A DNA stretch of 64,000 nucleotides. It comes from Hormoscilla sp. Its GTDB lineage: Bacteria > Cyanobacteriota > Cyanobacteriia > Cyanobacteriales > Desertifilaceae. Where the stretch lies: positions 1 to 64,000 of the forward strand of contig JBFRWI010000228.1 in the NCBI GenBank assembly GCA_051439505.1, read 5' to 3'. The position numbers were made by a program, and so were the translations under genes. Numbering within the stretch: the first letter of the stretch is position 1; every line of letters begins with the position of its first letter. The notes under the pieces were generated by a model that did not search any database, was not told the DNA's origin, and saw only the letters and a list, made by a program, of their open reading frames with translations. This document shows, in pieces, positions 1 to 64,000 of the stretch.

Positions 1-82
1 AGTTTTTACAAATCATTTCGTTGACATCTACTATCATGACAGATTAATCTCAAATAGTCAAGGATATTTTAAAAAATTCCCG

Positions 83-1684
83 ATGATGAACAGTATACCT
101 TCCACCGGCAGCATCGCGGACCAAATCCTCGAACAAGATAGAAAGGAACGAGAGGCCCTGGCCCTTCTCCTCGATCGCCATCTGGCCCGCAACGACAAGA
201 TCCTGGTTCAGAACACCGAGATGGGCGGGACTGAAGCCTATGTCGGTGCCGTTACCCTGGAGTGGTTTGCCAGTCGCGTTCGCTTTGCCTCTCGCTTGCC
301 CCTGTTCCGTCAACATCTCAACCAGCAGACGGACAACGTGGACATCGACGCCGGCAGCATTGAGATAATTCAGCAGCGACCCCTGGACTGGTCCCGCCAA
401 GCACCCCTCGCACAGTATTTGGCCGCTCGCAAAACTCACAAGTTTCCGCCGGTGCTAGTGGTGATTAACCGACCTTGGGTAGACGAACCCACTGCCCCGG
501 AATGGGACCCTTACGGACTGGCCACTAAATCTGCTGCTGATTTTACGCCCCTGGATGCCGGCGGTAAGGTCGGTCTATTGGACGTTTCCGAAGACGCGAC
601 CATTTTTGCCCTCGACGGTCAACACCGACTCATGGGGGTTCAGGGTCTGATGGAGTTGATTAAAACTGGTAAACTCCAACGCTACAAAAAGGATAAAAAA
701 CCTCTAGGCGCTTTCATTACCGTTGATGACCTCCGACAAGAGTATCATATCGAACCTGCTTATTTGCAAAACTTGGCTAAGGAAAAGATTGGCATTGAGT
801 TCATTTCCGCTGTGGTGACTGGTGAGTCCCGCGAAGAGGCCCGACGACGTGTTAGATCTATCTTCGTTCACGTTAACCTGATGGCGACTCCTTTAACTAA
901 AGGTCAGTTGGCACAATTGAATGAGGATAATGGTTTTGCTATTGTTGCTAGAAAAATTGCTGTCTCCCATCCTTTATTAAAAGATGTTGAAGACCGCAAT
1001 CCTCGTGTAAACTGGGATAGCGCTACTGTTGCTGCTAAGTCTACGGTTTTGACTACCCTTCAGGCCCTTCAGGAAATGTCCGATCGCTACTTGGGCCATA
1101 GATTTCCTAACTGGAAACCTTCCCAAAAGAAGGGTTTAATTCCCATGCGCCCCGAGGATGAGGAACTGGAAAAAGCAATTTCCGAGTTTAAGCAGTTGTT
1201 CGACCATTTGGCAACTCTCCCCAGCTATCGCAGACTGGCAGAGGGGACGGAAACCCCGGAAATGCGGCGCTTCAGCTTTGAGAAGGATGGGGGCGAAGGG
1301 AATTTATTATTCCGTCCCGTGGGACAAATTGCCTTGACTCAGGCAATAGGTATCTTAGTATTTAAGAAGGATTTCTCCTTGACAGCCATTTTCCAGAAAC
1401 TGGGGCAATACGACGCTAAGGGTGGATTCAGTGGTATGGATAAACCTGAATCTTTATGGTATGGTATTTTGTACGATCCTAATAAAAAGCGTGTCCTCGT
1501 GGCGGGGCGGGATCTGGCAGCGAAGTTAATTGTTTATATTGTAGCTGGTACTGACGACGATCTGGAACGGGCGGAACTCCGACGTTTACTTGCAGAAGCG
1601 AGAACGATCGAAGATCGTGCTATGGGTTTTGATGGTAAATTGGTAGAACCCAGAGATGTAGGATTGCCACCTGTTATTATTTAA
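83..1684 (+). CDS. DGQHR-domain protein (DndB-like, DNA phosphorothioation-associated)
   Basis: 533 aa; QRPLD, FPP and ALDGQHR motifs of the DGQHR/DndB family; adjacent to a Dnd-associated gene. Confidence 0.85.
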   Translation: MMNSIPSTGSIADQILEQDRKEREALALLLDRHLARNDKILVQNTEMGGTEAYVGAVTLEWFASRVRFASRLPLFRQHLNQQTDNVDIDAGSIEIIQQRPLDWSRQAPLAQYLAARKTHKFPPVLVVINRPWVDEPTAPEWDPYGLATKSAADFTPLDAGGKVGLLDVSEDATIFALDGQHRLMGVQGLMELIKTGKLQRYKKDKKPLGAFITVDDLRQEYHIEPAYLQNLAKEKIGIEFISAVVTGESREEARRRVRSIFVHVNLMATPLTKGQLAQLNEDNGFAIVARKIAVSHPLLKDVEDRNPRVNWDSATVAAKSTVLTTLQALQEMSDRYLGHRFPNWKPSQKKGLIPMRPEDEELEKAISEFKQLFDHLATLPSYRRLAEGTETPEMRRFSFEKDGGEGNLLFRPVGQIALTQAIGILVFKKDFSLTAIFQKLGQYDAKGGFSGMDKPESLWYGILYDPNKKRVLVAGRDLAAKLIVYIVAGTDDDLERAELRRLLAEARTIEDRAMGFDGKLVEPRDVGLPPVII

Positions 1685-1874
1685 GATTAGCCTCCTGGTC
1701 CGCCGGGGTCGGGACAGGGGGCGATCGCGCGCAAATGTAGGGGCACGGCATCAATAAATTATCAGCTTCATTGGGTTAATGTAGCTGCCCGCCGTGCCCC
1801 GGCGCGACGCAGAGACAAAATGTGCGATCGGGGCAAAATGCGATGTCCAAACCGGCAGGCGATCGCCCTCCATC

Positions 1875-2342
1875 CTAAAGAAATCTGGTTAAATCAAATT
1901 CCTGTTCTGACTGCTGTGGCTTATGCCGTTCTGCTTGCATAATCAAGAGCAGTTGATCTGTATAGTCTACCACCCCCCGAAACTGTTCTCGCAATATTTC
2001 TAGTCCCCCATTGGCATATTCTTCAAATATCTGGATGCGTTCTGACTCGTATTTGGGATCGCCAGAGGAGAGGATTTTTGGATCTTTGCTTTCCACTATC
2101 GCTAGTAATTTGATCATCACATCATATCCTCTGGAGTTGAATATTTCCAGCCCGATCGGACCCGGTTCTTTTTTGGCTACTGCTCCCAGAGACGATCGCT
2201 TTTTTCGCTTTGCCCCCAATGCCGCTGCAAAGGCGATCGCATCAGCATAGGTCTGGAATGGTCCGGTTGTCTCGCTCGCGTCTACTAAAGCTTTCACTAG
2301 ATCTGCCTTGTCTTTAGCAATCTTAATTTTGTTAGTAGTCAT
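1875..2342 (-). CDS. DNA phosphorothioation (dnd) system-associated protein 4
   Basis: IKIAKDKADLVKAL..TGPFQTYAD..FAAALG and RIQIFEEYANGGLEIL are typical of this family. Confidence 0.8.
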   Translation of the reverse strand: MTTNKIKIAKDKADLVKALVDASETTGPFQTYADAIAFAAALGAKRKKRSSLGAVAKKEPGPIGLEIFNSRGYDVMIKLLAIVESKDPKILSSGDPKYESERIQIFEEYANGGLEILREQFRGVVDYTDQLLLIMQAERHKPQQSEQEFDLTRFL

Positions 2343-2908
2343 TCTCCTAGGTTGTGGTTTCTGCTAATATTAACATAAAGCGAAAGCAAGTCGGCGATCG
2401 CTGCAATAATTTTGCCTGTAGTCCGGGTGTGGTCAAAACCTGTCGATCGTTCCATGGGCCCGGACAGTCGTTGGATCCCCCCGGTCCTGAGAAATTAAAA
2501 TTAAAATCACTTTACAAATAATCAGCTAAAAATGTTAAGTTTTTTTAAAAAAATGAAAAAAGTTTAAACCATCCCCTACCCCCCACCCATCCACCCTTAT
2601 CCTACCGCTTTACTGACTACTTTGTCAACTGTATTTATACTCATTTTTTTTACGATATTCAGCATGCAAGGTAATGTAGCGCGGGGTGTGGTTGGTGAAG
2701 TAGTTGTATTAGGTAGGGCGATGCCCGAAGGGCGGGCTATATTATAAAAGTGAGAATGGGAAACAAGGCGTGTTGGGTAAGAGACCTCAACAAAACCTAC
2801 GAATTTTGAGTTTTTTTAACTATGTTGACAGAAATGTGACAATATGTTAAGTTTATTGAATGGCAGGGGATTTGGGATCGATCGGGGATATGATTGTTTC
2901 TATTGACC

Positions 2909-3029
2909 GGGTGCATCTCACTTGGGCACGGGCGAAGCATTCGGGGCGGTAATTTGTCTTCTTATGTCATCATTTTTTAGCCCGAATGCTTCGCCCCTAC
3001 AGATGGATCGGCAAAACTAAGATGCACCC
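2909..3029. mobile_element. MITE family A (TIR GGGTGCATCT(CA)) with internal REP-like hairpin and 8-bp TSD
   Basis: Ends GGGTGCATCTCA / AAGATGCACCC; TATTGACC at both 2901-2908 and 3030-3037; near-identical copy at 43452-43573. Confidence 0.85.
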
Positions 3030-3086
3030 TATTGACCTGTGCGGGTTATATGAGGTTCGTGGCAAACACTACGGCAAACACGCTTC

Positions 3087-5060
3087 GTGTTTACTACGAA
3101 CGGTTTGCTCCGAACGGAATTGATTATGGAGTTGATTATGGATAATAATGACTTGGATGTTTTTGGTTTCGGGACCGATCGCTCGACTATCTTTGCGGAA
3201 AGTACCGGTGCTGAACTGCTGCCGGGTACTGCTATTAGACCGGGTGGGGAGGGCGGACAAGGCCCGATCGCTCTTGAAATGCAGGGCTCGAATTTGCTTG
3301 AGGGAAATTTTGAGCAGGTTCTCTTGGGCGATATCGCACCTTTGGATGTAACGGTTGCTAATAATGAAGAAGCGCCTCTGGTTCTGGATATCGATCGCAA
3401 TGGCAGACTGGAAGCGCTGACGGATGGGATAATGATTATTCGCCATCTGTTCGGATTTGCTGGTGATGTTGTGGTTAGAGATGCTGTTGCACCAGATGGG
3501 ACGAGGACTGATGCTGCGGAAATTACATCGCACATTGAGGAACTGGGTCTGAACCTGGATGTCGATGGCGACGGTCAATTAACAGCCCTGACAGATGGGC
3601 TAATGATTATTCGCGATCTGTTCGGATTTGCTGGGGAGATTGTGATTCGAGATGCCGTTGCGCCCGGTGCGAGTCGGGATACGGCGGAGGCGGTGACAGC
3701 ATATCTGGAGTTTTTGAAGAACTTAACCGATGGACCGACTATTAATGAGCCTCCAGTTGCTGTAGATGACTCTTTCTCTATTATTCAAGGAACTCCTGCT
3801 GCTGAATTGGCAGTTCTCAACAATGACTCGGATCCAGATGGCGACATACTGTCCATCACTGATGTAGCTGACCCATCTAATGGAACTGTCAGGATCGACG
3901 GAGATCGGGTGGTGTACAATCCAGAGGCTGGCTTCTTTGGTATAGATACCTTCACCTATAATATTTCTGACGGTAATGGGGGTACGGACAGGGCTACGGT
4001 TGAGGTGACGGTAACAGAAACGTCAACTCCCACTCCAAGTAATCCAGGTAACACTCTTGGCACTGCTTTGAACATTACTACCCTGGATGGTACGAGTATT
4101 TTTAGCGATTCTGTAGGGTCCGATGATTTCTATCGTCTGGAACTGACCGATCGTAGCTTTACTTCATTTCGGATCGCAGACTTGACTGACAATGCCAATT
4201 TGCAGGTGATTCAAGACCGCAATAACAACGGCGAGGTCGATTTTGGCGAAACCCTGGATATCGTCGATCGACCGGGAACGACCTCGGAATTAATTACCAC
4301 CATTCTAGACCCAGACGTTTACTACATTGGAGTTGGTCGAGCCGAAGGTGATGACAGTAACTATAACCTGCGAGTGGATGTTATTCCCCTCGTGGATGCT
4401 TTTGCAGAGAATTTTCAAGGAGATGGTCTGGAAGCTGGAGCAGGTGTCATTAACCCCAGCGGCGATAATGACTTATTCACATTCAACGGCACAGCAGGAG
4501 ACACAGTGACTGCTTTTGCAAACAACCTCACGGATGGAGGCAATTTACGTATACGGATAAGACTGCTAAGTCCGGATGGTTCTCAGTTAGCAACTACAAT
4601 CTCGGGTCAGGAGGGATCGGACGCTGGGATTCGCGACTTTGTGCTACCAGTTAGTGGTACTTACAGTATAATAATTGTGGCAGCCAATGGGGATGCCACG
4701 GGCTCTTACACTTTGGGGTTATCAAACTTGAGCGAAGATACCACAGCTATTACAGCGAACCAAAGTTTGGAAGAGAGCATAGACTTTGTCGGAGATGGGG
4801 ATTTCTTCACATTCAACGGCACGGCAGGAGACACAGTGACAGCTTTTGTAGACAACCTCACGGATGCAGGCGATCAACGTATGCGGGTAAGACTGCTAAA
4901 TCCGGATGGTTCTGATTTAGCAATAGGAAGCTCGGTTACTGGGGGATCGGACCCTGAGATCCGCGACCAAGTGCTACCTGTTAGTGGTACTTACGGCATA
5001 ATTGTGGCAGGGGATGGGGATGCCACTGGCGACTATAGCCTCAGTTTGAATCTCGTATAG
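3087..5060 (+). CDS. Acidic extracellular-type protein: paired dockerin-like repeats, cadherin/Ig-like (Big_9) domain, PPC-like domains
   Basis: LDIDRNG..ALTDG...RHLFGF twice; NEPPVAVDD..VLNNDSDPDGD..FTYNISDG; two DxFTFNGTAGDTVT repeats; true start may be a downstream ATG. Confidence 0.7.
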   Translation: MFTTNGLLRTELIMELIMDNNDLDVFGFGTDRSTIFAESTGAELLPGTAIRPGGEGGQGPIALEMQGSNLLEGNFEQVLLGDIAPLDVTVANNEEAPLVLDIDRNGRLEALTDGIMIIRHLFGFAGDVVVRDAVAPDGTRTDAAEITSHIEELGLNLDVDGDGQLTALTDGLMIIRDLFGFAGEIVIRDAVAPGASRDTAEAVTAYLEFLKNLTDGPTINEPPVAVDDSFSIIQGTPAAELAVLNNDSDPDGDILSITDVADPSNGTVRIDGDRVVYNPEAGFFGIDTFTYNISDGNGGTDRATVEVTVTETSTPTPSNPGNTLGTALNITTLDGTSIFSDSVGSDDFYRLELTDRSFTSFRIADLTDNANLQVIQDRNNNGEVDFGETLDIVDRPGTTSELITTILDPDVYYIGVGRAEGDDSNYNLRVDVIPLVDAFAENFQGDGLEAGAGVINPSGDNDLFTFNGTAGDTVTAFANNLTDGGNLRIRIRLLSPDGSQLATTISGQEGSDAGIRDFVLPVSGTYSIIIVAANGDATGSYTLGLSNLSEDTTAITANQSLEESIDFVGDGDFFTFNGTAGDTVTAFVDNLTDAGDQRMRVRLLNPDGSDLAIGSSVTGGSDPEIRDQVLPVSGTYGIIVAGDGDATGDYSLSLNLV

Positions 5061-5761
5061 AGTAATGACGATCGAGAAACGGCGATCGCCCCAAAACCCC
5101 AGGAGATGATGTTACAGAGTAGCTTCTGTCTGGCGTGACGGCGGCAAAAAATAAGGTAGAAAAAAATACTGGTGGTAGGGGCACGGCATCGCTCGAAGTT
5201 TCGGCGACGATGAAAATGTCAAATATACCGTACACCGGGAAAATGCGATCGGGCTTTCATAGGGATGCGATGCTGCTGCGCAGCCGCTACGCGAACGGGT
5301 CTGGTCACAAGTGGTTGATAGCCAACTTCGGTAGAAACCGGGTTTCTTTGATCAATACAGAGGCAATAACCAGCTATTGAGGGAGAAACCCGGTTTCTGG
5401 CCCCCACGCGAGGTCTCACGTACCAACTGATGCACGACCACACCCCATGCGATCGGCAATAAACAGCCGGGGCACGGCGACAGTAACATTTGCAATAAAC
5501 CGACAATTTGTGCCCCTACTGGTGTCCCACAGGGTGTAAGGGCCCAAAAGGGGCGATCGGGGGGCGGGCGATCGGGCGGGCAACAATTAAGGTTGAAGAG
5601 AATACCGGAGTAGATGTGGGCGCGAAAGTAACCTTTGAAAATTTAGCCACAGAATTTTTGATACCGTACAGGACCCTCAAAAATGTGGTACAGTAGAAAT
5701 ATGGGGCAATAAAATGTTTGGTTAAGTCCCAGTAGTCAAGGGAGCAGTAAGGAAGTAACTA

Positions 5762-5986
5762 ATGATGTCAAGCACCTATCGTCTGAAAGCTAGCGAACTA
5801 GACGAGCGCTTTTTAGCAGGATTGAAATCGATCTTTGGGGATAAAGAAATAGAGATTATTGTCTCTGAAGTCAGCGAAACAGATTACTTGCTAAAATCAG
5901 AGGCTAACAAGAATAGACTCTTGCAGGCTGTCGAAAACGTTAAAAATAGAACCAATTTGGTTGAAGTTAATTTAGAGGAACTGTAG
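5762..5986 (+). CDS. Small antitoxin-like protein
   Basis: 74 aa; ETDYLLKSEANKNRLLQAVENV resembles the C-terminus of YefM-type antitoxins. Confidence 0.55.
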   Translation: MMSSTYRLKASELDERFLAGLKSIFGDKEIEIIVSEVSETDYLLKSEANKNRLLQAVENVKNRTNLVEVNLEEL

Positions 5987-5987
5987 A

Positions 5988-6085
5988 ATTGGACTTGATA
6001 CCAACATTCTCATTCGCTATTTCACCCGCTAGACGTGCGCACAGTGGAAACAAACTACTGAATTAATTCAAGCAGGCGAAAAGAC
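5988..6085 (+). pseudogene. Remnant of a VapC/PIN toxin N-terminus
   Basis: Translates IGLDTNILIRYFTR* then, in another frame, QWKQTTELIQAGEK; no start codon and truncated. Confidence 0.55.
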
Positions 6086-6189
6086 GATGTGGGAGGCGAT
6101 TGAAATTCGAGGCCACCGATCGGGAAAAGAAATCCGGTTTGACACCGCTACAAACCCGCAAACCGGCCTGTTGACTACGAACGAATATG

Positions 6190-6792
6190 TTATGGCACGG
6201 CCATCCCTCGCTGCACCGCCGGACGCTGCTGTACTGTTTCTGCCCAACGTTTTAAGTTCGGATGATTATCCAGAGTTAAATTCAGAAACTCATAGAGCGC
6301 AACCCAAGGATAGATCGCAATATCCGCGATCGAATAATCCCCGCAGACAAACTCCTGTTCAGATAACTGCCTATCCAAGACAGAATAGAGTCGCAGAGTC
6401 TCCTTTTCATAGCGCGCGATCGCATAAGGTATCTGTTCAGTCGCAAAGCGCCTAAAATGACTCAGTTGACCGAACATCGGCCCGACACTTCCCATCTGCA
6501 ACATCAACCATTCAATTACCTGAAAGCGACCTTTTTGGTCATGAGGGAGTAATTTACCAGTTTTTTCCGCCAGATAGATCAGGATCGCACCCGACTCAAA
6601 CACAGTTATCCCCGTATCCCGATCGATTATAGCCGGAATCTTGCTATTAGGATTAATCGCCACGAACTCCTCTGAAAACTGTTCGCCTTTGGTGATGTCA
6701 ATCTTATGGACATTATAAGGAAGTTCCACTTCCTCCAGCATAATCGAAACTTTGCGTCCGTTCGGGACGCTGAACGTATACAGGTCAATCAT
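6190..6792 (-). CDS. Glutathione S-transferase (YfcG/YghU-like)
   Basis: MIDLYT..PNGRKVSIMLEE, INPNSKIPAI, FESGAIL, YSIADIA; likely start ATG at 6792. Confidence 0.9.
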   Translation of the reverse strand: MIDLYTFSVPNGRKVSIMLEEVELPYNVHKIDITKGEQFSEEFVAINPNSKIPAIIDRDTGITVFESGAILIYLAEKTGKLLPHDQKGRFQVIEWLMLQMGSVGPMFGQLSHFRRFATEQIPYAIARYEKETLRLYSVLDRQLSEQEFVCGDYSIADIAIYPWVALYEFLNLTLDNHPNLKRWAETVQQRPAVQRGMAVP

Positions 6793-6937
6793 CTTCCGAG
6801 ACAACTCCATGTGCATATACTAACTGCCTACTGTGGGGCCATCGGGGGGCGATCGCCATCAGCAAGTCTAGAGCAATTCTAAAGCAATTCTGGCATCCGA
6901 GCCCACCCCTATCGTTTCTGGGCAACTGGTGGACGGT

Positions 6938-7022
6938 GCTGGTGGCGGCACTGGTGGGCGGTGCCGGCGGTGCCCACCCTACCTCTGCTGGTGGCGGCAC
7001 TGGTGGGCGGTGCCCACCCTAC
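6938..7022. repeat. REP-like GGTGGGCGGTGCCCACCCTAC palindromes with a short tandem duplication
   Basis: Same motif at ~11102-11134, 15820-15961 and ~57073-57095. Confidence 0.7.
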
Positions 7023-7031
7023 CTCTGTTTT

Positions 7032-7909
7032 TCCGGATCCCGAGATACCTCATTTGAAAAAGCTTACCAGTAGATGCACCCTGATGATCTTCCTCCAGTC
7101 CCTTGGGGCTGGGGGATTTTTTTTGCTCCAGTCCCACGATCGTCATCCCGCAACAATAAAATATCAGCTATCTTTCCGGATCCCGAGATCCCCCCTCGGA
7201 AAAAGCTTACCAGTAGATGCACCCTGATACTCCTCCCGCCTTTTAGCTGGGGGGAGTTTTTTTGTACTGGTTTCGCCTTTCTATATACTCCCAAATCAAA
7301 TATCTTGTCTTTTTCCGGATCCTCATTATCCCCTCTTGAAAACTTTTACACGTAGATGCACCCTGATGATGGTCCTCCAGCCAAAATGCTGGAGGATTTT
7401 TTTCTATCCCAGTCACCATCATCCGGACCGCTAGATAAAATCATCAGCTCTTTTTCCGGATCTTCATCATCCCTCTCTGAAAATGATTGCCAGATGCACC
7501 TGATACTCCTCCAGCCCCACGGGTTGGGGGAGTTTTTTTGGCCACAGTCGCCCTTTTATCCCCCCATCCCACCATCCGATCGCCAAAAACGTTGCTTTTT
7601 CCGGATCTCTATATTACCCCCTGAAAATAATTGCTATATGCACCCTGATTACTCCTCCAGCCCCACGGGTTGGAGGAGTTTTTTTCCCGCGATATATATC
7701 CTGTTTCTCCCTAATATTTTTACCTTCGTCAACTTCCCGGAGAGCGACATTGGTGCTGTTCTCTAAACATTTATATAACCTCTTTGCTTGGGGTTATGGC
7801 CTCAAGAAGCAGAATTGGCGGTGAATGTGACATTTGTTCTCTCCTAATGCAAACATCAGGTTTCTACCTGGGGTAATTTTTCCGGATCGCAAAAATTACC
7901 GCGAGAAAA
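7032..7909 (+). promoter_or_regulatory. Six DIF1-like promoters TCCGGA-N17/18-GAAAA
   Basis: TCCGGA at 7032, 7175, 7314, 7455, 7600, 7881; GAAAA at 7056, 7199, 7338, 7479, 7623, 7905 (gaps 18, 18, 18, 18, 17, 18). Confidence 0.7.
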
Positions 7910-7968
7910 GGATTAGCAGATGCACCCTGCTGATGCTCCCCCCTAGCCCCGTGCTAGGGGATTTTTTT
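7032..7968 (+). ncRNA. Tandem array of six NsiR1-like small RNA genes (~50-55 nt each), each with its own promoter and terminator
   Basis: A(G/T)ATGCACC starts at 7072, 7215, 7354, 7492, 7636, 7918, each followed by a GC-rich hairpin and a T-run; period ~140 bp; one degenerate slot near 7736. Confidence 0.75.
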
Positions 7969-8028
7969 GCTTGATTTATACCGGAAATATATTAAACTGC
8001 AAGCAGGTTTGAGAACTCTGAGGAAGCT

Positions 8029-9120
8029 ATGACCTTTGACCGCTTAATGATGCACCGGTGTATCGAACTGGCTCGTCGGGCTTGGGGACGAACTGCTCCC
8101 AATCCCTTGGTAGGTTGCGTAATAGTGAAAGACGGTCGGATAATAGGAGAAGGCTTTCATCCCCAGGCAGGTGAACCCCATGCCGAAGTATTTGCCTTGC
8201 GGGATGCTGGGGAAAATGCCCGGGAGGCAACAGTTTACGTGAACCTGGAACCTTGCAATCACTACGGACGCACCCCTCCCTGTACGGAAGCTTTGATTGC
8301 TGCTGGTGTTAAAAAAGTGGTGGTGGGCATGATTGACCCCGATCGCCGGGTATCGGGCAGGGGCATCGAAAGGTTGCGTGCTGCTGGCATTGAAGTCTTA
8401 GTGGGAGTAGAAGAGGATGCTTGCCAGCAGCTGAATGAGGCATTTATCCATCGGATTCTTTACCAGCGTCCCTTCGGGATCTTAAAATATGCCATGACTC
8501 TCGACGGCAAGATGGCCACAACTACGGGTCACAGTACCTGGGTCACGGGAGTGGAAGCGAGAAAATGGGTGCATCAGTTGCGATCGACCTGCGATGCGGT
8601 GATAGTTGGTGGCAATACCCTGCGTCAGGATAACCCCCAACTGACCAGTCATGGCGTCAGCGATCGCAACCCTTTGCGAGTAGTAATGTCTCGGCAACTG
8701 GACCTGCCCGCAGCAGCGCAGCTGTGGGATACGGCAGTAGCTGCGACTGTTGTCGTCACTACATCAGGGGCCGATCGGGATATGCAAAATCTGCTACAAA
8801 AACAGGGAGTCGAAGTGGTAGAATTTGACGAACTCAGTTCCGATCGGGTAATGGCCCATCTCTACGAACGCAATTTCCTCTCTGTTTTGTGGGAATGTGG
8901 GGGTACCCTGGCCGCCCGGGCGATCGCAGAGGGTGCAGTGCAAAAGATTGCCGCCTTCATCGCCCCGAAAATTATTGGCGGCACCGGGGCCCCCTCCCCA
9001 GTAGGAGATTTAGGGTTGACTGCCATGACTCAAGCTTTACCCTTAACGAAACTGCAACTCACCCAGATGGGGAACGATTTTTTGCTCTGTGGCTACTTAC
9101 CATATAAAAAGAAAGACTAA
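8029..9120 (+). CDS. ribD: Bifunctional riboflavin biosynthesis deaminase/reductase
   Basis: PNPLVG, HAE, LEPCNHYGRTPPC, AMTLDGK, ECGGTL motifs. Confidence 0.97.
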   Translation: MTFDRLMMHRCIELARRAWGRTAPNPLVGCVIVKDGRIIGEGFHPQAGEPHAEVFALRDAGENAREATVYVNLEPCNHYGRTPPCTEALIAAGVKKVVVGMIDPDRRVSGRGIERLRAAGIEVLVGVEEDACQQLNEAFIHRILYQRPFGILKYAMTLDGKMATTTGHSTWVTGVEARKWVHQLRSTCDAVIVGGNTLRQDNPQLTSHGVSDRNPLRVVMSRQLDLPAAAQLWDTAVAATVVVTTSGADRDMQNLLQKQGVEVVEFDELSSDRVMAHLYERNFLSVLWECGGTLAARAIAEGAVQKIAAFIAPKIIGGTGAPSPVGDLGLTAMTQALPLTKLQLTQMGNDFLLCGYLPYKKKD

Positions 9121-9130
9121 CAACAGTTTT

Positions 9131-9787
9131 ATGCTTGAATTCGTGGTATACAGCTTGTTTATCGGTAGCCTGGGTCTAGAAGCTCTGTTAACTAGCAACT
9201 GGTTGTACAGGCGGCAACTATCAGTTACCAAGCAAAATCAGGTGGAGGAGGAAGAGATTTTGAACCAATATGAATCTAATATGGCCCAACAACCGCAGCT
9301 GCAAGTCAATGGCTCCGTTCCCCAAACCGGAGACTGGGAATATAAAATTGTCCGCGCTAGCAGCGACCTCTTTAGAGACCCCAAGGTGTTTCGCAAGCTA
9401 TGTCTAGAAGAAAAGCAGGCCGGGTGGATATTGCTGGAAAAACTCGACAATCAGCGGGTACGCTTTAAACGGCATCTGATGGGACGTCAGGCGACCGAAC
9501 CCGGACCCATCGATCCCTATCGCTGCCACTACGGCCCGACTATGAAACTGCCTTCCTGGGTAGGCCCGATCGCCATAGCAGCCTGTATCATTATTCCCGC
9601 CTATGTGGGTTACAGTATCATGTTAGGGATCATAGAATCGCGCCGGCAGCCCAGCATGGCGTCCCCCGAGACTCCCCAGTCCCTTCCCGAGTCACCACGG
9701 GCAACCGAAGACAGTCCCCAGTCCGACAGCAGCTTAGTGACTGGTGCCGATGGCATACCTGGCAGCGTTTCTCCCAGTCTTTATTGA
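9131..9787 (+). CDS. Conserved cyanobacterial membrane protein, hypothetical
   Basis: WEYKIVRA..DLFRDP..EEKQAGW.LLEKLD..RVRFKR block plus TM segments; likely ATG at 9131. Confidence 0.65.
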   Translation: MLEFVVYSLFIGSLGLEALLTSNWLYRRQLSVTKQNQVEEEEILNQYESNMAQQPQLQVNGSVPQTGDWEYKIVRASSDLFRDPKVFRKLCLEEKQAGWILLEKLDNQRVRFKRHLMGRQATEPGPIDPYRCHYGPTMKLPSWVGPIAIAACIIIPAYVGYSIMLGIIESRRQPSMASPETPQSLPESPRATEDSPQSDSSLVTGADGIPGSVSPSLY

Positions 9788-9789
9788 TA

Positions 9790-10581
9790 CTAAAGAATTT
9801 GCGACAGGAACTTCTGGGTGCGTTCCTCTTTGGGGTTGTTGAAGAATTCTGCTGGTGTCCCTTCTTCAACTAACATGCCATCTGCCATTAACACAATGCG
9901 ATCGGCCACTTCCCGAGCAAACCCCACTTCATGGGTGACGACTACCATTGTCATTCCCGAAGTGGCCAGAGTCCGCATTACGTCCAAAACTTCCCGCACC
10001 ATCTCTGGGTCCAGTGCTGATGTGGGTTCGTCAAATAGCATGATCTTCGGTTCCATTGCTAAGGCCCGCGCGATCGCCACTCGTTGCTGCTGACCTCCCG
10101 ACAGTTGACCGGGATACTTCTGCGCCTGCGACTCGATCCCGACTCTTTCTAATAGTTGCATGGCCTTCTCTTCGGCCTTCGCTTTCGGCCAGCGACGCAC
10201 CCAAATGGGAGCCAAGGTGACATTTTGCAGGACAGTCCGGTGGGGAAACAGGTTAAACTGCTGAAACACCATCCCTACTTCCCGCCTAATCTCTTCAATA
10301 TTCTTCAGGTCGTGGGAGAGGTTAATCCCATCTATAACTATAGAACCCTTCTGGAATTCTTCCAAGGCGTTAAAGGTGCGGATAAAGGTGGACTTTCCAG
10401 AACCACTCGGTCCCATGATCACTACCACTTCCCCCCGCTGCACCGTCAGACTAACCCCTCTCAGGGCATGAAATTTATTACTGTACCATTTATGTACCTC
10501 CGTGGCGACGATCGCCCGGTAAGATAAGTCTACTGATTTTTGCTGCACTTGGTTCGTTGTTCGTGTCATACTCATAAGCAA
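9790..10581 (-). CDS. Polar amino-acid ABC transporter ATP-binding protein (GlnQ family)
   Basis: [35 protein letters not shown]. Confidence 0.95.
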
Positions 10582-10696
10582 TTGGTAAATTCTCTCATTG
10601 CTAAATTATTGCATATGGCTGCACGGGTTCTTGATTGTCGCGATCGCAATGTACTGCACTGGTCATGTCTATAGCAGTTTTGTTCATAAGCAGCTA

Positions 10697-10757
10697 TCCC
10701 GCCGGGGGTTCAAACCCTCGGCTAACAGCCTCTTGTCGGTTAAAATTAAAACCGACT
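10697..10757. repeat. REP-like CCCGCCGGGGGTTCAAACCC(C/T)CGGCTAA element; inverted partner at ~11176-11218, another at ~53040-53080
   Basis: Three similar palindromic copies in the window. Confidence 0.65.
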
Positions 10758-10929
10758 AATAACATTTGGGAAAAATCATGTATAATTAATTCTTTCTATC
10801 TCCCTGCGACGGCGGCATCAAAAATTTCCATCTCTTCTGGAGTAAAATCAGCTAATAACCCATATTGCCTTGAACGCCATGATATCCTTCTAGATGGCTG
10901 GTCAATTCATCATCGTGCCTACATTTATT

Positions 10930-11077
10930 GGGTGCATCTCATAGAAGCCAATAATTCTGTAGGGTATCGGCATTTGGGCGACCCTTCGGCTAACGATCAG
11001 GGACCGCAAGATCACTCAGAGATAGACCAATTTACTGCTCAGGAGTGCTTCTCCCGTGCGTGCATTGAGATACACCC
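10930..11077. mobile_element. MITE family A copy
   Basis: GGGTGCATCTCA ... TGAGATACACCC; flanks CATTTATT / CATTTAAT (8-bp TSD, 1 mismatch); interior differs from the 2909 copy. Confidence 0.75.
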
Positions 11078-11251
11078 CATTTAATTCACTCAGTGGTGGT
11101 AAGGTGGGCGGTGCGGTGGGCGGTGCCCACCCTACATTTATATCACTTATAATGTTTTCAGTCAGTTTTAATTTTAACCGACTTGAGCTGTTAGCCGTGG
11201 GTTAAAACCCACGGCGGGCCAGGAGACTTTTTTACTTTTTGACAAATGCTA

Positions 11252-13768
11252 TTAGAAACCAAGCATTTGCTGCACATCAAATCCTTGTGCTTCACTGGCA
11301 CCAGGCAGGTCGAAGGCACCCAGGAAAGCTTCAATTTCTGGTGCCGTGTCACGAATGGCATTGGGGCCTATTACGCCGTTAATCAGAGTATCGCCTCTAA
11401 ACCCGAATAGATAACGGGCGATCGATGTCCCATCTGTCAGGGCGTCTGCCGTGCCATTGCCATCCACGTCCAGCATGGTATCGCGGGCCCCGTCCAGATA
11501 GGAAGTAATTCCATCTGCTGTGTTTCGGGTGGCTCCTGCACCGATAACTCCGTCAATTAGAGTATTACCTGTAAAGCCAAATAGATAACGCAGAGCTATC
11601 AGACCGTCAGTTAAGGCATCTGTGCTCCCATTGCCGTCTATGTCTAGATTAACCTCAAGCGGGACTATTTCCACCGAGCTGGACTGAAAGCTAGCTTCAT
11701 TAGCTGCAGATGTGGGAGTGAAGTTGACTGTGGTCTCGGAAAAATCTGGTTGGGCGACAAAGTTGGCGGTGAACAGCCTTTCTGGGAGAGTAGGATTTGC
11801 TGCGGGCCAGTTTTCTCCTAAGTCACTCCATGCTGTGAGTATGAAAAAGTCGGTATCGGGATCGCTATCGAAATCTTCAATATCTGGCTGTGGCACTCCT
11901 GTGGCTTGTACCCCTGCACTTAAAGTATTGGTGATGCTTGTAAATGATATCTCAGAGTCGTCCCAGTGCATCCGCAACCTTAATCCTGTGGTGGGACTGT
12001 TGGCAGGGTTTGTGGAGTAGTTGACATCAAAGCTGACGCTCGTGCCTGGTGTTGTTGGGACTGTGAGAGTCTCAGGAGTGACGATCTGCTCAAGGGTAGT
12101 AGATGGTGAACCATCAACGAAGACGAAGTTGTTTGGAGCATCCAGTCCCCCGCCAGCAGCGAATACATCAAGAAAGGCCCCCGTTGTCCCGTCGTAGCGC
12201 AGCACTTCGTTGCTATTTTCGCTGATGACATAGAGGTGGCCATCGGGTCCGAAGTTGATGTCAAGTGGAGAATCAAGTCCCCCACTCCCAGCAGAGACGA
12301 ATTCATCAATAAAGAATCCTGTCGTCCCATCGTAGCGCAGCACCGAGTTGGTTTCACTACTGCTGACATAGAGGTTGCCATCTCCTCCGAAGGTTAAACC
12401 TCTATTGGGACCATCCAGACCTCCACCAGATGCGAAAACATCCAGGAATGCTCCCGTTGTCCCGTTGTAGCGCAGCACTTGGTCTGTGTCAAAACTGCTG
12501 ACATAGAGGTGGCCATCGGGTCCGAAGATTATATCCTGTGGACCATTCAGACCCCCACTCCCAGCCTGGACGAATTCATCGATAAAGAGTCCTGTCGTCC
12601 CGTCGTAGCGCAGCACCGCCTCGGTGCCGTCGCTGGTGACATAGAGATTGCCATCTGGTCCGAATGCTATGCCATCGGGCTCATCCAACCCTCCACCCGA
12701 GGCAAAAACGTCGATCAAGAGTCCTGTTCTTCCGTCGTAGCGCCGCACGTCGTCGTTCCTGTTTGTGGCGATATATAGGTTGCCATCGGGTCCCAAGGTT
12801 AAACCATCAGGACCATTCAGCCCTCCACTGCCAGCAGAGACGAATTCATCAATAAAAAAGCCTGTTGTGGCGTCGTAGCGCAGAACTTGGTCGGTTTCAA
12901 AGCTACTGACAAGTAAAAAATCCATCTCCAGGGTAGGTGGAGGGGGAGGTGGTAAATCATCAACGAAGACTAAGTGGTTTGGACTATCCAGTCCCCCACC
13001 CGTAGCGAAGACATCAAGAAAGGCCCCCGTTGTCCCGTCGTAGCGCAGCACCTCCTCCGTGTTATTGCTAGTGACATAGAGGTTATCATCGGGTCCGAAG
13101 TTGATGTCCCGTATATCATCAAGTCCCCCACTCCCAGCAGAAACGAATTCATCAATAAAGAATCCTGCCGTCCCGTCGTAGCGCAGCACCGAATCGGTTC
13201 CACTACTGCTGACATAGAGGTGGCCATCGGGTCCGAAGGTTAAACCTCTATTGGGGCGATCCAGCCCTCCACCAGATGTGAAAACATTCAGGAATGCTCC
13301 CGTTGTCCCGTTGTAGCGCAGCACCTGGTCAGTCCCTTCACTGCTGACATAGAGGTGGCCATCGGGTCCGAAGGTTAAACCCTGGGGACTCTCCAGTCCT
13401 CCACTCCCAGCCGAAACAAATTCATCGATCAAGAATCCTGTCGTCCCGTCGTAGCGCAGCACCGCCTCGGTGCCGTCGCTGGTGACATAGAGATTGCCAT
13501 CGGGTCCGAATGCTATGCCATCGGGATCATCCAACCCTCCACCCGAGGCAAAAACGTCGAGAAATGCTCCTGTTCTCCCGTCGTAGCGCCGCACGTCGTT
13601 CCCGTTTGTGGCGAGATATAGGTTGCCATCGGGTCCCAAGGTTAAACCATCGGGACCATCCAGCCCTTCACTGCCAGCAGAGACGAAAAGATCAATAAAC
13701 TCCCCTGTTCTTGCGTCGTAGCGCAGCACTTCATTGGTTTCAAAGCTGTTGACAAGTAAAAAACTCAT
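11252..13768 (-). CDS. NHL/Vgb-like beta-propeller repeat protein (two tandem propellers) with cohesin-like and paired dockerin-like C-terminal domains
   Basis: Repeated GL..P.GL.FGPDG.LYV.S...VLRYDG.TG; SFDVNYST..TGLRLRMHWDDSEI; LDIDGNG..DALTDG...RYLFGF twice. Confidence 0.75.
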   Translation of the reverse strand: MSFLLVNSFETNEVLRYDARTGEFIDLFVSAGSEGLDGPDGLTLGPDGNLYLATNGNDVRRYDGRTGAFLDVFASGGGLDDPDGIAFGPDGNLYVTSDGTEAVLRYDGTTGFLIDEFVSAGSGGLESPQGLTFGPDGHLYVSSEGTDQVLRYNGTTGAFLNVFTSGGGLDRPNRGLTFGPDGHLYVSSSGTDSVLRYDGTAGFFIDEFVSAGSGGLDDIRDINFGPDDNLYVTSNNTEEVLRYDGTTGAFLDVFATGGGLDSPNHLVFVDDLPPPPPPTLEMDFLLVSSFETDQVLRYDATTGFFIDEFVSAGSGGLNGPDGLTLGPDGNLYIATNRNDDVRRYDGRTGLLIDVFASGGGLDEPDGIAFGPDGNLYVTSDGTEAVLRYDGTTGLFIDEFVQAGSGGLNGPQDIIFGPDGHLYVSSFDTDQVLRYNGTTGAFLDVFASGGGLDGPNRGLTFGGDGNLYVSSSETNSVLRYDGTTGFFIDEFVSAGSGGLDSPLDINFGPDGHLYVISENSNEVLRYDGTTGAFLDVFAAGGGLDAPNNFVFVDGSPSTTLEQIVTPETLTVPTTPGTSVSFDVNYSTNPANSPTTGLRLRMHWDDSEISFTSITNTLSAGVQATGVPQPDIEDFDSDPDTDFFILTAWSDLGENWPAANPTLPERLFTANFVAQPDFSETTVNFTPTSAANEASFQSSSVEIVPLEVNLDIDGNGSTDALTDGLIALRYLFGFTGNTLIDGVIGAGATRNTADGITSYLDGARDTMLDVDGNGTADALTDGTSIARYLFGFRGDTLINGVIGPNAIRDTAPEIEAFLGAFDLPGASEAQGFDVQQMLGF

Positions 13769-14099
13769 AATTTACTCCTGACTGAGCCGATCGCCCCACC
13801 ATCGAGGGTTTACGAGAACAGAATAACGCAGTCTCTCTCAGTTATGCAAGTTAAGTTTTGTGTATCGATACCTATATGCAAGCAAGGCATTGGGCGATCG
13901 CGTCTGGGCACCAGATGCCGGGGCACGGCGGTAGTTACATTTTCGCAAGCTGCGAGGCGATCGCACTCTGCTCCCGTCAGCCGGCACCTACCACCGGTGA
14001 TGATGCCACTACTGCTATCCGAAAAGGTAGGCTCACGCCCAAGATATGATAGTAATAATGCACCAGGAGACCCATAACTGTGGCCAAAGGAGGCGTGTT

Positions 14100-15120
14100 A
14101 TGACACAAACTGAAATGAATATGGATATCCTATACGATCGCTTGTCATCCCTGGGCTTTCCCAAAGACTTCGTGCGGTCTTATGGATTACCTGATTGGTG
14201 GGATGAGGAACTTGAACGCTCAACCGGGGCGGAAATAGAGGCAGCGGCATACATTTGCCGTCGCTTAAACCTGGATATATTATCGTTGCTGAGACCGGAG
14301 AGAACGCCAACTTTTAAGCGATCGGGTCAGGCAAAGTTCAAGATTAAATCTGGGACTGAAAAAGAGCAGCTTTTTGTCGCGCAAGCCATGGCAGCACGCA
14401 TTGCCGAAATGATAGCATATGCTTGTATGCCACCCTGTAAACCACTGCCAAAATCAGCAAAGGAAATCCGAGATATTATTCTAGAGAGTAGGGAGTTTGT
14501 CAAGCTTCCAGGACTCCTCGAATTCTGCTGGAATTATGGCATCCCCGTGGTTCATTTTACTGAATTTCCCACAGATGTTCGTAAGTTCGATGGCATGGTA
14601 GCCTATTTTTATGAACGACCAGTCATAGTCATCAGTCTCAAACACGAATCACCAGCTCGCTTGCTGTCGATCTTAGCGCACGAGTTGGGACATATTGTCA
14701 AAGGTCACTTGCATGGTGATGCCATTGTTGATGATGAAATAAATCTAGAAAGAGAGGACGCCGAAGAAATAGAAGCTAACGAATTTGCTCTAGAACTTTT
14801 ATTGGGTAAACCAGATATGGTATATTACACGAAATTTTACAGGGGAGCAGTTGGCTGCTTATGCCAAACAAATTTCAACTAGAGATGGAGTAGACTCAGG
14901 CACTGTAGTGCATTACTACGTTTGGTATAAGGGCAAGATGGCCGCGACAAAAGAAAAACAAGCAATTGCTTGTAAAACAGGGTCTCAAGCATTAAAGTTA
15001 CTGGAATCTGATGCTGACGCGCCTCAAGAAATCAATCATTATGTCCGCAAGTATGTGGATATAGATAGGCTGGATGTAGACAGTCAGGATTATCTAGAAT
15101 TAGTAGTGATTGAGGTATAA
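14100..15120 (+). pseudogene. ImmA/IrrE-family (COG2856) Zn metallopeptidase, frameshifted near 14830
   Basis: AHELGH and EIEANEFA motifs; AGGAGG before ATG 14100; reading continues in another frame as RNFTGEQLAAYAK. Confidence 0.7.
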
Positions 15121-15122
15121 TT

Positions 15123-15753
15123 TTGGCAAAATTAATATTTCTAGACAATGATGTAATCTTGAAATTAATTAGTTGCCTGCAATCTCTTTTGGGAAGCTGT
15201 TGCCAGTGTCAAACTAAGTCCAGAATACTTATGGGTTCTGGAAAGTGCAAAATATGTATTCCAAAATAATCGCCGGGTTAAGAAAAAATATCCTCAACGC
15301 CTCCTAGAACGTGCTATTTCAATTGTAGAAGGCTGTACTCAAATAAAACAGGAGTCTAGTTTTGATGAGGAATTGCAAGCATTGGAAATAGATGGAATAG
15401 ATCCTGGTGAAGCATTGCTAATTGCTGCCACTCAAAAAGCAGAAGAATTTTATTTAGCGACGGGGGATAAGCAATGTCTCATAGCTTTAGCTTCTGCACC
15501 ATCGTTGTCGGAAATTAGAAAGCGGCTGAGTGGACGAGTTGTTTGTTTTGAACAACTCCTAAAGAAGTCGATCGAAGGTCAAGAATTTGATGATGTTTTA
15601 GCAAAGGTGTTGCCAGGGAGAGAATACGATGGTTCTTTGAAGGCGATATTTGGTTCTGCTTGGCAAGCAACTCAGGAGAATGTGTTACAAGCACTTAACG
15701 GATATATAGAATACTTGCGGAGTCAGACTGACGATCTTTTAGCCGATATTTAA
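15123..15753 (+). pseudogene. PIN-like domain protein, frameshifted near 15175
   Basis: TTG start after GAGGT gives AKLIFLDNDVILKL; a second frame gives CNLFWEAV...IDPGEALLIA...LATGDK (PIN-like acidic motifs). Confidence 0.65.
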
Positions 15754-15790
15754 GGAGATATCGCGTTTCTCTCTTGACTCTCCCCGGCAG

Positions 15791-15961
15791 GCGATCGCCC
15801 TTCATGGGAGAACAAATTTTGGTGGGCGGTGCCCACCCTACAGGACGCCCCGATCGCCCTTCATGGGAGAACTAATTTTGGTGGGCGGTGCCCACCCTAC
15901 AGGACGCCCCGATCGCCCTTCATGGGAGAACTAATGTGTTGGTGGGCGGTGCCCACCCTAC
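15791..15961. repeat. Three tandem ~60-bp units (CGATCGCCCTTCATGGGAGAAC + REP palindrome), BIME-like
   Basis: Direct inspection; the last unit overlaps the stop codon of the flavodoxin-family gene. Confidence 0.8.
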
Positions 15962-16524
15962 GCAGCTTTACCGCGCACCCACTGTAGCGTCACTTCACCA
16001 ATGCGCTGACCGAAAAGTTCTGCCGTCTTCAAATCTCCTGGATGGGGAGATTTAGCGTGCGTATCGGTTTGGCTCATCATGCCATTCCCACTGCCCAGAC
16101 GGTTCAAAGTCAGACCGCTTTCAGGGTCGTCCTCAGAAGGCATAATTCCTTGGCTGACCCAAATCATCGAATGCTGTGCGGCAAATACACTCAGAGTAAT
16201 GAGCGTGTTGAGTTTGTCGCCGTTTAAAGCCGCAGAATTGGTAAAGCCAGCGGCAATTTTATCCTTCCATCCTTGCACGAACCAAGTCTTTGAGGTAGCG
16301 TCCATGAAGGCTTTGAACGGTGCCGACACCGTCCCCATGTAAGTCGGCGTACCAAAAATAATGGCATCTACTTGATCGAGCAGTTCCAGGTTGTTAGTAG
16401 CTTCTTCTGCTGTCATCAATTTTGCTTCCATGTCTGGTACAGACTGAAGACCTTTGAGCACGTGTTCGGCGACGATCTTCGTTCTACCCGAACCGCTGTG
16501 ATAGACGATCGTAGCTTTGGCCAT
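15958..16524 (-). CDS. WrbA-like flavodoxin family NAD(P)H-dependent oxidoreductase
   Basis: YHSGSGRT, FGTPTYMG, WKDKIAAGFTNS, GDKLNTL; likely ATG at 16524. Confidence 0.88.
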   Translation of the reverse strand: MAKATIVYHSGSGRTKIVAEHVLKGLQSVPDMEAKLMTAEEATNNLELLDQVDAIIFGTPTYMGTVSAPFKAFMDATSKTWFVQGWKDKIAAGFTNSAALNGDKLNTLITLSVFAAQHSMIWVSQGIMPSEDDPESGLTLNRLGSGNGMMSQTDTHAKSPHPGDLKTAELFGQRIGEVTLQWVRGKAA

Positions 16525-16558
16525 CTTATATTTCCTCCCATTTACTCTCAAACATCTT

Positions 16559-17579
16559 TCATCGCCGATATTCATCTCCGCAGTCACCGATCAGTTGATA
16601 CAAGTCCCGGGACTTGCCAACTACGGCTGATATCTGCTCATTATCAGCACTATCCAACTGCAGATCGAATAGCTTGGCATTCTCCTGAATGTGTGCTGAT
16701 ATACCCAGCCGCGTACCCACGATCGCCCCTGCCACCGCCGGTTGCTCCAAGACATAGCGCACCGCCACATTAGAGATACTAACTCCATGTTTGCTAGCAA
16801 TTTGCCCGAGAGTAGCAAGCAGTTCCTGAAACAGATCCCAGCCACCCCAAGCATCCACCATATTCTTATATTTCCGCAAGCTAACTGTAGCCATACTAAA
16901 GGATCCCGGTTCCGGTTGTCCCAGATACTTTTCTGATAACAAGCCCCCGCAAACTGTCCCGTAGGCCAACAGCTTGATATCATGGGCTTGACAAAACTCC
17001 ACCATCTTCACTAACGGACGCCGATCGACCAGAGAAAACTGCACCTGATTGGATACAATTTTAATGCCAGCATCCGTGATGATTTGCAAGTGTTCCGTAT
17101 CAAAGTTAGTCAAGGCCAGATGCTTAATTTTCCCCTCACCTTGCAGTTGGGCCATATACTTGAGGGCGTCCAGATAATTTTTATCCCGATATTCCCACCA
17201 GTGGAACTGCATGAGATCTATTGCCTCCACTCCCATCCGTTGGCGGGATATATCAATATTCTTCTCCACCAACTGCTTAGTCATTTTAGCAGGTCTGGGC
17301 ACCCACTTCGTAAAAGCTTGCAGGTTGGATAAAGCCTCTTCACCCCGTTGGGCCCGCAGTTGACGCCGGAACTCGCCAATAAAATCTTCCGCAGGACCGT
17401 AATGATCGGCTAAGTCCCAGGTCGTGAAACCTGCATGCCATATAGTCAAACATACTCTCGATCGCCTTTTTGCGATCGATCCTGCCGTGGCCGCCAGAGA
17501 CTTGCCACATGCCATTCAATATCCGGCAGATATTTAAGTCGGAAGTCAATTGTAATCTGCTTGATGCGATCTGGTTCAT
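16559..17579 (-). pseudogene. Aldo/keto reductase with a 1-bp frameshift near 17438
   Basis: N-terminus [16 protein letters not shown] in one frame, [13 protein letters not shown]...SNQVQFS in another; removing one C restores YMDAGFTT. Confidence 0.8.
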
Positions 17580-17673
17580 ATTCAGGCTTTGGGGGAAATA
17601 TTGTTCTGACCTACCATACCACAAACGGGGCAGCACGAGATAAGATGGAGGAAACTATATCTGCGCGATCGCT

Positions 17674-18081
17674 ATGCTAGACCGCTTAAAACGCTTACCC
17701 TGGGGATCTCTCCTTCAGGTCGCCGCCCTGACCACCGTTATCATCACTGTCGGTGAGGTAATATTAGTCTGGGCCTTCCAGAAATCCTTTATTGTCCGTA
17801 ACCTCCTGAACTTGCTACTTGATGGCCCCTTGGGTGTCTTAATGCCCGTCGCCGCCGCGATCGGTCTGGGCGCATTGGCCGTTTACTTACTAGAACAGCA
17901 GTTCGTGCGCATAAGCATCAACACCTCTAACTTGTGGGCCTTAGTTCCCTGCTTGCTTCTCACCCTGTGGATCGAGTCCCTGCTATCCCTGCCCTCTTTG
18001 GGTTTATTAAGTTTATCCGAACCTATTCTCATTGGGATTATCGTCGGGATATTTTGGAAAGGACGACCTTACTGGCGTTAA
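17674..18081 (+). CDS. Conserved hypothetical membrane protein
   Basis: 135 aa, about four hydrophobic segments, ends GIFWKGRPYWR. Confidence 0.65.
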   Translation: MLDRLKRLPWGSLLQVAALTTVIITVGEVILVWAFQKSFIVRNLLNLLLDGPLGVLMPVAAAIGLGALAVYLLEQQFVRISINTSNLWALVPCLLLTLWIESLLSLPSLGLLSLSEPILIGIIVGIFWKGRPYWR

Positions 18082-18125
18082 TTGTTGCTTGGACCTTTGT
18101 GGGTTTTTAGGTACCGACGCCCGGA

Positions 18126-19226
18126 CTACGCCGAAGCGGGCAATACAACACGCACAGTCGTCTGTTGGTCAGGGATGCTTTCAATGATTAATTGTCCGGC
18201 GTGTAATTCAGTGATGCGTTTAACAATACTCAGTCCCAGACCTATACCTTGCTGTTCGTAAAGTCTACGTTCAAACTGCATGTAGGCTCCCAGTTTAGCG
18301 AGCTGTTCTGGCGTCAACCCCCTTCCTTGATTAATCATTTCCAAGATAAACTGATTGTTTTTGCACCTCGTGCTGATGCTAACTGCTGTATCCTCTTCCG
18401 AAAACTTCAAAGCGTTTTCTATCAGTTCCTCAATAATTTTATTCAGCATTATATCCGAAATCTGGGCCGGACTATCTTGCAGGTCTAACCGTAAGTCATC
18501 TGACCGATTTGCTGCTTGCGCTTTAATTAATATCCGATCGGCAATCAGAGTTTTAGTTGATTCAACTTGATTGCTGCGTAGCAACTTCACTTCCTCGGGA
18601 TTGCTAGCAAGTAACTCCAGTTCTGCATAGAACAAAAAATTTTGAATCAACTCATGTAAGCGTTCCCCAGACCTGCGGATACCCTCTGCCATATCTCGAA
18701 TCTCCGGCAGATTTAGCTGGTCGCATTTGTAGATAATCAGTTCCGAAAAGCCCAGTATTCCATTCAGGGGAGTCCGCAGCTCGTGCGGCAAGGAATGGAC
18801 TATATTATTTCGCAACTCTTCTAATTTTGACTGAGCCGAACGGTCGATCGCCTCCTGTTTTTTCATCTGCGTCCCGATCGCCTTGAGCACTTCATCTGGA
18901 GTATAGGGCTTTGTCAAATAGTCATCTGCTCCTAGTTCCATTCCTTGGCGCAGATCTACCCGATCGGCTTTAGCAGTCATAAAAATGAAAGGGATAGTTG
19001 CTGTCTCCGGGTGGGAACGCAAGGACTGCAAAACATCATAACCATCTAGTTCCGGCATCATCACGTCGCACAGAATCACATCTGGCGGATCCTTTAATGC
19101 CAATTCCACTCCCTTTTGGCCGTTTTCTGCTCCTATGGCTTCAAAGTCCTCAGCTTCCAGCAGTTCTAACAGATTGCTCCGCATGACCTCATTATCTTCT
19201 ATGACCAAAATTTTGCCGCTCATCAT
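18126..19226 (-). CDS. Hybrid response regulator-histidine kinase
   Basis: REC (ILVIED, DVMMP), HELRTPLNGILG, HATPase GIGLGLSIV. Confidence 0.9.
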   Translation of the reverse strand: MMSGKILVIEDNEVMRSNLLELLEAEDFEAIGAENGQKGVELALKDPPDVILCDVMMPELDGYDVLQSLRSHPETATIPFIFMTAKADRVDLRQGMELGADDYLTKPYTPDEVLKAIGTQMKKQEAIDRSAQSKLEELRNNIVHSLPHELRTPLNGILGFSELIIYKCDQLNLPEIRDMAEGIRRSGERLHELIQNFLFYAELELLASNPEEVKLLRSNQVESTKTLIADRILIKAQAANRSDDLRLDLQDSPAQISDIMLNKIIEELIENALKFSEEDTAVSISTRCKNNQFILEMINQGRGLTPEQLAKLGAYMQFERRLYEQQGIGLGLSIVKRITELHAGQLIIESIPDQQTTVRVVLPASA

Positions 19227-19240
19227 TTCTCCTTGTTTTT

Positions 19241-20959
19241 TTATATTATATCGTTGCTTGGCAATCTTTTTCCCGATAATATCATTTCTTGAAATGCTGG
19301 TGCTGGCAAGGGAGGACTGAATAAATAACCTTGGATTTCATCACAATCGTATTTCCATAATAAATCCAGTTCTGCCGACCTTTCTACTCCCTCGGCAATC
19401 ACCTGCATCTGCAACTTATGGGCCATTTGTATAATTGTTTTCACCAAGGATATATTTCGATCGTCTGGGCCCGTTATATTCTGGAAAAAGCTGCGGTCTA
19501 TTTTCAAAATATCAAATGGCAATACTTGCAGATAGTTGAATCCCGAATAACCGGTGCCAAAATCATCCATAGCAATTTTTATGCCCAACTTCTGCCAACT
19601 CTTTAAGGTCTTCTGGACCATTGTCGCATTTGACACAATAATTCTTTCCGTCAATTCTAATTCCAGATATTTAGGGTCTAAACCTGTTTCCTCCAAGACC
19701 GCGACTAGATTTTCCGGCAGAGTCGGTTCCATCAATTGACGCGCCGATAAGTTGACGGCTACTCTTAAATCGGGAAATCCCAGACCTTGCCAATATTTTA
19801 CATCTTGGCAAGCCCTTTGCAACACCCATTGCCCGATCGGGACTATCATACCGGTTTCCTCCGCGATCCCAATGAATTTAGCCGGTGATACTCGCCCTCT
19901 TTCTGGATGTTGCCAACGCAGCAGGGCTTCGGCACCCACTATGCTACCATCTTTCAGATTCACTTTGGGTTGATAATGTACCGCCAGTTCCTCACGGGCG
20001 ATCGCATAGCGCAAGTCAGTTTCCAACGCTAAAGTCTCAGAGGAGTCTCCATCCATGTCTGGACTGTAAAACTGATATTGATTTCCCCCCTGCTGCTGGG
20101 CTTTCCCGATCGCTCGCAGGGCCCCTTGCAGGACTTTTTCCACATCTTCCCCACCGAAGCCGCATCCTATTCCGATACTGGCAGTCACCGAAATTTCTCG
20201 ATCCTCTAAAGTAAAGGGTCGATTAACACATAATAGCAAGGCTTGAGCCATTTCTGCTTGGGCCAATCGGGCACCAACTCGGACGATCGCCAATTTCTCC
20301 GCCTCCAGACGCACCAACAGATCCTGACTGCCTAGACATTTTCTCAACCGCTGCACCACTGCTTTGAGCAATTCATCGCCCCAGGCATGTCCGAGACTGT
20401 GGTTAATCCGATTAAATCTGTCTAATCCTAGCACCATCACTGCTATTTGCTCGCCCTGGTCTGAGATCCGATCGAACCAATCGCGTAATGACCGCCGATT
20501 TGGCAAATTAGTTAATCTATCATAATAAATTAACCGATGCAGTTGGGATTCCGTATGTTCAATAGCCCTGGTGTAACGGGCCACCGCTGCCCTTTGCCTT
20601 TCCAGACGAGTGGCGATCGCTCTTAGCAGTTCGTCGGAAGTACAGGGTTTAGTTAGATAATCATCTGCCCCCAGTTCCATTCCCTGGCGCCAGTCCCATC
20701 TATCAGCTTTAGCCGTCAGAAAAATAAACGGAATTATTGCCGTTTCTGGAGTGGCCCGCAGGGCTTTAAGCACCCCGTAACCATCCAAGGAAGGCATCAT
20801 CACATCGCTAATAATCAAATCCGGTAGATGTAACGATGCCAGTTCCACCCCTTCCCTACCATTTTCCGCACCGATCGCCTCAAAGGACTCTAATTCTAGC
20901 AGTTCCAATATATTAGCACGGACCAGTTCTTCGTCTTCAATCACTAATATTAAAGTCAT
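19241..20959 (-). CDS. REC-GGDEF(degenerate)-EAL c-di-GMP phosphodiesterase
   Basis: REC domain; GGDEF site reads RLEAEKL; intact AEALLRW and DDFGTGYS. Confidence 0.88.
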   Translation of the reverse strand: MTLILVIEDEELVRANILELLELESFEAIGAENGREGVELASLHLPDLIISDVMMPSLDGYGVLKALRATPETAIIPFIFLTAKADRWDWRQGMELGADDYLTKPCTSDELLRAIATRLERQRAAVARYTRAIEHTESQLHRLIYYDRLTNLPNRRSLRDWFDRISDQGEQIAVMVLGLDRFNRINHSLGHAWGDELLKAVVQRLRKCLGSQDLLVRLEAEKLAIVRVGARLAQAEMAQALLLCVNRPFTLEDREISVTASIGIGCGFGGEDVEKVLQGALRAIGKAQQQGGNQYQFYSPDMDGDSSETLALETDLRYAIAREELAVHYQPKVNLKDGSIVGAEALLRWQHPERGRVSPAKFIGIAEETGMIVPIGQWVLQRACQDVKYWQGLGFPDLRVAVNLSARQLMEPTLPENLVAVLEETGLDPKYLELELTERIIVSNATMVQKTLKSWQKLGIKIAMDDFGTGYSGFNYLQVLPFDILKIDRSFFQNITGPDDRNISLVKTIIQMAHKLQMQVIAEGVERSAELDLLWKYDCDEIQGYLFSPPLPAPAFQEMILSGKRLPSNDII

Positions 20960-22064
20960 CTATTTTCCTATGCAACGGCAATCTCACTAGGAATGTAGTT
21001 CCCACTTCCTCTTCACTTTCTACTGTAATCTCTCCTCCATGTAAATCAACTGCCCTTTTCACAATTGCTAATCCCAGTCCCGTGCCCTGAATGGTGCCTA
21101 CATTTGTTCCCCGATGGAACATCTCAAACAGATGTTCTCTGTCCGCCACCGGAATCCCTATTCCCCGGTCTTGAATCCGGAACCATGCTTCGCCATCTTT
21201 GCTAGCTAGTTCAAACTCTACCACACTGTCCTCTTGCGAATATTTTACCGCATTCGAGAGTAAATTACTGAGGATATGTCTGAGCAGTTTTTCATCCATC
21301 TCCACTTCTGTCAACTCTCCCGCCGTCGTATTCAATTTAACTTGGAGTTTGTTTAAGGATCTTTCTTGCTCTTCTTCTACCATTTCGCGGCAAAATTTTT
21401 CCAAATCCATTGACTCCGGCTTTAATTTTATTTGCGCCGCTTCTGCTTTGCCAATCAATAACACATCTTCTAATAGCTTCGTCATGTGTAGCACAGCCGT
21501 TTGAATTCGCTCCAGATGAGTAGTTTTTTTCTCCTCCGACCATTTATTCCTGTATTTCTCCAATAATCCTGCCGAAAATAATATCGTTGATAGGGGAGTT
21601 CTAAATTCGTGGGAAACCATCGTCACAAACCGGATTTTTAATTCGCTCAGTTCCTTTTCCTTTTCTATGGCTTTTCGCATCTCATCCTCTGCTTGCGATC
21701 TGGCGATCGCAATATCGATCGTTGTCTGTAAATCTCTCATCTCAAATGGCTTCACCACATAACCAAACGGCCCCGTTGCTTTCGCTCTGTTTAACGTATA
21801 TACATCGCTATGTGCTGTCAGATATACCACGGGTATATTAAAATCTTTTCTGATTTTAGTAGCTGTTTCCACCCCATCCATTTTTCCTTTTAATATAATA
21901 TCCATCAGCACTAAATCCGGCTGTAATTCTGCCACCTTTTCCAGGGCTTTTTCTCCCGAACTAGCAATTGCTGGAACTTCGTAACCCATGCTTCTTAAAC
22001 TGTTCCTGATGTCCATGGCAATGATGATTTCATCTTCAACCACTAGCACTTTTTGTTTGCTCAT
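20937..22064 (-). CDS. Hybrid response regulator-histidine kinase
   Basis: REC (VLVVED, MDI), SHEFRTPL, NLLSNAVKYS, GTGLGL. Confidence 0.9.
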   Translation of the reverse strand: MSKQKVLVVEDEIIIAMDIRNSLRSMGYEVPAIASSGEKALEKVAELQPDLVLMDIILKGKMDGVETATKIRKDFNIPVVYLTAHSDVYTLNRAKATGPFGYVVKPFEMRDLQTTIDIAIARSQAEDEMRKAIEKEKELSELKIRFVTMVSHEFRTPLSTILFSAGLLEKYRNKWSEEKKTTHLERIQTAVLHMTKLLEDVLLIGKAEAAQIKLKPESMDLEKFCREMVEEEQERSLNKLQVKLNTTAGELTEVEMDEKLLRHILSNLLSNAVKYSQEDSVVEFELASKDGEAWFRIQDRGIGIPVADREHLFEMFHRGTNVGTIQGTGLGLAIVKRAVDLHGGEITVESEEEVGTTFLVRLPLHRKIDDFNISD

Positions 22065-25000
22065 TTATTTTCACCCGTACTCACAGTAAATGTAATTTCA
22101 AAGCAGGTGCCCTGGCTACAATATAGGGAGATATCTCCCCCCAACTGTGCCGTTAAGTTTAAAACTAACTGTAACCCCAGGGACTCTGTTTCTTCTAAAT
22201 CAAAATCTGCTGGTAAGCCAATCCCATTATCTCCGACTCTCAGCCAAAATTGCTCCCCCTCCCGGGTCAACTTGACATATACTTGACCTCCCGTTCTACT
22301 TTCAAAAGCATACTTAAAGCTATTTGACACCAATTCATTGATAATTAAACCACAAGGAATGGCTGTATCAACATCCAGCCAATGATGCTCCACGTCGAGC
22401 TGTAAATCTATCTGCCGATCGCTTCTAGTATAAGAACTCAACAAATTTGCGGTCATATTGCGGATATAATCAGCCACGTCTATGCGACCCAGATCCGGGC
22501 TGCGATAGAGATTCTCATGGATCAGAGCCATCGATCGGACCCGGTTGTAACTGTCGAAGAAAAGTGCCAGGGTATCTTCATCCTTGACATATCCCGACTG
22601 TAGCTTGAGCAGACTGGAAATCACCTGCAAGTTATTTTTAACCCGATGGTGAATTTCCTTAAGCAGTACCTCCTTTTCTTTCAGGGATGATTTTAGCTGT
22701 TCCTCTGCCTGGACCCGGAAAGTAATATCAATACCCACCGAGACAGCAGCTTTGCCTTGCTGGTATTTCTGAGCCGCGATCAAGTAATGGCGAGTGTTCT
22801 CATTGACTCCGGCATCAATCACCTGCTTAGCGGCCTTTTCGGGACTGGCGAGAAACTGCCGCATAAACTTGGCAAACCCGGGGCTGTTCTCCAGGAAGCC
22901 CAGTTCTTTACCAGCAAAGTCCTCTGGCGATAAGTTAAAGGCCGCCGCCAGATGCTGGTTAACACCAATATAGCGCAAATCGGAACTCATCCAGGAAACA
23001 AACCCGGGTACGGCATCTAATACGGCATGAAGTTGCTCCAGGGCCTGTTGCAGTGATGCTTCTGTCTGTTTGCGATCGGTAATATCCGTCCAGTAACCAA
23101 CTATTTCCAGGGGGGAATCTCGGTCATCTCGCACCAAACGCATTTGGTCGTACACCCATCGGTAACTGCCGTCAGCATGTCGGAAGCGGTATTCGGTGTC
23201 TTTTCGTCCTTGGGAGAATAGAGATGTCAACTCCGTGGCCCCGAGGGCCTCTTCTGGGTGGATATGGCTAGCCCAGAAACTAGCATCTTGGGTAAAATCC
23301 CCTGCCCGGTAGCCGCAGATCGCGGCGACATTATCGCTAATAAAAATCATGTCGTGCTCTCCAGTTGGCTTGCGGCTATAGAGTACCCCGGGGCTAGAGG
23401 ACAGCAGATATTGCAGTCGCGCCTGAGACATCAGTAATTTTTCTTCTGCAAGCTTGCGATCGGTAATATCCGTTTGAATGCCAATATAATGGGTAAGATT
23501 CCCCTGGCTGTCATAAATGGGCGAAACGCTCAACTCATTCCAAAACAGAGTGCCATCCCGGCGGTAGTTCCGCAACACTACAGTGCAGTCTTGCTGCCTG
23601 AGAATTGCCGAGCGCAGAATTTCTCGGGCCGGTTGCGAGCGATCGCCTGCTTGCAAGAAGCGGCAGTTTTTTCCCATCACCGTCGCTGCTGAGTAACCCG
23701 TAATCCTTTCAAAGGCCCGATTTACATAGACGATCGGCAAATCTGGCCCCTTTTTGCGCTCCGAGGGATTCGCATCACAGATGATAATCCCATTATTGCT
23801 GGCTGCCATGGCTCGGTCGGCGAGTCTCAATCTCTCTTCCGCCTGTTTTCGTTGGGTGATCTCGCGATACATCCACAGGTGTCCCGAGGACTTTTCCTCT
23901 ACAAATAGCGGTACGTAATCTCTTTCCAATACTCTGCCATCCGCCATCTGGATCTCTTCTGCCATCACTACTTTTTTCGCCTTGATAATTTCCTGATGGC
24001 GCTGCACGAATTTCCCTGGCGATGCAAATAATTGTTTATATGCTGTTGCCCAGGACGATAACTCTGCTCCGAGCGGGGCTGGCGGGGCCATCGGAATGTC
24101 GAAGAGATCCCAAAAGGTTTGATTTGTCAGTACAACTTGCTGCTGTTCGTCTTCAGCCAGAATTCCCACTTGCAGATTTTCAATCAATGCTGTCAACCGC
24201 GAGGTGGTCGCCCGCAGTTGGGCTACTGCTATCTGACGATCGGTAATATCATTTTGGATGCTAATGTAGTGAGTGAGATTCCCTTCACTGTCATAAATGG
24301 GCGATATGCTTAACTCATTCCAGAATTTGGTACCATCCTTGCGGTAATTTTCTAACAATACTGTGCCCTGATTTGCCGCCGACCATGAAATGGTCTCTTC
24401 CCCTTGCCAGGACCAAAAGTTCTGTCCGATCGCTTCTGCTGCTGAGTAACCGGTAATCCGCTCGCATGCTGGATTTACATAGATTATGGGCTGTGCGGGC
24501 AGTCTGGCATCACAGATAATAATCCCATTGCTGCTGGCCGCGATCGCCCGATCTGTGAGTCTCAATCTTTCTGAGATATCTTCCCTTTCCTGCCATTGAG
24601 AGACCACAGATGCATGACCGATCGCGATCGCGCAATTCGCCGCTACCCGCTTGACAAATTCTACTGTTGGTGCTTCCCATTCCCCTTCCCCCTCTAAGCT
24701 AATGGAGCCCAGATAGGATCCTCGATACATCAAGGGAACAATTAAGAGGGGGAGGTGAAGAGTGGGTGACAATTCTGACGGCGATGCCATAACTACTTGA
24801 CCCCGCGAGAGAGAATGGTCAAATCTGCTCTGCAGGGAGTTTGCCAGGTCGGATAAGGGGATATCCTTGACTTGAGTTCCTGATAAATAACAATCGGTAA
24901 TTTGGCGATCGCCGTCAGTTTGAAAAATCAGGCAGCGAGGAGCCCCCAAGGCGGTTTTCAACTGCCCTGCCGTTGTTGACAACAGATCCGAAAGTCCCTG

Positions 25001-25120
25001 ATTCTCTTGTATTCCCCGGACAATGCGGTCAATTATCGCCTGTTGTTGGCTGAGTTGTTCCAGTTGGGAAGTAAGCTGTTGTAGTTGTTTTTCTAGTATG
25101 GTACTCTGGGCTGCGGTCAT
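22061..25120 (-). CDS. GAF-PAS/LOV sensor histidine kinase (HisKA_2 type)
   Basis: GKNCRFLQ and NYRRDG.LFWNEL LOV motifs; EIHHRVKNNLQ; likely ATG at 25120. Confidence 0.88.
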   Translation of the reverse strand: MTAAQSTILEKQLQQLTSQLEQLSQQQAIIDRIVRGIQENQGLSDLLSTTAGQLKTALGAPRCLIFQTDGDRQITDCYLSGTQVKDIPLSDLANSLQSRFDHSLSRGQVVMASPSELSPTLHLPLLIVPLMYRGSYLGSISLEGEGEWEAPTVEFVKRVAANCAIAIGHASVVSQWQEREDISERLRLTDRAIAASSNGIIICDARLPAQPIIYVNPACERITGYSAAEAIGQNFWSWQGEETISWSAANQGTVLLENYRKDGTKFWNELSISPIYDSEGNLTHYISIQNDITDRQIAVAQLRATTSRLTALIENLQVGILAEDEQQQVVLTNQTFWDLFDIPMAPPAPLGAELSSWATAYKQLFASPGKFVQRHQEIIKAKKVVMAEEIQMADGRVLERDYVPLFVEEKSSGHLWMYREITQRKQAEERLRLADRAMAASNNGIIICDANPSERKKGPDLPIVYVNRAFERITGYSAATVMGKNCRFLQAGDRSQPAREILRSAILRQQDCTVVLRNYRRDGTLFWNELSVSPIYDSQGNLTHYIGIQTDITDRKLAEEKLLMSQARLQYLLSSSPGVLYSRKPTGEHDMIFISDNVAAICGYRAGDFTQDASFWASHIHPEEALGATELTSLFSQGRKDTEYRFRHADGSYRWVYDQMRLVRDDRDSPLEIVGYWTDITDRKQTEASLQQALEQLHAVLDAVPGFVSWMSSDLRYIGVNQHLAAAFNLSPEDFAGKELGFLENSPGFAKFMRQFLASPEKAAKQVIDAGVNENTRHYLIAAQKYQQGKAAVSVGIDITFRVQAEEQLKSSLKEKEVLLKEIHHRVKNNLQVISSLLKLQSGYVKDEDTLALFFDSYNRVRSMALIHENLYRSPDLGRIDVADYIRNMTANLLSSYTRSDRQIDLQLDVEHHWLDVDTAIPCGLIINELVSNSFKYAFESRTGGQVYVKLTREGEQFWLRVGDNGIGLPADFDLEETESLGLQLVLNLTAQLGGDISLYCSQGTCFEITFTVSTGENK

Positions 25121-25192
25121 TTTCTTTGCATCTCGTTGCGTGCGAGTCGGGGCACTTGTAGGACTTCGCCCTCGGGGGCGATCGATCAATTT

Positions 25193-26050
25193 CTACCTTG
25201 GTTTGTCAGACAAGAGAGTGAATTTCTCAGCTTCTGACGACTCGGAATAGGTTTGAACGGGTTCAGAGGGCTTCAGATCGATGGGAATTGAAATTGTGGG
25301 TATCTGGGCAGTTCGACTTCGCTCACTGCAAGAAGTATTTTTTTCCACCTTGCCCATCACTTGCAGACCCTCAAGCACTGCATTTTTCACCGCAGGTTCC
25401 GTTTCCCGTGCCAGCATCAAACCCAAACAGTCAGCGATAATACGCCGGTCTCGTTCCCACTGGGTAGTGGCAAACTCGCGGGTTAGTTGTCGCACTGCAA
25501 TCAGACGCCGCAGGGGGTGAATGTCAGTCAGCTGTTCGAGCGACCGTTCCAAGTCAGTCGGGAGTCCGGAAGTGGGGTGGGGGCTGGGGCGGGATTGCCC
25601 AAGGAGGATGATGATAATAGCCAGAATGCCCAATCCTTGGCCTATCGCACCAGCGGCAATCCAAGCACTATCGGAATCTCTCCAGACAGAAACGGCCATA
25701 TAGGTAGCCAAGGTTGCGAAAACACCGCTACCAACTGCCACAGCTAGCTGTCGGTTAGCACCAGCAAACAGCTTACCCCAATCCGACCAGCGTTTTTGCC
25801 AGTCTTTCTGTTGCAGGAAGTATACCAGCAACATGATGGCGATGCCTGCACTGGTGGCTAACAGTAGCTGCCAATTCCACCACAGCATAGCCACCACCAT
25901 TGTTAGCAGTCCCAGCCATTTCCCCAGCTTTTGATATCGGCGCGACTTTCGCCGCCATTGGCCATGACTGGCCGCGAACCTCACAGTCTGGTTGTAAATC
26001 TGCAAAAGAAGGCGTCTGTGCCGCCGCCGCTTTGATTTTGCCTGTACCAC
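25193..26050 (-). CDS. Conserved cyanobacterial membrane protein with C-terminal HEAT-like region
   Basis: TM segments; PLRRLIAVRQL...ETEPAVKNAVLEGLQ. Confidence 0.6.
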   Translation of the reverse strand: MVQAKSKRRRHRRLLLQIYNQTVRFAASHGQWRRKSRRYQKLGKWLGLLTMVVAMLWWNWQLLLATSAGIAIMLLVYFLQQKDWQKRWSDWGKLFAGANRQLAVAVGSGVFATLATYMAVSVWRDSDSAWIAAGAIGQGLGILAIIIILLGQSRPSPHPTSGLPTDLERSLEQLTDIHPLRRLIAVRQLTREFATTQWERDRRIIADCLGLMLARETEPAVKNAVLEGLQVMGKVEKNTSCSERSRTAQIPTISIPIDLKPSEPVQTYSESSEAEKFTLLSDKPR

Positions 26051-26449
26051 GTTGTTTTTTCATACCCATATAGGGACTTATTTTAGACTATAATCGGGGA
26101 TCGTGACATGGCAGCGGCGATCCGTCAGTGGCTAAAATTGCACCCGTGAACCCAGCTTGCCTGTTGGGACTGTCTCCCCACTCAGGCCCCAATACTTCGT
26201 AGGTTTTACAATAAATTCGGAGGAGGGGAGTGGGGAGTAGGGAGTGGGGAGTGGGGGGAGAGATTCTCCCAACGGAGTTCTCCTCATATGCCAAAATCGA
26301 CGCTCGGCGGCGAGGTCTAATCAATGATCTCCGGTCACAAGTAGTGTTAATGCATCCTTTACACGATTTGTAACCACCACACCGAGTCGTTGAGAGCGTT
26401 TATCTGGGTTCGACGAGCTATAGTTTGGACTTAACTTGCATTTGTCTGA

Positions 26450-26870
26450 GTTAGACAAACGTCGCTCTAGATTAGACAAACGTCGCTCTAGGTTAGACAA
26501 ACGTCGCTCTAGATTAGACAAATGTATATTTTAATTATCCGAACGTATATCTATGTTATACAAATGTATATTTTAGTTATACAAACGTATATCTAGGTTA
26601 TACAAGCGTATATAATGGCCAAACAAACGTTGATAATGGCCAAGCAAACGTTGATAATGGTGATCGTAACGTCGATAATGGCCAAGCAAACGTTGATAAG
26701 AGTGATTGTAAGGTTGAGTTGGGCCAAAAACACATTAATTTGTGCCAAAAACACGTTGAGTTGGGCCAAAAATACATTGACTTGGGCCAAAAACCAGTAT
26801 ATTTTGTTGACCTTAACGTTTATTTGGGCCAAACCAACGTTAAAATAGGCAATATAAACGTTTGTAGGAG
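26450..26870. repeat. Diverging 21-bp tandem repeat array (~18-20 units)
   Basis: (G/A)TTAGACAAACGTCGCTCTAG x3 grading into ATGGCCAAGCAAACGTTGATA and TGGGCCAAAAACACGTTGAGT. Confidence 0.75.
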
Positions 26871-27008
26871 CTGCATTATGGGTGTGGGAAAACCCGTTAA
26901 TCGTTCATGGGCCCTCTCAGTCGGAGGAGGGTGTGGTCAAAAGTAGTTGATAGCTGGGTGCATCGCCCGAGGCATGTAATATAGCCATTAGCCATTTGCC
27001 ATTAGCCA

Positions 27009-27787
27009 TTAGCCATTAGCCATTTGCCATTTGATATTTTCTGAGAACGTCACAGATAATCTATCGTATAGCCAATCTTGGATTTCTTGAGCTAACCAAG
27101 CCGCTTCTATTTCCGTTAAACTCTTAGAATCCATGGTAATGGGATAATTAGTTTTCTCTGTTTTAATTTTGACGCTATAACAATCGCGACCGTTATTCTC
27201 CCTTATGCTATACAAGAAAACTCCCAAAATATTTGAGACAGCTTCTTCTTTCTTTAATTTTAAGTTCAAGCCCTCATATGCTATTTCAAACCTGTTCCGG
27301 TCAAAGTAAATGCGAATTCCTTCGCAGAATTTATACAAAATCAATCCCGAAATGCCAGTGGCTAAACAAATTGCTATTATTACGGTTAGCGGTGAATTCA
27401 TACTTAATATTACTACTTCAACAATTGTTATTAATCCGAAGATTGATAACCGGATAAAAAAGTTAGTTTTTGCAATATCCATTGCGCTAGGTATGAAAAT
27501 TTCCAATCGTTCTGCTTCTTTGTGCAATTGAATGCTGGTGCGATCGGGTTTAGGAATCTTTTTAGTTACAGGACCTTTTCGGGTCTCATGGGCAATAATT
27601 TGCCCTGTTTCCAGAGCAGACAGCGCTTGCTTGGCAGTGCTGAAGCGCTTTGATAAATCGAAGGCTGTCATGGTTTCAATCCAACTGACAAAGCTGGGGG
27701 AGAGACTGAGGCGATCGCTAAACTGAATTCTCGCATCTTTTATGGGTAAATCTACAGGATTCACTCCTGTCAACAAGTGAATTAATG
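27009..27787 (-). pseudogene. 3' half of a Ser/Thr protein kinase (from LIHLLTG onward, plus membrane-anchored tail)
   Basis: LIHLLTGVNP.DLP..D.RIQF.DR.SLSPSFVSWIE...KRFSTAKQAL; coding sequence begins at the MITE end at 27788. Confidence 0.8.
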
Positions 27788-27951
27788 GGGTGCATCTGGT
27801 GTTTTGCTTCTTGAGCAATTGAAAATTGAAAATTGAAAATTGAAAATTGAGCAAGATTTAATTGCTGATTGCTCCATTTTCAATTCGCCATAGCGCTCCT
27901 GCGTCGCGCACTGCGTATACGCAAATACAAATGCAAAAGTGAGATGCTCCC
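27788..27951. mobile_element. MITE family A copy (contains AATTGAA STRR); left boundary of the NRPS block
   Basis: GGGTGCATCT ... TGAGATGCTCCC; no TSD. Confidence 0.65.
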
Positions 27952-27997
27952 GTTTCATCGCTGGATGCTGTACCTCATCACTTCGAGAAATGCTATA

Positions 27998-28828
27998 TTA
28001 TAGCCTAGTCTCTACAATCAGATAAGCATTACGAAAATAGGGGAACTGGGTAAGGAATTTAAAAAGTAATCGCCATTGTCCAGGCCAACGTTCAGGATAT
28101 AGCTGATAAAGAGAATCAACGTTTACTATTCGCAATCCCATCGCTGTTAAGTCTGCTTCACTCTTGACGAACCACTTAAAAGGTGCTCCAATTTTATTCC
28201 CAATCTTTTTATATAACTTCCAGTAATTGCCAGTAACATCCATCACCCAAGTTGCACCGGGAAATCGAGAGCGCATTTGATTAACTAGTTGAGTTACTTG
28301 ATTCGCTTCAAGGTATGTTAGCAAACCTTCTGCAATAAATAGGATGTTTTCCGGTGCGACATCAGGCACAATATTCATCCAGTCGAAATCCATCACTGAA
28401 GCACTAATAAACTGGTGTTGCTGTGTTTCCGTGTCAAGCTGACGCCGCAAGTTTGTGACCTCAGGTAAATCCAGATCCAGCCAACACTCAACATTCTGTC
28501 CAATGCGGTGAAAGCGAGTAGACAACCCCGCACCCAATTCCACTACAACAGGATGAGGATGGTCAGCAATATGACCAGATGTTATTTGGTCATGATGATA
28601 AGCCCGCGTAGACCAACTAATTTGATATAAGGGATTATAGCGATTATACATTGCCTCTAGCTGTTCATCCCAAGGCAAAAGTTTTTGCCATTCTACAGCT
28701 AATGGATCTTGGAATAAAGGACAATGACAAGTTTGTTCATCTGCTCTTGTCTTCAGTGTCAAGAGCATAGTGCGGGGGACACCAGTTAGTTTTGTTGTAA
28801 TTTGAGACATAGAATTAAAATCTTTCAT
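27998..28828 (-). CDS. SAM-dependent methyltransferase, leucine-carboxyl-MT/TcmP-like O-methyltransferase
   Basis: VPRTMLLTL..RA, VVELGAGLSTRF, DLDLPEV, FIAEGLL.Y. Confidence 0.85.
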   Translation of the reverse strand: MKDFNSMSQITTKLTGVPRTMLLTLKTRADEQTCHCPLFQDPLAVEWQKLLPWDEQLEAMYNRYNPLYQISWSTRAYHHDQITSGHIADHPHPVVVELGAGLSTRFHRIGQNVECWLDLDLPEVTNLRRQLDTETQQHQFISASVMDFDWMNIVPDVAPENILFIAEGLLTYLEANQVTQLVNQMRSRFPGATWVMDVTGNYWKLYKKIGNKIGAPFKWFVKSEADLTAMGLRIVNVDSLYQLYPERWPGQWRLLFKFLTQFPYFRNAYLIVETRL

Positions 28829-28845
28829 TTCATGACAAGTAGGTA

Positions 28846-29181
28846 GGTACTGGTTCAGTCTAATTAAAAGGATCGCCTGAAACCCTCACCCAGTAAGGGA
28901 TATATAGCACTTCTCAATAAGGTGAGGTACAGTAGGGAGCAGGGAGCAGGGAGCAGGGAGCAGGGAGCAGGGAGAGGGAGTAGGGAGCACCCGTGAGCGT
29001 CTCTTAATCTTGCGCCGGGTAAATATTTTTTCACAGATTACTAGCTGCACGTGGAATGACCGGTTTTTAGATTGTACCTCATAATGGGAGAGAATTGCTA
29101 TAGCTGTTTGATGGCTAAATGCCCGAAACACCTACCCTGTAATAGTTTCAGCCGTTTGATTAATCAAACTGAACCAGTGCT
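28846..29181. mobile_element. Nested MITEs: outer TIR G(T/C)ACTGGTTCAGT; inner TA-flanked element at ~28903-29102 with AGGGAGC STRR
   Basis: GGTACTGGTTCAGTCTAATTAA / TTAATCAAACTGAACCAGTGC; inner TATAGCACTTCTC..GAGGTACA / TGTACCTC..GAGAATTGCTATA; another outer end at ~30235-30256. Confidence 0.65.
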
Positions 29182-29195
29182 TTACCGAGGGAGTT

Positions 29196-29441
29196 CTAAG
29201 AATTTGAAATCTCTTGTTTGGATTTTTTTAATTCAAAGAGTTCAAGAAGACTTTCTCGGAATGTGAAAATGAAATATATGAGCAGTAATGTTGCCAAGCC
29301 AATGAAGTTGTAACTTCTGAATAAGATGTATGCGCCCAGCAGAAGAAGAGCTAAAGCTACTACAGCTAATAAGCTAAGCAAAATCCTTTTGTTTCCCTCA
29401 AGTTCTGACAGTTGATCCAATGCCTGATAGATATTTTTCAT
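29196..29441 (-). CDS. Small two-TM hypothetical protein within the BGC
   Basis: 81 aa, ATG start, hydrophobic core, same strand as the cluster. Confidence 0.55.
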   Translation of the reverse strand: MKNIYQALDQLSELEGNKRILLSLLAVVALALLLLGAYILFRSYNFIGLATLLLIYFIFTFRESLLELFELKKSKQEISNS

Positions 29442-29500
29442 TTAATTTTTCTGAGTTTTGAGCGTGATTGCTTTCGTAAAGCCAATGAAGCCATTCAGCC

Positions 29501-30136
29501 TCAATATACCCAAGGAATTAAGCGAGATGTCTTTTCCTGAAACTTTTGATAGTTTTCACCAAAAGCCTCTGTAAGAACTTCCTCCTCAACCCGAATCCGA
29601 AAATCGTAAGCACAGAGGTTAAGCAGAAATTGTGCTAAGAATCCCAGTTGTGGTACCAGAAGAAAAGATCCCAGGTAAAGAAATTGACCGGAGAGATAGA
29701 GTGGGTGCCGTACCAAAGCATATGGACCAGTAGTTACGAGTTCATGACCCGGTTCAATGTGAGGGTACAGACGCCAAGTCCGAAACGCCCAAAATCCCCA
29801 AGTCTTGAGTACAAGTGAAATGATTAATATGACTATCCCACCCAACTGAAGGGGAAGAGAAAAAGGGAAGATAATTGGACCTGCTAGCTCAGGCTTAAAC
29901 CACCACAGTGTTAATAAAATGTTGTAGAGCGATTGAGTGATACCAGTCAGTAATTGTGTAACTTCAGCCCGGGATGAAGTTACGAGACGGGTCGCAACCG
30001 CATTCGTAGATCCTTCTTGCTTACTTCGGGTACCCTTTCTTCTGATAGTAGCAGCTTGGAAAATTAGTAGCCAATATAGGCTATGAGTAAGGGCAAGAAT
30101 AGCTTTAAGGTCAACATCTTGTAGTGTCATGTTCAA
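29501..30136 (-). CDS. Isoprenylcysteine carboxyl methyltransferase (ICMT/PEMT) family protein
   Basis: HELVTTGPYALVRHPLY, RIRVEEEVL..FG..Y..F, RLIPWVY. Confidence 0.88.
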   Translation of the reverse strand: MNMTLQDVDLKAILALTHSLYWLLIFQAATIRRKGTRSKQEGSTNAVATRLVTSSRAEVTQLLTGITQSLYNILLTLWWFKPELAGPIIFPFSLPLQLGGIVILIISLVLKTWGFWAFRTWRLYPHIEPGHELVTTGPYALVRHPLYLSGQFLYLGSFLLVPQLGFLAQFLLNLCAYDFRIRVEEEVLTEAFGENYQKFQEKTSRLIPWVY

Positions 30137-30544
30137 CTCCTAAAAGAACGTCAAGTACGAGCGGACAAATGTTTGAGGCGATTAGTTAAAAAATCGGTCA
30201 AACCTTTGACTGGCAAGGGTTCAGTCTGATTTTTTTAATCAGACTGAACCAGTGCCTCGCCCCTCTGGGGAGCATGAACGGGCGACTACGGGCTGTAAGT
30301 CCCTCATCCCATGGGTTTCAAATATAAGGCGCTCGTCTTATTCTGTGAGAACTTCGCACTCTCCAGTCAATAACTAACTCTACCAGTATAGAACATTCCT
30401 GCAGCTCCGCCTACGGGAGTGTTTTTTGTCCTACCTCTGTTCTCCTGGGCTTTTATATTCCTAATGGAATACGTCTAAAGAACTTCGCACTGTCCAGTAA
30501 AGGTGTCTCATCACTCATACCAGCAGATGTGGACCAAGACATGG

Positions 30545-33500
30545 CTAGGCATTGAGGTAGCCTGATAGTTTGTTAGCTAGACTCTGGACATGAGGCTTCC
30601 GGATGATTGCGTAATGATCGCTGGGGATCCGATGGACTTCGAGATCTTCAGGCAAGAGTTCACCCCAGATGAATTCAGGAGTGGGTTCCACATCGCCCTG
30701 GCTAGCACTAAAGAATACCAGTTGACCGGGATATGGATTGGGGATGTAGCTATATAAGGCCTGGTTATTAGCTTTAAAGACCTGCAATAGCTGATGCATC
30801 TGCTGCGGACTCACTTCTGGGGGTAAGACACCCAGTTGTTTCGCTTGTTTTAAGATGTGATTCAATTGTTCCCCTGGAGGTATCTGTCGCAGTTCATCAA
30901 CTGCTATTGATAAATCTTTTCCAACAATAGCGCCAAAATCTTGGGCGACATAGACCCAAAACGTCGCATCATCAATAGTTTCTGGCTTATTGATAGAGTT
31001 GGGGTATGGGCTATCTACCATAGCTAGTAACCCAATTTCTTCGCCTTTTTGGGATAACTGCTGAGCGATCTCAAACGCAATAATTCCTCCCAAAGACCAG
31101 CCGCCAAGTTGGTACGGACCTTCAGACTGAATGGTTCGTATGGCATCAAGGTAGTAAGTAGCCATCTCCTCAATGCGGGTAAACGGTTTACACTCTCCAT
31201 TGAGCCCGGCAGCTTGCAAACCGTAAAAGGGTTGTTCCTCACCCAGACAAAGGGCTAAATCGAGATAACACATCACATGGCCACCAATTGGGTGGACAAA
31301 GAAGAGGGGAGGCCGTTCACCAGAAGGCTGAATGGCTACTAAGGGAGATAAACCTTGAGAATCGGTGTGCTTCTGGAGAACACTAGCTAGGTGTTCAATC
31401 GTTGAGCCTTGTAAGAATGTCGCTAAAGGGAGATTTTTCCCAAAGTGTTGCTGAATTCGAGCCATCAAGCGCATGGCAGCAAAAGAGTGACCGCCAAGGT
31501 CAAAGAAGTTGTCTTGCATGTCAATCGGGTGGATACCCAAAATTTCTGACCAGATGAGTGATAGCTGGAGTTCTAAAGTGTTACGGGGCAGGATAAGGTT
31601 TGCTTCCTCAGAAGAATGGGATATCTCTGGTTTTGGCAGAGAGGGGCGGTCTACCTTGCCATTGGAGGTTAAGGGTAGAACCTCTAGCAGCATAATGATG
31701 GAAGGTACCATGTACTGGGGTAATTTCTCTGCCAGAAAATCCTGTAATTCATGGGGTGTGGGTTCAAACTCAGCGCTGGGAACAACGTAAGCTACCAGGC
31801 TCTTTTCCGCTTGTCGATCCCCCCCCACCGCCGTAACCACCGCCGCTTGCACAGCAGGATGAAGCAGTAGGGTCGTTTCAATTTCTCCACACTCGATGCG
31901 GTAACCTTGAACCTTAACTTGAAAATCTTTTCGGCCCAGAAACTCGATATTGCCATCAGGCAAATATCGACCCAAGTCACCCGTGCGGTACAATCGCTCA
32001 CCAGTCTTTGGATGGATGATAAAATTAGCGTGGGTCTTTTCTTCATTTTTCCAGTAGCCTTTGGCTAGTCCCACGCCTCCGATGTAGAGTTGCCCCGATA
32101 CCCAAGTGGGACAGAGTTCTAGTGTTTTATTGTACAGGTAGAACTGTTGATTGGTCATGGGCCGACCATAGGGAATACTCGTCCAGGTTTGCTCTACCCT
32201 GTCGATGGGATAGAGAATCGACCAGATCGAGACCTCAGTTGCTCCGCCAAGGCTGATGATCTGGACCCTGTCAATCAAAGTTTGAATTTGAGGGGGTAAG
32301 GTCAGCGGGATCCAATCTCCACTCAGCATTACCAATCGCAAGGAGGAGGGAGAAATCTGGGTGGAGGTTGCCTGTTCTACCAGTAGCTGCATCAAGGCCG
32401 GGACGGAGTTCCAAACCGTAACCTGGTGTTGTTGAATGAGATTCAACCAGTGCGAAGGTTCTTTGGTTCCTGAAGCATCGGGAAGAACAATTGTTCCGCC
32501 AGCGGCTAGGGTGCCAAAGATATCGTAAACTGACAGGTCAAAGCTAAGGGAAGAAAGAGCTAGCACCTTGTCTTTGGGTCCAACACCAAAGCGTTGGTTA
32601 ACGTCAACAATAGTATTGACTGCCCCGCGATGGTCAATCATCACTCCTTTCGGCAAACCAGTGGATCCGGAAGTATAGATGACATAAGCTAAATCTTCTG
32701 CTTGCTGCACGGATTCTGAGAATTGGATCTCCTCAGCATTGGCTTTTCTGGCAGTATCTACGTCAATTCTTTGCACATCCTCTGGCCACTCCAAAGCTTC
32801 CTCAAGCCAGGATTGGGTCAGTACCAGTTGCACTTCACTTTGCCTCAGTAGCTGCCAACGACGCTCTTGAGGAAGCGCGGGATCGATGGGAACATAAGCA
32901 GCACCCGCCATGAGAATAGCTAGAACTCCAACCACTTGCTCCCATCCCTTTTCCATCACCACAGCGACCAACTGGTTAGGACATGCTCCTAGCTGTCGCA
33001 GTTGACCGTTGAGCTGATGTGCTCGCAGATGCAGGTCTTGATAGGTCAGAGTCGCTGTTGATGAGACAACAGCGGGTTGCTCTGGTCGTTTTGATACCTG
33101 GGTGATAAACAAGGTGTGGAGTAACTTCTCCTCCCTCGGTGCATAGGTAGCATTGATGAAGGCTTGTTGCTTTAATTGGGCAAGGGGAACCAATTGGGGT
33201 GATATCTCTTGCCAGGTCTGTGCCGATGAAGCTAGCCGATGGAGAAAATGGAGATAGGAATCAAACATATCCTCTACTAACCCTGTCGGGAACAGCTCCT
33301 TCACAAAATCCCAGTTCACAACCACAGTCCCATCCATATCCTCAAAAACCTGATGATCCAGGAAGACTTGGGGGGTTAGGAGGCTGCCATAGACCCAATT
33401 CAACTCCAAAGAATTCGCTACCTGATCTTGGCTTCGAGGGGTGTCGTTGACCAGAAAACTAGAGAAGACAATTGGCATTGCTGCTCTAGAAGGATTACTC

Positions 33501-36500
33501 TGCGCTCGGTTGAGTTCTCGCATGACTTGAACACCACTGACAAGATTGTGTTCCAGGTCATCAGAGAGTTGTTGTTGAAGCCGCTTGGCTTTGACTTCAA
33601 AGGGGACCGCCATTGAGTTGTCAACCTCTAGCAATATGGTGGAGCTAAAGTTGCCTAGGATCTGGTTAACTTGAGGATGTAATGGCAGGCGATTGAAATA
33701 CAGGATGTTAATGGCAAAGTGAGAGCGCTGACCCCATACGGTTAACATCTCGGCATAAGCTGTGCAGAATAGAGTAGAGGGGGTTAGACCCGCTTGATTA
33801 GCTCTGGTTTTCAGCTGAAGCCATGTTTCTCTGTCCAATTTGCTACTCAAGCGAGCAAATCTATGCTGTGCTATTGTTTCAGGCTGTTTAGCTAGCGGCA
33901 ACTCTGGGGCAGGCGGTAGTGTAGGTATCCGGCTTTGCCAATAGTCAAGGTCTCGCTGGAATCGTGTTGAGTTTTGCCAAGTCTCCTTAGCTAAGACGTA
34001 ATCTCGGAATGAAAGCACTAGGGACGGCAGGGGCGCTTGGGGATTTTCGTAGAGTTTAAGCAATTCTCGGATTAGGATACGTGAGCTCCAGCCATCGAAC
34101 AGCAATAGATCCCGGCTGAAGTGAAGTCGAACTGCACGATCGGAGATCAGAGTTACCCGTAACTCAAACAATGGCCATTGGTTGGCCTGAAACTTTCGCT
34201 GGGACATCTGCTGACGAATACTTTCTATCTGCGCAGTGATAGCTTTCCACTCCTGTCCCCGCAAGTCCAGGAGCCGAATTTCGTAAAAATCGACCTGTTT
34301 AAGAACCTGCTGCTGACCGTCAGGCAACACCACGGTCCGCAGCGTGTCATGACGCTCAATTAATTTCTGCCAAACCCAGTTCAACCGTTCTAGGTTTAAA
34401 TCTGGGCTTTCAAACTCCATATAAGAAATACTTGCGACACTCAGCGCAAAGCCGCCCATTCGTCCAATCCAGTAGGCCTGCTGTATATCGTAGAGAGGAA
34501 AAGGTTGGTAGCGTTGCTCGGGTGCAGGAATAATTTCTGGTAGTAGAGTAATTGCATCAGCCTTGTCCCCTTCAGCCTCCTCCTGGATTGCCTCAATGGA
34601 CTTTGCTAAACTTGCTACAGTTGGTGACTCGAACAAGCAACGCACAGACAGTTCCACAGAAAGAGCGTCCCGCACCTGGGAGATGATTTGAGGAATAAGT
34701 AGGGAATGTCCCCCGAGTTCAAAGAGGCTATCGTGGATCCCAACTTGTTCTAACCCCAACACCTCAGCCCACAGAGCAGCCAATACCTGTTCCGTGGGGG
34801 TACTGGGCGGAACAAAGTTAGCGGACTGCCAGAGACTGAGCGTGTCGGGTGCAGGCAAGCTACGTCGGTCTACTTTACCGTTAGGCGTTAAGGGGATTTT
34901 TTCCAGAAACACCATGCCTGCTGGCATCATGTATTCAGGCAGCTTCTGCCGGAGGAAAAAGCGTAGGGTGTTGGGAGTTAATTGCTCCTGATTGGTGACT
35001 ATATAAGCAACGAGATTTTTGTCACCGGGGTGGGGGTAGTCGGTCTGAGCTAGGACTAGGGCCTTTTGCACGTCTGGATGGTGTTCTAACGCAGTCTCAA
35101 TCTCCCCAGGTTCAATGCGGACTCCTCGGATTTTGACCTGATGATCCAGACGGCCCAGAATTTCTAGAGAGCCATCCGAACGATAGCGTCCGCGATCGCC
35201 TGTCAGGTAGATCAAATCTTTCTCGTCGTTCCGAAAAGGATTCTTGACAAACCGCTGGTTCTCTTCTTCAGAAGCATTGATATACCCTAAACTTCTGAAG
35301 AAAGTCCGCACGGCAATTTCCCCCGGTTCGCCTACCCCACACAATCGACGATCGGAGCCTAACACCAGGGCTTGAGTGTCGGGTAGGGGAAAGCCGATCG
35401 GCTGTATTCCTGAAGAACTCTCGATCGGCACTCGGTAGTAGCACTTTGCCAGGGTTGTCTCTGTGGGGCCATAAAGATTAACAATGTTACCGCCTTCTGA
35501 GAACGCCTTGCGCCAGCGACGTACCAGGACTTCACTGAGGGGCTCTCCAGCAAAAAATACCCAGCGTAAAGAGCATAGAGAGAGATCGGGAGGCACATTG
35601 GCTAACCACGATTGGACCAGAGTAGGAACTGTGTGGAGCACCGAAATCCGTTGATGCTCCAACCAGGGTAAAATGCAAGTCGGTGAGAGAGTATCCTCCA
35701 GAGCTGGTAAACAAAGGGTGGCCCCACTGGTCAAAGGGAGGAAGATATCTCTGAGAACGACATCAAAAGAGAGTCCTGTCAGTTGGGCACAACGATCGTG
35801 GGGTCCAATGGCAAAGGTCTTTTGCTGCCAGTTGAGAAAGTGAGATAGCCCTTTGTGACACCCTAATACCCCCTTAGGAACACCTGTGGTCCCGGAAGTA
35901 AAGAATATGTAAGCAGCATCATTAGGGGAAATCAGGGGGAGGGAGTGAGGAAGAGGGAACGGGGAGAGCATTCCCCTCCCTTGGCCAGTGTCTGGGTCGA
36001 TGAGAATGATTTCGAGATCCTCCCATAGACCTTCATGCTCTGGCAGCTGCCCACCAATGTACAATAAGCGTTGAGCTTTGGCTTCCGAGAGCATGAGTTG
36101 CTGCCGCTGGGGGGGTAGGTTTGGATCGAGTGTCAGGAGAACACCACCACAACTGAGCACACCTAGCATACTGACAATCAACCCGAAGCTGCGTAGACCT
36201 GATATGGCAACAACCTCTCCCGGTTTAACTCCAAGAGTAACGAGAGTCTGGGCTAGGGTCTGAGCACTTTGGGCGAGTTCGCTATATGTCCAGGATTGCT
36301 CTCCTTGACACAGGGCTGTTTGGTGGGGAGTACCCTTGGCCCAAGTCCTGAATAACGTGGGAACTGGTTCATAGTAGGGTTCCTGTAGAGGCGCACTGGG
36401 GTCAGGCAGGAATCCTTGGGAAACTGATGTTACTAGAGAGTAGTCCTGGATAGGGCGATCTGGGGTGGCAATAATTTGCTCCAGCAGATATTGAAATTGC

Positions 36501-37867
36501 TGCAAAAAACAGGCCATAAATTCCGCTGAAAATAGAGCCTGCTGATACACCAACTCCAAACTTAATTGCCCTGAGTCTTCTCTCACATAGAGGGTTATGG
36601 CAAATTTTGACTGAGGATCCGTTTGCTCAAGGAGGAGAGTAAGGGTGAGTCCTGATAGCTCAATATCCTTCTTGGGAGTATTGACGAAATTGAGCATGAC
36701 ATCGAAGATCGGGTTCCGGCTCAAATCTCGTTCTGGCTGTAGGACTTCAACTAGTTTTTCAAAAGGCAAGTCTTGATGAGCATAGGCTTCTAAGGTTATT
36801 TCCCGAACCCGACTGAGCAATTCCCGAAAACTGGGGTTGCCGGAAAGATTTGTTCGGATTGCCAGGGAATTCAGGAATAACCCAATCAGTTCTTCGGTTT
36901 CTCTCTGATGGCGACCAGCGATAGGGGTTCCGACGATGATGTCTTCTTGTCCGCAATAGCGAGACAGCAATATCTGAAAGGCTGCCAGGAGGGTCATGAA
37001 CGGGGTAGCTTCTTCCTCCCTGCTCAGGCGTTTCATAGCCTCCGTTAGAGGCTGAGGCAGCACCAGGAGTAGCCTCGCTCCCTGGAAAGTTTGTTCGGCT
37101 GGTCGAGGGTAAGTGGTGAGAAGTTCCAGGACAGGAGCACTAGCTAGTTGCTGCTTCCAGTAAGTCAGCTGCACGTTCAGAATTTCTCCCTGCAACCACT
37201 GTCGTTGCCAATGGACGAAGTCTGCATACTGAATGGACAGCTCAGGTAACGGTGAAGGCTGACCGGTAGAGAAGGCTTCGTAAAGCGCCCCGAGTTCCTT
37301 GACGAGCACTTTCATAGACCAACCATCGCTGATGATATGGTGCATTGTTAGCAGCAGCACATGCTCCCCTTCGGTCAGTTGTAGCAGGGTAACTCGCAGT
37401 AAGGCTCCATGGGTCAAGTCGAAGGGTTTTTCGGCTTCCTCAGTCGCCAACCGTTGAATTTCCTTAGACTGCTCAATTTCTAGCAACTGCCGCAAGTCCA
37501 CCACTGGTAGCGTCAAAGTGAGGCTGGGAGCAATGATCTGGAAGGGTTGGCCATTGACAGTTGCAAAGGTGGTTCGCAAGGTTTCATGGCGCCTCACGAT
37601 CTCATTGAAACTCTGTTCCAGCGCGACCAGGTTGAGGAGACCTCTCAGATGAACTGCTACAGGGATGTTGTAAGAGGGATTGCCAGACTCCAACCGATCT
37701 AGAAACCACAATCTTTGCTGAGCAAAGGAGAGAGGAAAAGAGTTAAACTCACTCCCTTCTTCCTCAAGTAACTTCTCAAGAAGCTCTCTTTTTTCTGGAG
37801 AGAGCATAGCAATCCGTTCAGAATAATCATTCATCGTTGTCAAGTTCCTAAGTTCCTCAATTGGCAT
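30545..37867 (-). CDS. NRPS: C-A-PCP-Cy-A(Cys)-PCP-TE
   Basis: HHIISDGWS; GGHSLL; Cy motifs PFPLYDIQQAYWIGR and DLLLFDGWS; Cys-type code DLYNMSLIWK; GWSLG thioesterase; alternative start 37834. Confidence 0.93.
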   Translation of the reverse strand: MPIEELRNLTTMNDYSERIAMLSPEKRELLEKLLEEEGSEFNSFPLSFAQQRLWFLDRLESGNPSYNIPVAVHLRGLLNLVALEQSFNEIVRRHETLRTTFATVNGQPFQIIAPSLTLTLPVVDLRQLLEIEQSKEIQRLATEEAEKPFDLTHGALLRVTLLQLTEGEHVLLLTMHHIISDGWSMKVLVKELGALYEAFSTGQPSPLPELSIQYADFVHWQRQWLQGEILNVQLTYWKQQLASAPVLELLTTYPRPAEQTFQGARLLLVLPQPLTEAMKRLSREEEATPFMTLLAAFQILLSRYCGQEDIIVGTPIAGRHQRETEELIGLFLNSLAIRTNLSGNPSFRELLSRVREITLEAYAHQDLPFEKLVEVLQPERDLSRNPIFDVMLNFVNTPKKDIELSGLTLTLLLEQTDPQSKFAITLYVREDSGQLSLELVYQQALFSAEFMACFLQQFQYLLEQIIATPDRPIQDYSLVTSVSQGFLPDPSAPLQEPYYEPVPTLFRTWAKGTPHQTALCQGEQSWTYSELAQSAQTLAQTLVTLGVKPGEVVAISGLRSFGLIVSMLGVLSCGGVLLTLDPNLPPQRQQLMLSEAKAQRLLYIGGQLPEHEGLWEDLEIILIDPDTGQGRGMLSPFPLPHSLPLISPNDAAYIFFTSGTTGVPKGVLGCHKGLSHFLNWQQKTFAIGPHDRCAQLTGLSFDVVLRDIFLPLTSGATLCLPALEDTLSPTCILPWLEHQRISVLHTVPTLVQSWLANVPPDLSLCSLRWVFFAGEPLSEVLVRRWRKAFSEGGNIVNLYGPTETTLAKCYYRVPIESSSGIQPIGFPLPDTQALVLGSDRRLCGVGEPGEIAVRTFFRSLGYINASEEENQRFVKNPFRNDEKDLIYLTGDRGRYRSDGSLEILGRLDHQVKIRGVRIEPGEIETALEHHPDVQKALVLAQTDYPHPGDKNLVAYIVTNQEQLTPNTLRFFLRQKLPEYMMPAGMVFLEKIPLTPNGKVDRRSLPAPDTLSLWQSANFVPPSTPTEQVLAALWAEVLGLEQVGIHDSLFELGGHSLLIPQIISQVRDALSVELSVRCLFESPTVASLAKSIEAIQEEAEGDKADAITLLPEIIPAPEQRYQPFPLYDIQQAYWIGRMGGFALSVASISYMEFESPDLNLERLNWVWQKLIERHDTLRTVVLPDGQQQVLKQVDFYEIRLLDLRGQEWKAITAQIESIRQQMSQRKFQANQWPLFELRVTLISDRAVRLHFSRDLLLFDGWSSRILIRELLKLYENPQAPLPSLVLSFRDYVLAKETWQNSTRFQRDLDYWQSRIPTLPPAPELPLAKQPETIAQHRFARLSSKLDRETWLQLKTRANQAGLTPSTLFCTAYAEMLTVWGQRSHFAINILYFNRLPLHPQVNQILGNFSSTILLEVDNSMAVPFEVKAKRLQQQLSDDLEHNLVSGVQVMRELNRAQSNPSRAAMPIVFSSFLVNDTPRSQDQVANSLELNWVYGSLLTPQVFLDHQVFEDMDGTVVVNWDFVKELFPTGLVEDMFDSYLHFLHRLASSAQTWQEISPQLVPLAQLKQQAFINATYAPREEKLLHTLFITQVSKRPEQPAVVSSTATLTYQDLHLRAHQLNGQLRQLGACPNQLVAVVMEKGWEQVVGVLAILMAGAAYVPIDPALPQERRWQLLRQSEVQLVLTQSWLEEALEWPEDVQRIDVDTARKANAEEIQFSESVQQAEDLAYVIYTSGSTGLPKGVMIDHRGAVNTIVDVNQRFGVGPKDKVLALSSLSFDLSVYDIFGTLAAGGTIVLPDASGTKEPSHWLNLIQQHQVTVWNSVPALMQLLVEQATSTQISPSSLRLVMLSGDWIPLTLPPQIQTLIDRVQIISLGGATEVSIWSILYPIDRVEQTWTSIPYGRPMTNQQFYLYNKTLELCPTWVSGQLYIGGVGLAKGYWKNEEKTHANFIIHPKTGERLYRTGDLGRYLPDGNIEFLGRKDFQVKVQGYRIECGEIETTLLLHPAVQAAVVTAVGGDRQAEKSLVAYVVPSAEFEPTPHELQDFLAEKLPQYMVPSIIMLLEVLPLTSNGKVDRPSLPKPEISHSSEEANLILPRNTLELQLSLIWSEILGIHPIDMQDNFFDLGGHSFAAMRLMARIQQHFGKNLPLATFLQGSTIEHLASVLQKHTDSQGLSPLVAIQPSGERPPLFFVHPIGGHVMCYLDLALCLGEEQPFYGLQAAGLNGECKPFTRIEEMATYYLDAIRTIQSEGPYQLGGWSLGGIIAFEIAQQLSQKGEEIGLLAMVDSPYPNSINKPETIDDATFWVYVAQDFGAIVGKDLSIAVDELRQIPPGEQLNHILKQAKQLGVLPPEVSPQQMHQLLQVFKANNQALYSYIPNPYPGQLVFFSASQGDVEPTPEFIWGELLPEDLEVHRIPSDHYAIIRKPHVQSLANKLSGYLNA

Positions 37868-37881
37868 ATCTATCTATGACT

Positions 37882-37978
37882 GGCTACCAACTTAATACGG
37901 GACAAATCCGCCTCAGTGATTGGCATCTGTGGGCTGGAAGCCTTGCAAAGTGGGCTATCCCGGCTTAAGTTTGCAGCC
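37882..37978. mobile_element. MITE family B (TIR GGCT(A/G)C(C/A)AACTTAA) between the NRPS genes
   Basis: GGCTACCAACTTAA ... TTAAGTTTGCAGCC; flanks CTATGACT / CTATGACC; inverted truncated copy at 43389-43451. Confidence 0.75.
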
Positions 37979-37989
37979 CTATGACCCTG

Positions 37990-40900
37990 CTATTCACTCT
38001 TTTCTCCACGCAGGATATTTTTGGCCTCGTTGTCTGAAAGTTGTTCCAGCTTTGCTAAGAGTTGATCGAAATTTTTAGTTCCTCGGGATACAGCTTGAAT
38101 CTTTGTCATATTTCCACCTTTCTGTATAGCTTGACTTTTTTCAATTACCAAAGCCTGGGCAGCTACTGTAGGGGCTTCAAATATCTCCCGCAAGGGTAGC
38201 TCCACCTGAAAGGCTTCGCGCACCCGAGAGAGCACTTGGGTGACTAGTAGAGAGTATCCTCCCAGCTTGAAGAAGTTGTCGTGAATGCCCACCCTCTCTA
38301 TACCCAGGACTTCAGCCCAGATTCGGGCTATCTCCTCCTCGACCGGAGTACGAGGTGCTACAAATATCCCTTCGAGCTCGGACTGACTTGCTCGATCGGG
38401 GACAGGCAGAGCTCGGCGGTCTATCTTCCCGTTGGGGGTCAGTGGCATTACCTCCAGACTTACAAAAGCAGTGGGTACCATGTAGTCCGGAAGCTTTTTC
38501 TTGAGGAAGGGGCGTAGTTCACTGGGAGGGAGACCTCGTGAAGGGTTCGATGGAACGACGTAGGCGACAATGCGCTTGTCGTCTGCTCGGTCTTCCCGGA
38601 CAATCACAATGGCATCCCTCACCTCGGGGTGCTGACCCAATAAAGCTTCAACTTCTCCGAGTTCGATACGAAAACCACGAATCTTCACCTGATGATCGAT
38701 CCGGCCCAGAAACTCAATGTTGCCATCTGGAAGATAGCGGGCGAGATCGCCAGTTTTATACAGGCGTGCTCCAGGTTTGTCAATAAAGGGATTAGAGATA
38801 AATTTTTCCTGAGTCAATTCTGGGCGGTTCAGATAGCCCCGTGCCAGACCAGCGCCACCAATGTGCAGTTCGCCTATAACGCCAATGGGGACGGGTTGGA
38901 GATAGTCATCCAAAATGTAGATTTGTGTGTTGGTAATTGGGCGGCCAATAGTTGGGTGCCTACGGTATCCTTTCTCTACTAGGGCAAACGTGGAGTAGGT
39001 GGTGTCTTCAGAAGGTCCGTAAAGATTGAAAACCTGCCCGATCGTATCCTTCTGATAAAGCTGCTGTACTAGCCGATTTTGAAGTGGTTCACCGGCCAAG
39101 TTTACCGTACACGCCGAGGTAGGTATACCATTAATTCTCAATAACTCAGCGATTGCGGAGGGAACAGTATTGATCAGGGTGACATACTGAGCTGCCGATA
39201 AGGTAATCAGGTGCAACGTATTCTCGGCGAGAATAGTCTTTCCGCCCCAACTCAGAGGGACAAACAGCTCAAAGACCGAGAGGTCAAAACAAATAGAGGT
39301 TGAAGCCAAAACACCAGCCAGTTGTTCGGTAGTAAAGACCCCTCGGGCCCAATGACACAGGGCAACTGTACTTTGATGTTGGATCGCCACTCCTTTAGGC
39401 TTGCCTGTGGAGCCAGAGGTGTAGAGAGTGTAGGCCAAGTTTGTTGGCTCAACGTCACTGACAGGATTCCCTTCAGGTTTCCAAGCGATCGCCTCCCAGT
39501 CTGCATCTAAACAGACTACCTTTGCCCAATGCTCAGGCAACTCGGACACCAACTTCTGTTGGGTCAACAGCACTGGCACCTGGGAATCAGACAGCATGAA
39601 GGCTAAGCGCTCTTTTGGATAAGCTGGGTCCAATGGTACATACGCCCCACCCGCCTTGAGAATGCCAAGCAACCCCACCACCATCTCTAGGGAGCGTTCC
39701 ATGCAAATGCCCACTAACACTTCCGGTCCGACCCCTAGGATTTGCAGATGGTGTGCCAGTTGATTGGCTCTGGCGTTCAGCTCCCGGTAGGTCCACTGCT
39801 GGTTTTCAAAGACGACTGCAACGGCTTCTGGAATCCGCTCCACCTGAGCTTCAAACAGTTGATGAATACATCGATTTTGCGGATAGGCAACTGGAGGGTT
39901 GTTCCACTCAACCAACAACTGGTGGCGCTCAGGAGAGGTCAGCAGGGGTAACGTTGAAACTTGCTGCTGGGGATTGACGACAATTGCATCTAGTAACGTC
40001 TGAAAATGCCCTACCATCCGGTGAATGGTGGCTGCCTCAAACAGCTCCGTGTTATACACAAACGACGCCGCTATCCCGCCATCCCTCTCAGCCGTCCTTA
40101 GGGTCAGGTCGAACTGAGCGACTCGCTGCTCTAGAGCCCAAGACTCTAATTCCAGTTCCCCCAGATTTAGCCGCGCTCCCGATTCCCCTAATGCCAACTG
40201 GGTCAGGCCCTGTTCATCGAGCAAATGGGCCTTGTGCAAGATGAACATGACTTGGAATAACGGTGAGCGACTCAGATCCCGAACTGGCTGTAGTCCCTCG
40301 ACCAAGAGGGCAAAGGGGTAGTCCTGATGCTTAAAGGCTTCCAGCACGGAGGAACGTACCCGATCCAAAAACACCTCAAAGCTCGGATTTCCTGATAGAT
40401 CTGCTCGCAGAATTACTGGATTGACGAAGTAGCCCACTAACCCAGCTAACTCGGCCCGATTTCTGCCTGCTGTAGGGGATCCAACCAGAATATCTTCTTG
40501 ACCTGTGTAGCGGTGGAGCAGTACCTGAAAGGCAGCTAGCAGGGTCATGTAAAGGGTTGCTCTATGGTCACGACCTAGAGCTTTAAGCTTCTGGGTCAAC
40601 TCCATGCTGAGCTTGAAAGGCACAGAAGCCCCTCGATAGGTTTGGACTGGTGGTCGAGGTCGGTCTGTGGGGAGATTCAGCACGGGTAACTCCCCTGCCA
40701 ACTGCTTGTGCCAGTAAGCCCATAGCCGTTCTCCTTCTGGACTTGCCAACCTCTTTGATTGCCAGTAGGCATAATCCGTGTATTGGAGTGCTAATGGCTC
40801 CAGAGCAGGGGTTCCCCCCGTCTTTTCTGCCTGATATAAAATGCTCAGCTCCTTCACCAACACGGCTAGAGACCAGAAGTCAACCACGATGTGGTGCATT

Positions 40901-43353
40901 ATTAGCAGGAGGATATGCCCTTGGTCACCTTGAGTAAACAAGCGCACCCGCAGTAAGGGACCTCGTTCTAAAGCAAATGGACAGTGGGACTCTTCAACTA
41001 GACGCTCGTTCAGAAAGGCTTCGCTCCAGTTCGAGGCATTCTCCTCCTGGAAGCAGAACGATCCTTGCTCGTGAACCTGGGCTACAGGTCCCTCCTGAGA
41101 AGCTGTGAACGTTGTCCTGAGGGCAGGATGGCGAGACACTAGGGCCTGGAATGCTTTTTGCAAAGCTGGGATGTCCAGCTCAGAGCAAATGCGTACAGCA
41201 CTTGCAATGTTGTAGGCTGTACTCTCTGGTGTCATCTGGTGCAAGAACCACAGCGATCGCTGACCATAGGATAGGAAGTGCTCCGTGCCAGTGGCTTGAA
41301 CTGGGACTAGCGGGATCTCTGAAGCAGCTATAGGCGCACTCAACAGATTGAGGATTTCAGTTGCTAGCTGACTGATACTGGGCCCCTCGAGAAGGTCTGC
41401 CATCGGCAAAACGACACCCAAACTCGTTTCAATGTCATTTTTCAGCTCGATCACCATCAAGGAATCAAGACCCAAGGTACTCAAGGTCGTCTGCAAGTCC
41501 AACTGGGAGGGGGCGACTTTCAGCACCCGAGCTACCAGTTCCCGGAGATAAGACTGCAGCCGCTGCGGTCGGTTTTCGGAATCTATCGCCAGGAGAACTT
41601 CGTAAGTCAGGCTCTGCTCGATGTCTCCGGAATAGAAGTTTTCCAGAATGTTGCTCCCTACCACATCCAAGCTACCATTCAGAAAGCTAGTCCAGCAGGT
41701 TTGGCGCTGGATTTTGCCGCTGGAGGTTTTTGGTATACTCCCAGTCTTGAGCAGCAAGACTGCATAAACTTGCAGATCCTGTTCCTCCGACACCGCCTTG
41801 CGGATAGCTCCCACCACTGCTTCTACATTGATCTGCCGTAGAGAATTCCGTTTCACCTCTTGCGCAACAACCAGGCGCTCCTCGCCCGCCACTTCTACCC
41901 CGAACGCTGCTCCACAACTAGGGCGCAGGGCTGGATGACTCCGCTCCACGGTCAGTTCAATATCCTGGGGATAATGGTTGCGACCCCAGATGATAATCAG
42001 GTCCTTGAGTCGCCCTGTAATAAACAACTCACCATCCTGCATAAATCCCAGGTCGCCAGTACGCAAAAAAGGACCTTCACCAGTATCTAGATAAGCATTG
42101 AAGGTCTTCGCTGTTGCCTCCGGTTGATTCCAATAGCCCTGAGCTACACTCAGGCTGGATATCCAAATCTCTCCAACCTGGTCAGCCCGACAGCGGGTGT
42201 TAGATTCAGGGTCAACGAGTGCAATTTTTTCAAACAATGACTGACCACAGCCCACAATTACCCGAGCATTGGCTGGATCTGCGGTAGCTACCACGCAGTT
42301 TTGCTCAAGATCGGCGGCCTCGACCTGGAGAAGAACGGGGAGAGCCGTTTTCACCCCTCCGGAAACGAATAAAGTTGCTTCGGCCATCCCGTAACAGGGG
42401 TAAAAGGCTTCTCTTCGGAAACCACAATCGGCAAAATAGTGAGAAAACCGCTCTAGTGTCTCAGCATGAACGGGTTCGGATCCGTTGAAGGCTACTGACC
42501 AGCTGCTCAAGTCAATGTCAGCACGCTGTTGGGGACTAATCTTCTGGACGCACAGATCGTAAGCAAAATTCGGACCGCCGCTGGTGGTCGCCTTGTAGCG
42601 GGAAATAGCTTGCAGCCAGCGCAAAGGCTTTTGGAGAAAGGCTGCTGGTGACATAAGAACGGACGGTATGCCCATATACAGGGGCTGCAATACATTCCCA
42701 ATCAGTCCCATATCGTGGAACAAAGGTAACCAACCAACTACCAGAGTATCTGTTGTGTGACCAAAACCAATCTCGATCAGCCGTTCATTGTGTAGCAAAT
42801 TGCCATGACTGACCATCACCCCTTTCGGCGCTCCGGTAGACCCCGAAGTATACTGGAGAAAAGCCAAGGTGCTGCTGCACAAGGCTGGTTCTTGCCAGTC
42901 CAATCTCTGGTCGCTTTGCAGTTGATCGGTGGCTAGCCAGTGCAAAGAAGCCAATTCGGGATCTTGGGCGAATTGATTCCCCAGCCTAGCCAACTCCGAG
43001 GCTGTGGTGAGTGCCAACGTCGCCTGGGAATCTGCCACAATTGCCTGCACCCTAGACATTTTCTGATTGCGCCGAGGTGGATAAGCAGGAACAGCTACTA
43101 TTCCTGCATACAAACAGCCGAAGAAGGCAGTAATGAACTCCAGACCCGGTGGATAAAGCAGCAACGCTCGGGAGCCAATGGCGCTAAAACTTTGAAGCTG
43201 GGCTGCGATCTCACGTGAGCGTTGGTTTAATTCTTGATAGGTTAAACTAACTTTCTCAGTTTCTCCATTTTGTAGAAAGATATAAATTACTTGATCTGGC
43301 TTATTTTGCGCTTGGTACTGTAAGAGATCTATAAAAGTCAAAATTTTCTGCAT
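37990..43353 (-). CDS. NRPS loading protein: FAAL-ACP-C-A(Ala)-PCP
   Basis: FAAL motifs (LQYTSGSTG, WLPLFHDMGLIG, GRNHYPQDIE); GLDSL; HHIVVDFWS; A-domain code DLFNNALTYK (Ala-type); GGYSLL; likely ATG at 43353. Confidence 0.93.
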   Translation of the reverse strand: MQKILTFIDLLQYQAQNKPDQVIYIFLQNGETEKVSLTYQELNQRSREIAAQLQSFSAIGSRALLLYPPGLEFITAFFGCLYAGIVAVPAYPPRRNQKMSRVQAIVADSQATLALTTASELARLGNQFAQDPELASLHWLATDQLQSDQRLDWQEPALCSSTLAFLQYTSGSTGAPKGVMVSHGNLLHNERLIEIGFGHTTDTLVVGWLPLFHDMGLIGNVLQPLYMGIPSVLMSPAAFLQKPLRWLQAISRYKATTSGGPNFAYDLCVQKISPQQRADIDLSSWSVAFNGSEPVHAETLERFSHYFADCGFRREAFYPCYGMAEATLFVSGGVKTALPVLLQVEAADLEQNCVVATADPANARVIVGCGQSLFEKIALVDPESNTRCRADQVGEIWISSLSVAQGYWNQPEATAKTFNAYLDTGEGPFLRTGDLGFMQDGELFITGRLKDLIIIWGRNHYPQDIELTVERSHPALRPSCGAAFGVEVAGEERLVVAQEVKRNSLRQINVEAVVGAIRKAVSEEQDLQVYAVLLLKTGSIPKTSSGKIQRQTCWTSFLNGSLDVVGSNILENFYSGDIEQSLTYEVLLAIDSENRPQRLQSYLRELVARVLKVAPSQLDLQTTLSTLGLDSLMVIELKNDIETSLGVVLPMADLLEGPSISQLATEILNLLSAPIAASEIPLVPVQATGTEHFLSYGQRSLWFLHQMTPESTAYNIASAVRICSELDIPALQKAFQALVSRHPALRTTFTASQEGPVAQVHEQGSFCFQEENASNWSEAFLNERLVEESHCPFALERGPLLRVRLFTQGDQGHILLLIMHHIVVDFWSLAVLVKELSILYQAEKTGGTPALEPLALQYTDYAYWQSKRLASPEGERLWAYWHKQLAGELPVLNLPTDRPRPPVQTYRGASVPFKLSMELTQKLKALGRDHRATLYMTLLAAFQVLLHRYTGQEDILVGSPTAGRNRAELAGLVGYFVNPVILRADLSGNPSFEVFLDRVRSSVLEAFKHQDYPFALLVEGLQPVRDLSRSPLFQVMFILHKAHLLDEQGLTQLALGESGARLNLGELELESWALEQRVAQFDLTLRTAERDGGIAASFVYNTELFEAATIHRMVGHFQTLLDAIVVNPQQQVSTLPLLTSPERHQLLVEWNNPPVAYPQNRCIHQLFEAQVERIPEAVAVVFENQQWTYRELNARANQLAHHLQILGVGPEVLVGICMERSLEMVVGLLGILKAGGAYVPLDPAYPKERLAFMLSDSQVPVLLTQQKLVSELPEHWAKVVCLDADWEAIAWKPEGNPVSDVEPTNLAYTLYTSGSTGKPKGVAIQHQSTVALCHWARGVFTTEQLAGVLASTSICFDLSVFELFVPLSWGGKTILAENTLHLITLSAAQYVTLINTVPSAIAELLRINGIPTSACTVNLAGEPLQNRLVQQLYQKDTIGQVFNLYGPSEDTTYSTFALVEKGYRRHPTIGRPITNTQIYILDDYLQPVPIGVIGELHIGGAGLARGYLNRPELTQEKFISNPFIDKPGARLYKTGDLARYLPDGNIEFLGRIDHQVKIRGFRIELGEVEALLGQHPEVRDAIVIVREDRADDKRIVAYVVPSNPSRGLPPSELRPFLKKKLPDYMVPTAFVSLEVMPLTPNGKIDRRALPVPDRASQSELEGIFVAPRTPVEEEIARIWAEVLGIERVGIHDNFFKLGGYSLLVTQVLSRVREAFQVELPLREIFEAPTVAAQALVIEKSQAIQKGGNMTKIQAVSRGTKNFDQLLAKLEQLSDNEAKNILRGEKSE

Positions 43354-43451
43354 GAGTTCCAGAGAATAATCTAAACAGCTCAAAATATGGCTACCAACTT
43401 AAGCCGGGACAGCCCATGATGCAAGGCTGGAAGCCCACAGGTATTTCAGTC

Positions 43452-43573
43452 GGGTGCATCTCACTTTGGCACGGGGGAAGCATTCGGGGCTAAAATTTGT
43501 CGTTTTCTGTCATCATTTTTTCAGCCCGAATGCTTCCCCCCTACAGATGGATCGGCAAAACTGAGATGCACCC
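43452..43573. mobile_element. MITE family A copy; right boundary of the NRPS block, truncating the kinase 5' half
   Basis: Perfect 12-bp TIR GGGTGCATCTCA / TGAGATGCACCC; near-identical to 2909-3029; no TSD. Confidence 0.85.
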
Positions 43574-43847
43574 AGCGCCTACCCTGTTCTAGTAATTCCT
43601 GAAGGGATGGGCCTGGGATGTAGTCTTGCACCAGTGCAAACCAGGGGACGCCTTCACCCGTTTGTCGATCTATGGAAAAGTAATCCCGATAATGGGGAAT
43701 TTGGGGATTAAAGGCCAGTAGCTTGACTATTACCTGTTCTTGCGATATTATATCTGTTGCGAGCCAAGTTTGACGACTGGCGGCGGTGCGTCCTAATTTC
43801 TGTTGGAGTTGGTATCTCTCAAGTAAGATATGTTGTGCTTGCAGCAT
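43574..43847 (-). pseudogene. 5' half of a Ser/Thr protein kinase, also with an internal deletion
   Basis: ERYQLQQKLGR..RQTWLA..VIVKLLAF..IPHYRDYF..LVQDYIPG.SLQELL; lacks the usual ..LFEREA..L.HP segment; stops at the MITE. Confidence 0.8.
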
Positions 43848-44120
43848 CCGGTTACCTGCCGATGGAATCCGCTCCTATTATAGCACCCAGCCATCGGGAA
43901 GCACAAGAAAAACTGCATGTGTGGCAGTAATGGTGCTGGGGAGGCACCACACATATTTTGTTTCATGTGAGGGGATGGAGTGTCTGTAATCACATTAGGC
44001 ACGGGCCAAGTCCTCAAGTAATTCCGCTTCAGTTAGGCGAAAGGTATCGACAGCGTAGTCCGCCTTTTGATGGCAAACAGGCTTTGTGTTTACTACGAAC
44101 CTTAGCGATCGCCTCCGAAA

Positions 44121-44609
44121 CTAATCACAAGCAACTCGTGCCAAGAAATCAGCAAACACCAGCAATTCACTTTGAGTTTGCGTAAAAGATTGTCGCAGTC
44201 GTCCGATCAGCGGTTCAATTCGTTGGAGTTCAAACTCGAAAGCATAAACATTGCGCACCACATGGCGAAAACGCCGATACTCGTCTAAGAAGCTAATCGT
44301 TTCTGTTGAGAGTACCTGTGGACGTAAATCAGACCAAGCTATACCCATCTGATTCAATAAATCTCGATGCCATTCACGACCTGCGGGCATACTCCCATCC
44401 ACAACAGTAGCAATTTGCGAGAATATTCTCTCTAGACCTGTGTAGAAATCATGCAAACTTAATGCCACCGAATCTATGAATAGGTCTTTATTTTCAGAAC
44501 TTGACTTTGTTGCAGCAGTCATGGCGCGTTCCGCACGGTTAACAATTATTTCTAAATCTGCTAACTCTTGACGAATGCGCCCTGTTAATACTTGATATGG
44601 TTTTGTCAC
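44121..44609 (-). CDS. HEPN/HepT-like (DUF86-related) RNase toxin
   Basis: SLHDFYTGLERIF, WHRDLL, YRRFRHVVRNVY; overlaps the MNT gene by 4 bp. Confidence 0.8.
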   Translation of the reverse strand: MTKPYQVLTGRIRQELADLEIIVNRAERAMTAATKSSSENKDLFIDSVALSLHDFYTGLERIFSQIATVVDGSMPAGREWHRDLLNQMGIAWSDLRPQVLSTETISFLDEYRRFRHVVRNVYAFEFELQRIEPLIGRLRQSFTQTQSELLVFADFLARVACD

Positions 44610-44980
44610 AGCAATATGCCCTCTTGTTCTATAGAAGCCAGCAATTTAGGCTTACAAATTTCCACATCCACCAGGTTGACTTCAATAGTATCATCCAAAT
44701 CCCTCACCGCCCCCATTGCCCGGAAGGTGTCCCGAGGAGAAATTCCCCAGGCCGCAATATCTACATCGGACCAGAGGGTAAAACAATCGGACCGTACCAG
44801 GGAACCAAATACTACTACTTTTGTCGCTAAAAATTGCTCTTTCAACAACCTAGCTGCTAATCGAGCTAATTCCCAGGCCCGCTTTCTTCTTTGGGCCCGT
44901 TTTTCCTCAGTTTCTGCCCAACGCCGCTTCGCCGCATTTCGGTACACCTCTATTGCTGCTGATGATGTTAACTCGTTCAT
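44606..44980 (-). CDS. Minimal nucleotidyltransferase (MntA-like) antitoxin
   Basis: VVVFGSLVR...SDVDIA. Confidence 0.85.
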   Translation of the reverse strand: MNELTSSAAIEVYRNAAKRRWAETEEKRAQRRKRAWELARLAARLLKEQFLATKVVVFGSLVRSDCFTLWSDVDIAAWGISPRDTFRAMGAVRDLDDTIEVNLVDVEICKPKLLASIEQEGILL

Positions 44981-45181
44981 AACATTTTTGACAATTATCC
45001 TCCTCCCTATTTTACCCGATCGCCCCTAAATTGCGTTCCCGTTTTATCTATTATACCTCAATCTTGGACAAAAAGTCAGCTAAGTACATAGGCTTGCATC
45101 CGGATTAATATTTTTTCAGATGCGCACCCTCCCAGGGAGCCCCGATTTTTTGGTATTACATTAAGAGAGAGAAGCACTATA

Positions 45182-46390
45182 TCAACCTCTAGGGGAATTG
45201 TCCAAGAGGGCAATAGCATTTTCCAAGGGCATGGGTTTAGCAAAAAAGTAGCCCTGTCCGAAAGTGCAGCCGATCTCGCGCAAAGCATCGACATGGGACG
45301 ACTTCTCGACCCCTTCAGCGACAACTGTCATGCCCAGGGCCTGGGACAGATCCACGATCGCCTGACAGATGCTGCGACTGTTAGCTTTATCATCGAGTCC
45401 CCAGACAAAGGACTTGTCGATCTTGATGGTATCGAAGCGGTATTCATTCAGATATTGGAGACTAGAATAGCCAGTACCGAAGTCATCCAGCACCAGAGGA
45501 AACCCCAGGGAACGGCAACGGCGCACCCAGGCGATCGCCGCATCACTATCGAACAGACTCCTCTCCAGGATTTCCAACTTAATCTGAGCAGGTTGTACTT
45601 GACTTGTTTCTTCCAGGAGGAATTCAAAGAAATCAGGGTCTTCAATCTGGCGACTGGCAATATTCAGACTGACGAACATCTGCTTGCCACTCACCGACTC
45701 GATTTCTCGCAAGGCCCGGACTCCTTCTGCAATCACCCATTGCCCGATCGGGACGATGAGGGAAGTTGATTCTGCTAGGGGGATAAACAGATCCGGGCGC
45801 ACCAAACCTCGCGTCGGACTTTGCCATCGGATCAGCGCTTCAAAACCCGCGATTTGTCCCGTTTCCAGATGTATGACAGGCTGGTAGAAGAGCATAAACT
45901 GATCCTCCTCGATCGCCGTGCGCAACTCGCTCTCCATGCGGATCATTTCCACCGCTTCTTTGATCCGACCTTCCAAATCACTGCGAGGATCTGAGTAAAA
46001 CTGTGGTTGCTCTCCAGAACGAGGTCGCAACTTCTGCGTCTCCGAACGAAAGTAACGGATCACTACTAACAGCAACATCCGCAGGATCGGATCGGCGGAC
46101 TGAATGCGTTGGTTAACCTGTTCCTGGGTCATCAGAGTCAAAAGCCCATCGCTTTTTGCCGTAGCTGATGCCGATCGGGTGCGCCCGTCCACCAGGGCCA
46201 GTTCTCCGAACATGCTCCCCGCTGAGAGCACGTTCAGTACCAACCGCTTGCCATCAATCACCGTCCAGATCTCGATCGCGCCTTCTTCAATAATGTAAGC
46301 GTAATCTCCAGGGTCGCCCTCAGAAAAAATGAGTTCTCCCGCTTGCAGTTTGCGCTTCCGAAGTCCTTCGTATAGTAGTTTGTATTTCAT
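45182..46390 (-). CDS. cNMP-binding + EAL domain phosphodiesterase
   Basis: FSEGDPGD, FGELAL..RSASA; FEALIRW, DDFGTGYSSL. Confidence 0.9.
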   Translation of the reverse strand: MKYKLLYEGLRKRKLQAGELIFSEGDPGDYAYIIEEGAIEIWTVIDGKRLVLNVLSAGSMFGELALVDGRTRSASATAKSDGLLTLMTQEQVNQRIQSADPILRMLLLVVIRYFRSETQKLRPRSGEQPQFYSDPRSDLEGRIKEAVEMIRMESELRTAIEEDQFMLFYQPVIHLETGQIAGFEALIRWQSPTRGLVRPDLFIPLAESTSLIVPIGQWVIAEGVRALREIESVSGKQMFVSLNIASRQIEDPDFFEFLLEETSQVQPAQIKLEILERSLFDSDAAIAWVRRCRSLGFPLVLDDFGTGYSSLQYLNEYRFDTIKIDKSFVWGLDDKANSRSICQAIVDLSQALGMTVVAEGVEKSSHVDALREIGCTFGQGYFFAKPMPLENAIALLDNSPRG

Positions 46391-46427
46391 TTGTCAAACA
46401 ATTTCGACCAGGTCCGGCGACTAATGA

Positions 46428-47819
46428 CTAATGGCTAATTTTATCGCCCGCAGCCTGCAACAGCTCGACAACTTCAGCATAACCGTTAAACTCGGCAATC
46501 ATGGCAGCCGTGTAACCCCCGCGATTTTTCTGGTTTATATCCGCACCACTGGAGAGTATCATGCTGACAATATTTGTATAGCCTCGATGGGCTCCCCACA
46601 TTAAAGCCGTTGCCCCAGCTCCATCGATCTTATTCACATCCGCACCAGCAGCTAACAATTGCCGCACTACTTCAATCGCACCCCGATCGGCTGCCCTCAT
46701 CAGAGCAGTTTTACCCTTCTCATCGATCGTATTTGTATCTGCACCAGCATCCAGTAATATTTGGAGAGTCTCTGCATGTCCCCGATCGGCTGCGATCGTC
46801 AGAGCCGTCTGTCCCATATTTTTGCTTCTAACATCAGCTTGCCTTTGCAGCAGTGCCGCCGCAATTAAGGCGCGATCGTGCAAAGCTGCTAAGATTAAAG
46901 GCGTATCGCCCAACTGGTTTCGAGTATTCACCCGGGCTCCCCGCGAGAGTAAAATCTCCACTACTTGCAGATGACCTTCCGTCACCGCCAGGTTTAATGC
47001 CGTCTCGCCATCTCGATCTCGAGCATTCACATCCGCACCAGCATCCAGCAAAGCCCTCACGATCTCGGAGTAACCTCCAGCAGCAGCAGCCATCAGGGCC
47101 GTACCGCCCTCTAAATTTTTCCCCTGCACGTCAGCACCAGCGTCTAGCAATGCTCGTACCGTACTGCTATGGCCCCAGTCAGCTGCTAAACTTAAGGCTG
47201 TCTCCCCATCACGATCCGATGCCTTCGGATCGGCACCAGCAGCCAACAATAATTGCACGATCGATAAATTCCCCCCTGCAGCTGCCTGCATCAGGAGCGT
47301 GGCACCATCACTTGTGGTAGCATTGGCATTTGCGTTTGCTCCAGCCTCTAACAATAGCTGTACCGCCTGGAGATGACCTTTACCTACTGCCAGGTTAACG
47401 GCTGTATCCTCATGGGCATCGACCAGCTTGACATCTGCCCCAGCATCTAGCAATAATCTGACTATCGGGGTATGTCCCTTCAGGGATGCCACCATCAATG
47501 CCGTGCTGCCATCATCATTTTTGGCGTTCGCCTCCGCCCCGGCGGCCAGCAACGTGCGGACGACATCCAGACACCCGTTCCCCGATGCCAGCATCAATGC
47601 CGTGACACCAAACAACTGGCGACGAGTATTGACATTAGCAGCATAGTCTAGCAATAGCCTGACAATTTCCGTGTAGCCCAGGGCAGCAGCAAACATCAAA
47701 GCTGTCGTGCCGTCAGTATCGGTGGCATTAGCATTAGCACCCCCCACTAGCAGGGTTTGTACCTGGAGGCGATCGCCTGTTTGCGCCCCCCGGAGTAGCA
47801 AGACATCATTTGAGTTCAT
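46428..47819 (-). CDS. Ankyrin repeat protein
   Basis: About 13 G.TALM.AA..G...IV..LL..GADVN repeats. Confidence 0.93.
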   Translation of the reverse strand: MNSNDVLLLRGAQTGDRLQVQTLLVGGANANATDTDGTTALMFAAALGYTEIVRLLLDYAANVNTRRQLFGVTALMLASGNGCLDVVRTLLAAGAEANAKNDDGSTALMVASLKGHTPIVRLLLDAGADVKLVDAHEDTAVNLAVGKGHLQAVQLLLEAGANANANATTSDGATLLMQAAAGGNLSIVQLLLAAGADPKASDRDGETALSLAADWGHSSTVRALLDAGADVQGKNLEGGTALMAAAAGGYSEIVRALLDAGADVNARDRDGETALNLAVTEGHLQVVEILLSRGARVNTRNQLGDTPLILAALHDRALIAAALLQRQADVRSKNMGQTALTIAADRGHAETLQILLDAGADTNTIDEKGKTALMRAADRGAIEVVRQLLAAGADVNKIDGAGATALMWGAHRGYTNIVSMILSSGADINQKNRGGYTAAMIAEFNGYAEVVELLQAAGDKISH

Positions 47820-47972
47820 GTCTATACATCATCCCAGCATCACTTTCCTGTGATAATTATACCACCCATGTCAAGTGATCCTGCCCAGAAATTCGCTCGC
47901 GAGAGCCACCCCCAATATGATATGTTAACTTTTATAACGATCTATCCAGCCCGATAAGGAGAACACCACCGA

Positions 47973-48446
47973 ATGGAAATCCCAGAGTCTGTCAAATTTT
48001 GGAGCCAATTCTTTCACCCCGTATTTATGTGGGTATTGCTAGCGGCCTCCCTTTATGCTATGTCTCTCGGCCTCAAGGTCCGCAAGACCAGGACTGCCGA
48101 AGGCGAAGCCAAGAAAGATTTGATTAAAGGCAAATTTAACGTCAAGCATTACCAAGTGGGGTCAATCCTGCTAGCCTTGATGCTTGTCGGTTGTATTGGT
48201 GGCATGGCCGTCACCTATATTAACAACGGCAAACTCTTCTTTGGACCTCACCTGCTGGTAGGATTAGCCATGACGGCACTGATTGCCATGTCTGCCTCTT
48301 TAGCCCCCTTCATGCAGAAAGGACAAGATTGGGCACGCTATTCTCATATTGCCCTCAACGTTACTCTAGTGGGTCTGTTTGGTTGGCAGGCCGTCACGGG
48401 TATGCAGATCGTGCAAAAAATCCTTGACAGCATGGGATCTTCGTGA
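47973..48446 (+). CDS. DUF4079 family membrane protein
   Basis: HPVFMW, KHYQVGSILL, NNGKLFFGPHLLVG, WQAVTG. Confidence 0.8.
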   Translation: MEIPESVKFWSQFFHPVFMWVLLAASLYAMSLGLKVRKTRTAEGEAKKDLIKGKFNVKHYQVGSILLALMLVGCIGGMAVTYINNGKLFFGPHLLVGLAMTALIAMSASLAPFMQKGQDWARYSHIALNVTLVGLFGWQAVTGMQIVQKILDSMGSS

Positions 48447-48600
48447 AATACTCAAATCCTTGCTTGGCCTGGCCAAAATCGGCACGAGGGTTTCACATTA
48501 GCTATCAATGAGCGTCCCTGGTTGAGAAGAGCTACTTGATGTAAGTATTCTGTTAACCACTAGAGACGTTATCTGCAATACCTTTTTGGAGATAACGTCT

Positions 48601-49281
48601 CTACTTTGCTTGGGGCCGATCCACATGATGGCGAGCATAGAAATTCTGCTCGACTTTGTGGTTCAAGCGGTTTGAAACCTGGCGGACGATTTGGGCCAAC
48701 AGCCGATCGCCCGTTTTCTGAATTAGAGTCTGGGGTAAAACCCGAATAAACTTGGGAAAGGATAGGTAAACCGTCAAGTCCAGTTCCGACTGTACTCTTG
48801 TCTTGACAGAGTTGAGCCCGTCACCTGGCAGTTCCACTAGCATCATCTGAGCCTGAAAGTCAACATCATATCCGGGCGGCACGTAGTCTGGAACTGGTAT
48901 CGCTTCAATCCGATAAACTCCCTGCTTGTCAGCTGGCTTTAACTCTAAACCTATTTTCGGCTCCACTTCATAGCCAAAGGCACCAAAACGCCCGATCGTT
49001 AAAGCATAGCCATTGGGTCCGAGAGGTTCTGACTGCATGGGCAACGCGCACTGGCCAAACCACTCTTGGTGAACGTCGAAATATGCAGCCACCACCGCTC
49101 GTGAGGCATTTATTTCCATGACATTTTCAAAGTGAGTGTAAAATGTTGTCGGTTCTTGAGCGACTGGTTTGACTGGCCAGGTCTCCTCTAGCTGTGTGAA
49201 GCCTGATGTTGCACCCAATATTACTTCTTCGGGCGTCCCAACCGTAGATTCAACGAGTTTATGTTCTTTCTGATATACCAT
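48601..49281 (-). CDS. DUF1997 family protein
   Basis: HQEWF..CA.PM..EPLG.NGY.L.IGRFG.FGYEVEPKIGLEL. Confidence 0.8.
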   Translation of the reverse strand: MVYQKEHKLVESTVGTPEEVILGATSGFTQLEETWPVKPVAQEPTTFYTHFENVMEINASRAVVAAYFDVHQEWFGQCALPMQSEPLGPNGYALTIGRFGAFGYEVEPKIGLELKPADKQGVYRIEAIPVPDYVPPGYDVDFQAQMMLVELPGDGLNSVKTRVQSELDLTVYLSFPKFIRVLPQTLIQKTGDRLLAQIVRQVSNRLNHKVEQNFYARHHVDRPQAK

Positions 49282-49454
49282 CTCACCTACTTCCCGCTGC
49301 TTGCCTAGGTTTAATATTCTCTAGAATAATTCACGGCTTCAACTGTGACTCAAATTCTTAACAATTAATAATAAAACTCTCACCAAGACTGGGAGGTATT
49401 ACCTACTGAGCAACAGTTTCACCTTTGAGAATAGCCCGTGAGTGAGATGGACGA

Positions 49455-49555
49455 TATGTGGCATTTTCCCTATCGACATTACGTCGATAGGGAAAATGCC
49501 ACATACGGTAGGTGTTTCCCCAAAAGGCGCAATGCCTTTTGGGGAAACACCTACC
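49455..49555. repeat. Two back-to-back perfect inverted repeats (23-bp and 22-bp stems, 5-nt loops)
   Basis: 49455-49505 and 49507-49555, read directly. Confidence 0.9.
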
Positions 49556-49801
49556 TTCGCAGATAATTCATGCATTCTGGCACGCTCTATATTAATGCAG
49601 CGGACTAAATCGATCGTTATGGAATAGAGTCGATCTGGGTACATATACTAGATAGCAATATATGTAGCAATGGCTACAGGAGAGCCTTGCCAGAGTCCAG
49701 CTAGAACCCCAAAATGGCGGTACAGCTGGCAAGGATGACATCAATCGGCAATGGCAAAAAATAGCTATATTAGCTATTGGAGACTACCGAATAATGAGCA
49801 G

Positions 49802-50461
49802 ATGAAAGCATTTGTAGCAGGAGCAACAGGTGAGACGGGACGCCGCATTGTCCGAGAACTGGTGGGGCGATCGATCCCGGTGCGGGCGCTGGTGCGGAAT
49901 TTAGAGACCGCTAGTTCAATTCTACCGGCAGAGGCCGAGTTAATAACCGGCGATGTGCTCAACCCAGATAGCATCGCCAGGGCGATGGGAGACAGCACGG
50001 TGCTGCTTTGTGCCACCGGTGCTCAACCCAGCTTGGACCCCAGCGGTCCCTACAGGGTGGACTATGAAGGCACCAAGCATCTGGTAGATGTGGCGAAAGT
50101 GAAGGGAATTGAGCATTTTGTCATCGTATCTTCTCTGTGCGTTTCTCAGCTATTCCATCCCCTCAACTTGTTTTGGTTGATTTTGTGGTGGAAGCTGCAA
50201 GCAGAGGAATATATCCGCAACAGTGGTTTGACTTACACGATCGTCCGACCGGGTGGCCTGACAAATACCGACAACAACGATCCCATAGTCATGTCAGGGG
50301 CGGATACCCTGTTTGATGGCAGAATTCCTCGGACCCAAGTAGCACGGGTATGCGTGGAGGCCCTCTATCAACCAGCGGCCCGCAATAAAATAGTGGAAAT
50401 AGTGACGAAGGCCCAAGGGCCAAGTCAGACTTTTGAGCAATTATTTGCCAGTGTGGTATGA
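49802..50461 (+). CDS. NAD(P)-binding atypical SDR (NmrA-like)
   Basis: MKAFVAGATGETG, VDYEGT, YTIVRPGGL. Confidence 0.88.
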   Translation: MKAFVAGATGETGRRIVRELVGRSIPVRALVRNLETASSILPAEAELITGDVLNPDSIARAMGDSTVLLCATGAQPSLDPSGPYRVDYEGTKHLVDVAKVKGIEHFVIVSSLCVSQLFHPLNLFWLILWWKLQAEEYIRNSGLTYTIVRPGGLTNTDNNDPIVMSGADTLFDGRIPRTQVARVCVEALYQPAARNKIVEIVTKAQGPSQTFEQLFASVV

Positions 50462-51102
50462 GAGAGAAAAAAAAAGTGATTATTGCTGGTGGCTTAGTAG
50501 CGATCGGGTTGATATTGTTACAGCCATCTTGGCGTTCATTATGGAGGCCAACAGAGGATAGATCGAGCCCCACGCAAGTTCTACGGGGCGCGAGAAAGCC
50601 CCTGGCCATGAAAGGAGGCGACCCTTACATTCGGGCGTTGATGCGAACCATCTCTGCCAGCGAATCGAACTATCCTCAACCCTATGGGGTTTTGTATGGG
50701 GGCAAACAGGCGGAAGACCTGAGGAGCCATCCAGATATATGCATAACTATTGTGGCGGGACCAAATCGGGGAAATTGCACTACGGCGGCGGGTCGCTATC
50801 AGTTTCTGACTACGACTTGGATAGAAAAGGCGAGGCGGTATCATCCCAGGCCCTGGAGGTTTCTGCTTTGGGAGTCTTATAGTTTTGAACCGCAATATCA
50901 GGATGCGGTACTCCATGACTGGCTGAGTGACTATTATGCTTGGGAAGCGGATATTCCCCAATTGCTGCGAGAAGGAGAATTGGATTACGTGTTCCGGTTG
51001 CTGTCGGGGACTTGGACGAGTTTGGGCTACGGCATTGAGAGTAACTCAATGACGCCCTATCTGCCACAGATTTATCAGCAAGTGCTTGCAGAAGAACTTT
51101 AA
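50458..51102 (+). CDS. Lambda-type lysozyme/muramidase-like glycoside hydrolase with N-terminal anchor
   Basis: RALMRTISASES, TTAAGRYQFL.TTW, F.P.YQD, TWTSL. Confidence 0.8.
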   Translation: MREKKKVIIAGGLVAIGLILLQPSWRSLWRPTEDRSSPTQVLRGARKPLAMKGGDPYIRALMRTISASESNYPQPYGVLYGGKQAEDLRSHPDICITIVAGPNRGNCTTAAGRYQFLTTTWIEKARRYHPRPWRFLLWESYSFEPQYQDAVLHDWLSDYYAWEADIPQLLREGELDYVFRLLSGTWTSLGYGIESNSMTPYLPQIYQQVLAEEL

Positions 51103-51222
51103 CAAATTTACTGCCAATGAGGAAAAATGTACTACTATAGATAATTGGGCCTTCGATGCCTTCGGGATGCTTTGCAAAAAACCCTCCGGCATCGCTGCAA
51201 TAACTGAAAAGGGGTGGGATCA

Positions 51223-51435
51223 ATGGTAACTTTAAGCATTTCTAAGCAGGAGATTTCCCAAATGACAGGGGCGGATGTGGCAGAACTGGCCGCACGTCTG
51301 GAACGGGATGAGTATAGTAACGTGTTTGAAGGGTTGCAGGATTGGCATCTGCTACGGGCGATCGCCTTTCAGCGTCCGGAGTTGGTCGAACCCTACATGG
51401 AATTGCTAGACTTGGAAGCTTACGATGAAGCATGA
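51223..51435 (+). CDS. DUF2555 family protein
   Basis: [11 protein letters not shown]...[23 protein letters not shown]. Confidence 0.75.
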
Positions 51436-52636
51436 AGGACATGAACGGGTTTTGATTGGCATCACTGGCGGGATTGCGGCTTATAAGGTATGCGAGGTAA
51501 TTTCAACTCTAGCAAAGGCTGGGGTGCAAGTGCGGGCAATTGTGACCCAAAAAGCTACCGAATTTATCACGCCCCTGACGGTGGCGACTCTCTGTCGCCA
51601 TCAAGCTTACATTGATTCCGATTTCTGGCAAGCGATTCACGGACGTCCGCTGCATATTGAGTTGGGAGAATGGGCGCAGCTGTTGGCGATCGCGCCATTA
51701 ACGGCAAATACGCTGGCAAAGTTAACCTCTGGTTTTGCGGATAATTTGCTGACAAATACGGTATTAGCTTCTACTTGTCCGATCTTGTTGGCACCAGCAA
51801 TGAATACGGATATGTGGTCCCAGCAGATCGTGCAGAAAAATTGGCAAGAGTTACTCCGAGATCGCCGCTATCATAGTGCGGGCATGGGGACTGGCATCCT
51901 GGCGTGCGATCGGGTGGGTGCCGGGCGGATGGCAGAGCCCACTGATATTATTGCTCATATCTATTCTCTCTTACATACTAACGGAAAACGAGATTTAGCA
52001 GGCAAGCGGGTGTTAATTAGTGCGGGGGGAACGCGGGAACATCTGGACCCAGTGCGCTTTATTGGCAATCCTGCTACTGGTAAGATGGGATTGGCATTGG
52101 CCCGGGCCGCAGTTCATCGAGGGGCGGCGGTAACTTTGGTACATGGGGGTTTGCCATCCTTACCAGAATTGGAGATGAAAGCTATCTCGGTTGTCAGCGC
52201 TGCGGAAATGCGATCGCACCTGCTGCGTTGCTTTCCGGAAGCAGATATTACAATTATGGCAGCAGCCGTGGCAGATGTCAAGCCCGTTACCTATGCTGCG
52301 GAAAAGTTACCGAAAAAGTTACTGCCTGGGGCTTTAGAATTAGAACCAGTACCCGATATCATAGCAGAGTTGGGCACGATGAAGCAACCCCATCAAAAGT
52401 TAATTGGTTTTGCTGCCCAAACTGGAGATATTGTTAAGCCGGCTTGGGAAAAGTTGCAACGGAAAAAGTTGGATGCGATCGCGGCAAACCCGATCGATCT
52501 TCCCAATGCGGGGTTTGGCGGGGATACAAATCAAGCTATATTTTTAGATGCGACAGGACGCCAGCAGGAAATCCCAGCTTGTAGTAAATTGGAGATGGCT
52601 CACAATTTGTTGGATTTTATTCACACTCTGTGTTAA
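51425..52636 (+). CDS. coaBC: Phosphopantothenoylcysteine decarboxylase/synthetase
   Basis: [49 protein letters not shown]. Confidence 0.96.
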
Positions 52637-52682
52637 AATTAAGCAGGACGAGAGTAGAAGATGAATTAGGGAGGGATCGAAG

Positions 52683-52892
52683 ATGACAGAGGATATTTTT
52701 CATAATCCTATCAAACAAGTAGATAGTTTGAGTAATGTTAGAGAAGATCGGGTGGTGGGGAAGCCAAAATCGTTAAAGGCGATGATCGGAACGGGTAAAG
52801 GATGTTTTAAGACGCCTCAAGAAGCTGATGACTTTATTCGTAGGGAACGAGATAAATGGCCATTTAAAATGCAATTCGCGGCGAGTCGATAA
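52683..52892 (+). CDS. Small antitoxin-like protein, followed by a decayed toxin start
   Basis: IGTGKGCFKTPQEADDFIRRERDKW; overlapping MAI*NAIRGES resembles a broken PIN-toxin N-terminus. Confidence 0.5.
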   Translation: MTEDIFHNPIKQVDSLSNVREDRVVGKPKSLKAMIGTGKGCFKTPQEADDFIRRERDKWPFKMQFAASR

Positions 52893-53179
52893 TGAATATA
52901 TGGTACAATAGTAGAGTAAATCATAAAGCGATCGGGCTAGCAGGGACCGGTGATCGCAAAATCGCTAGCCTGAAAATTATCCCATTTTGTCAAAACAATG
53001 CTACAATTACTTGAAGATTAGATTGTTAGTCGGTTTCAACCGACTTTAGCTATTAGCCGGGGGTTTGAACCCCCGGCGGGCTGACGGCAAAGTGAGAGAA
53101 CTTTCGCGGAAGAAGTGTAGCAACATTTGCCGACATTTGGTATTATTGTAGAACCATTCAATTTGTGAGATTATCTGAT

Positions 53180-55444
53180 ATGTCATTTAGCTTTGGGGTA
53201 CAAAAGGATCCAATTTACGGGACTTACGGCGAGTTTACCATCGGTGCGGAAGAGAACCAAGTAAGGGCCCAATTTCTATTGACAAAAATGAAACCCGGAA
53301 CGGAGGGGAGTTGGGAAAATGCCCTGGCAGACCAGATGGTGCCTTGGCGTGAAGTATTTAATATCGAAGAGATGACTTTTGACGAACTTCTACAGCGCGA
53401 TCTAGATGATTCTCGGGTTGTCCACGAACTGATCCCCTATTTACTTGGAGAGTCAGGGGCTTTCGCCAGATTTTTCCCACCAATTCTGGCAGTAATAGCA
53501 CCCAAAAAGGCAGAAAAAACTGGAATTATGCCTTACTATCCGGTTCCCAGGACGCCAACGGCAGAATTGGTTAGCTTTGGAGATGTCTTTGATTTTGAGA
53601 AGACTGTAATTGATGGTCAGGTGAGTCCTCTGGGAATCATCAAATACAATCGCTCAAAAACATCCTTCATCATAGTAGACGGTCAACACCGGGCCATGGC
53701 AGTTTTGGCATTACACCGACAGATTAATAAGACCTGGAAGGAGAATAAATATGCTGGTTTTTACAATCATCTTGCCCTCAGGGAAAGTGCAATCAAAAAC
53801 ATTGAACTACCTGTATGCGTTGTTTTTTTTCCGGACATACATGCAGGAAATGAAGTCTGCCAGCAGAAGGGAATTAATCTGCAAGCTGTGTGCCGGGAGA
53901 TATTTGTAGTCGTCAATAAGAAAGCCAAGCAAGTTAGCGAATCACGGGAACTCCTGCTGGACGACGAGGATTTAGCAGCCAGGATGATGCGTGAAACTCT
54001 ATCCTTACTCAAAGATCGCGGCGAGGAGGACGCCTCAGTTGCTCACGTCTATTCTTTCGACTATGGAGATGCAGTATCCACGGAAGTGGTAGCCGGTCAA
54101 CTTGAATATACTTCTGCTGTAGCGTTGCACAAGATGCACGCAGCAGTTGCCTTCGGGATGCAAGAAGCTTTCCAACTCGACCAGAACAAAAATGTCGCCG
54201 ATGGGGGCAAGACTCTTAACTCAAAGCGACCTGCTGAGATTTTGATCGGCACTAAACTCGACAAGTGGTCTTCACTTTCCCGTCGTTCTGGGAGATATCA
54301 CCATCCTGATGAAGTGGAAGAAGCTGTCAAGCTATTAGCCAAGATTTTGGATGTCGTGATGCTGCCACTTTTCGATAGCTTCCGACCCTTCGCCGTCCAC
54401 AACTCGGAAATGAGAGCTTTACGCACTCGTTTAAAGGATGCAGACTTGATCGCAGATCCCATCGAACGCAAGTGCTTCAGACTCCTGTTTGAAGGCAGCG
54501 GTGTCAGAAAAGTTTTTGAAGAACACAAGCAGCGACTGAGCGATCGCAAAAAGCAACACAAGGAAGAAGGACGAGATATCGGAGATTACGTTAGAAATCA
54601 GCTCAAGGATGCTAAGATGGCTTCTGCTAGACTCAAGCGGTACGAAGAGGATATCAAGGGGCGAAGAGCGGCAAGGTTGTTCGCGATCGATTATGATAAA
54701 TTCTCCTCCACACAAGAAGAGACAAAAGAGTTACTTGACTGCGCTAGTTTGATTTATGAGACGATCTCCACACAAGCTTTTCAACTGGGGTACTTAATGG
54801 CGGTGCATTCAGTTGTCGAGCTGCTGCTAACGGCAGGTACGGAATACGATCGGCGTCTGAAGGTCATAGAATTTGTCTCCAGCATGTACTTAGCTGCGCT
54901 CAACCGGTATTTTTCTGCGGGTGCTGATGTTCAGCATCGCACTCTCAAGGGTTTTGTCAAGGAAAAAAGAGCTAGAGTCTTCGATCCCAATCAACCTAGT
55001 CTCCGAGGACTGCTTGCCAAGACGGTGAAAAATCTTGATGCCAGTCAGTGGGCTTTCTTTCGCTATGCAATTTTGGAGATTGTCCACTCTAAACACGCTT
55101 ATAAGGCACTCTTAGATAAATTAAACACCGCTAGCGATCCTACAATAGCACGTGCCTATAGGCGGGATCTCCCGAAGCTGACTGACTTAATTGATAGCTT
55201 GCGGTATCGATATATAAAATCATCTGTGGATACAGCGATAAAATCCTCAGAATTTAAGCAAGAAATTTTGCTGCTCAAGGTTATGTTACAGCGAGAGGGT
55301 AAGTCAGAAAACGAGATCGCTCAAAGCATCGCAAAAAAAGAAGATTCAAAGGTGGAAGAGGTCAAGGAACAATGTAAGCAGAATATTTCTGCCAGTTTAG
55401 GAGAATTTGCCGATGCCGATCGGATCGCGAACCGTCTGCTCTAG
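53180..55444 (+). CDS. Large DGQHR-domain (DndB-like) protein with long helical C-terminal region
   Basis: LLQRDLDDSRV, FFPPIL, IVDGQHRAMA, REIFVVVNK; likely ATG at 53180. Confidence 0.8.
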   Translation: MSFSFGVQKDPIYGTYGEFTIGAEENQVRAQFLLTKMKPGTEGSWENALADQMVPWREVFNIEEMTFDELLQRDLDDSRVVHELIPYLLGESGAFARFFPPILAVIAPKKAEKTGIMPYYPVPRTPTAELVSFGDVFDFEKTVIDGQVSPLGIIKYNRSKTSFIIVDGQHRAMAVLALHRQINKTWKENKYAGFYNHLALRESAIKNIELPVCVVFFPDIHAGNEVCQQKGINLQAVCREIFVVVNKKAKQVSESRELLLDDEDLAARMMRETLSLLKDRGEEDASVAHVYSFDYGDAVSTEVVAGQLEYTSAVALHKMHAAVAFGMQEAFQLDQNKNVADGGKTLNSKRPAEILIGTKLDKWSSLSRRSGRYHHPDEVEEAVKLLAKILDVVMLPLFDSFRPFAVHNSEMRALRTRLKDADLIADPIERKCFRLLFEGSGVRKVFEEHKQRLSDRKKQHKEEGRDIGDYVRNQLKDAKMASARLKRYEEDIKGRRAARLFAIDYDKFSSTQEETKELLDCASLIYETISTQAFQLGYLMAVHSVVELLLTAGTEYDRRLKVIEFVSSMYLAALNRYFSAGADVQHRTLKGFVKEKRARVFDPNQPSLRGLLAKTVKNLDASQWAFFRYAILEIVHSKHAYKALLDKLNTASDPTIARAYRRDLPKLTDLIDSLRYRYIKSSVDTAIKSSEFKQEILLLKVMLQREGKSENEIAQSIAKKEDSKVEEVKEQCKQNISASLGEFADADRIANRLL

Positions 55445-55512
55445 GGTTGTTAATGCCAGTGAAAACCGACTGAAAGCATTGTAGAGAAATGAAACAGCCC
55501 TGGTGGCCTCTT

Positions 55513-55680
55513 GAGAGGTCCAAAACCTCAACCGAGAGGTTTCAAACCTCAACGGAGAGGTCCAAAACCTCAACCGAGAGGTCCAAAACCTCAACCGAGA
55601 GGTTTCAAACCTCAACCGAGAGGTTTCAAACCTCAACCGAGAGGTCCAAAACCTCAACCGAGAGGTTTCAAACCTCAACC
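55513..55680. repeat. Eight tandem 21-bp units GAGAGGT(CCA/TTC)AAACCTCAACC
   Basis: Direct count; each unit contains a GAGGT/ACCTC mini-stem; no spacers. Confidence 0.92.
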
Positions 55681-56186
55681 GAGAACGGAGAACGGAGAAC
55701 TTACATGCGGAGGGGGCAAATTCACGCCCCCCTTCCGTTACAAGGCAGAGCCTCGTAACGAGGGGAGCCTGTTGGCGAATCGACTGGGGGGCGTCGCCCC
55801 CCAGCAACTCCAAACCATTATGAATCAATGATTTTCTCCCCTCTCCCTGCTCCCTGCTCCCTGCTCTCGCAGATCGCTCGTGGAAGGTAATTCGCCAACA
55901 ACATCCGAGGGGGGGTTTGGGAGGATCCCCTATACAACTAATGCATGACCACACCCGGTGCTAAGTTAATATTTCTTTACATTCAGGCTCCCGGTCAGTC
56001 AATCAGCTGTCCGGAAACATCCCCAGGCTGCGCCCTGCCGTCGTTGTGGCTGATGCGATCGGGTGGGGGCGAGAAACATCTTAACGATTCTTAATGTTAA
56101 TCGGAATCAAAAAGTTCTAAAGTATCTAAGGTAACAGTTTAGGCAGGCTGCCGGATAGTCAACTTTACACTCACCAAGAGGAACGT

Positions 56187-56936
56187 ATGAGTACAAATCT
56201 AGCCGCAAAATTGCGCGAAGGTACGAAAAAAGCCCACACGGCGGCAGAAAACATGGGTTTTATCAAGTGCTTCTTGAAGGGCACGGTTGAGAAAAACTCT
56301 TACCGGAAGCTAGCAGGGAACCTCTACTTCGTCTATTCAGCGATGGAAGAAGAGATGGAACGCCACCGCAACCACCCGATTATGGGTAAAATGTACTTTC
56401 CCGAGCTGAACCGCAAGGGCAGTCTGGAAAAAGACCTGACATACTACTATGGTGACAACTGGCGGGAAGAAGTGTCGCTCACGCCAGGGGGACAAGCTTA
56501 CGTGCAGCAGATCCGGGAGATTTCTGCTACGGAACCAGAACTGCTGATCGCTCACCTTTATACCCGCTACATGGGCGACTTGTCTGGAGGACAAATTCTC
56601 AAGAAAATTGCCCAAACAGGCATGAAATTGCAAGATGGGCAAGGAACGGCTTTCTACGAGTTCCCGGAAATTCCAGATGAGAAGGCGTTTAAGGCAAATT
56701 ATCGCCAAACTATGGATGATTTGCCAATCTCGGAGGCGACAGCAGATAAGATCGTCAAGACAGCTATTGCATCTTTTGAGCTGAACATGAAAATGTTCAA
56801 AGAGTTAGAAGGTAGCTTGATGAAGGCGATCGGTATTATGGTCTATCATGCTCTGATATGGGGTCGGATTCGCGGTAGCACGGAAACGAAAAAGAAAACG
56901 GAAAAGGAAACAGAACTGGCAACTGCTGACAGTTAA
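56187..56936 (+). CDS. ho1: Heme oxygenase (biliverdin-forming)
   Basis: LREGTKKAHT.AEN.GF, YTRYMGDLSGGQILK. Confidence 0.9.
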   Translation: MSTNLAAKLREGTKKAHTAAENMGFIKCFLKGTVEKNSYRKLAGNLYFVYSAMEEEMERHRNHPIMGKMYFPELNRKGSLEKDLTYYYGDNWREEVSLTPGGQAYVQQIREISATEPELLIAHLYTRYMGDLSGGQILKKIAQTGMKLQDGQGTAFYEFPEIPDEKAFKANYRQTMDDLPISEATADKIVKTAIASFELNMKMFKELEGSLMKAIGIMVYHALIWGRIRGSTETKKKTEKETELATADS

Positions 56937-57209
56937 AAATTAGTCCCGACGGCGATGCTGTTGACAAGTTGTAGTGGGGGTGCTATGGCATGAAACGCTA
57001 TATGCCTCGACTGGAACTTGACGACAGCATCGTATTTGTAAATGGCGAATGGTTAATGGCTAATAAGTAGGATGTAGGGTGGGCATTGCCCACCAATGAG
57101 AGCGATCGCCTTTGTCAGAAGCATGATATAATCGAGGTGGTTTCGTCAATGCTCCGCAATTGTAGAATGCAATCGCGGAGCTTTATTCCGTTAAAATAAG
57201 GAGAGTGAT

Positions 57210-57476
57210 ATGAATGAGTCTAAACGCCGGGCTTACTGGCGGGCAAACACGGATTTAATCAGAAATTTGCTGATTGTTTGGGCCCTAGTGTCCCTGGGAT
57301 GCAGTATTCTGCTAGTAGAACCTTTGAATGCTGTGCGTCTGGGTGGCGTACCTCTGGGTTTCTGGATGGCCCAGCAAGGTTCGATATTTGTGTTTGTTTC
57401 CCTGATCTTTATCTATGCTATTCAGATGGATAAGATCGAACGCAAATATAATAAGGATGAGAGAATTGAGAATTGA
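57210..57476 (+). CDS. DUF4212 small subunit of a solute:sodium symporter
   Basis: AYWRAN, PLGFWMAQQGSI. Confidence 0.85.
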   Translation: MNESKRRAYWRANTDLIRNLLIVWALVSLGCSILLVEPLNAVRLGGVPLGFWMAQQGSIFVFVSLIFIYAIQMDKIERKYNKDERIEN

Positions 57477-57528
57477 GAATTGAGAATTGAGAATAATTGT
57501 GTGGGAAAAATTAATATGAGGGTAAAAG

Positions 57529-58290
57529 ATGTCTGTTGAAGTATGGACTTTTTTATTTGTGACGATTTCGTTTATGCTCTATCTTTATATAGGTTGGCGA
57601 TCGCGCGTCCGGGACAGCGCTGCGCGCCGCTGCGCGATCGGAGGGTTTTTTTGTGGCCGATCGGGGGGTGCCCGCGATCGCGAATGGGGCGGCGACTGCT
57701 GCTGACTGGATGTCCGCTGCTTCCTTTATCTCCATGGCGGGATTAATTTCCTTCCTGGGTTCTATCTATCTGATGGGTTGGACTGGGGGATATGTACTCC
57801 TGGCGTTGCTTTTAGCTCCCTATCTGCGCAAGTTTGGCAAGTATACTGTACCGGATTTTGTGGGCGATCGCTATTACTCTAATGTGGCCCGCATTGTTGC
57901 CGCGATCGCGGCGATTTTTGTGTCCCTCACCTACGTAGCGGGTTTGCCTTTGGTTTAGCAGCAGCAAGCTTTTTCCCCGTTATTATCTTAGGCGTATTTG
58001 ACAAGCGTACCAACCGGGAAGGGGCGATCGCGGGGATGTTAGTGGGGTTAATTTTCACCGCAGCTTACATCATCGGGGTAAAATTCTACGGGATGGATAC
58101 ATGGTTTTTCGGAGTTTCTGCAGAAGGAATTGGCACCGTGGGGATGGTACTCAATTTTGTAGTAACTTTAATTGTCTCGCGCCTGACGCCAGCACCCCCA
58201 GCGGAAATTCAGGAGATGGTAGAGGTATTGCGGACCCCTGGAGACGAACCGCCAGCACTTGCAGAAGTGGGCGAAGAACAGTTAGATTAA
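57529..58290 (+). pseudogene. Sodium:solute symporter (ActP-like), disrupted
   Basis: [15 protein letters not shown], a short GC palindrome insertion at ~57616-57640, [12 protein letters not shown]..., then a jump at ~57945 to [11 protein letters not shown]; most of the middle is missing. Confidence 0.85.
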
Positions 58291-58659
58291 AATTTGTGCT
58301 CGCTTTCTCGTTCCCTGGGAGAGTCAGGGAACGAACAGAGTAGGTTATGCTATAATAGTTCTAGAACCCAAAACAAAGCTGTAAAATGTTATGGGATCTC
58401 AAACAGCGATTTTGTGGATTTGGTCACTCCCTTAAAAACCGCAAATTCTTTGGGTGACTTGTGGCCATGTCACTAATCTATATCTTCGATAAATGTTTAC
58501 CAATACCTTTCCAGAAGCCTTATCGCTACTCCAAGCTGGTGAACAGATTGTGGAAATTGGCGATCGCCCTTAAACTATGATTCTCTACGGGGGTTTCGCA
58601 GTTGCTCGAATCACCCGAACGAGATATAATATAGCAGTTTACTGACACTAAGATAGTCC

Positions 58660-58899
58660 ATGTCTACTTATAATCAGGTACTCAGCCTCGCAAAGAACCT
58701 CTCGTCCGACGAGCAACTGCGACTGTTATCGGAATTAGCTATGCAGCTTCGTGACTCAATGGCATCGGACCCCGATCGCAGTTTGGTAAAATCGGTAAAA
58801 TCGCCAGATACAGGGAAAAATAAATGGCGGGGCTTTTTGCCAGAACGGGTGGATGCTTTGGAGTTCCAGCTAGCAATTAGGAGGGAATGGGGTGAGTAA
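58660..58899 (+). CDS. Small antitoxin-like hypothetical protein
   Basis: 79 aa; ends WRGFLPERVDALEFQLAIRREW; N-terminus duplicated at 61424. Confidence 0.55.
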   Translation: MSTYNQVLSLAKNLSSDEQLRLLSELAMQLRDSMASDPDRSLVKSVKSPDTGKNKWRGFLPERVDALEFQLAIRREWGE

Positions 58900-59010
58900 A
58901 GGCAGCCCTTTCAACCTGTATTAATACCGCAATTGATGATTGAACTAAATCATATCAAACTATTGGTTTTTGACCCGGAAGCGAAGGAGGTACTCCAATG
59001 GACAGCATAG
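58900..59010 (+). pseudogene. XisH C-terminal remnant
   Basis: Translates QLMIELNHIKLLVFDPEAKEVLQWTA*, overlapping the xisI start. Confidence 0.6.
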
Positions 59011-59333
59011 AATTATATCGATATCCGATCGAACAAGTCCTGAGAAAACACGCTGATATTCCTTATTCTTTAGACAAGATTGATGAGTATTTGATTGTCG
59101 ATCGCGATCGCAATCATTTTTTGCTGTTGGATGTAGGGTGGCAGCAAAAACGCCGGGTCCACGGATGCCTTACCCACGTTCAGATTATTGATGGTAAAAT
59201 CTGGATTCAACGGGATGGTATCGAAGATGGTATCACAGAAGAATTGGTCGAAGCGGGTATTCCTAAATCAGATATTGTGCTGGGGTTTCATCCACCGGAG
59301 GTTCGTCATTATACGGGTTACGCGATCGCCTGA
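58998..59333 (+). CDS. xisI: XisI-family protein
   Basis: DRDRNHFLLL.VGW..RVHG...H..I.DGKIWIQ.DG.E.GI..EL...GIPK.DIVLGF. Confidence 0.88.
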   Translation: MDSIELYRYPIEQVLRKHADIPYSLDKIDEYLIVDRDRNHFLLLDVGWQQKRRVHGCLTHVQIIDGKIWIQRDGIEDGITEELVEAGIPKSDIVLGFHPPEVRHYTGYAIA

Positions 59334-59445
59334 TGACGCCCGATCACCCATAAGCTGCCGGTTTGGTCTGGGCACGAAACCCAACCGCATTAACGCCTAA
59401 ATTATTATATCATAGGAATTCCAGAATGAAATTAAATGACAGGTT

Positions 59446-59811
59446 ATGGAACCAACAGAAGCTCAATACCTGATTATTAACGCTCTAGAAACCTTGGAAC
59501 TGCTCGATCAGCAAACATTCGATCGGGATACGGGTATTTGGTATATCAGCACTCCTAGCCCGGCTCTGACAATTGCTATGATATTGCCCAGTGGTGATAT
59601 TGCGAGAGTGAATTTACCAGTTAACCTCCCTTTACAAAGAACAGACGCTCAAACCATGATTGTTAATGCGCTTTCAACTTTGGAACTACTTCAGCAACGC
59701 TTCCTTGACCGGGAAACAGGGAATTTGTACATCCGCACCCCCAGTAGGGTGCTACCAATTGCTATAATATCACCAAGTGGCGATCTTGTACCAACTGATT
59801 GGATGTTATAA
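59446..59811 (+). CDS. Hypothetical protein built from two ~55-aa tandem repeats
   Basis: TEAQ..IINALETLELL..FDRDTG..YI.TPS..L.IA.I.PSGD occurs twice. Confidence 0.65.
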   Translation: MEPTEAQYLIINALETLELLDQQTFDRDTGIWYISTPSPALTIAMILPSGDIARVNLPVNLPLQRTDAQTMIVNALSTLELLQQRFLDRETGNLYIRTPSRVLPIAIISPSGDLVPTDWML

Positions 59812-59812
59812 C

Positions 59813-60053
59813 TATGAGAGAACCTACGGAACTAGAAAAACAACAGTATCAGCGGATGATAGAAATCTCAGATATGGCACGACAGCGATATCTAGACGCT
59901 GGAGGCGATCCTCGACGTGCAGCAGATGAGAAATACTTGACAGATTCGGAAAAGGATGAATACTTTAAATTAGGACGACAGGTTTTTGGCATTCAAGTCA
60001 TCAATGGTGAAGTCCATTGTCAAGGAAGGGTCTGGCAGTTGCCTCGTTCCTAG
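59813..60053 (+). CDS. Small hypothetical protein
   Basis: MREPTELEKQ..ARQRYLDAGGDP; directly follows the 59446 gene. Confidence 0.55.
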
Positions 60054-60186
60054 TGTAGTCGCGATGGAAGGATGTAAGAAGAGGGGTGTTTCGTACCCTG
60101 ACAAGAGGCAGATACTCGTTCCGGCGCGTTTTCTGCTAGAATCAGGGAACGAGATCCAATATAGCAGTTTACTGACAGCAAGATAA

Positions 60187-61212
60187 ATGACTCGATTAGT
60201 TCACGATCAATTTGCCAAGCAATATTTCTCAGAAGTATTGCATCTCCTGGGGGAAGTCGAAATCAGCAAAGAAATCACCTCGGAAGTCAGACAAATAGAT
60301 ATTTTTTTCATCCCGGGTCCTGATGCGGCAGCCAAGGCAGAACAGATAGGTGTGCTGGGACGCTTGGCCGCCAACTGTGCCGCTGGTTTTGAGGTATTCC
60401 GCAATGCGGTCGAAAAAAAAGAAATTCGTGAATGTATGGGCAAAATGTATGACTATCATTCATTATTAGATCGCCAGGCAAGACGAGAAAAGAAATCCAT
60501 AGAAGAGGCAGAATACCCTCATCTGTGGATCCTCACTCCGACAATTTCTGATGAAATACTGGAAGGCTTGCCAGTGAAACCGGATACAGAGAACGGTATG
60601 AGAGGCATATATTCTCTGGGAGAATGCTTAAAAACCGGTCTGATAGCTATTCATCAACTGCCCCGTACCCCAGAAACAATGTGGTTGCGAATAGTGGGGA
60701 AGGGTACGGTTCAAGAGCAAGCAATGGAAGAACTAAAAGCACTCCCAAAGGATAACCCATTACGGGAGAATACGCTAGAATTGGTTTCTGACCTGCTTTT
60801 GGTCTTAGAAGCACGTCAACGAAATGAAGCAGATCTGGATGAAGAGGATCGAGGTTTGATTATGAAATTATCTTCTGTGTACTTAGAACGACTGAAAACA
60901 GCGACCGAGGAAGGTGTCCAGCAAGGTGTCCAGCAAGGTATCCAGCAAGGTATCCAGCAAGGACTCCAGCAAGGACTCCAGCAAGGACTCCAGCAAGGGC
61001 TCCAGCAAGGGCTCCAGCAAGGGCTCCAGCAAGGACTCATGAGGGAACGCCAGTACATGATCGAAAGTATCCTGCGTATGCGCTTTGGTGAGATAGATCC
61101 GCAACTCGAAGCAATTATCCCGCCATTATTAGCATTATCGGCACCAGAATATACCCCCCTCCTGCTGGAGTTATCTCGTGAAGAATTGTTGGCGAGGTTT
61201 GGAGGTGGTTAG
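60187..61212 (+). CDS. Rpn-like/PD-(D/E)XK-type cyanobacterial hypothetical protein with QQG(L/I/V) repeat
   Basis: HDQFAKQY, EVRQIDIFF, WILTPT, TMWLRI.GKG; 12-bp tandem repeat at ~60910-61036; RFGEID..L C-terminus. Confidence 0.75.
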   Translation: MTRLVHDQFAKQYFSEVLHLLGEVEISKEITSEVRQIDIFFIPGPDAAAKAEQIGVLGRLAANCAAGFEVFRNAVEKKEIRECMGKMYDYHSLLDRQARREKKSIEEAEYPHLWILTPTISDEILEGLPVKPDTENGMRGIYSLGECLKTGLIAIHQLPRTPETMWLRIVGKGTVQEQAMEELKALPKDNPLRENTLELVSDLLLVLEARQRNEADLDEEDRGLIMKLSSVYLERLKTATEEGVQQGVQQGIQQGIQQGLQQGLQQGLQQGLQQGLQQGLQQGLMRERQYMIESILRMRFGEIDPQLEAIIPPLLALSAPEYTPLLLELSREELLARFGGG

Positions 61213-61423
61213 TGGATAACTGACAACCTACAACCTCCCATATAGGCGATCGCGCCAGTTCCAGCCAATATAGAATAACAATGGTAGGGGCACGGCATCG
61301 ATAACATCAGGGTATCAACCGAAATATATCTATTGCCGTGCCCCGGCGCCCCGGCGCCATCATTCGTGCCCCGATCGCATCCGACAGTATATCATATACA
61401 GTTTACTGACACCAAGATAGTCC

Positions 61424-61945
61424 ATGTCTACTTATAACCAGGTACTCAGCCTCGCAAAAAACCTCTCGTCCGACGACCAACTGCGACTGTTATCGGAATT
61501 AGCTATGCAGCTTCGTGACTCAATGGCATCGGACCCCGATCGCAGTTTGGCAGATCTGATTGTAAGTAAATTGAAAGCAGATCAACCCGAAGAAGTAGCA
61601 GTTATTGATTGTTACGCAGTAAATTACGGAAAATGGTCGCTAACTCTCCCTGCACGGTGGAATAACCACTTGGTAAGGACGCGCCCTTATCTTTACACTA
61701 TTCCCGGTAAAACCGCTCAAAGGTTAGGGATCGAAATGGAATTTCCTGATGCCCGAAAGCAATTTGGCTGGCATCATTTAGGTTTAGTAGGAGAAGGTTA
61801 CATTATTCAAGTTATTCCTTTTATTGGACAAATTGAGACGCGACGTATTCACAGTATTCGCTATTACCAAAATCAAACTACATCATCAGTTAGATTGATT
61901 CTTGATTCTTTGTCAGATGAGGAGAAAAATAATTATTTAGAATAG
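61424..61945 (+). CDS. Hypothetical protein sharing its first 42 aa with 58660..58899
   Basis: Near-identical DNA at 61399-61550 and 58635-58786. Confidence 0.55.
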   Translation: MSTYNQVLSLAKNLSSDDQLRLLSELAMQLRDSMASDPDRSLADLIVSKLKADQPEEVAVIDCYAVNYGKWSLTLPARWNNHLVRTRPYLYTIPGKTAQRLGIEMEFPDARKQFGWHHLGLVGEGYIIQVIPFIGQIETRRIHSIRYYQNQTTSSVRLILDSLSDEEKNNYLE

Positions 61946-62117
61946 TGCAATGAGAACAGGTTGATATTCTGGAGGCTAACACCGTCGTGGACAGTTGCTT
62001 TTGCTTCCAAGGCGATCGGAGTACCCTTGGCAAAGCTAGCATCTCGGGTAAGCGCTTGCTTAGGGAGAACGCTGGATATGATACCACAATCTGTACAGCT
62101 TACGAGTTAATGGGAGC

Positions 62118-62324
62118 ATGAAAATGTGGCAAGATGAAATCCTCGAAGAAATTTACAAAATTAGAGAAGAACACGCCAAGGCTTTTAACTACGATTTACA
62201 AGCGATCTGCGACGATCTGCGACGGAAGCAGGCTTCCAGTGGCACGCAAATTATTTCAAAACCCCTGAAACAACCCCGTCAGCGGAAGCACCTAGCGATC
62301 GGGGGGCGTGAAGATGCCAGTTGA
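62118..62324 (+). CDS. Small antitoxin-like protein downstream of a PIN-toxin remnant
   Basis: MWQDEILEEIYKIREEHAKAFNYDL; upstream frame ends GYDTTICTAYELMGA*, like a VapC C-terminus. Confidence 0.6.
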   Translation: MKMWQDEILEEIYKIREEHAKAFNYDLQAICDDLRRKQASSGTQIISKPLKQPRQRKHLAIGGREDAS

Positions 62325-62493
62325 GAAACCGGGTTTCTTTAAATATGTCGGTGGGAAGGCGAAAATATCCGCAGAAACCCGGTTTCTGGTCACGCGCGGG
62401 GGGGCGATCGCAGGGGAATGATTTTGACTAGCTAGAGAGAATCGTGTTATCATGGAGAACACCTCGAAGAACGCCAACAGGCAAACAACTGCT

Positions 62494-62874
62494 ATGACGA
62501 TCGCAAGGGAACAAAAACCTACTATAATCCGCACGGAACGGGGACTGACAATTTCAGGTACTCGCATCACCATCTATGATGTGATGGACTATGTAACGGA
62601 ACAGTATCCACCCCATTTTATCCGGGCCCTCTTCAACCTGAAACAAGAGCAAATCGATGCAGCATTGTCCTATATTGAAGCAAATCGCGATGCCGTGGAA
62701 GCGGAGTATCAGTTTGTTCTCAAGCAAGCGGAAGAGACGCGGCAATACTGGGAAGAGCAAAATCGCGAATTATTTGCTAAAATAGCTGCTCAGCCACCTA
62801 AACCAGGCATGGAGGCGGCTTGGGAAAAACTGAAAGCCCAGAAAGCCAAACGTCTAGCTCGATCGACCACATGA
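62494..62874 (+). CDS. DUF433 antitoxin
   Basis: IIRTERGLTISGTRITIYDVMDY..EQIDAALSY. Confidence 0.85.
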   Translation: MTIAREQKPTIIRTERGLTISGTRITIYDVMDYVTEQYPPHFIRALFNLKQEQIDAALSYIEANRDAVEAEYQFVLKQAEETRQYWEEQNRELFAKIAAQPPKPGMEAAWEKLKAQKAKRLARSTT

Positions 62875-63266
62875 TTTTCCTAGTAGATCATAATCTTGAA
62901 GGTCATGCTTTGATGATTTCAGGCAGTATTGCCGACCAAGGTTGGCTCGAAATGCTGCCAATTCGTTTTATGACCTTTGCAGAACTCGAATTACCCATTG
63001 CTAGCAATGACCGAATAATTTGGCGATTTGCACAGGCGAACCAAATGATATTGCTGACAGCTAATCGCAGTATGAAGGGTGAAGATTCTCTGGAACAGGT
63101 GATGCGTGAAGAAAATACACTAACTTCATTGCCAGTTATCACCATTGGCAATGCAAATCGCCTCCTGACCGATCTTGATTATCGCGATCGCTGTGTAGAG
63201 CGTATCATGGAAATTGTGCTGGATATTGATGACTATAGAGGATCCAGGAGAATTTTTGTTCCGTGA
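62871..63266 (+). CDS. DUF5615-like PIN domain toxin
   Basis: MIFLVDHNL, SNDRIIWRFAQ, ILLTANR; ATGA overlap with DUF433. Confidence 0.78.
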   Translation: MIFLVDHNLEGHALMISGSIADQGWLEMLPIRFMTFAELELPIASNDRIIWRFAQANQMILLTANRSMKGEDSLEQVMREENTLTSLPVITIGNANRLLTDLDYRDRCVERIMEIVLDIDDYRGSRRIFVP

Positions 63267-63623
63267 TGAATTTGAACCGGCGATCGCCCATCCCATGCGA
63301 TCGCCCATCCGCCCCGCTGATCGCCCCTCTGCCGTACCCTGTAAACAATGGTAGGGGCACGGCATCCAAAATGTTTCGGTATAAATGATAATATAACAGC
63401 CGCCGTGCCCCGGCATCAGTTAAATGGGGGTCGGGCCATACAAATTACTGCGGATGAGTATTTTTACTGATTGACATAAGGAAAAGACTTATTCATAATG
63501 GAGTATATGTTTTGTTCTGCCGAGCCGGAGTTAGGCCACTGTTGCTGGCTAACTGCCCCTAGACAGCAGTGATCGCGTATTTTCAGTCTAATCTATAGTT
63601 AGACATTCTTGAGTAGGAGTTGA

Positions 63624-64000
63624 ATGACAACGATGAGCAATCAAAACGATCCTAATGTTCAAGCCGCTAAGATTAATTTTCGTGGGACAATTATCGCTGC
63701 CGTGATAACTTCTTTGATAACTTCTTTGGTCCCATCATCGGCAGGTGTGATTGTCAACGTTCACTTAAACAAGGAGACATCAAAAACAATCCAGGGAGTG
63801 AAAACTGAGATAGAAGATATAAAATCTTCTGCTAGTTCTATTCAGGGATTTAGATCCGCTACTTATGAAGATAAAAAGGGAAAAAAGTACAAAGTATTTG
63901 GTCCCGATACAATCGCTCCAATAATCGGTGTAGGAGAAGATAGAGATGTAAAGCGACAACTGTGGACAATCAAGAGCGAATACTCTGGATTTACAGCAAA
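63624..64000 (+). CDS. Partial hypothetical protein with N-terminal hydrophobic segment, open at window end
   Basis: AGGAG then ATG at 63624; no stop before 64000. Confidence 0.55.
   Translation, partial: MTTMSNQNDPNVQAAKINFRGTIIAAVITSLITSLVPSSAGVIVNVHLNKETSKTIQGVKTEIEDIKSSASSIQGFRSATYEDKKGKKYKVFGPDTIAPIIGVGEDRDVKRQLWTIKSEYSGFTA

Follow-up and report, generated by a model that had tools for sequence, protein, structure and literature searches.

We have analysed a tandem array of small-RNA genes in a 64-kb stretch of cyanobacterial DNA (the window). The array, at 7032-7968, comprises six NsiR1 genes lying between a gene of the glutathione S-transferase (GST) family and ribD. The features are listed below, with scores against the Rfam NsiR1 covariance model RF02399 (gathering cut-off 39 bits). 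The starts of the RNAs were placed using the published spacing of sigma-HetZ promoters.

6190-6816, reverse strand: GST family gene, divergent from the array (best NCBIfam models NF008731/NF010579, below cut-off)
6937-7027, no strand assigned: dispersed GC-rich palindromic repeats of families D6 and D16, outside the units
7032-7123, forward strand: NsiR1 unit 1 (56.5 bits, promoter spacing); TCCGGA (-35) 7032-7037, TGAA (-10) 7055-7058, predicted RNA about 7068-7123
7175-7264, forward strand: NsiR1 unit 2 (40.2 bits, promoter spacing); TCCGGA 7175-7180, -10 GGAA 7198-7201, predicted RNA about 7211-7264
7314-7403, forward strand: NsiR1 unit 3 (46.2 bits, promoter spacing); TCCGGA 7314-7319, -10 TGAA 7337-7340, predicted RNA about 7350-7403
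7455-7539, forward strand: NsiR1 unit 4, a divergent sibling (28.6 bits, E 0.007, below cut-off); TCCGGA 7455-7460, -10 TGAA 7478-7481, predicted RNA about 7491-7539
7600-7685, forward strand: NsiR1 unit 5, a divergent sibling (37.0 bits, slightly below cut-off); TCCGGA 7600-7605, -10 TGAA 7622-7625, 16-nt spacer, predicted RNA about 7635-7685
7736-7790, forward strand: candidate remnant slot (in-register CCCGGA, weak hairpin)
7881-7968, forward strand: NsiR1 unit 6 (39.4 bits); TCCGGA 7881-7886, -10 AGAA 7904-7907, predicted RNA about 7917-7968
8029-9120, forward strand: ribD (TIGR00326, 426.9 bits, above cut-off)

The array is real. It is tiled by overlapping contigs of public DNA runs with no joint inside, and an assembly artefact is thus not supported. 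The source of the window may itself be among these runs; the best-matching ones belong to a single study and are labelled as marine sediment metagenome. A CRISPR array, a coding repeat and a mobile element were each ruled out for the units, because these match NsiR1 and because the overlapping open reading frames run through the terminators.

Along the array one TCCGGA follows another at 143, 139, 141, 145 and 281 nt. A GAA lies 18, 18, 18, 18, 17 and 18 nt after TCCGGA in units 1-6, and the ATGCACC core 42, 42, 42, 39, 38 and 39 nt from its start. A GC hairpin with a U-run closes every unit (-16.5 to -24.7 kcal/mol). The z values against shuffled sequences run from -1.5 to -6.9, and the hairpins of units 1 and 2, taken singly, are not far from their shuffles. 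The combined promoter-plus-core pattern occurs six times in the window and was not seen in 100 shuffles of it. The anatomy bears out the initial annotation, which had described six tandem units with a period of about 140 bp, a GAAAA 17-18 nt past TCCGGA, a hairpin with T-run in every unit, and an A(G/T)ATG motif 36-40 nt past the start of TCCGGA, in agreement with a core beginning at 38-42.

No two units of the array are identical. Their mean identity is 0.86 in the 5' end of the RNA and 0.72 in the promoter and hairpin. The spacers, previously described as unconserved, average 0.54 compared with 0.48 after shuffling, which is near background; that description holds for the mean but not for spacers 1 and 3, which are 0.73 identical and appear to retain the trace of a block duplication. 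The predicted 5' ends of units 4-6 would be about 3 nt shorter than those of units 1-3. The core of unit 4 also lacks one C, and that of unit 5 starts with TATGCACC. Unit 6 is the one retained at its position in all four other Hormoscilla loci.

A decayed unit had been proposed near 7736. All that is found in this slot is the in-register CCCGGA, 136 and 145 nt from the neighbouring units, and a weak hairpin, with no core, U-run or Rfam match, so that it is at most a candidate remnant. The adjoining segment 7780-7870, outside the repeats, is shared by the Hormoscilla relatives as the flank that precedes unit 6, and may include a binding site for a regulator.

Outside the array, ribD begins 60 nt past the last terminator. 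Both ribD and the GST gene appear to be flanks, tied to the array by position. The palindromic repeats abut unit 1 on its upstream side, and the same repeat is found in contigs of other organisms; we take them to be REP-like. Elsewhere in the window, 83-2342 holds a DGQHR-domain gene and a gene for DNA phosphorothioation-associated protein 4, both above their NCBIfam cut-offs. At 5762-6031 there is an open reading frame of 74 amino acids with no NCBIfam match, followed by a very short frame that presumably corresponds to the start of a PIN-type toxin, possibly in a broken toxin-antitoxin pair.

Membership of the NsiR1 family

The initial annotation had allowed either a homologue or an analogue of NsiR1, and had pointed to the Rfam model as the means of deciding. 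Four of the six units reach the RF02399 cut-off and two fall below it, with matches for all six. On these matches we assign the units as NsiR1 homologues, and the array as a further member of a known family. The conserved 5' core is present, with a GC hairpin and U-run after it within about 50-60 nt, and each of the six repeats has a DIF1 promoter to itself, correctly spaced.

At the type locus the NsiR1 array lies upstream of hetF and divergent from it, an arrangement that is absent at the GST-ribD locus. It is found in a second array of the host genome, on contig C93. The host has 13 NsiR1-core genes, the six beside ribD and seven at the following places.

G000:C93:20991-21579 (L095): four NsiR1 copies divergent from a hetF-like gene
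G000:C43:22753-22934 (L096): two NsiR1 copies upstream of deoC
G000:C144:5402-5451 (L194), forward strand: one NsiR1-core sibling behind a HetR box, recognised by promoter pattern and core

The first C93 copy is about 290 nt from the start of the hetF-like gene. Because C93 carries the canonical four-copy, hetF-linked array, the array beside ribD is an addition and not a replacement. Thus the different genomic context originally claimed is correct as to GST and ribD, away from hetF, but it is that of an extra locus. Adjacency to hetF is a trait of the context of the type locus, and not of the RNA family. The hetF-like gene on C93 lies near ftsQ-ftsZ and bears an extra TPR-like stretch.

In Nostoc/Anabaena sp. 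PCC 7120, NsiR1 has the same GUAGAUGCACCCUGAU core in a short RNA with an intrinsic terminator (PMC9045159, PMC6596454), and its tandem units likewise measure 133-145 bp and carry a DIF1 promoter apiece. The Nostoc array also holds divergent siblings (PMC9045159), as ours does in units 4 and 5 with their changed cores, and both genomes have a hetF-linked array. The host differs in lacking a nif or HetP match and, by kinship, in not forming heterocysts. It differs also in the position of its array between the GST gene and ribD, in that all units are non-identical, and in having its 13 copies at four loci, one of them behind a HetR-box promoter.

All six promoters fit TCCGGA-N16/17-[TGA]GAA, four with TGAA and one each with GGAA and AGAA. 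The published sigma-HetZ consensus is TCCGGA-N16-17-TGNA-N7-9, with T at -13, A allowed and G partly allowed (PMC13342950). Host HetZ passes NF037963 (606 bits, cut-off 550), and residues R279/D282/Y283/Q286 of its helix are spaced as are R291/D294/Y295/Q298, which read the -35 element. The host thus has the -35/-10 pattern of the Anabaena sigma-HetZ regulon (PMC13342950), the residue spacing to read it and a hetZ gene, from which activity of the promoters is predicted. The initial annotation called the promoters DIF1-type and HetR-dependent. The first applies to all six; as to the second, DIF1 promoters are read by sigma-HetZ and depend on HetR only indirectly (PMC13342950). In Anabaena a HetZ ChIP peak covers nsiR1(1-12) and is lowered in a hetZ mutant, despite which the hetZ-mutant dataset lists nsiR1 RNA as 'up' (PMC13342950).

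Might the array beside ribD be largely surplus? The hetF-linked copies alone would then matter, and these units would be left over from local duplication, expressed but drifting in copy number and sequence. The number of units at the GST-ribD locus does vary, from six here to 4, 3, 4 and 1 in the four other Hormoscilla (leaving out one false match in a coding region in each of three loci), several of those units have core or -35 changes, and units 4 and 5 are below the Rfam cut-off. Against this, promoter, core and hairpin are 0.72-0.86 alike where the spacers reach 0.54, all six promoters are intact, and the unit types are orthologous across species whose RibD differs by 11%. We therefore regard a surplus array as quite unlikely.

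Gene conversion is suggested by two separate units of one Hormoscilla genome (L015 2579 and 3702), whose cores are altered in the same way. Units of other relatives have single changes in the core or the -35 element.

The host and the distribution of NsiR1

RibD of the host is 88-89% identical to that of four Hormoscilla genomes and at most 74% identical to that of the other 76 loci listed, which places the host with Hormoscilla. We take this genus to form no heterocysts. With the exception of its kinship, the evidence on this point comes from gene content, in a genome that is 93% complete. The best scores for nifH and nifD are 214.6 of 394 and 47.8 of 654 bits, with none above cut-off, and nifK was not found in any of the four other Hormoscilla genomes. 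HetP gave no match in the host genome. For a glycolipid synthase of the HglE/PfaA type the best score is 782.8 of 1010 bits (TIGR02813), below a cut-off that Nostoc, Anabaena and Moorena pass. From kinship and gene content we conclude that the host is not a heterocyst former, and the alternative was ruled out. The initial annotation had held that the novelty would disappear if the host were an ordinary heterocyst former with a canonical array; it is no such organism, but a canonical array does exist beside hetF. Published work describes Hormoscilla as filamentous, living in symbiosis with sponges and related to Roseofilum (PMC6520454).

The regulatory genes named in the same annotation as worth seeking, hetR and hetF, are represented, together with hetZ. 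Host HetR passes NF009718, and the HetF-like protein encoded on C93 scores 759 bits, below the NF045509 cut-off of 1200. The host also has a hetZ paralogue. The open reading frame that follows hetZ occupies the position of patU, and it matched no NCBIfam family and no PatU model. Upstream of hetR, behind a DIF1-like promoter with TCCTGA, lies a frame of 102 amino acids with two RGSGR motifs (L097 8399-8707, reverse strand), which is patX-like by position and motif and has no model match.

HetR, HetZ, PatU and DIF1 promoters in non-heterocystous filaments are already in print (PMC11298460, PMC12669612), and the host, with its hetZ followed by a gene in the patU position, resembles these organisms. 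DIF1 promoters have been reported from a filament lacking nif (PMC11298460). The role of the hetR/hetZ/patU/patX set without heterocysts is stated there to be unknown, and in Leptolyngbya BL0902 the effect of PatX is not exerted via HetR (PMC11298460, PMC12669612). NsiR1 outside heterocyst formers is also known. According to a review of 2015 it had been verified in no fewer than 19 heterocyst formers (PMC6596454), and Table S3 of a study of 2016 marks BLASTn homologues in 38 of 89 genomes, 27 heterocystous and 11 non-heterocystous, among them Trichodesmium, Arthrospira PCC 8005 and several Oscillatoria (PMC4734099). RNA162 of Limnospira indica PCC 8005, which forms no heterocysts and fixes no nitrogen, was noted in 2021 as NsiR1-like and has an RNA-seq signal (PMC8400943). 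These resemble the host case; as given in the table and text concerned they are presence marks and a remark, in which neither promoters, arrays and loci nor a link to HetZ are described. The initial claim of an undescribed HetR/DIF1 circuit outside Nostocales had thus been anticipated (PMC11298460, PMC12669612, PMC4734099).

In 40 named genomes, picked from 80 RibD loci, NsiR1, HetZ and HetR are above cut-off in the same 32. Six of these 32 belong by name to heterocyst-forming genera, and 13 have no nifK-family match; such a match is present in five of the eight genomes without NsiR1. Moorena, without nifK, has the most NsiR1 matches (34). In an even draw of 141 genomes across the phylum, NsiR1 and HetZ were above cut-off in an identical set of 33, of which 16 belong to a single family, probably of heterocyst formers, and 17 to nine others. 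NsiR1 was above cut-off in 28 of 41 relatives, and a copy divergent from hetF was found at 10 of the 29 best-hit loci of relatives (two from one genome). The conclusion that emerges is that NsiR1 follows HetZ and not nitrogen fixation, since the same genomes carry both, with or without nif. Because these genomes are kin, their co-occurrence is not independent evidence and we attach no p-value to it.

An NsiR1-core RNA behind a HetR box

The C144 copy differs from the others. It has no DIF1 promoter; upstream is GGG-N5-CCC and then a TAnnnT -10 element, and the RNA has the same core with a different hairpin. HetR has a published site of GGGnnnnnCCC and tnantngnGGGtcaanCCCanca (PMC4192349), and the fit of the sibling box to this suggests that HetR may bind it. 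Of the 40 genomes 26 carry the pattern, among them the heterocyst formers Nostoc, Tolypothrix, Calothrix and Chlorogloeopsis; it was absent from the reversed control and from all eight genomes without HetR. All 39 sibling rows, some of them overlapping, have TAnnnT by a loose test, 37 have a terminator and none has DIF1. The hairpin covaries, with two-sided changes in 6 of 10 pairs, the alignment being the one from which the structure was drawn. No variation of the 14-nt core is seen across the aligned copies (22 of 22), 12 of its nucleotides having been set by the search pattern. The gene is often preceded by a gatB-like gene and followed by argJ (in the host ArgJ is confirmed by model, and gatB was read from translations alone).

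Does the sibling need HetR in order to exist? This was not borne out, because a model of the sibling found copies in two of the eight genomes lacking HetR, where the box is damaged or lost. In G203, with HetR present and HetZ absent, there is a copy with the box kept. Three other Hormoscilla keep the sibling, two with a damaged box. This class was not found in the literature searched, with several key papers lying outside that search, nor among the sequences of Table S3 (PMC4734099).

Mode of action and possible targets

We think it likely that each of the six genes is transcribed alone by RNA polymerase with sigma-HetZ, giving RNAs of 49-56 nt predicted to repress mRNAs via their unpaired 5' ends, and most likely within the HetR-HetZ-PatU-PatX-HetF module rather than in nitrogen fixation. 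By analogy with Anabaena/Nostoc, HetR would turn on hetZ, sigma-HetZ would fire all the units at once, and mRNAs paired with the free 5' end of the RNA would be blocked in translation. As in Nostoc, each unit would yield one short, discrete RNA, and a brief pulse of HetZ could be converted by the many copies into a strong pulse of RNA. In heterocyst formers the short NsiR1 transcripts appear in proheterocysts after nitrogen step-down and depend on NtcA and HetR; the host is not expected to form such cells. The divergent units 4-6 may act on further targets.

In Nostoc, NsiR1 represses hetF, to which it is antisense, and the hetP-like alr3234, and repression by pairing has been demonstrated in E. 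coli, in vitro and in Nostoc itself (PMC9045159). The one proven trans target belongs to the HetP family. That family was detected in none of five Hormoscilla genomes compared with 21 of 40 overall, and near HetP-family matches (30 loci) the invariant core pairs weakly, at best -17.6 kcal/mol. A scan of 5153 crudely called start regions of a single genome yielded no clear target, and a search for exact 12-mer complements nothing convincing as one. With hetR, the patX-like frame, hetZ, patU, the hetZ paralogue, ribD and gst, the core pairs no better than with shuffles. One of the better partners predicted for unit 1, at -23.2 kcal/mol, is the start of a pentapeptide-repeat-like gene (G000:C214:19984, forward strand).

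The leader of hetF may be one target. The gap upstream of hetF has a 9-bp site that 4.7% of shuffles equal, this being among nine regions tried, none of them convincing. Units 1-3 could form a 16-nt duplex with the strand opposite the first of the hetF-linked copies, at -30.7 kcal/mol compared with -16.5 for shuffles. Such pairing could occur only if hetF mRNA started more than about 305 nt upstream. In Anabaena hetF starts at -256 (bioRxiv 2020.09.09.290692), and a start at that distance in the host would leave the leader short of the first copy. Removal of nsiR1.1 in Anabaena barely changed a transcriptional hetF fusion, an assay that does not include translation (bioRxiv 2020.09.09.290692).

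The main rival is that the core is primarily a protein-binding motif, with the copies titrating or guiding an RNA-binding protein, e.g. PatR or PatU3, at times of HetZ or HetR activity, and that pairing with mRNA in Nostoc was added later. The siblings show no variation in the core, within the limits set by the search pattern, and DIF1 copies from different families show almost none; no conserved mRNA partner emerged from the scans despite this conservation, and copies lie at several unrelated loci. NsiR1 is also enriched in PatR CLIP-seq (log2 5.6), and PatU3 binds RNA (PMC11797042). However, PatR is present in all cyanobacteria and binds many terminators and small RNAs (PMC11797042), so that it cannot explain a distribution linked to HetZ. 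Moreover, repression by pairing is experimentally established, and the scan behind the missing partner was crude and limited to a single genome. On balance a protein-binding role seems unlikely, if less so than a surplus array.

Another proposal is that the RNAs act on transcripts bearing small dispersed repeats, at the ends of which the first 10 nt of the core would find an exact complement. These 10 nt, AGATGCACCC, occur 167 times in the host compared with about 20 for neighbouring 10-mers, mostly at the ends of repeats of 100-170 nt. But amplification of the motif is confined to Hormoscilla (101-152) and Moorena (95); it occurs 4-22 times in the other 35 genomes, whether NsiR1 is present or absent. 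The conserved core would be left unexplained, and no autonomous element with these ends was seen. We consider this proposal highly improbable. About 150 small dispersed repeats end in AGATGCACCC, some of 100-170 nt with inverted ends; two are at 2909-3029 and 43452-43573 of the window.

Repression through the free 5' end, which we prefer, leaves the question of what the RNAs do in a host where their known job cannot apply. They might mark cells that cease dividing or die at breakage points (necridia); this link would build on a published conjecture that HetR, HetZ and PatU place the breakage points (PMC7761841; see also PMC12669612). More tentatively, as a possibility that we hold below even odds, NsiR1 may be half of an ancient two-input small-RNA family, composed of a sigma-HetZ/DIF1 class and a HetR-box class with a sigma-A-type -10 element and an ancestral place between gatB and argJ. 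Together these would form the RNA arm of a pre-heterocyst patterning circuit, marking a hidden cell state, e.g. the future necridium, in non-fixing filaments.

The nsiR1 promoter is well established as an early marker of differentiation in single cells. It is present in every HetZ-bearing genome searched, intact and often amplified, and could be a ready reporter for asking whether such filaments contain cells in a hidden state that is patterned. HetR itself could be followed in addition through the HetR-box sibling. No conserved partner is known for the invariant core, which points to a target beyond those of the Nostoc work. The NsiR1-HetZ pattern makes the function of HetR, HetZ and PatU in heterocyst-free filaments (PMC11298460, PMC12669612) open to experiment.

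In a Spirulina MAG (L151), a HetR-box sibling RNA runs head-on to a hetR-like gene, 78 nt from the end of that gene.

Follow-up and report, generated by a model that had tools for sequence, protein, structure and literature searches.

An NRPS operon bounded by short ISKra4-type elements splits a kinase gene in Hormoscilla sp.

On contig JBFRWI010000228.1 of Hormoscilla sp., a kinase gene is interrupted by a 15.5-kb NRPS gene set with a MITE at each joint (Table 1); including both MITEs, the block measures 15.8 kb (27788..43573). The window, as we use the term, is the whole stretch of DNA that was analysed, 64,000 nucleotides from the start of the contig. A preliminary description of it had claimed that an NRPS cluster splits a Ser/Thr kinase, and this is correct, coordinates included: both joints were re-located, at 43573/43574 and 27787/27788. 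The evidence base is one genome, a draft assembly (232 contigs, 6.47 Mb, 93%-complete). Transposase genes are absent near the cluster, and the elements of the window code for no transposase. Three runs of one study contain 86-95% of the words sampled from 42000-47000, words that do not address the joints, and are possibly the source sample.

Table 1. Features at the kinase/NRPS locus, in window positions.
Feature	Position	Strand	Remarks
Kinase pseudogene, 3' part (codons 208-450; end of kinase C-lobe and membrane-spanning tail)	27009..27787	-	220/242 identical to P0122, 214/242 to P0001
Left MITE, 164 bp, ISKra4-type ends, TTGAAAA heptamer run inside	27788..27951	.	No own target duplication
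Cargo between inner MITE ends	27952-43451		Within single kinase gene
LCM-family SAM-dependent methyltransferase, 276 aa	27998..28828	-	PF04072; stop codon 46 bp from left MITE
ICMT/PEMT-family membrane methyltransferase, 211 aa	29501..30136	-	PF04191, PF04140
NRPS 2, 2440 aa, C-A-T-Cy-A-T-TE	30545..37867	-	Pfam; frame uninterrupted; catalytic motifs present
Palindromic repeat of the genus, ~103 bp, full copy between NRPS genes	37882..37984	.	76-82% to copies in all four congeners
NRPS 1, 1787 aa, FAAL-ACP-C-A-T	37990..43353	-	Pfam/NCBIfam, motifs; frame uninterrupted; start codon 98 bp from right MITE
Second ~103-bp palindromic repeat, first 63 bp	43389..43451	.	Cut at right MITE inner end
Right MITE, 122 bp, ISKra4-type ends	43452..43573	.	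No own target duplication
Kinase pseudogene, 5' part (codons 1-115), internal 69-bp in-frame deletion	43574..43847	-	85/91 identical to P0122, 82/91 to P0001 and P0002

Judged from its domains and motifs, the cargo comprises an intact NRPS operon of three modules, initiated by FAAL, with two methyltransferases: FAAL-ACP loading, complete C/Cy-A-T modules and a release domain are encoded in intact frames. An N-acylated tripeptide with a cysteine-derived thiazoline at its end, methylated by one or both methyltransferases, is predicted as the product. The operon resembles FAAL lipopeptide NRPS systems (bacillamide BmdB module 3, to which module 3 aligns here, and fischerazole fsh, PMC13548996) in its FAAL-ACP loading, heterocyclization module and thioesterase release, and shares with such clusters a stand-alone methyltransferase (a VatO-like methyltransferase at 65% identity); unlike them, it has no PKS, halogenase or oxidase domain that could be seen, and its best module identities are 52-68%. 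The best named relatives of the LCM-family methyltransferase are from Symploca sp. (83%), Okeania (73%) and Moorena (71%). The operon was not found in four congeners (best DNA matches ~70%), nor was the ICMT/PEMT methyltransferase when used as a query there, and an ICMT scan for relatives of the cluster came back empty. Scans with the NRPS modules recovered no close relative in the genomes searched, and the gene set was present in none of the neighbourhoods of the five best matches (G352, G378, G204, G105 and G234).

The 5' part of the kinase ends in ...QELLEQGRR, abutting AGATGCACCC (43564-43573), and the 3' part restarts at 27787 as (T)LIHLLTG beside GGGTGCATCT (27788), with strand and order the same as those of the 5' part. 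Aligned to P0122, an intact 450-aa kinase (93% identical to the 5' half and 91% to the 3' half), the 5' part comprises residues 1-114 and one base more, the first of codon 115; the 3' part runs from the second base of codon 208. The catalytic middle (HRDIK, DFG), described earlier as missing, is indeed absent: codons 115-208, or 279 bp as derived from the protein alignment to P0122, are gone and with them the HRDIK, DFG and APLE motifs. The 5' half has an extra internal deletion of 23 codons (residues 48-70), and the frame of the 3' half extends 16 codons beyond the end of the orthologue.

At the level of the aligned proteins, descent of both halves from one kinase gene is confirmed. Among 121 proteins, only P0001 and P0002 besides P0122 are close to the halves (the next best for the 5' part is <=80% identical), and the variable tail is 71-91% identical to these three top relatives and ~43% to the rest. 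It has to be weighed that two different truncated paralogues might flank the operon by chance, since the family has tandem paralogues in other genomes and on contig C33 of this one; but the halves share the same three top relatives, with P0122 the best for both, the tail sets these apart, and the loci checked in G005 and G007 hold a single kinase copy each, so that this reading, raised as a doubt in the preliminary description, is close to refuted and, short of a very recent tandem duplicate, can be treated as excluded. No second orthologous copy occurs in the assembly (next best kinases <=53% identical), and metagenome scans yielded no relative with the 3' half, the P0122 query giving only relatives at <=64%. 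An intact kinase at an empty site, suggested earlier as a check in sister genomes, was not found: none of four congeners has an intact orthologue (best <=47%), and G001, G003 and G004 have no kinase at the corresponding site. In G002, however, what remains of a kinase lies upstream of the neighbour gene shared with the window; this remnant extends ~20 codons past the joint seen in the window, and no NRPS is present, so we regard the kinase as the resident and the operon as the insert.

Both MITEs are short and non-coding, with 10-bp core inverted ends. The earlier account of a complete MITE of one family at each boundary stands as to the MITEs but not as to the family: left and right are identical in 80 of 164 aligned columns, have only their ends in common and belong to different subfamilies. 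The closest full copy of the left MITE (L245 in G004, 170 bp, 76% global identity) has a 9-bp duplication. The right MITE is 91% identical to a copy at window 2909-3029, whose 8-bp duplication agrees with an earlier claim of such duplications elsewhere in the window, and 89-90% identical to two copies in G002 (8 and 9 bp). Among two-ended elements of 80-400 bp in the assembly (n=24), 13 have exact duplications and 4 have duplications with one mismatch; 5 of the 22 such elements other than those at the locus lack one, so loss of the duplication is not rare in this family. The assembly has 41 pairs of facing ends separated by 1-60 kb, and the kinase/NRPS pair is the only one to split a recognisable gene, in a comparison whose protein set was favourable to this locus. 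Inspection by eye of the first 100 of 184 ends listed for G002 revealed no long duplication-bounded pair. A cross-match of the flanks of all 270 ends in the assembly gave one distant pair, set aside as chance within heptamer repeats, and none at the kinase/NRPS locus; several AGATGCACCC matches at 7072-7927 were rejected as MITE ends, being NsiR1 small-RNA copies.

The draft state of the assembly and the repeats at both joints invite the suspicion that short reads were mis-joined through repeated MITEs. This is very improbable: the nearest assembled copies are only 91% (right) and 65% (left) identical, and a mis-join would require that the same two MITEs occur, in matching order, in the kinase as well as around the operon. 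The locus moreover lies mid-contig and without N, the kinase middle was not found anywhere in the assembly, and both halves are decayed.

The MITE ends are shared with ISKra4-family insertion sequences in four congeners (11-121 ISKra4 matches per congener), which supplies the autonomous element with the same ends that had been sought as a check; of 20 ISKra4 loci inspected across the genus, 9 combine these ends with an 8-9 bp duplication. The transposases match NF033572 (exceeding the cut-off in 1 of 3), and 2 of 6 ISKra4 elements examined have a short ORF in the -1 frame that overlaps the long ORF, an arrangement known from ISMich2 (PMC3942029). According to the same source, the family corresponds to p-MULT 4 (ISAzba1, ISMich2 and ISKra4 groups; NF033572), and its transposases produce 8-9 bp repeats and use circles (PMC3942029). 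Unlike the full members of the family in four congeners, which they resemble in end sequence and duplication length, the elements of the window are without transposase and have only ~10-20 terminal bases in common with them; the passenger genes described for ISKra4 lie inside single elements (PMC3942029), whereas here paired MITEs surround a cluster. Matches to ISKra4 ends are 19/20 for the left inner end, 18/20 for the right outer (its first 15 nt identical to those of L077), 17/20 for the right inner and 12/20 for the left outer, the weakest match to the sampled ends. The assembly, 93%-complete and in 232 contigs, in which repeats often go unassembled, holds no ISKra4-family transposase with these ends and a single ISKra4-family gene with other ends.

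Kinase sequence reaches a MITE end at both joints with zero spare bases, and the chance of both lying within 1 nt of an end is ~1e-8 (~212 ends above expectation in 6.47 Mb). Together with the single gene and the missing 279 bp, this supports the earlier proposal that MITE ends made the joints and that an adjacent deletion struck the kinase, and the MITEs likely moved a whole natural-product pathway. We give about an even chance to a course in which the operon was inserted by an ISKra4-family transposase that acted in trans on the outer MITE ends, the kinase middle and the target duplication being lost to an adjacent deletion. At a donor site, the operon would first have become flanked by two unlike non-autonomous elements with GGG(T/A)GCATC(T/C) ends, of which the right one interrupted a palindromic repeat already resident there (the cut repeat lacks the last ~40 bp and is 98% identical over 65 bp to one of the complete copies of G004, L252). 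To the transposase of a full ISKra4-type element, the two outer ends would then have been those of a single 15.8-kb unit, which probably passed through a circular intermediate, like related Mutator-like elements; a deletion from one outer end would have removed the 279 bp; and the dead kinase would have decayed further, the operon frames staying open.

Insertion by the outer ends is supported by the relatives of both MITE types, which move as units with 8-9 bp duplications. Against it count the left outer end (12/20), the likeness of the inner flanks, the lack of a matching transposase in the assembly and the lack of a second copy or a relative of the block: 300 genomes of the order, with 1-2 candidates scored in each, contained no second copy, nor did a species-level scan bring one up. 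That the gene-splitting pair is alone among the 41, and that the G002 ends inspected included no long duplication-bounded pair, count in the same direction. The outer flanks mismatch at 6 of 8 positions, so the absence of an outer target duplication, noted earlier, holds; because that duplication is the hallmark of composite insertion, the outer-end course needs a second, unseen event.

No such extra step would be needed for the deletion if the inner ends had been used. The MITEs would first have landed in the kinase at codons 115 and 208, and the transposase would then have acted on the inner ends, which face each other, inserting them into a DNA circle or loop with the operon on it and discarding the 279 bp in between. 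This inverse transposition, a serious rival that we nevertheless consider less likely, would fit the good match of the inner ends to IS ends, inner flanks only two edits apart (p ~0.008, or 0.8%, per comparison; 3% over four), and three bases after the left inner flank that equal the next three of the cut repeat in its closest full copy. The flank likeness, however, was spotted post hoc and needs an indel, since 4 of the 8 aligned positions mismatch. The left MITE is not followed by the last ~37 bp of the cut repeat, so either more sequence must have been deleted or the circle must have closed no more than 3 bp from the target; in addition, two MITEs must have landed 279 bp apart.

All four flanks at the locus differ, and a duplication partner is present for 34 of the 270 ends in the assembly, as would be expected if separate MITE-end events (one-ended joints, adjacent deletions and block moves in a much-shuffled chromosome) had brought a long-resident operon between the kinase halves and trimmed its flanks. 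Gene order near the window is unlike that of G002 and G004, the cargo has genus-typical repeats, and the NRPS GC of 0.50-0.52 is close to that of the neighbours, with no foreign signal in the composition of the NRPS genes. We nevertheless hold such a stepwise history to be improbable: the strand and order of the halves are kept, one insertion suffices where inversions need several steps, the operon was not found in the congeners searched, and there was no donor scar in the assembly (one 13-base candidate scar was rejected, lying within a coding region; 0.19 expected).

The ends of the integron mobilization unit (IMU), a unit of paired MITEs, are Tn3-like (ISSod9). Paired MITEs can mobilise cargo with a transposase in trans, as IMU does on pCHE-A of Enterobacter cloacae (PMC3184786), and MITE-flanked cargo is described for integrons and resistance genes, in class 1 integrons of Acinetobacter and in IR148/mcr-5 (PMC3184786, PMC10969869); no natural-product case was found in the literature searched. 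Our locus resembles these in having two non-autonomous MITEs around cargo and no transposase inside, and in having ends like those of a full element that would act in trans. IMU, however, is described with two identical 288-bp copies, a 5-bp duplication and demonstrated mobility (PMC3184786), whereas here the MITE interiors differ, the ends are of ISKra4 type, a 15.5-kb NRPS gene set forms the cargo, there is no duplication, and we infer mobility. In composite transposons of the Tn10 and Tn5 type, too, a gene block lies between two elements with outside and inside ends, and adjacent rearrangements tend to occur (PMC1676026); unlike them, the locus has no flanking transposase gene, non-identical flanking elements and no outer duplication. 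Of the marks of composite and IMU-type units, two elements and a foreign target are thus present, and an outer duplication and near-identical flanking elements are absent. Small mobile ends also border cyanobacterial NRPS loci, with deletion adjoining, where microcystin clusters were lost (ISPlag1 remnants in Planktothrix, PMC2464740; MITE insertions in Anabaena mcy, PMC3184786), but in those accounts the cluster is destroyed, and here it is intact and itself the inserted part.

Cyanobacterial biosynthetic clusters are patchily distributed, and the usual argument for their mobility, transposase genes close by, is lacking here. We tentatively suggest, with somewhat less than even confidence, that ISKra4-type MITEs are a cargo system in this cyanobacterial genus: any two scattered ends, even of different subfamilies, could be paired in trans to move a natural-product operon, here dropped downstream of the promoter of a kinase, which may now drive its expression (a promoter scan of 43300-44150 gave 2 sites where 1.1 are expected, which is no evidence). 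Since the split gene fixes the insertion site to the base and links the insertion to a named transposase family, the mechanism is directly testable. The cargo is an orphan lipopeptide pathway, and a screen for clusters bounded by short IS ends instead of mobility genes suggests itself. If true, the proposal would offer a concrete route by which cyanobacterial NRPS clusters could spread patchily, with no transposase or integrase gene left as a trace.

Contig C228 spans 126,637 bp with no N, the window being its bases 1-64000, and the split kinase locus is situated mid-contig; the assembly as a whole (6.47 Mb, 232 contigs) is cyanobacterial and 93% complete. The two parts of the kinase gene share a strand and keep their order on either side of the cargo, an NRPS operon and two methyltransferase genes between two MITEs. 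The 3' half, used as a protein query, returned intact 450-aa relatives, P0001 (88%) and P0002 (71%), whose cluster has a third member, P0122. The 5' half is identical to P0122 at 85 of 91 residues and to P0001 and P0002 at 82 of 91, with 80% at best among the remaining 118 proteins; the 3' half matches P0122, P0001 and P0002 at 220, 214 and 173 of 242 residues, and the next seven proteins at about 43%. Since the same three relatives lead for both halves, these belong to one gene, as the preliminary description had proposed, and the reading that they come from different kinase paralogues was not borne out and retains a minimal probability.

Features of the split kinase locus (window coordinates)
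Feature	Position	Strand	Remarks
Kinase 5' part	43847-43574	minus	ends QELLEQGRR; abuts 122-bp element 43452-43573 (right MITE)
Cargo	27952-43451 (15,500 bp)	minus	one gene set
NRPS 1		minus	FAAL-ACP-C-A-T, 1787 aa
NRPS 2		minus	C-A-T-Cy-A-T-TE, 2440 aa
ICMT-family methyltransferase		minus	in cargo
LCM-family methyltransferase		minus	in cargo
Kinase 3' part	resumes at 27787	minus	abuts 164-bp element 27788-27951 (left MITE)

The middle of the kinase is indeed missing, as first described: the 5' part retains base 1 of codon 115, the 3' part begins at base 2 of codon 208, and the 279 bp lost (assuming no indel in the orthologue there) were not found in a search of the rest of the assembly. Further decay is seen in an in-frame deletion of residues 48-70 and a reading frame extending 16 codons beyond the orthologue's end. 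Among the sister genomes, G002 alone has a kinase at the corresponding site, a remnant without an NRPS; none was found there in G001, G003 or G004. The remnant (91% identity over 56 bp) lies upstream of, and in the same orientation as, the orthologue of the 25193-26050 gene, and extends beyond the point of the window's joint by about 20 codons, with IS debris after it, so the kinase is the resident gene. At that intergenic site (L041:7500-10100) the kinase remnant is accompanied by a DUF433-like remnant and by nested IS fragments, reflecting independent decay at a likely insertion hotspot. The HepT/MNT-type toxin-antitoxin pair found immediately upstream of the window's kinase (44121-44980) lies elsewhere in congeners.

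GGG(T/A)GCATC(T/C), the end word of the flanking elements, occurs 270 times in the assembly, where 58 would be expected (some few of these are copies of the NsiR1 RNA). The assembly's 24 two-ended elements of 80-400 bp comprise 13 with an exact 8-9 bp duplication, four with one mismatch and seven with none, two of the seven being the MITEs flanking the cargo. Window 2909-3029 resembles the right MITE at 91% identity and two G002 copies do so at 89-90%, and each of the three has a duplication; the closest full copy of the left MITE, in G004, has 76% global identity and a 9-bp duplication. The earlier description of both boundaries as duplication-making elements stands, but the two are not of one sequence family, sharing just 80 of 164 alignment columns. 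With the ISKra4 transposase model NF033572, the four congeners scored 90, 82, 11 and 121 matches and this assembly one. Half of the 20 ISKra4 loci examined yielded an element with inverted ends and 8-9 bp duplications, and nine of these ten have the MITE's ends, so the autonomous IS sought does exist in congeners; the own-genome element has different ends. Compared with IS ends over 20 bases, three of the four MITE ends agree at 17-19 and the left outer end at 12, a type whose elements carry duplications in the assembly. The flanking elements are MITEs with ISKra4-type ends, the putative driver family. In two of six ISKra4 elements examined, the long ORF is overlapped by a short one in the -1 frame, resembling the ISMich2 group as described in the accessible part of PMC3942029; that paper also gives repeats of 8-9 bp for these families and puts forward circular intermediates. 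This draft yielded no transposase with the MITE ends, which is not taken as absence because drafts often drop repeats. A fusion of two ends lies at 26931-26964, shortly downstream from the kinase: one, of the GGGTGTGGTCAAAA type, is that of the assembly's single ISKra4-family gene (L062), and the other is a GGGTGCATC end. G001, G003 and G004 show comparable nested ends at the same site, and such nesting may account for many unpaired ends.

Kinase and MITE meet with zero spare bases at both joints, a base-exact coincidence (chance about 1e-8) that makes it close to certain that MITE ends made the joints, with an adjacent kinase deletion, as originally claimed. The residual doubt is paralogy or assembly error, and misassembly is highly improbable. 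The four MITE flanks all differ and none has a partner among the ends compared in the assembly, so either the outer or the inner ends may have acted. We give an even chance to the outer ends having inserted the cargo into the kinase, whereupon an adjacent deletion would have removed kinase DNA; that deletion is the single unseen step which the model requires, and such steps are not rare in the assembly, 5 of its 22 other two-ended elements lacking a duplication. Use of the facing inner ends, which we consider less likely, would explain the deletion directly, and the inner flanks are just two edits apart, a weak hint (3% over four comparisons); it would, however, require loss of the remainder of a ~103-bp palindromic repeat that the right MITE's inner end cuts after 63 bp, and no scar of the missing part was found in the assembly. 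Only one of the assembly's 41 facing end pairs, that at the split kinase, breaks a recognisable gene, so nothing suggests that events of this kind are frequent. Gene order around the locus is shuffled: window ~17.6-45.2 kb is out of order relative to G002, where the orthologue of 15760-14043 comes after the EAL gene (end 45180), and also relative to G004, suggesting a larger rearrangement. Stepwise rearrangement in such a shuffled chromosome is an unlikely origin of the arrangement.

The cargo genes have open frames and catalytic motifs, and fit tightly: 98 bp separate the right MITE from the first start codon and 46 bp the last stop from the left MITE. Of the A-domain pockets, we take DLFNNALTY to indicate Ala and DLYNMSLIW Cys, leaving DVRHFALLA unassigned. 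The third module aligns to bacillamide BmdB and has the DxxxxDxxS cyclization motif; with no oxidase domain reported by the domain search, a thiazoline ring is predicted. An 81-codon hydrophobic open frame (29196-29441, minus; translation only) lies between the methyltransferases, and a 30-nt inverted repeat pair (28845-28874 and 30228-30257, 87%), with two further copies elsewhere in the assembly, surrounds the ICMT-family gene, which has GC 0.43, below the NRPS genes, and may be a later addition. The gene set was not found in the four congeners nor repeated in any of five neighbourhoods examined. A DNA comparison with 300 genomes of the order, scoring only 1-2 candidates in each, produced hits at E <=1e-150 in ten, every one confined to a single part of the set and at 68-76%; module-level best matches reach 52-68%. 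The nearest named relatives of the LCM enzyme are Symploca, Okeania and Moorena proteins. Genus-typical repeats in the cargo and neighbour-like NRPS GC point to this lineage or a close relative as the likely last donor, rather than a distant genus.

Elsewhere in the window, six tandem NsiR1 small-RNA copies (RF02399; 7025-7970, four above gathering score) are each preceded by TCCGGA, presumably the DIF1 promoter element. NsiR1 matches number 11 in three arrays in this assembly, two in G002 and four in G005; the accessible part of PMC9045159 describes NsiR1 as heterocyst-specific. Two DndB-domain proteins and a DNA phosphorothioation-associated protein 4 gene occur at 83-2342 and 53165-55444, degenerate 21-bp intergenic tandem arrays, which have relatives at other places in the assembly, at 26424-26857 and 55492-55701, and two adjoining perfect palindromes (23- and 22-bp arms, 5-nt loops) at 49455-49555.

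IS remnants and MITEs have been documented where cyanobacteria lost or inactivated the microcystin cluster (accessible parts of PMC2464740 and PMC3184786). The accessible literature, judged mostly by title and abstract start, gave no case of a biosynthetic cluster bounded by MITEs or of cargo carried by ISKra4-derived MITEs. Likened earlier to a composite transposon without outer duplication, the locus does lack that duplication, and its flanking elements are not identical; for both reasons it is not classed as a composite transposon proper. The event is real and well localised, to the base, in one genome's draft assembly. Since the operon follows the kinase start on the same strand, transcription from the kinase promoter might run through into it. 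The flanked cargo would work as it does in the integron mobilization unit or MITE-flanked integron, as far as the accessible portions of PMC3184786 and PMC10969869 go.
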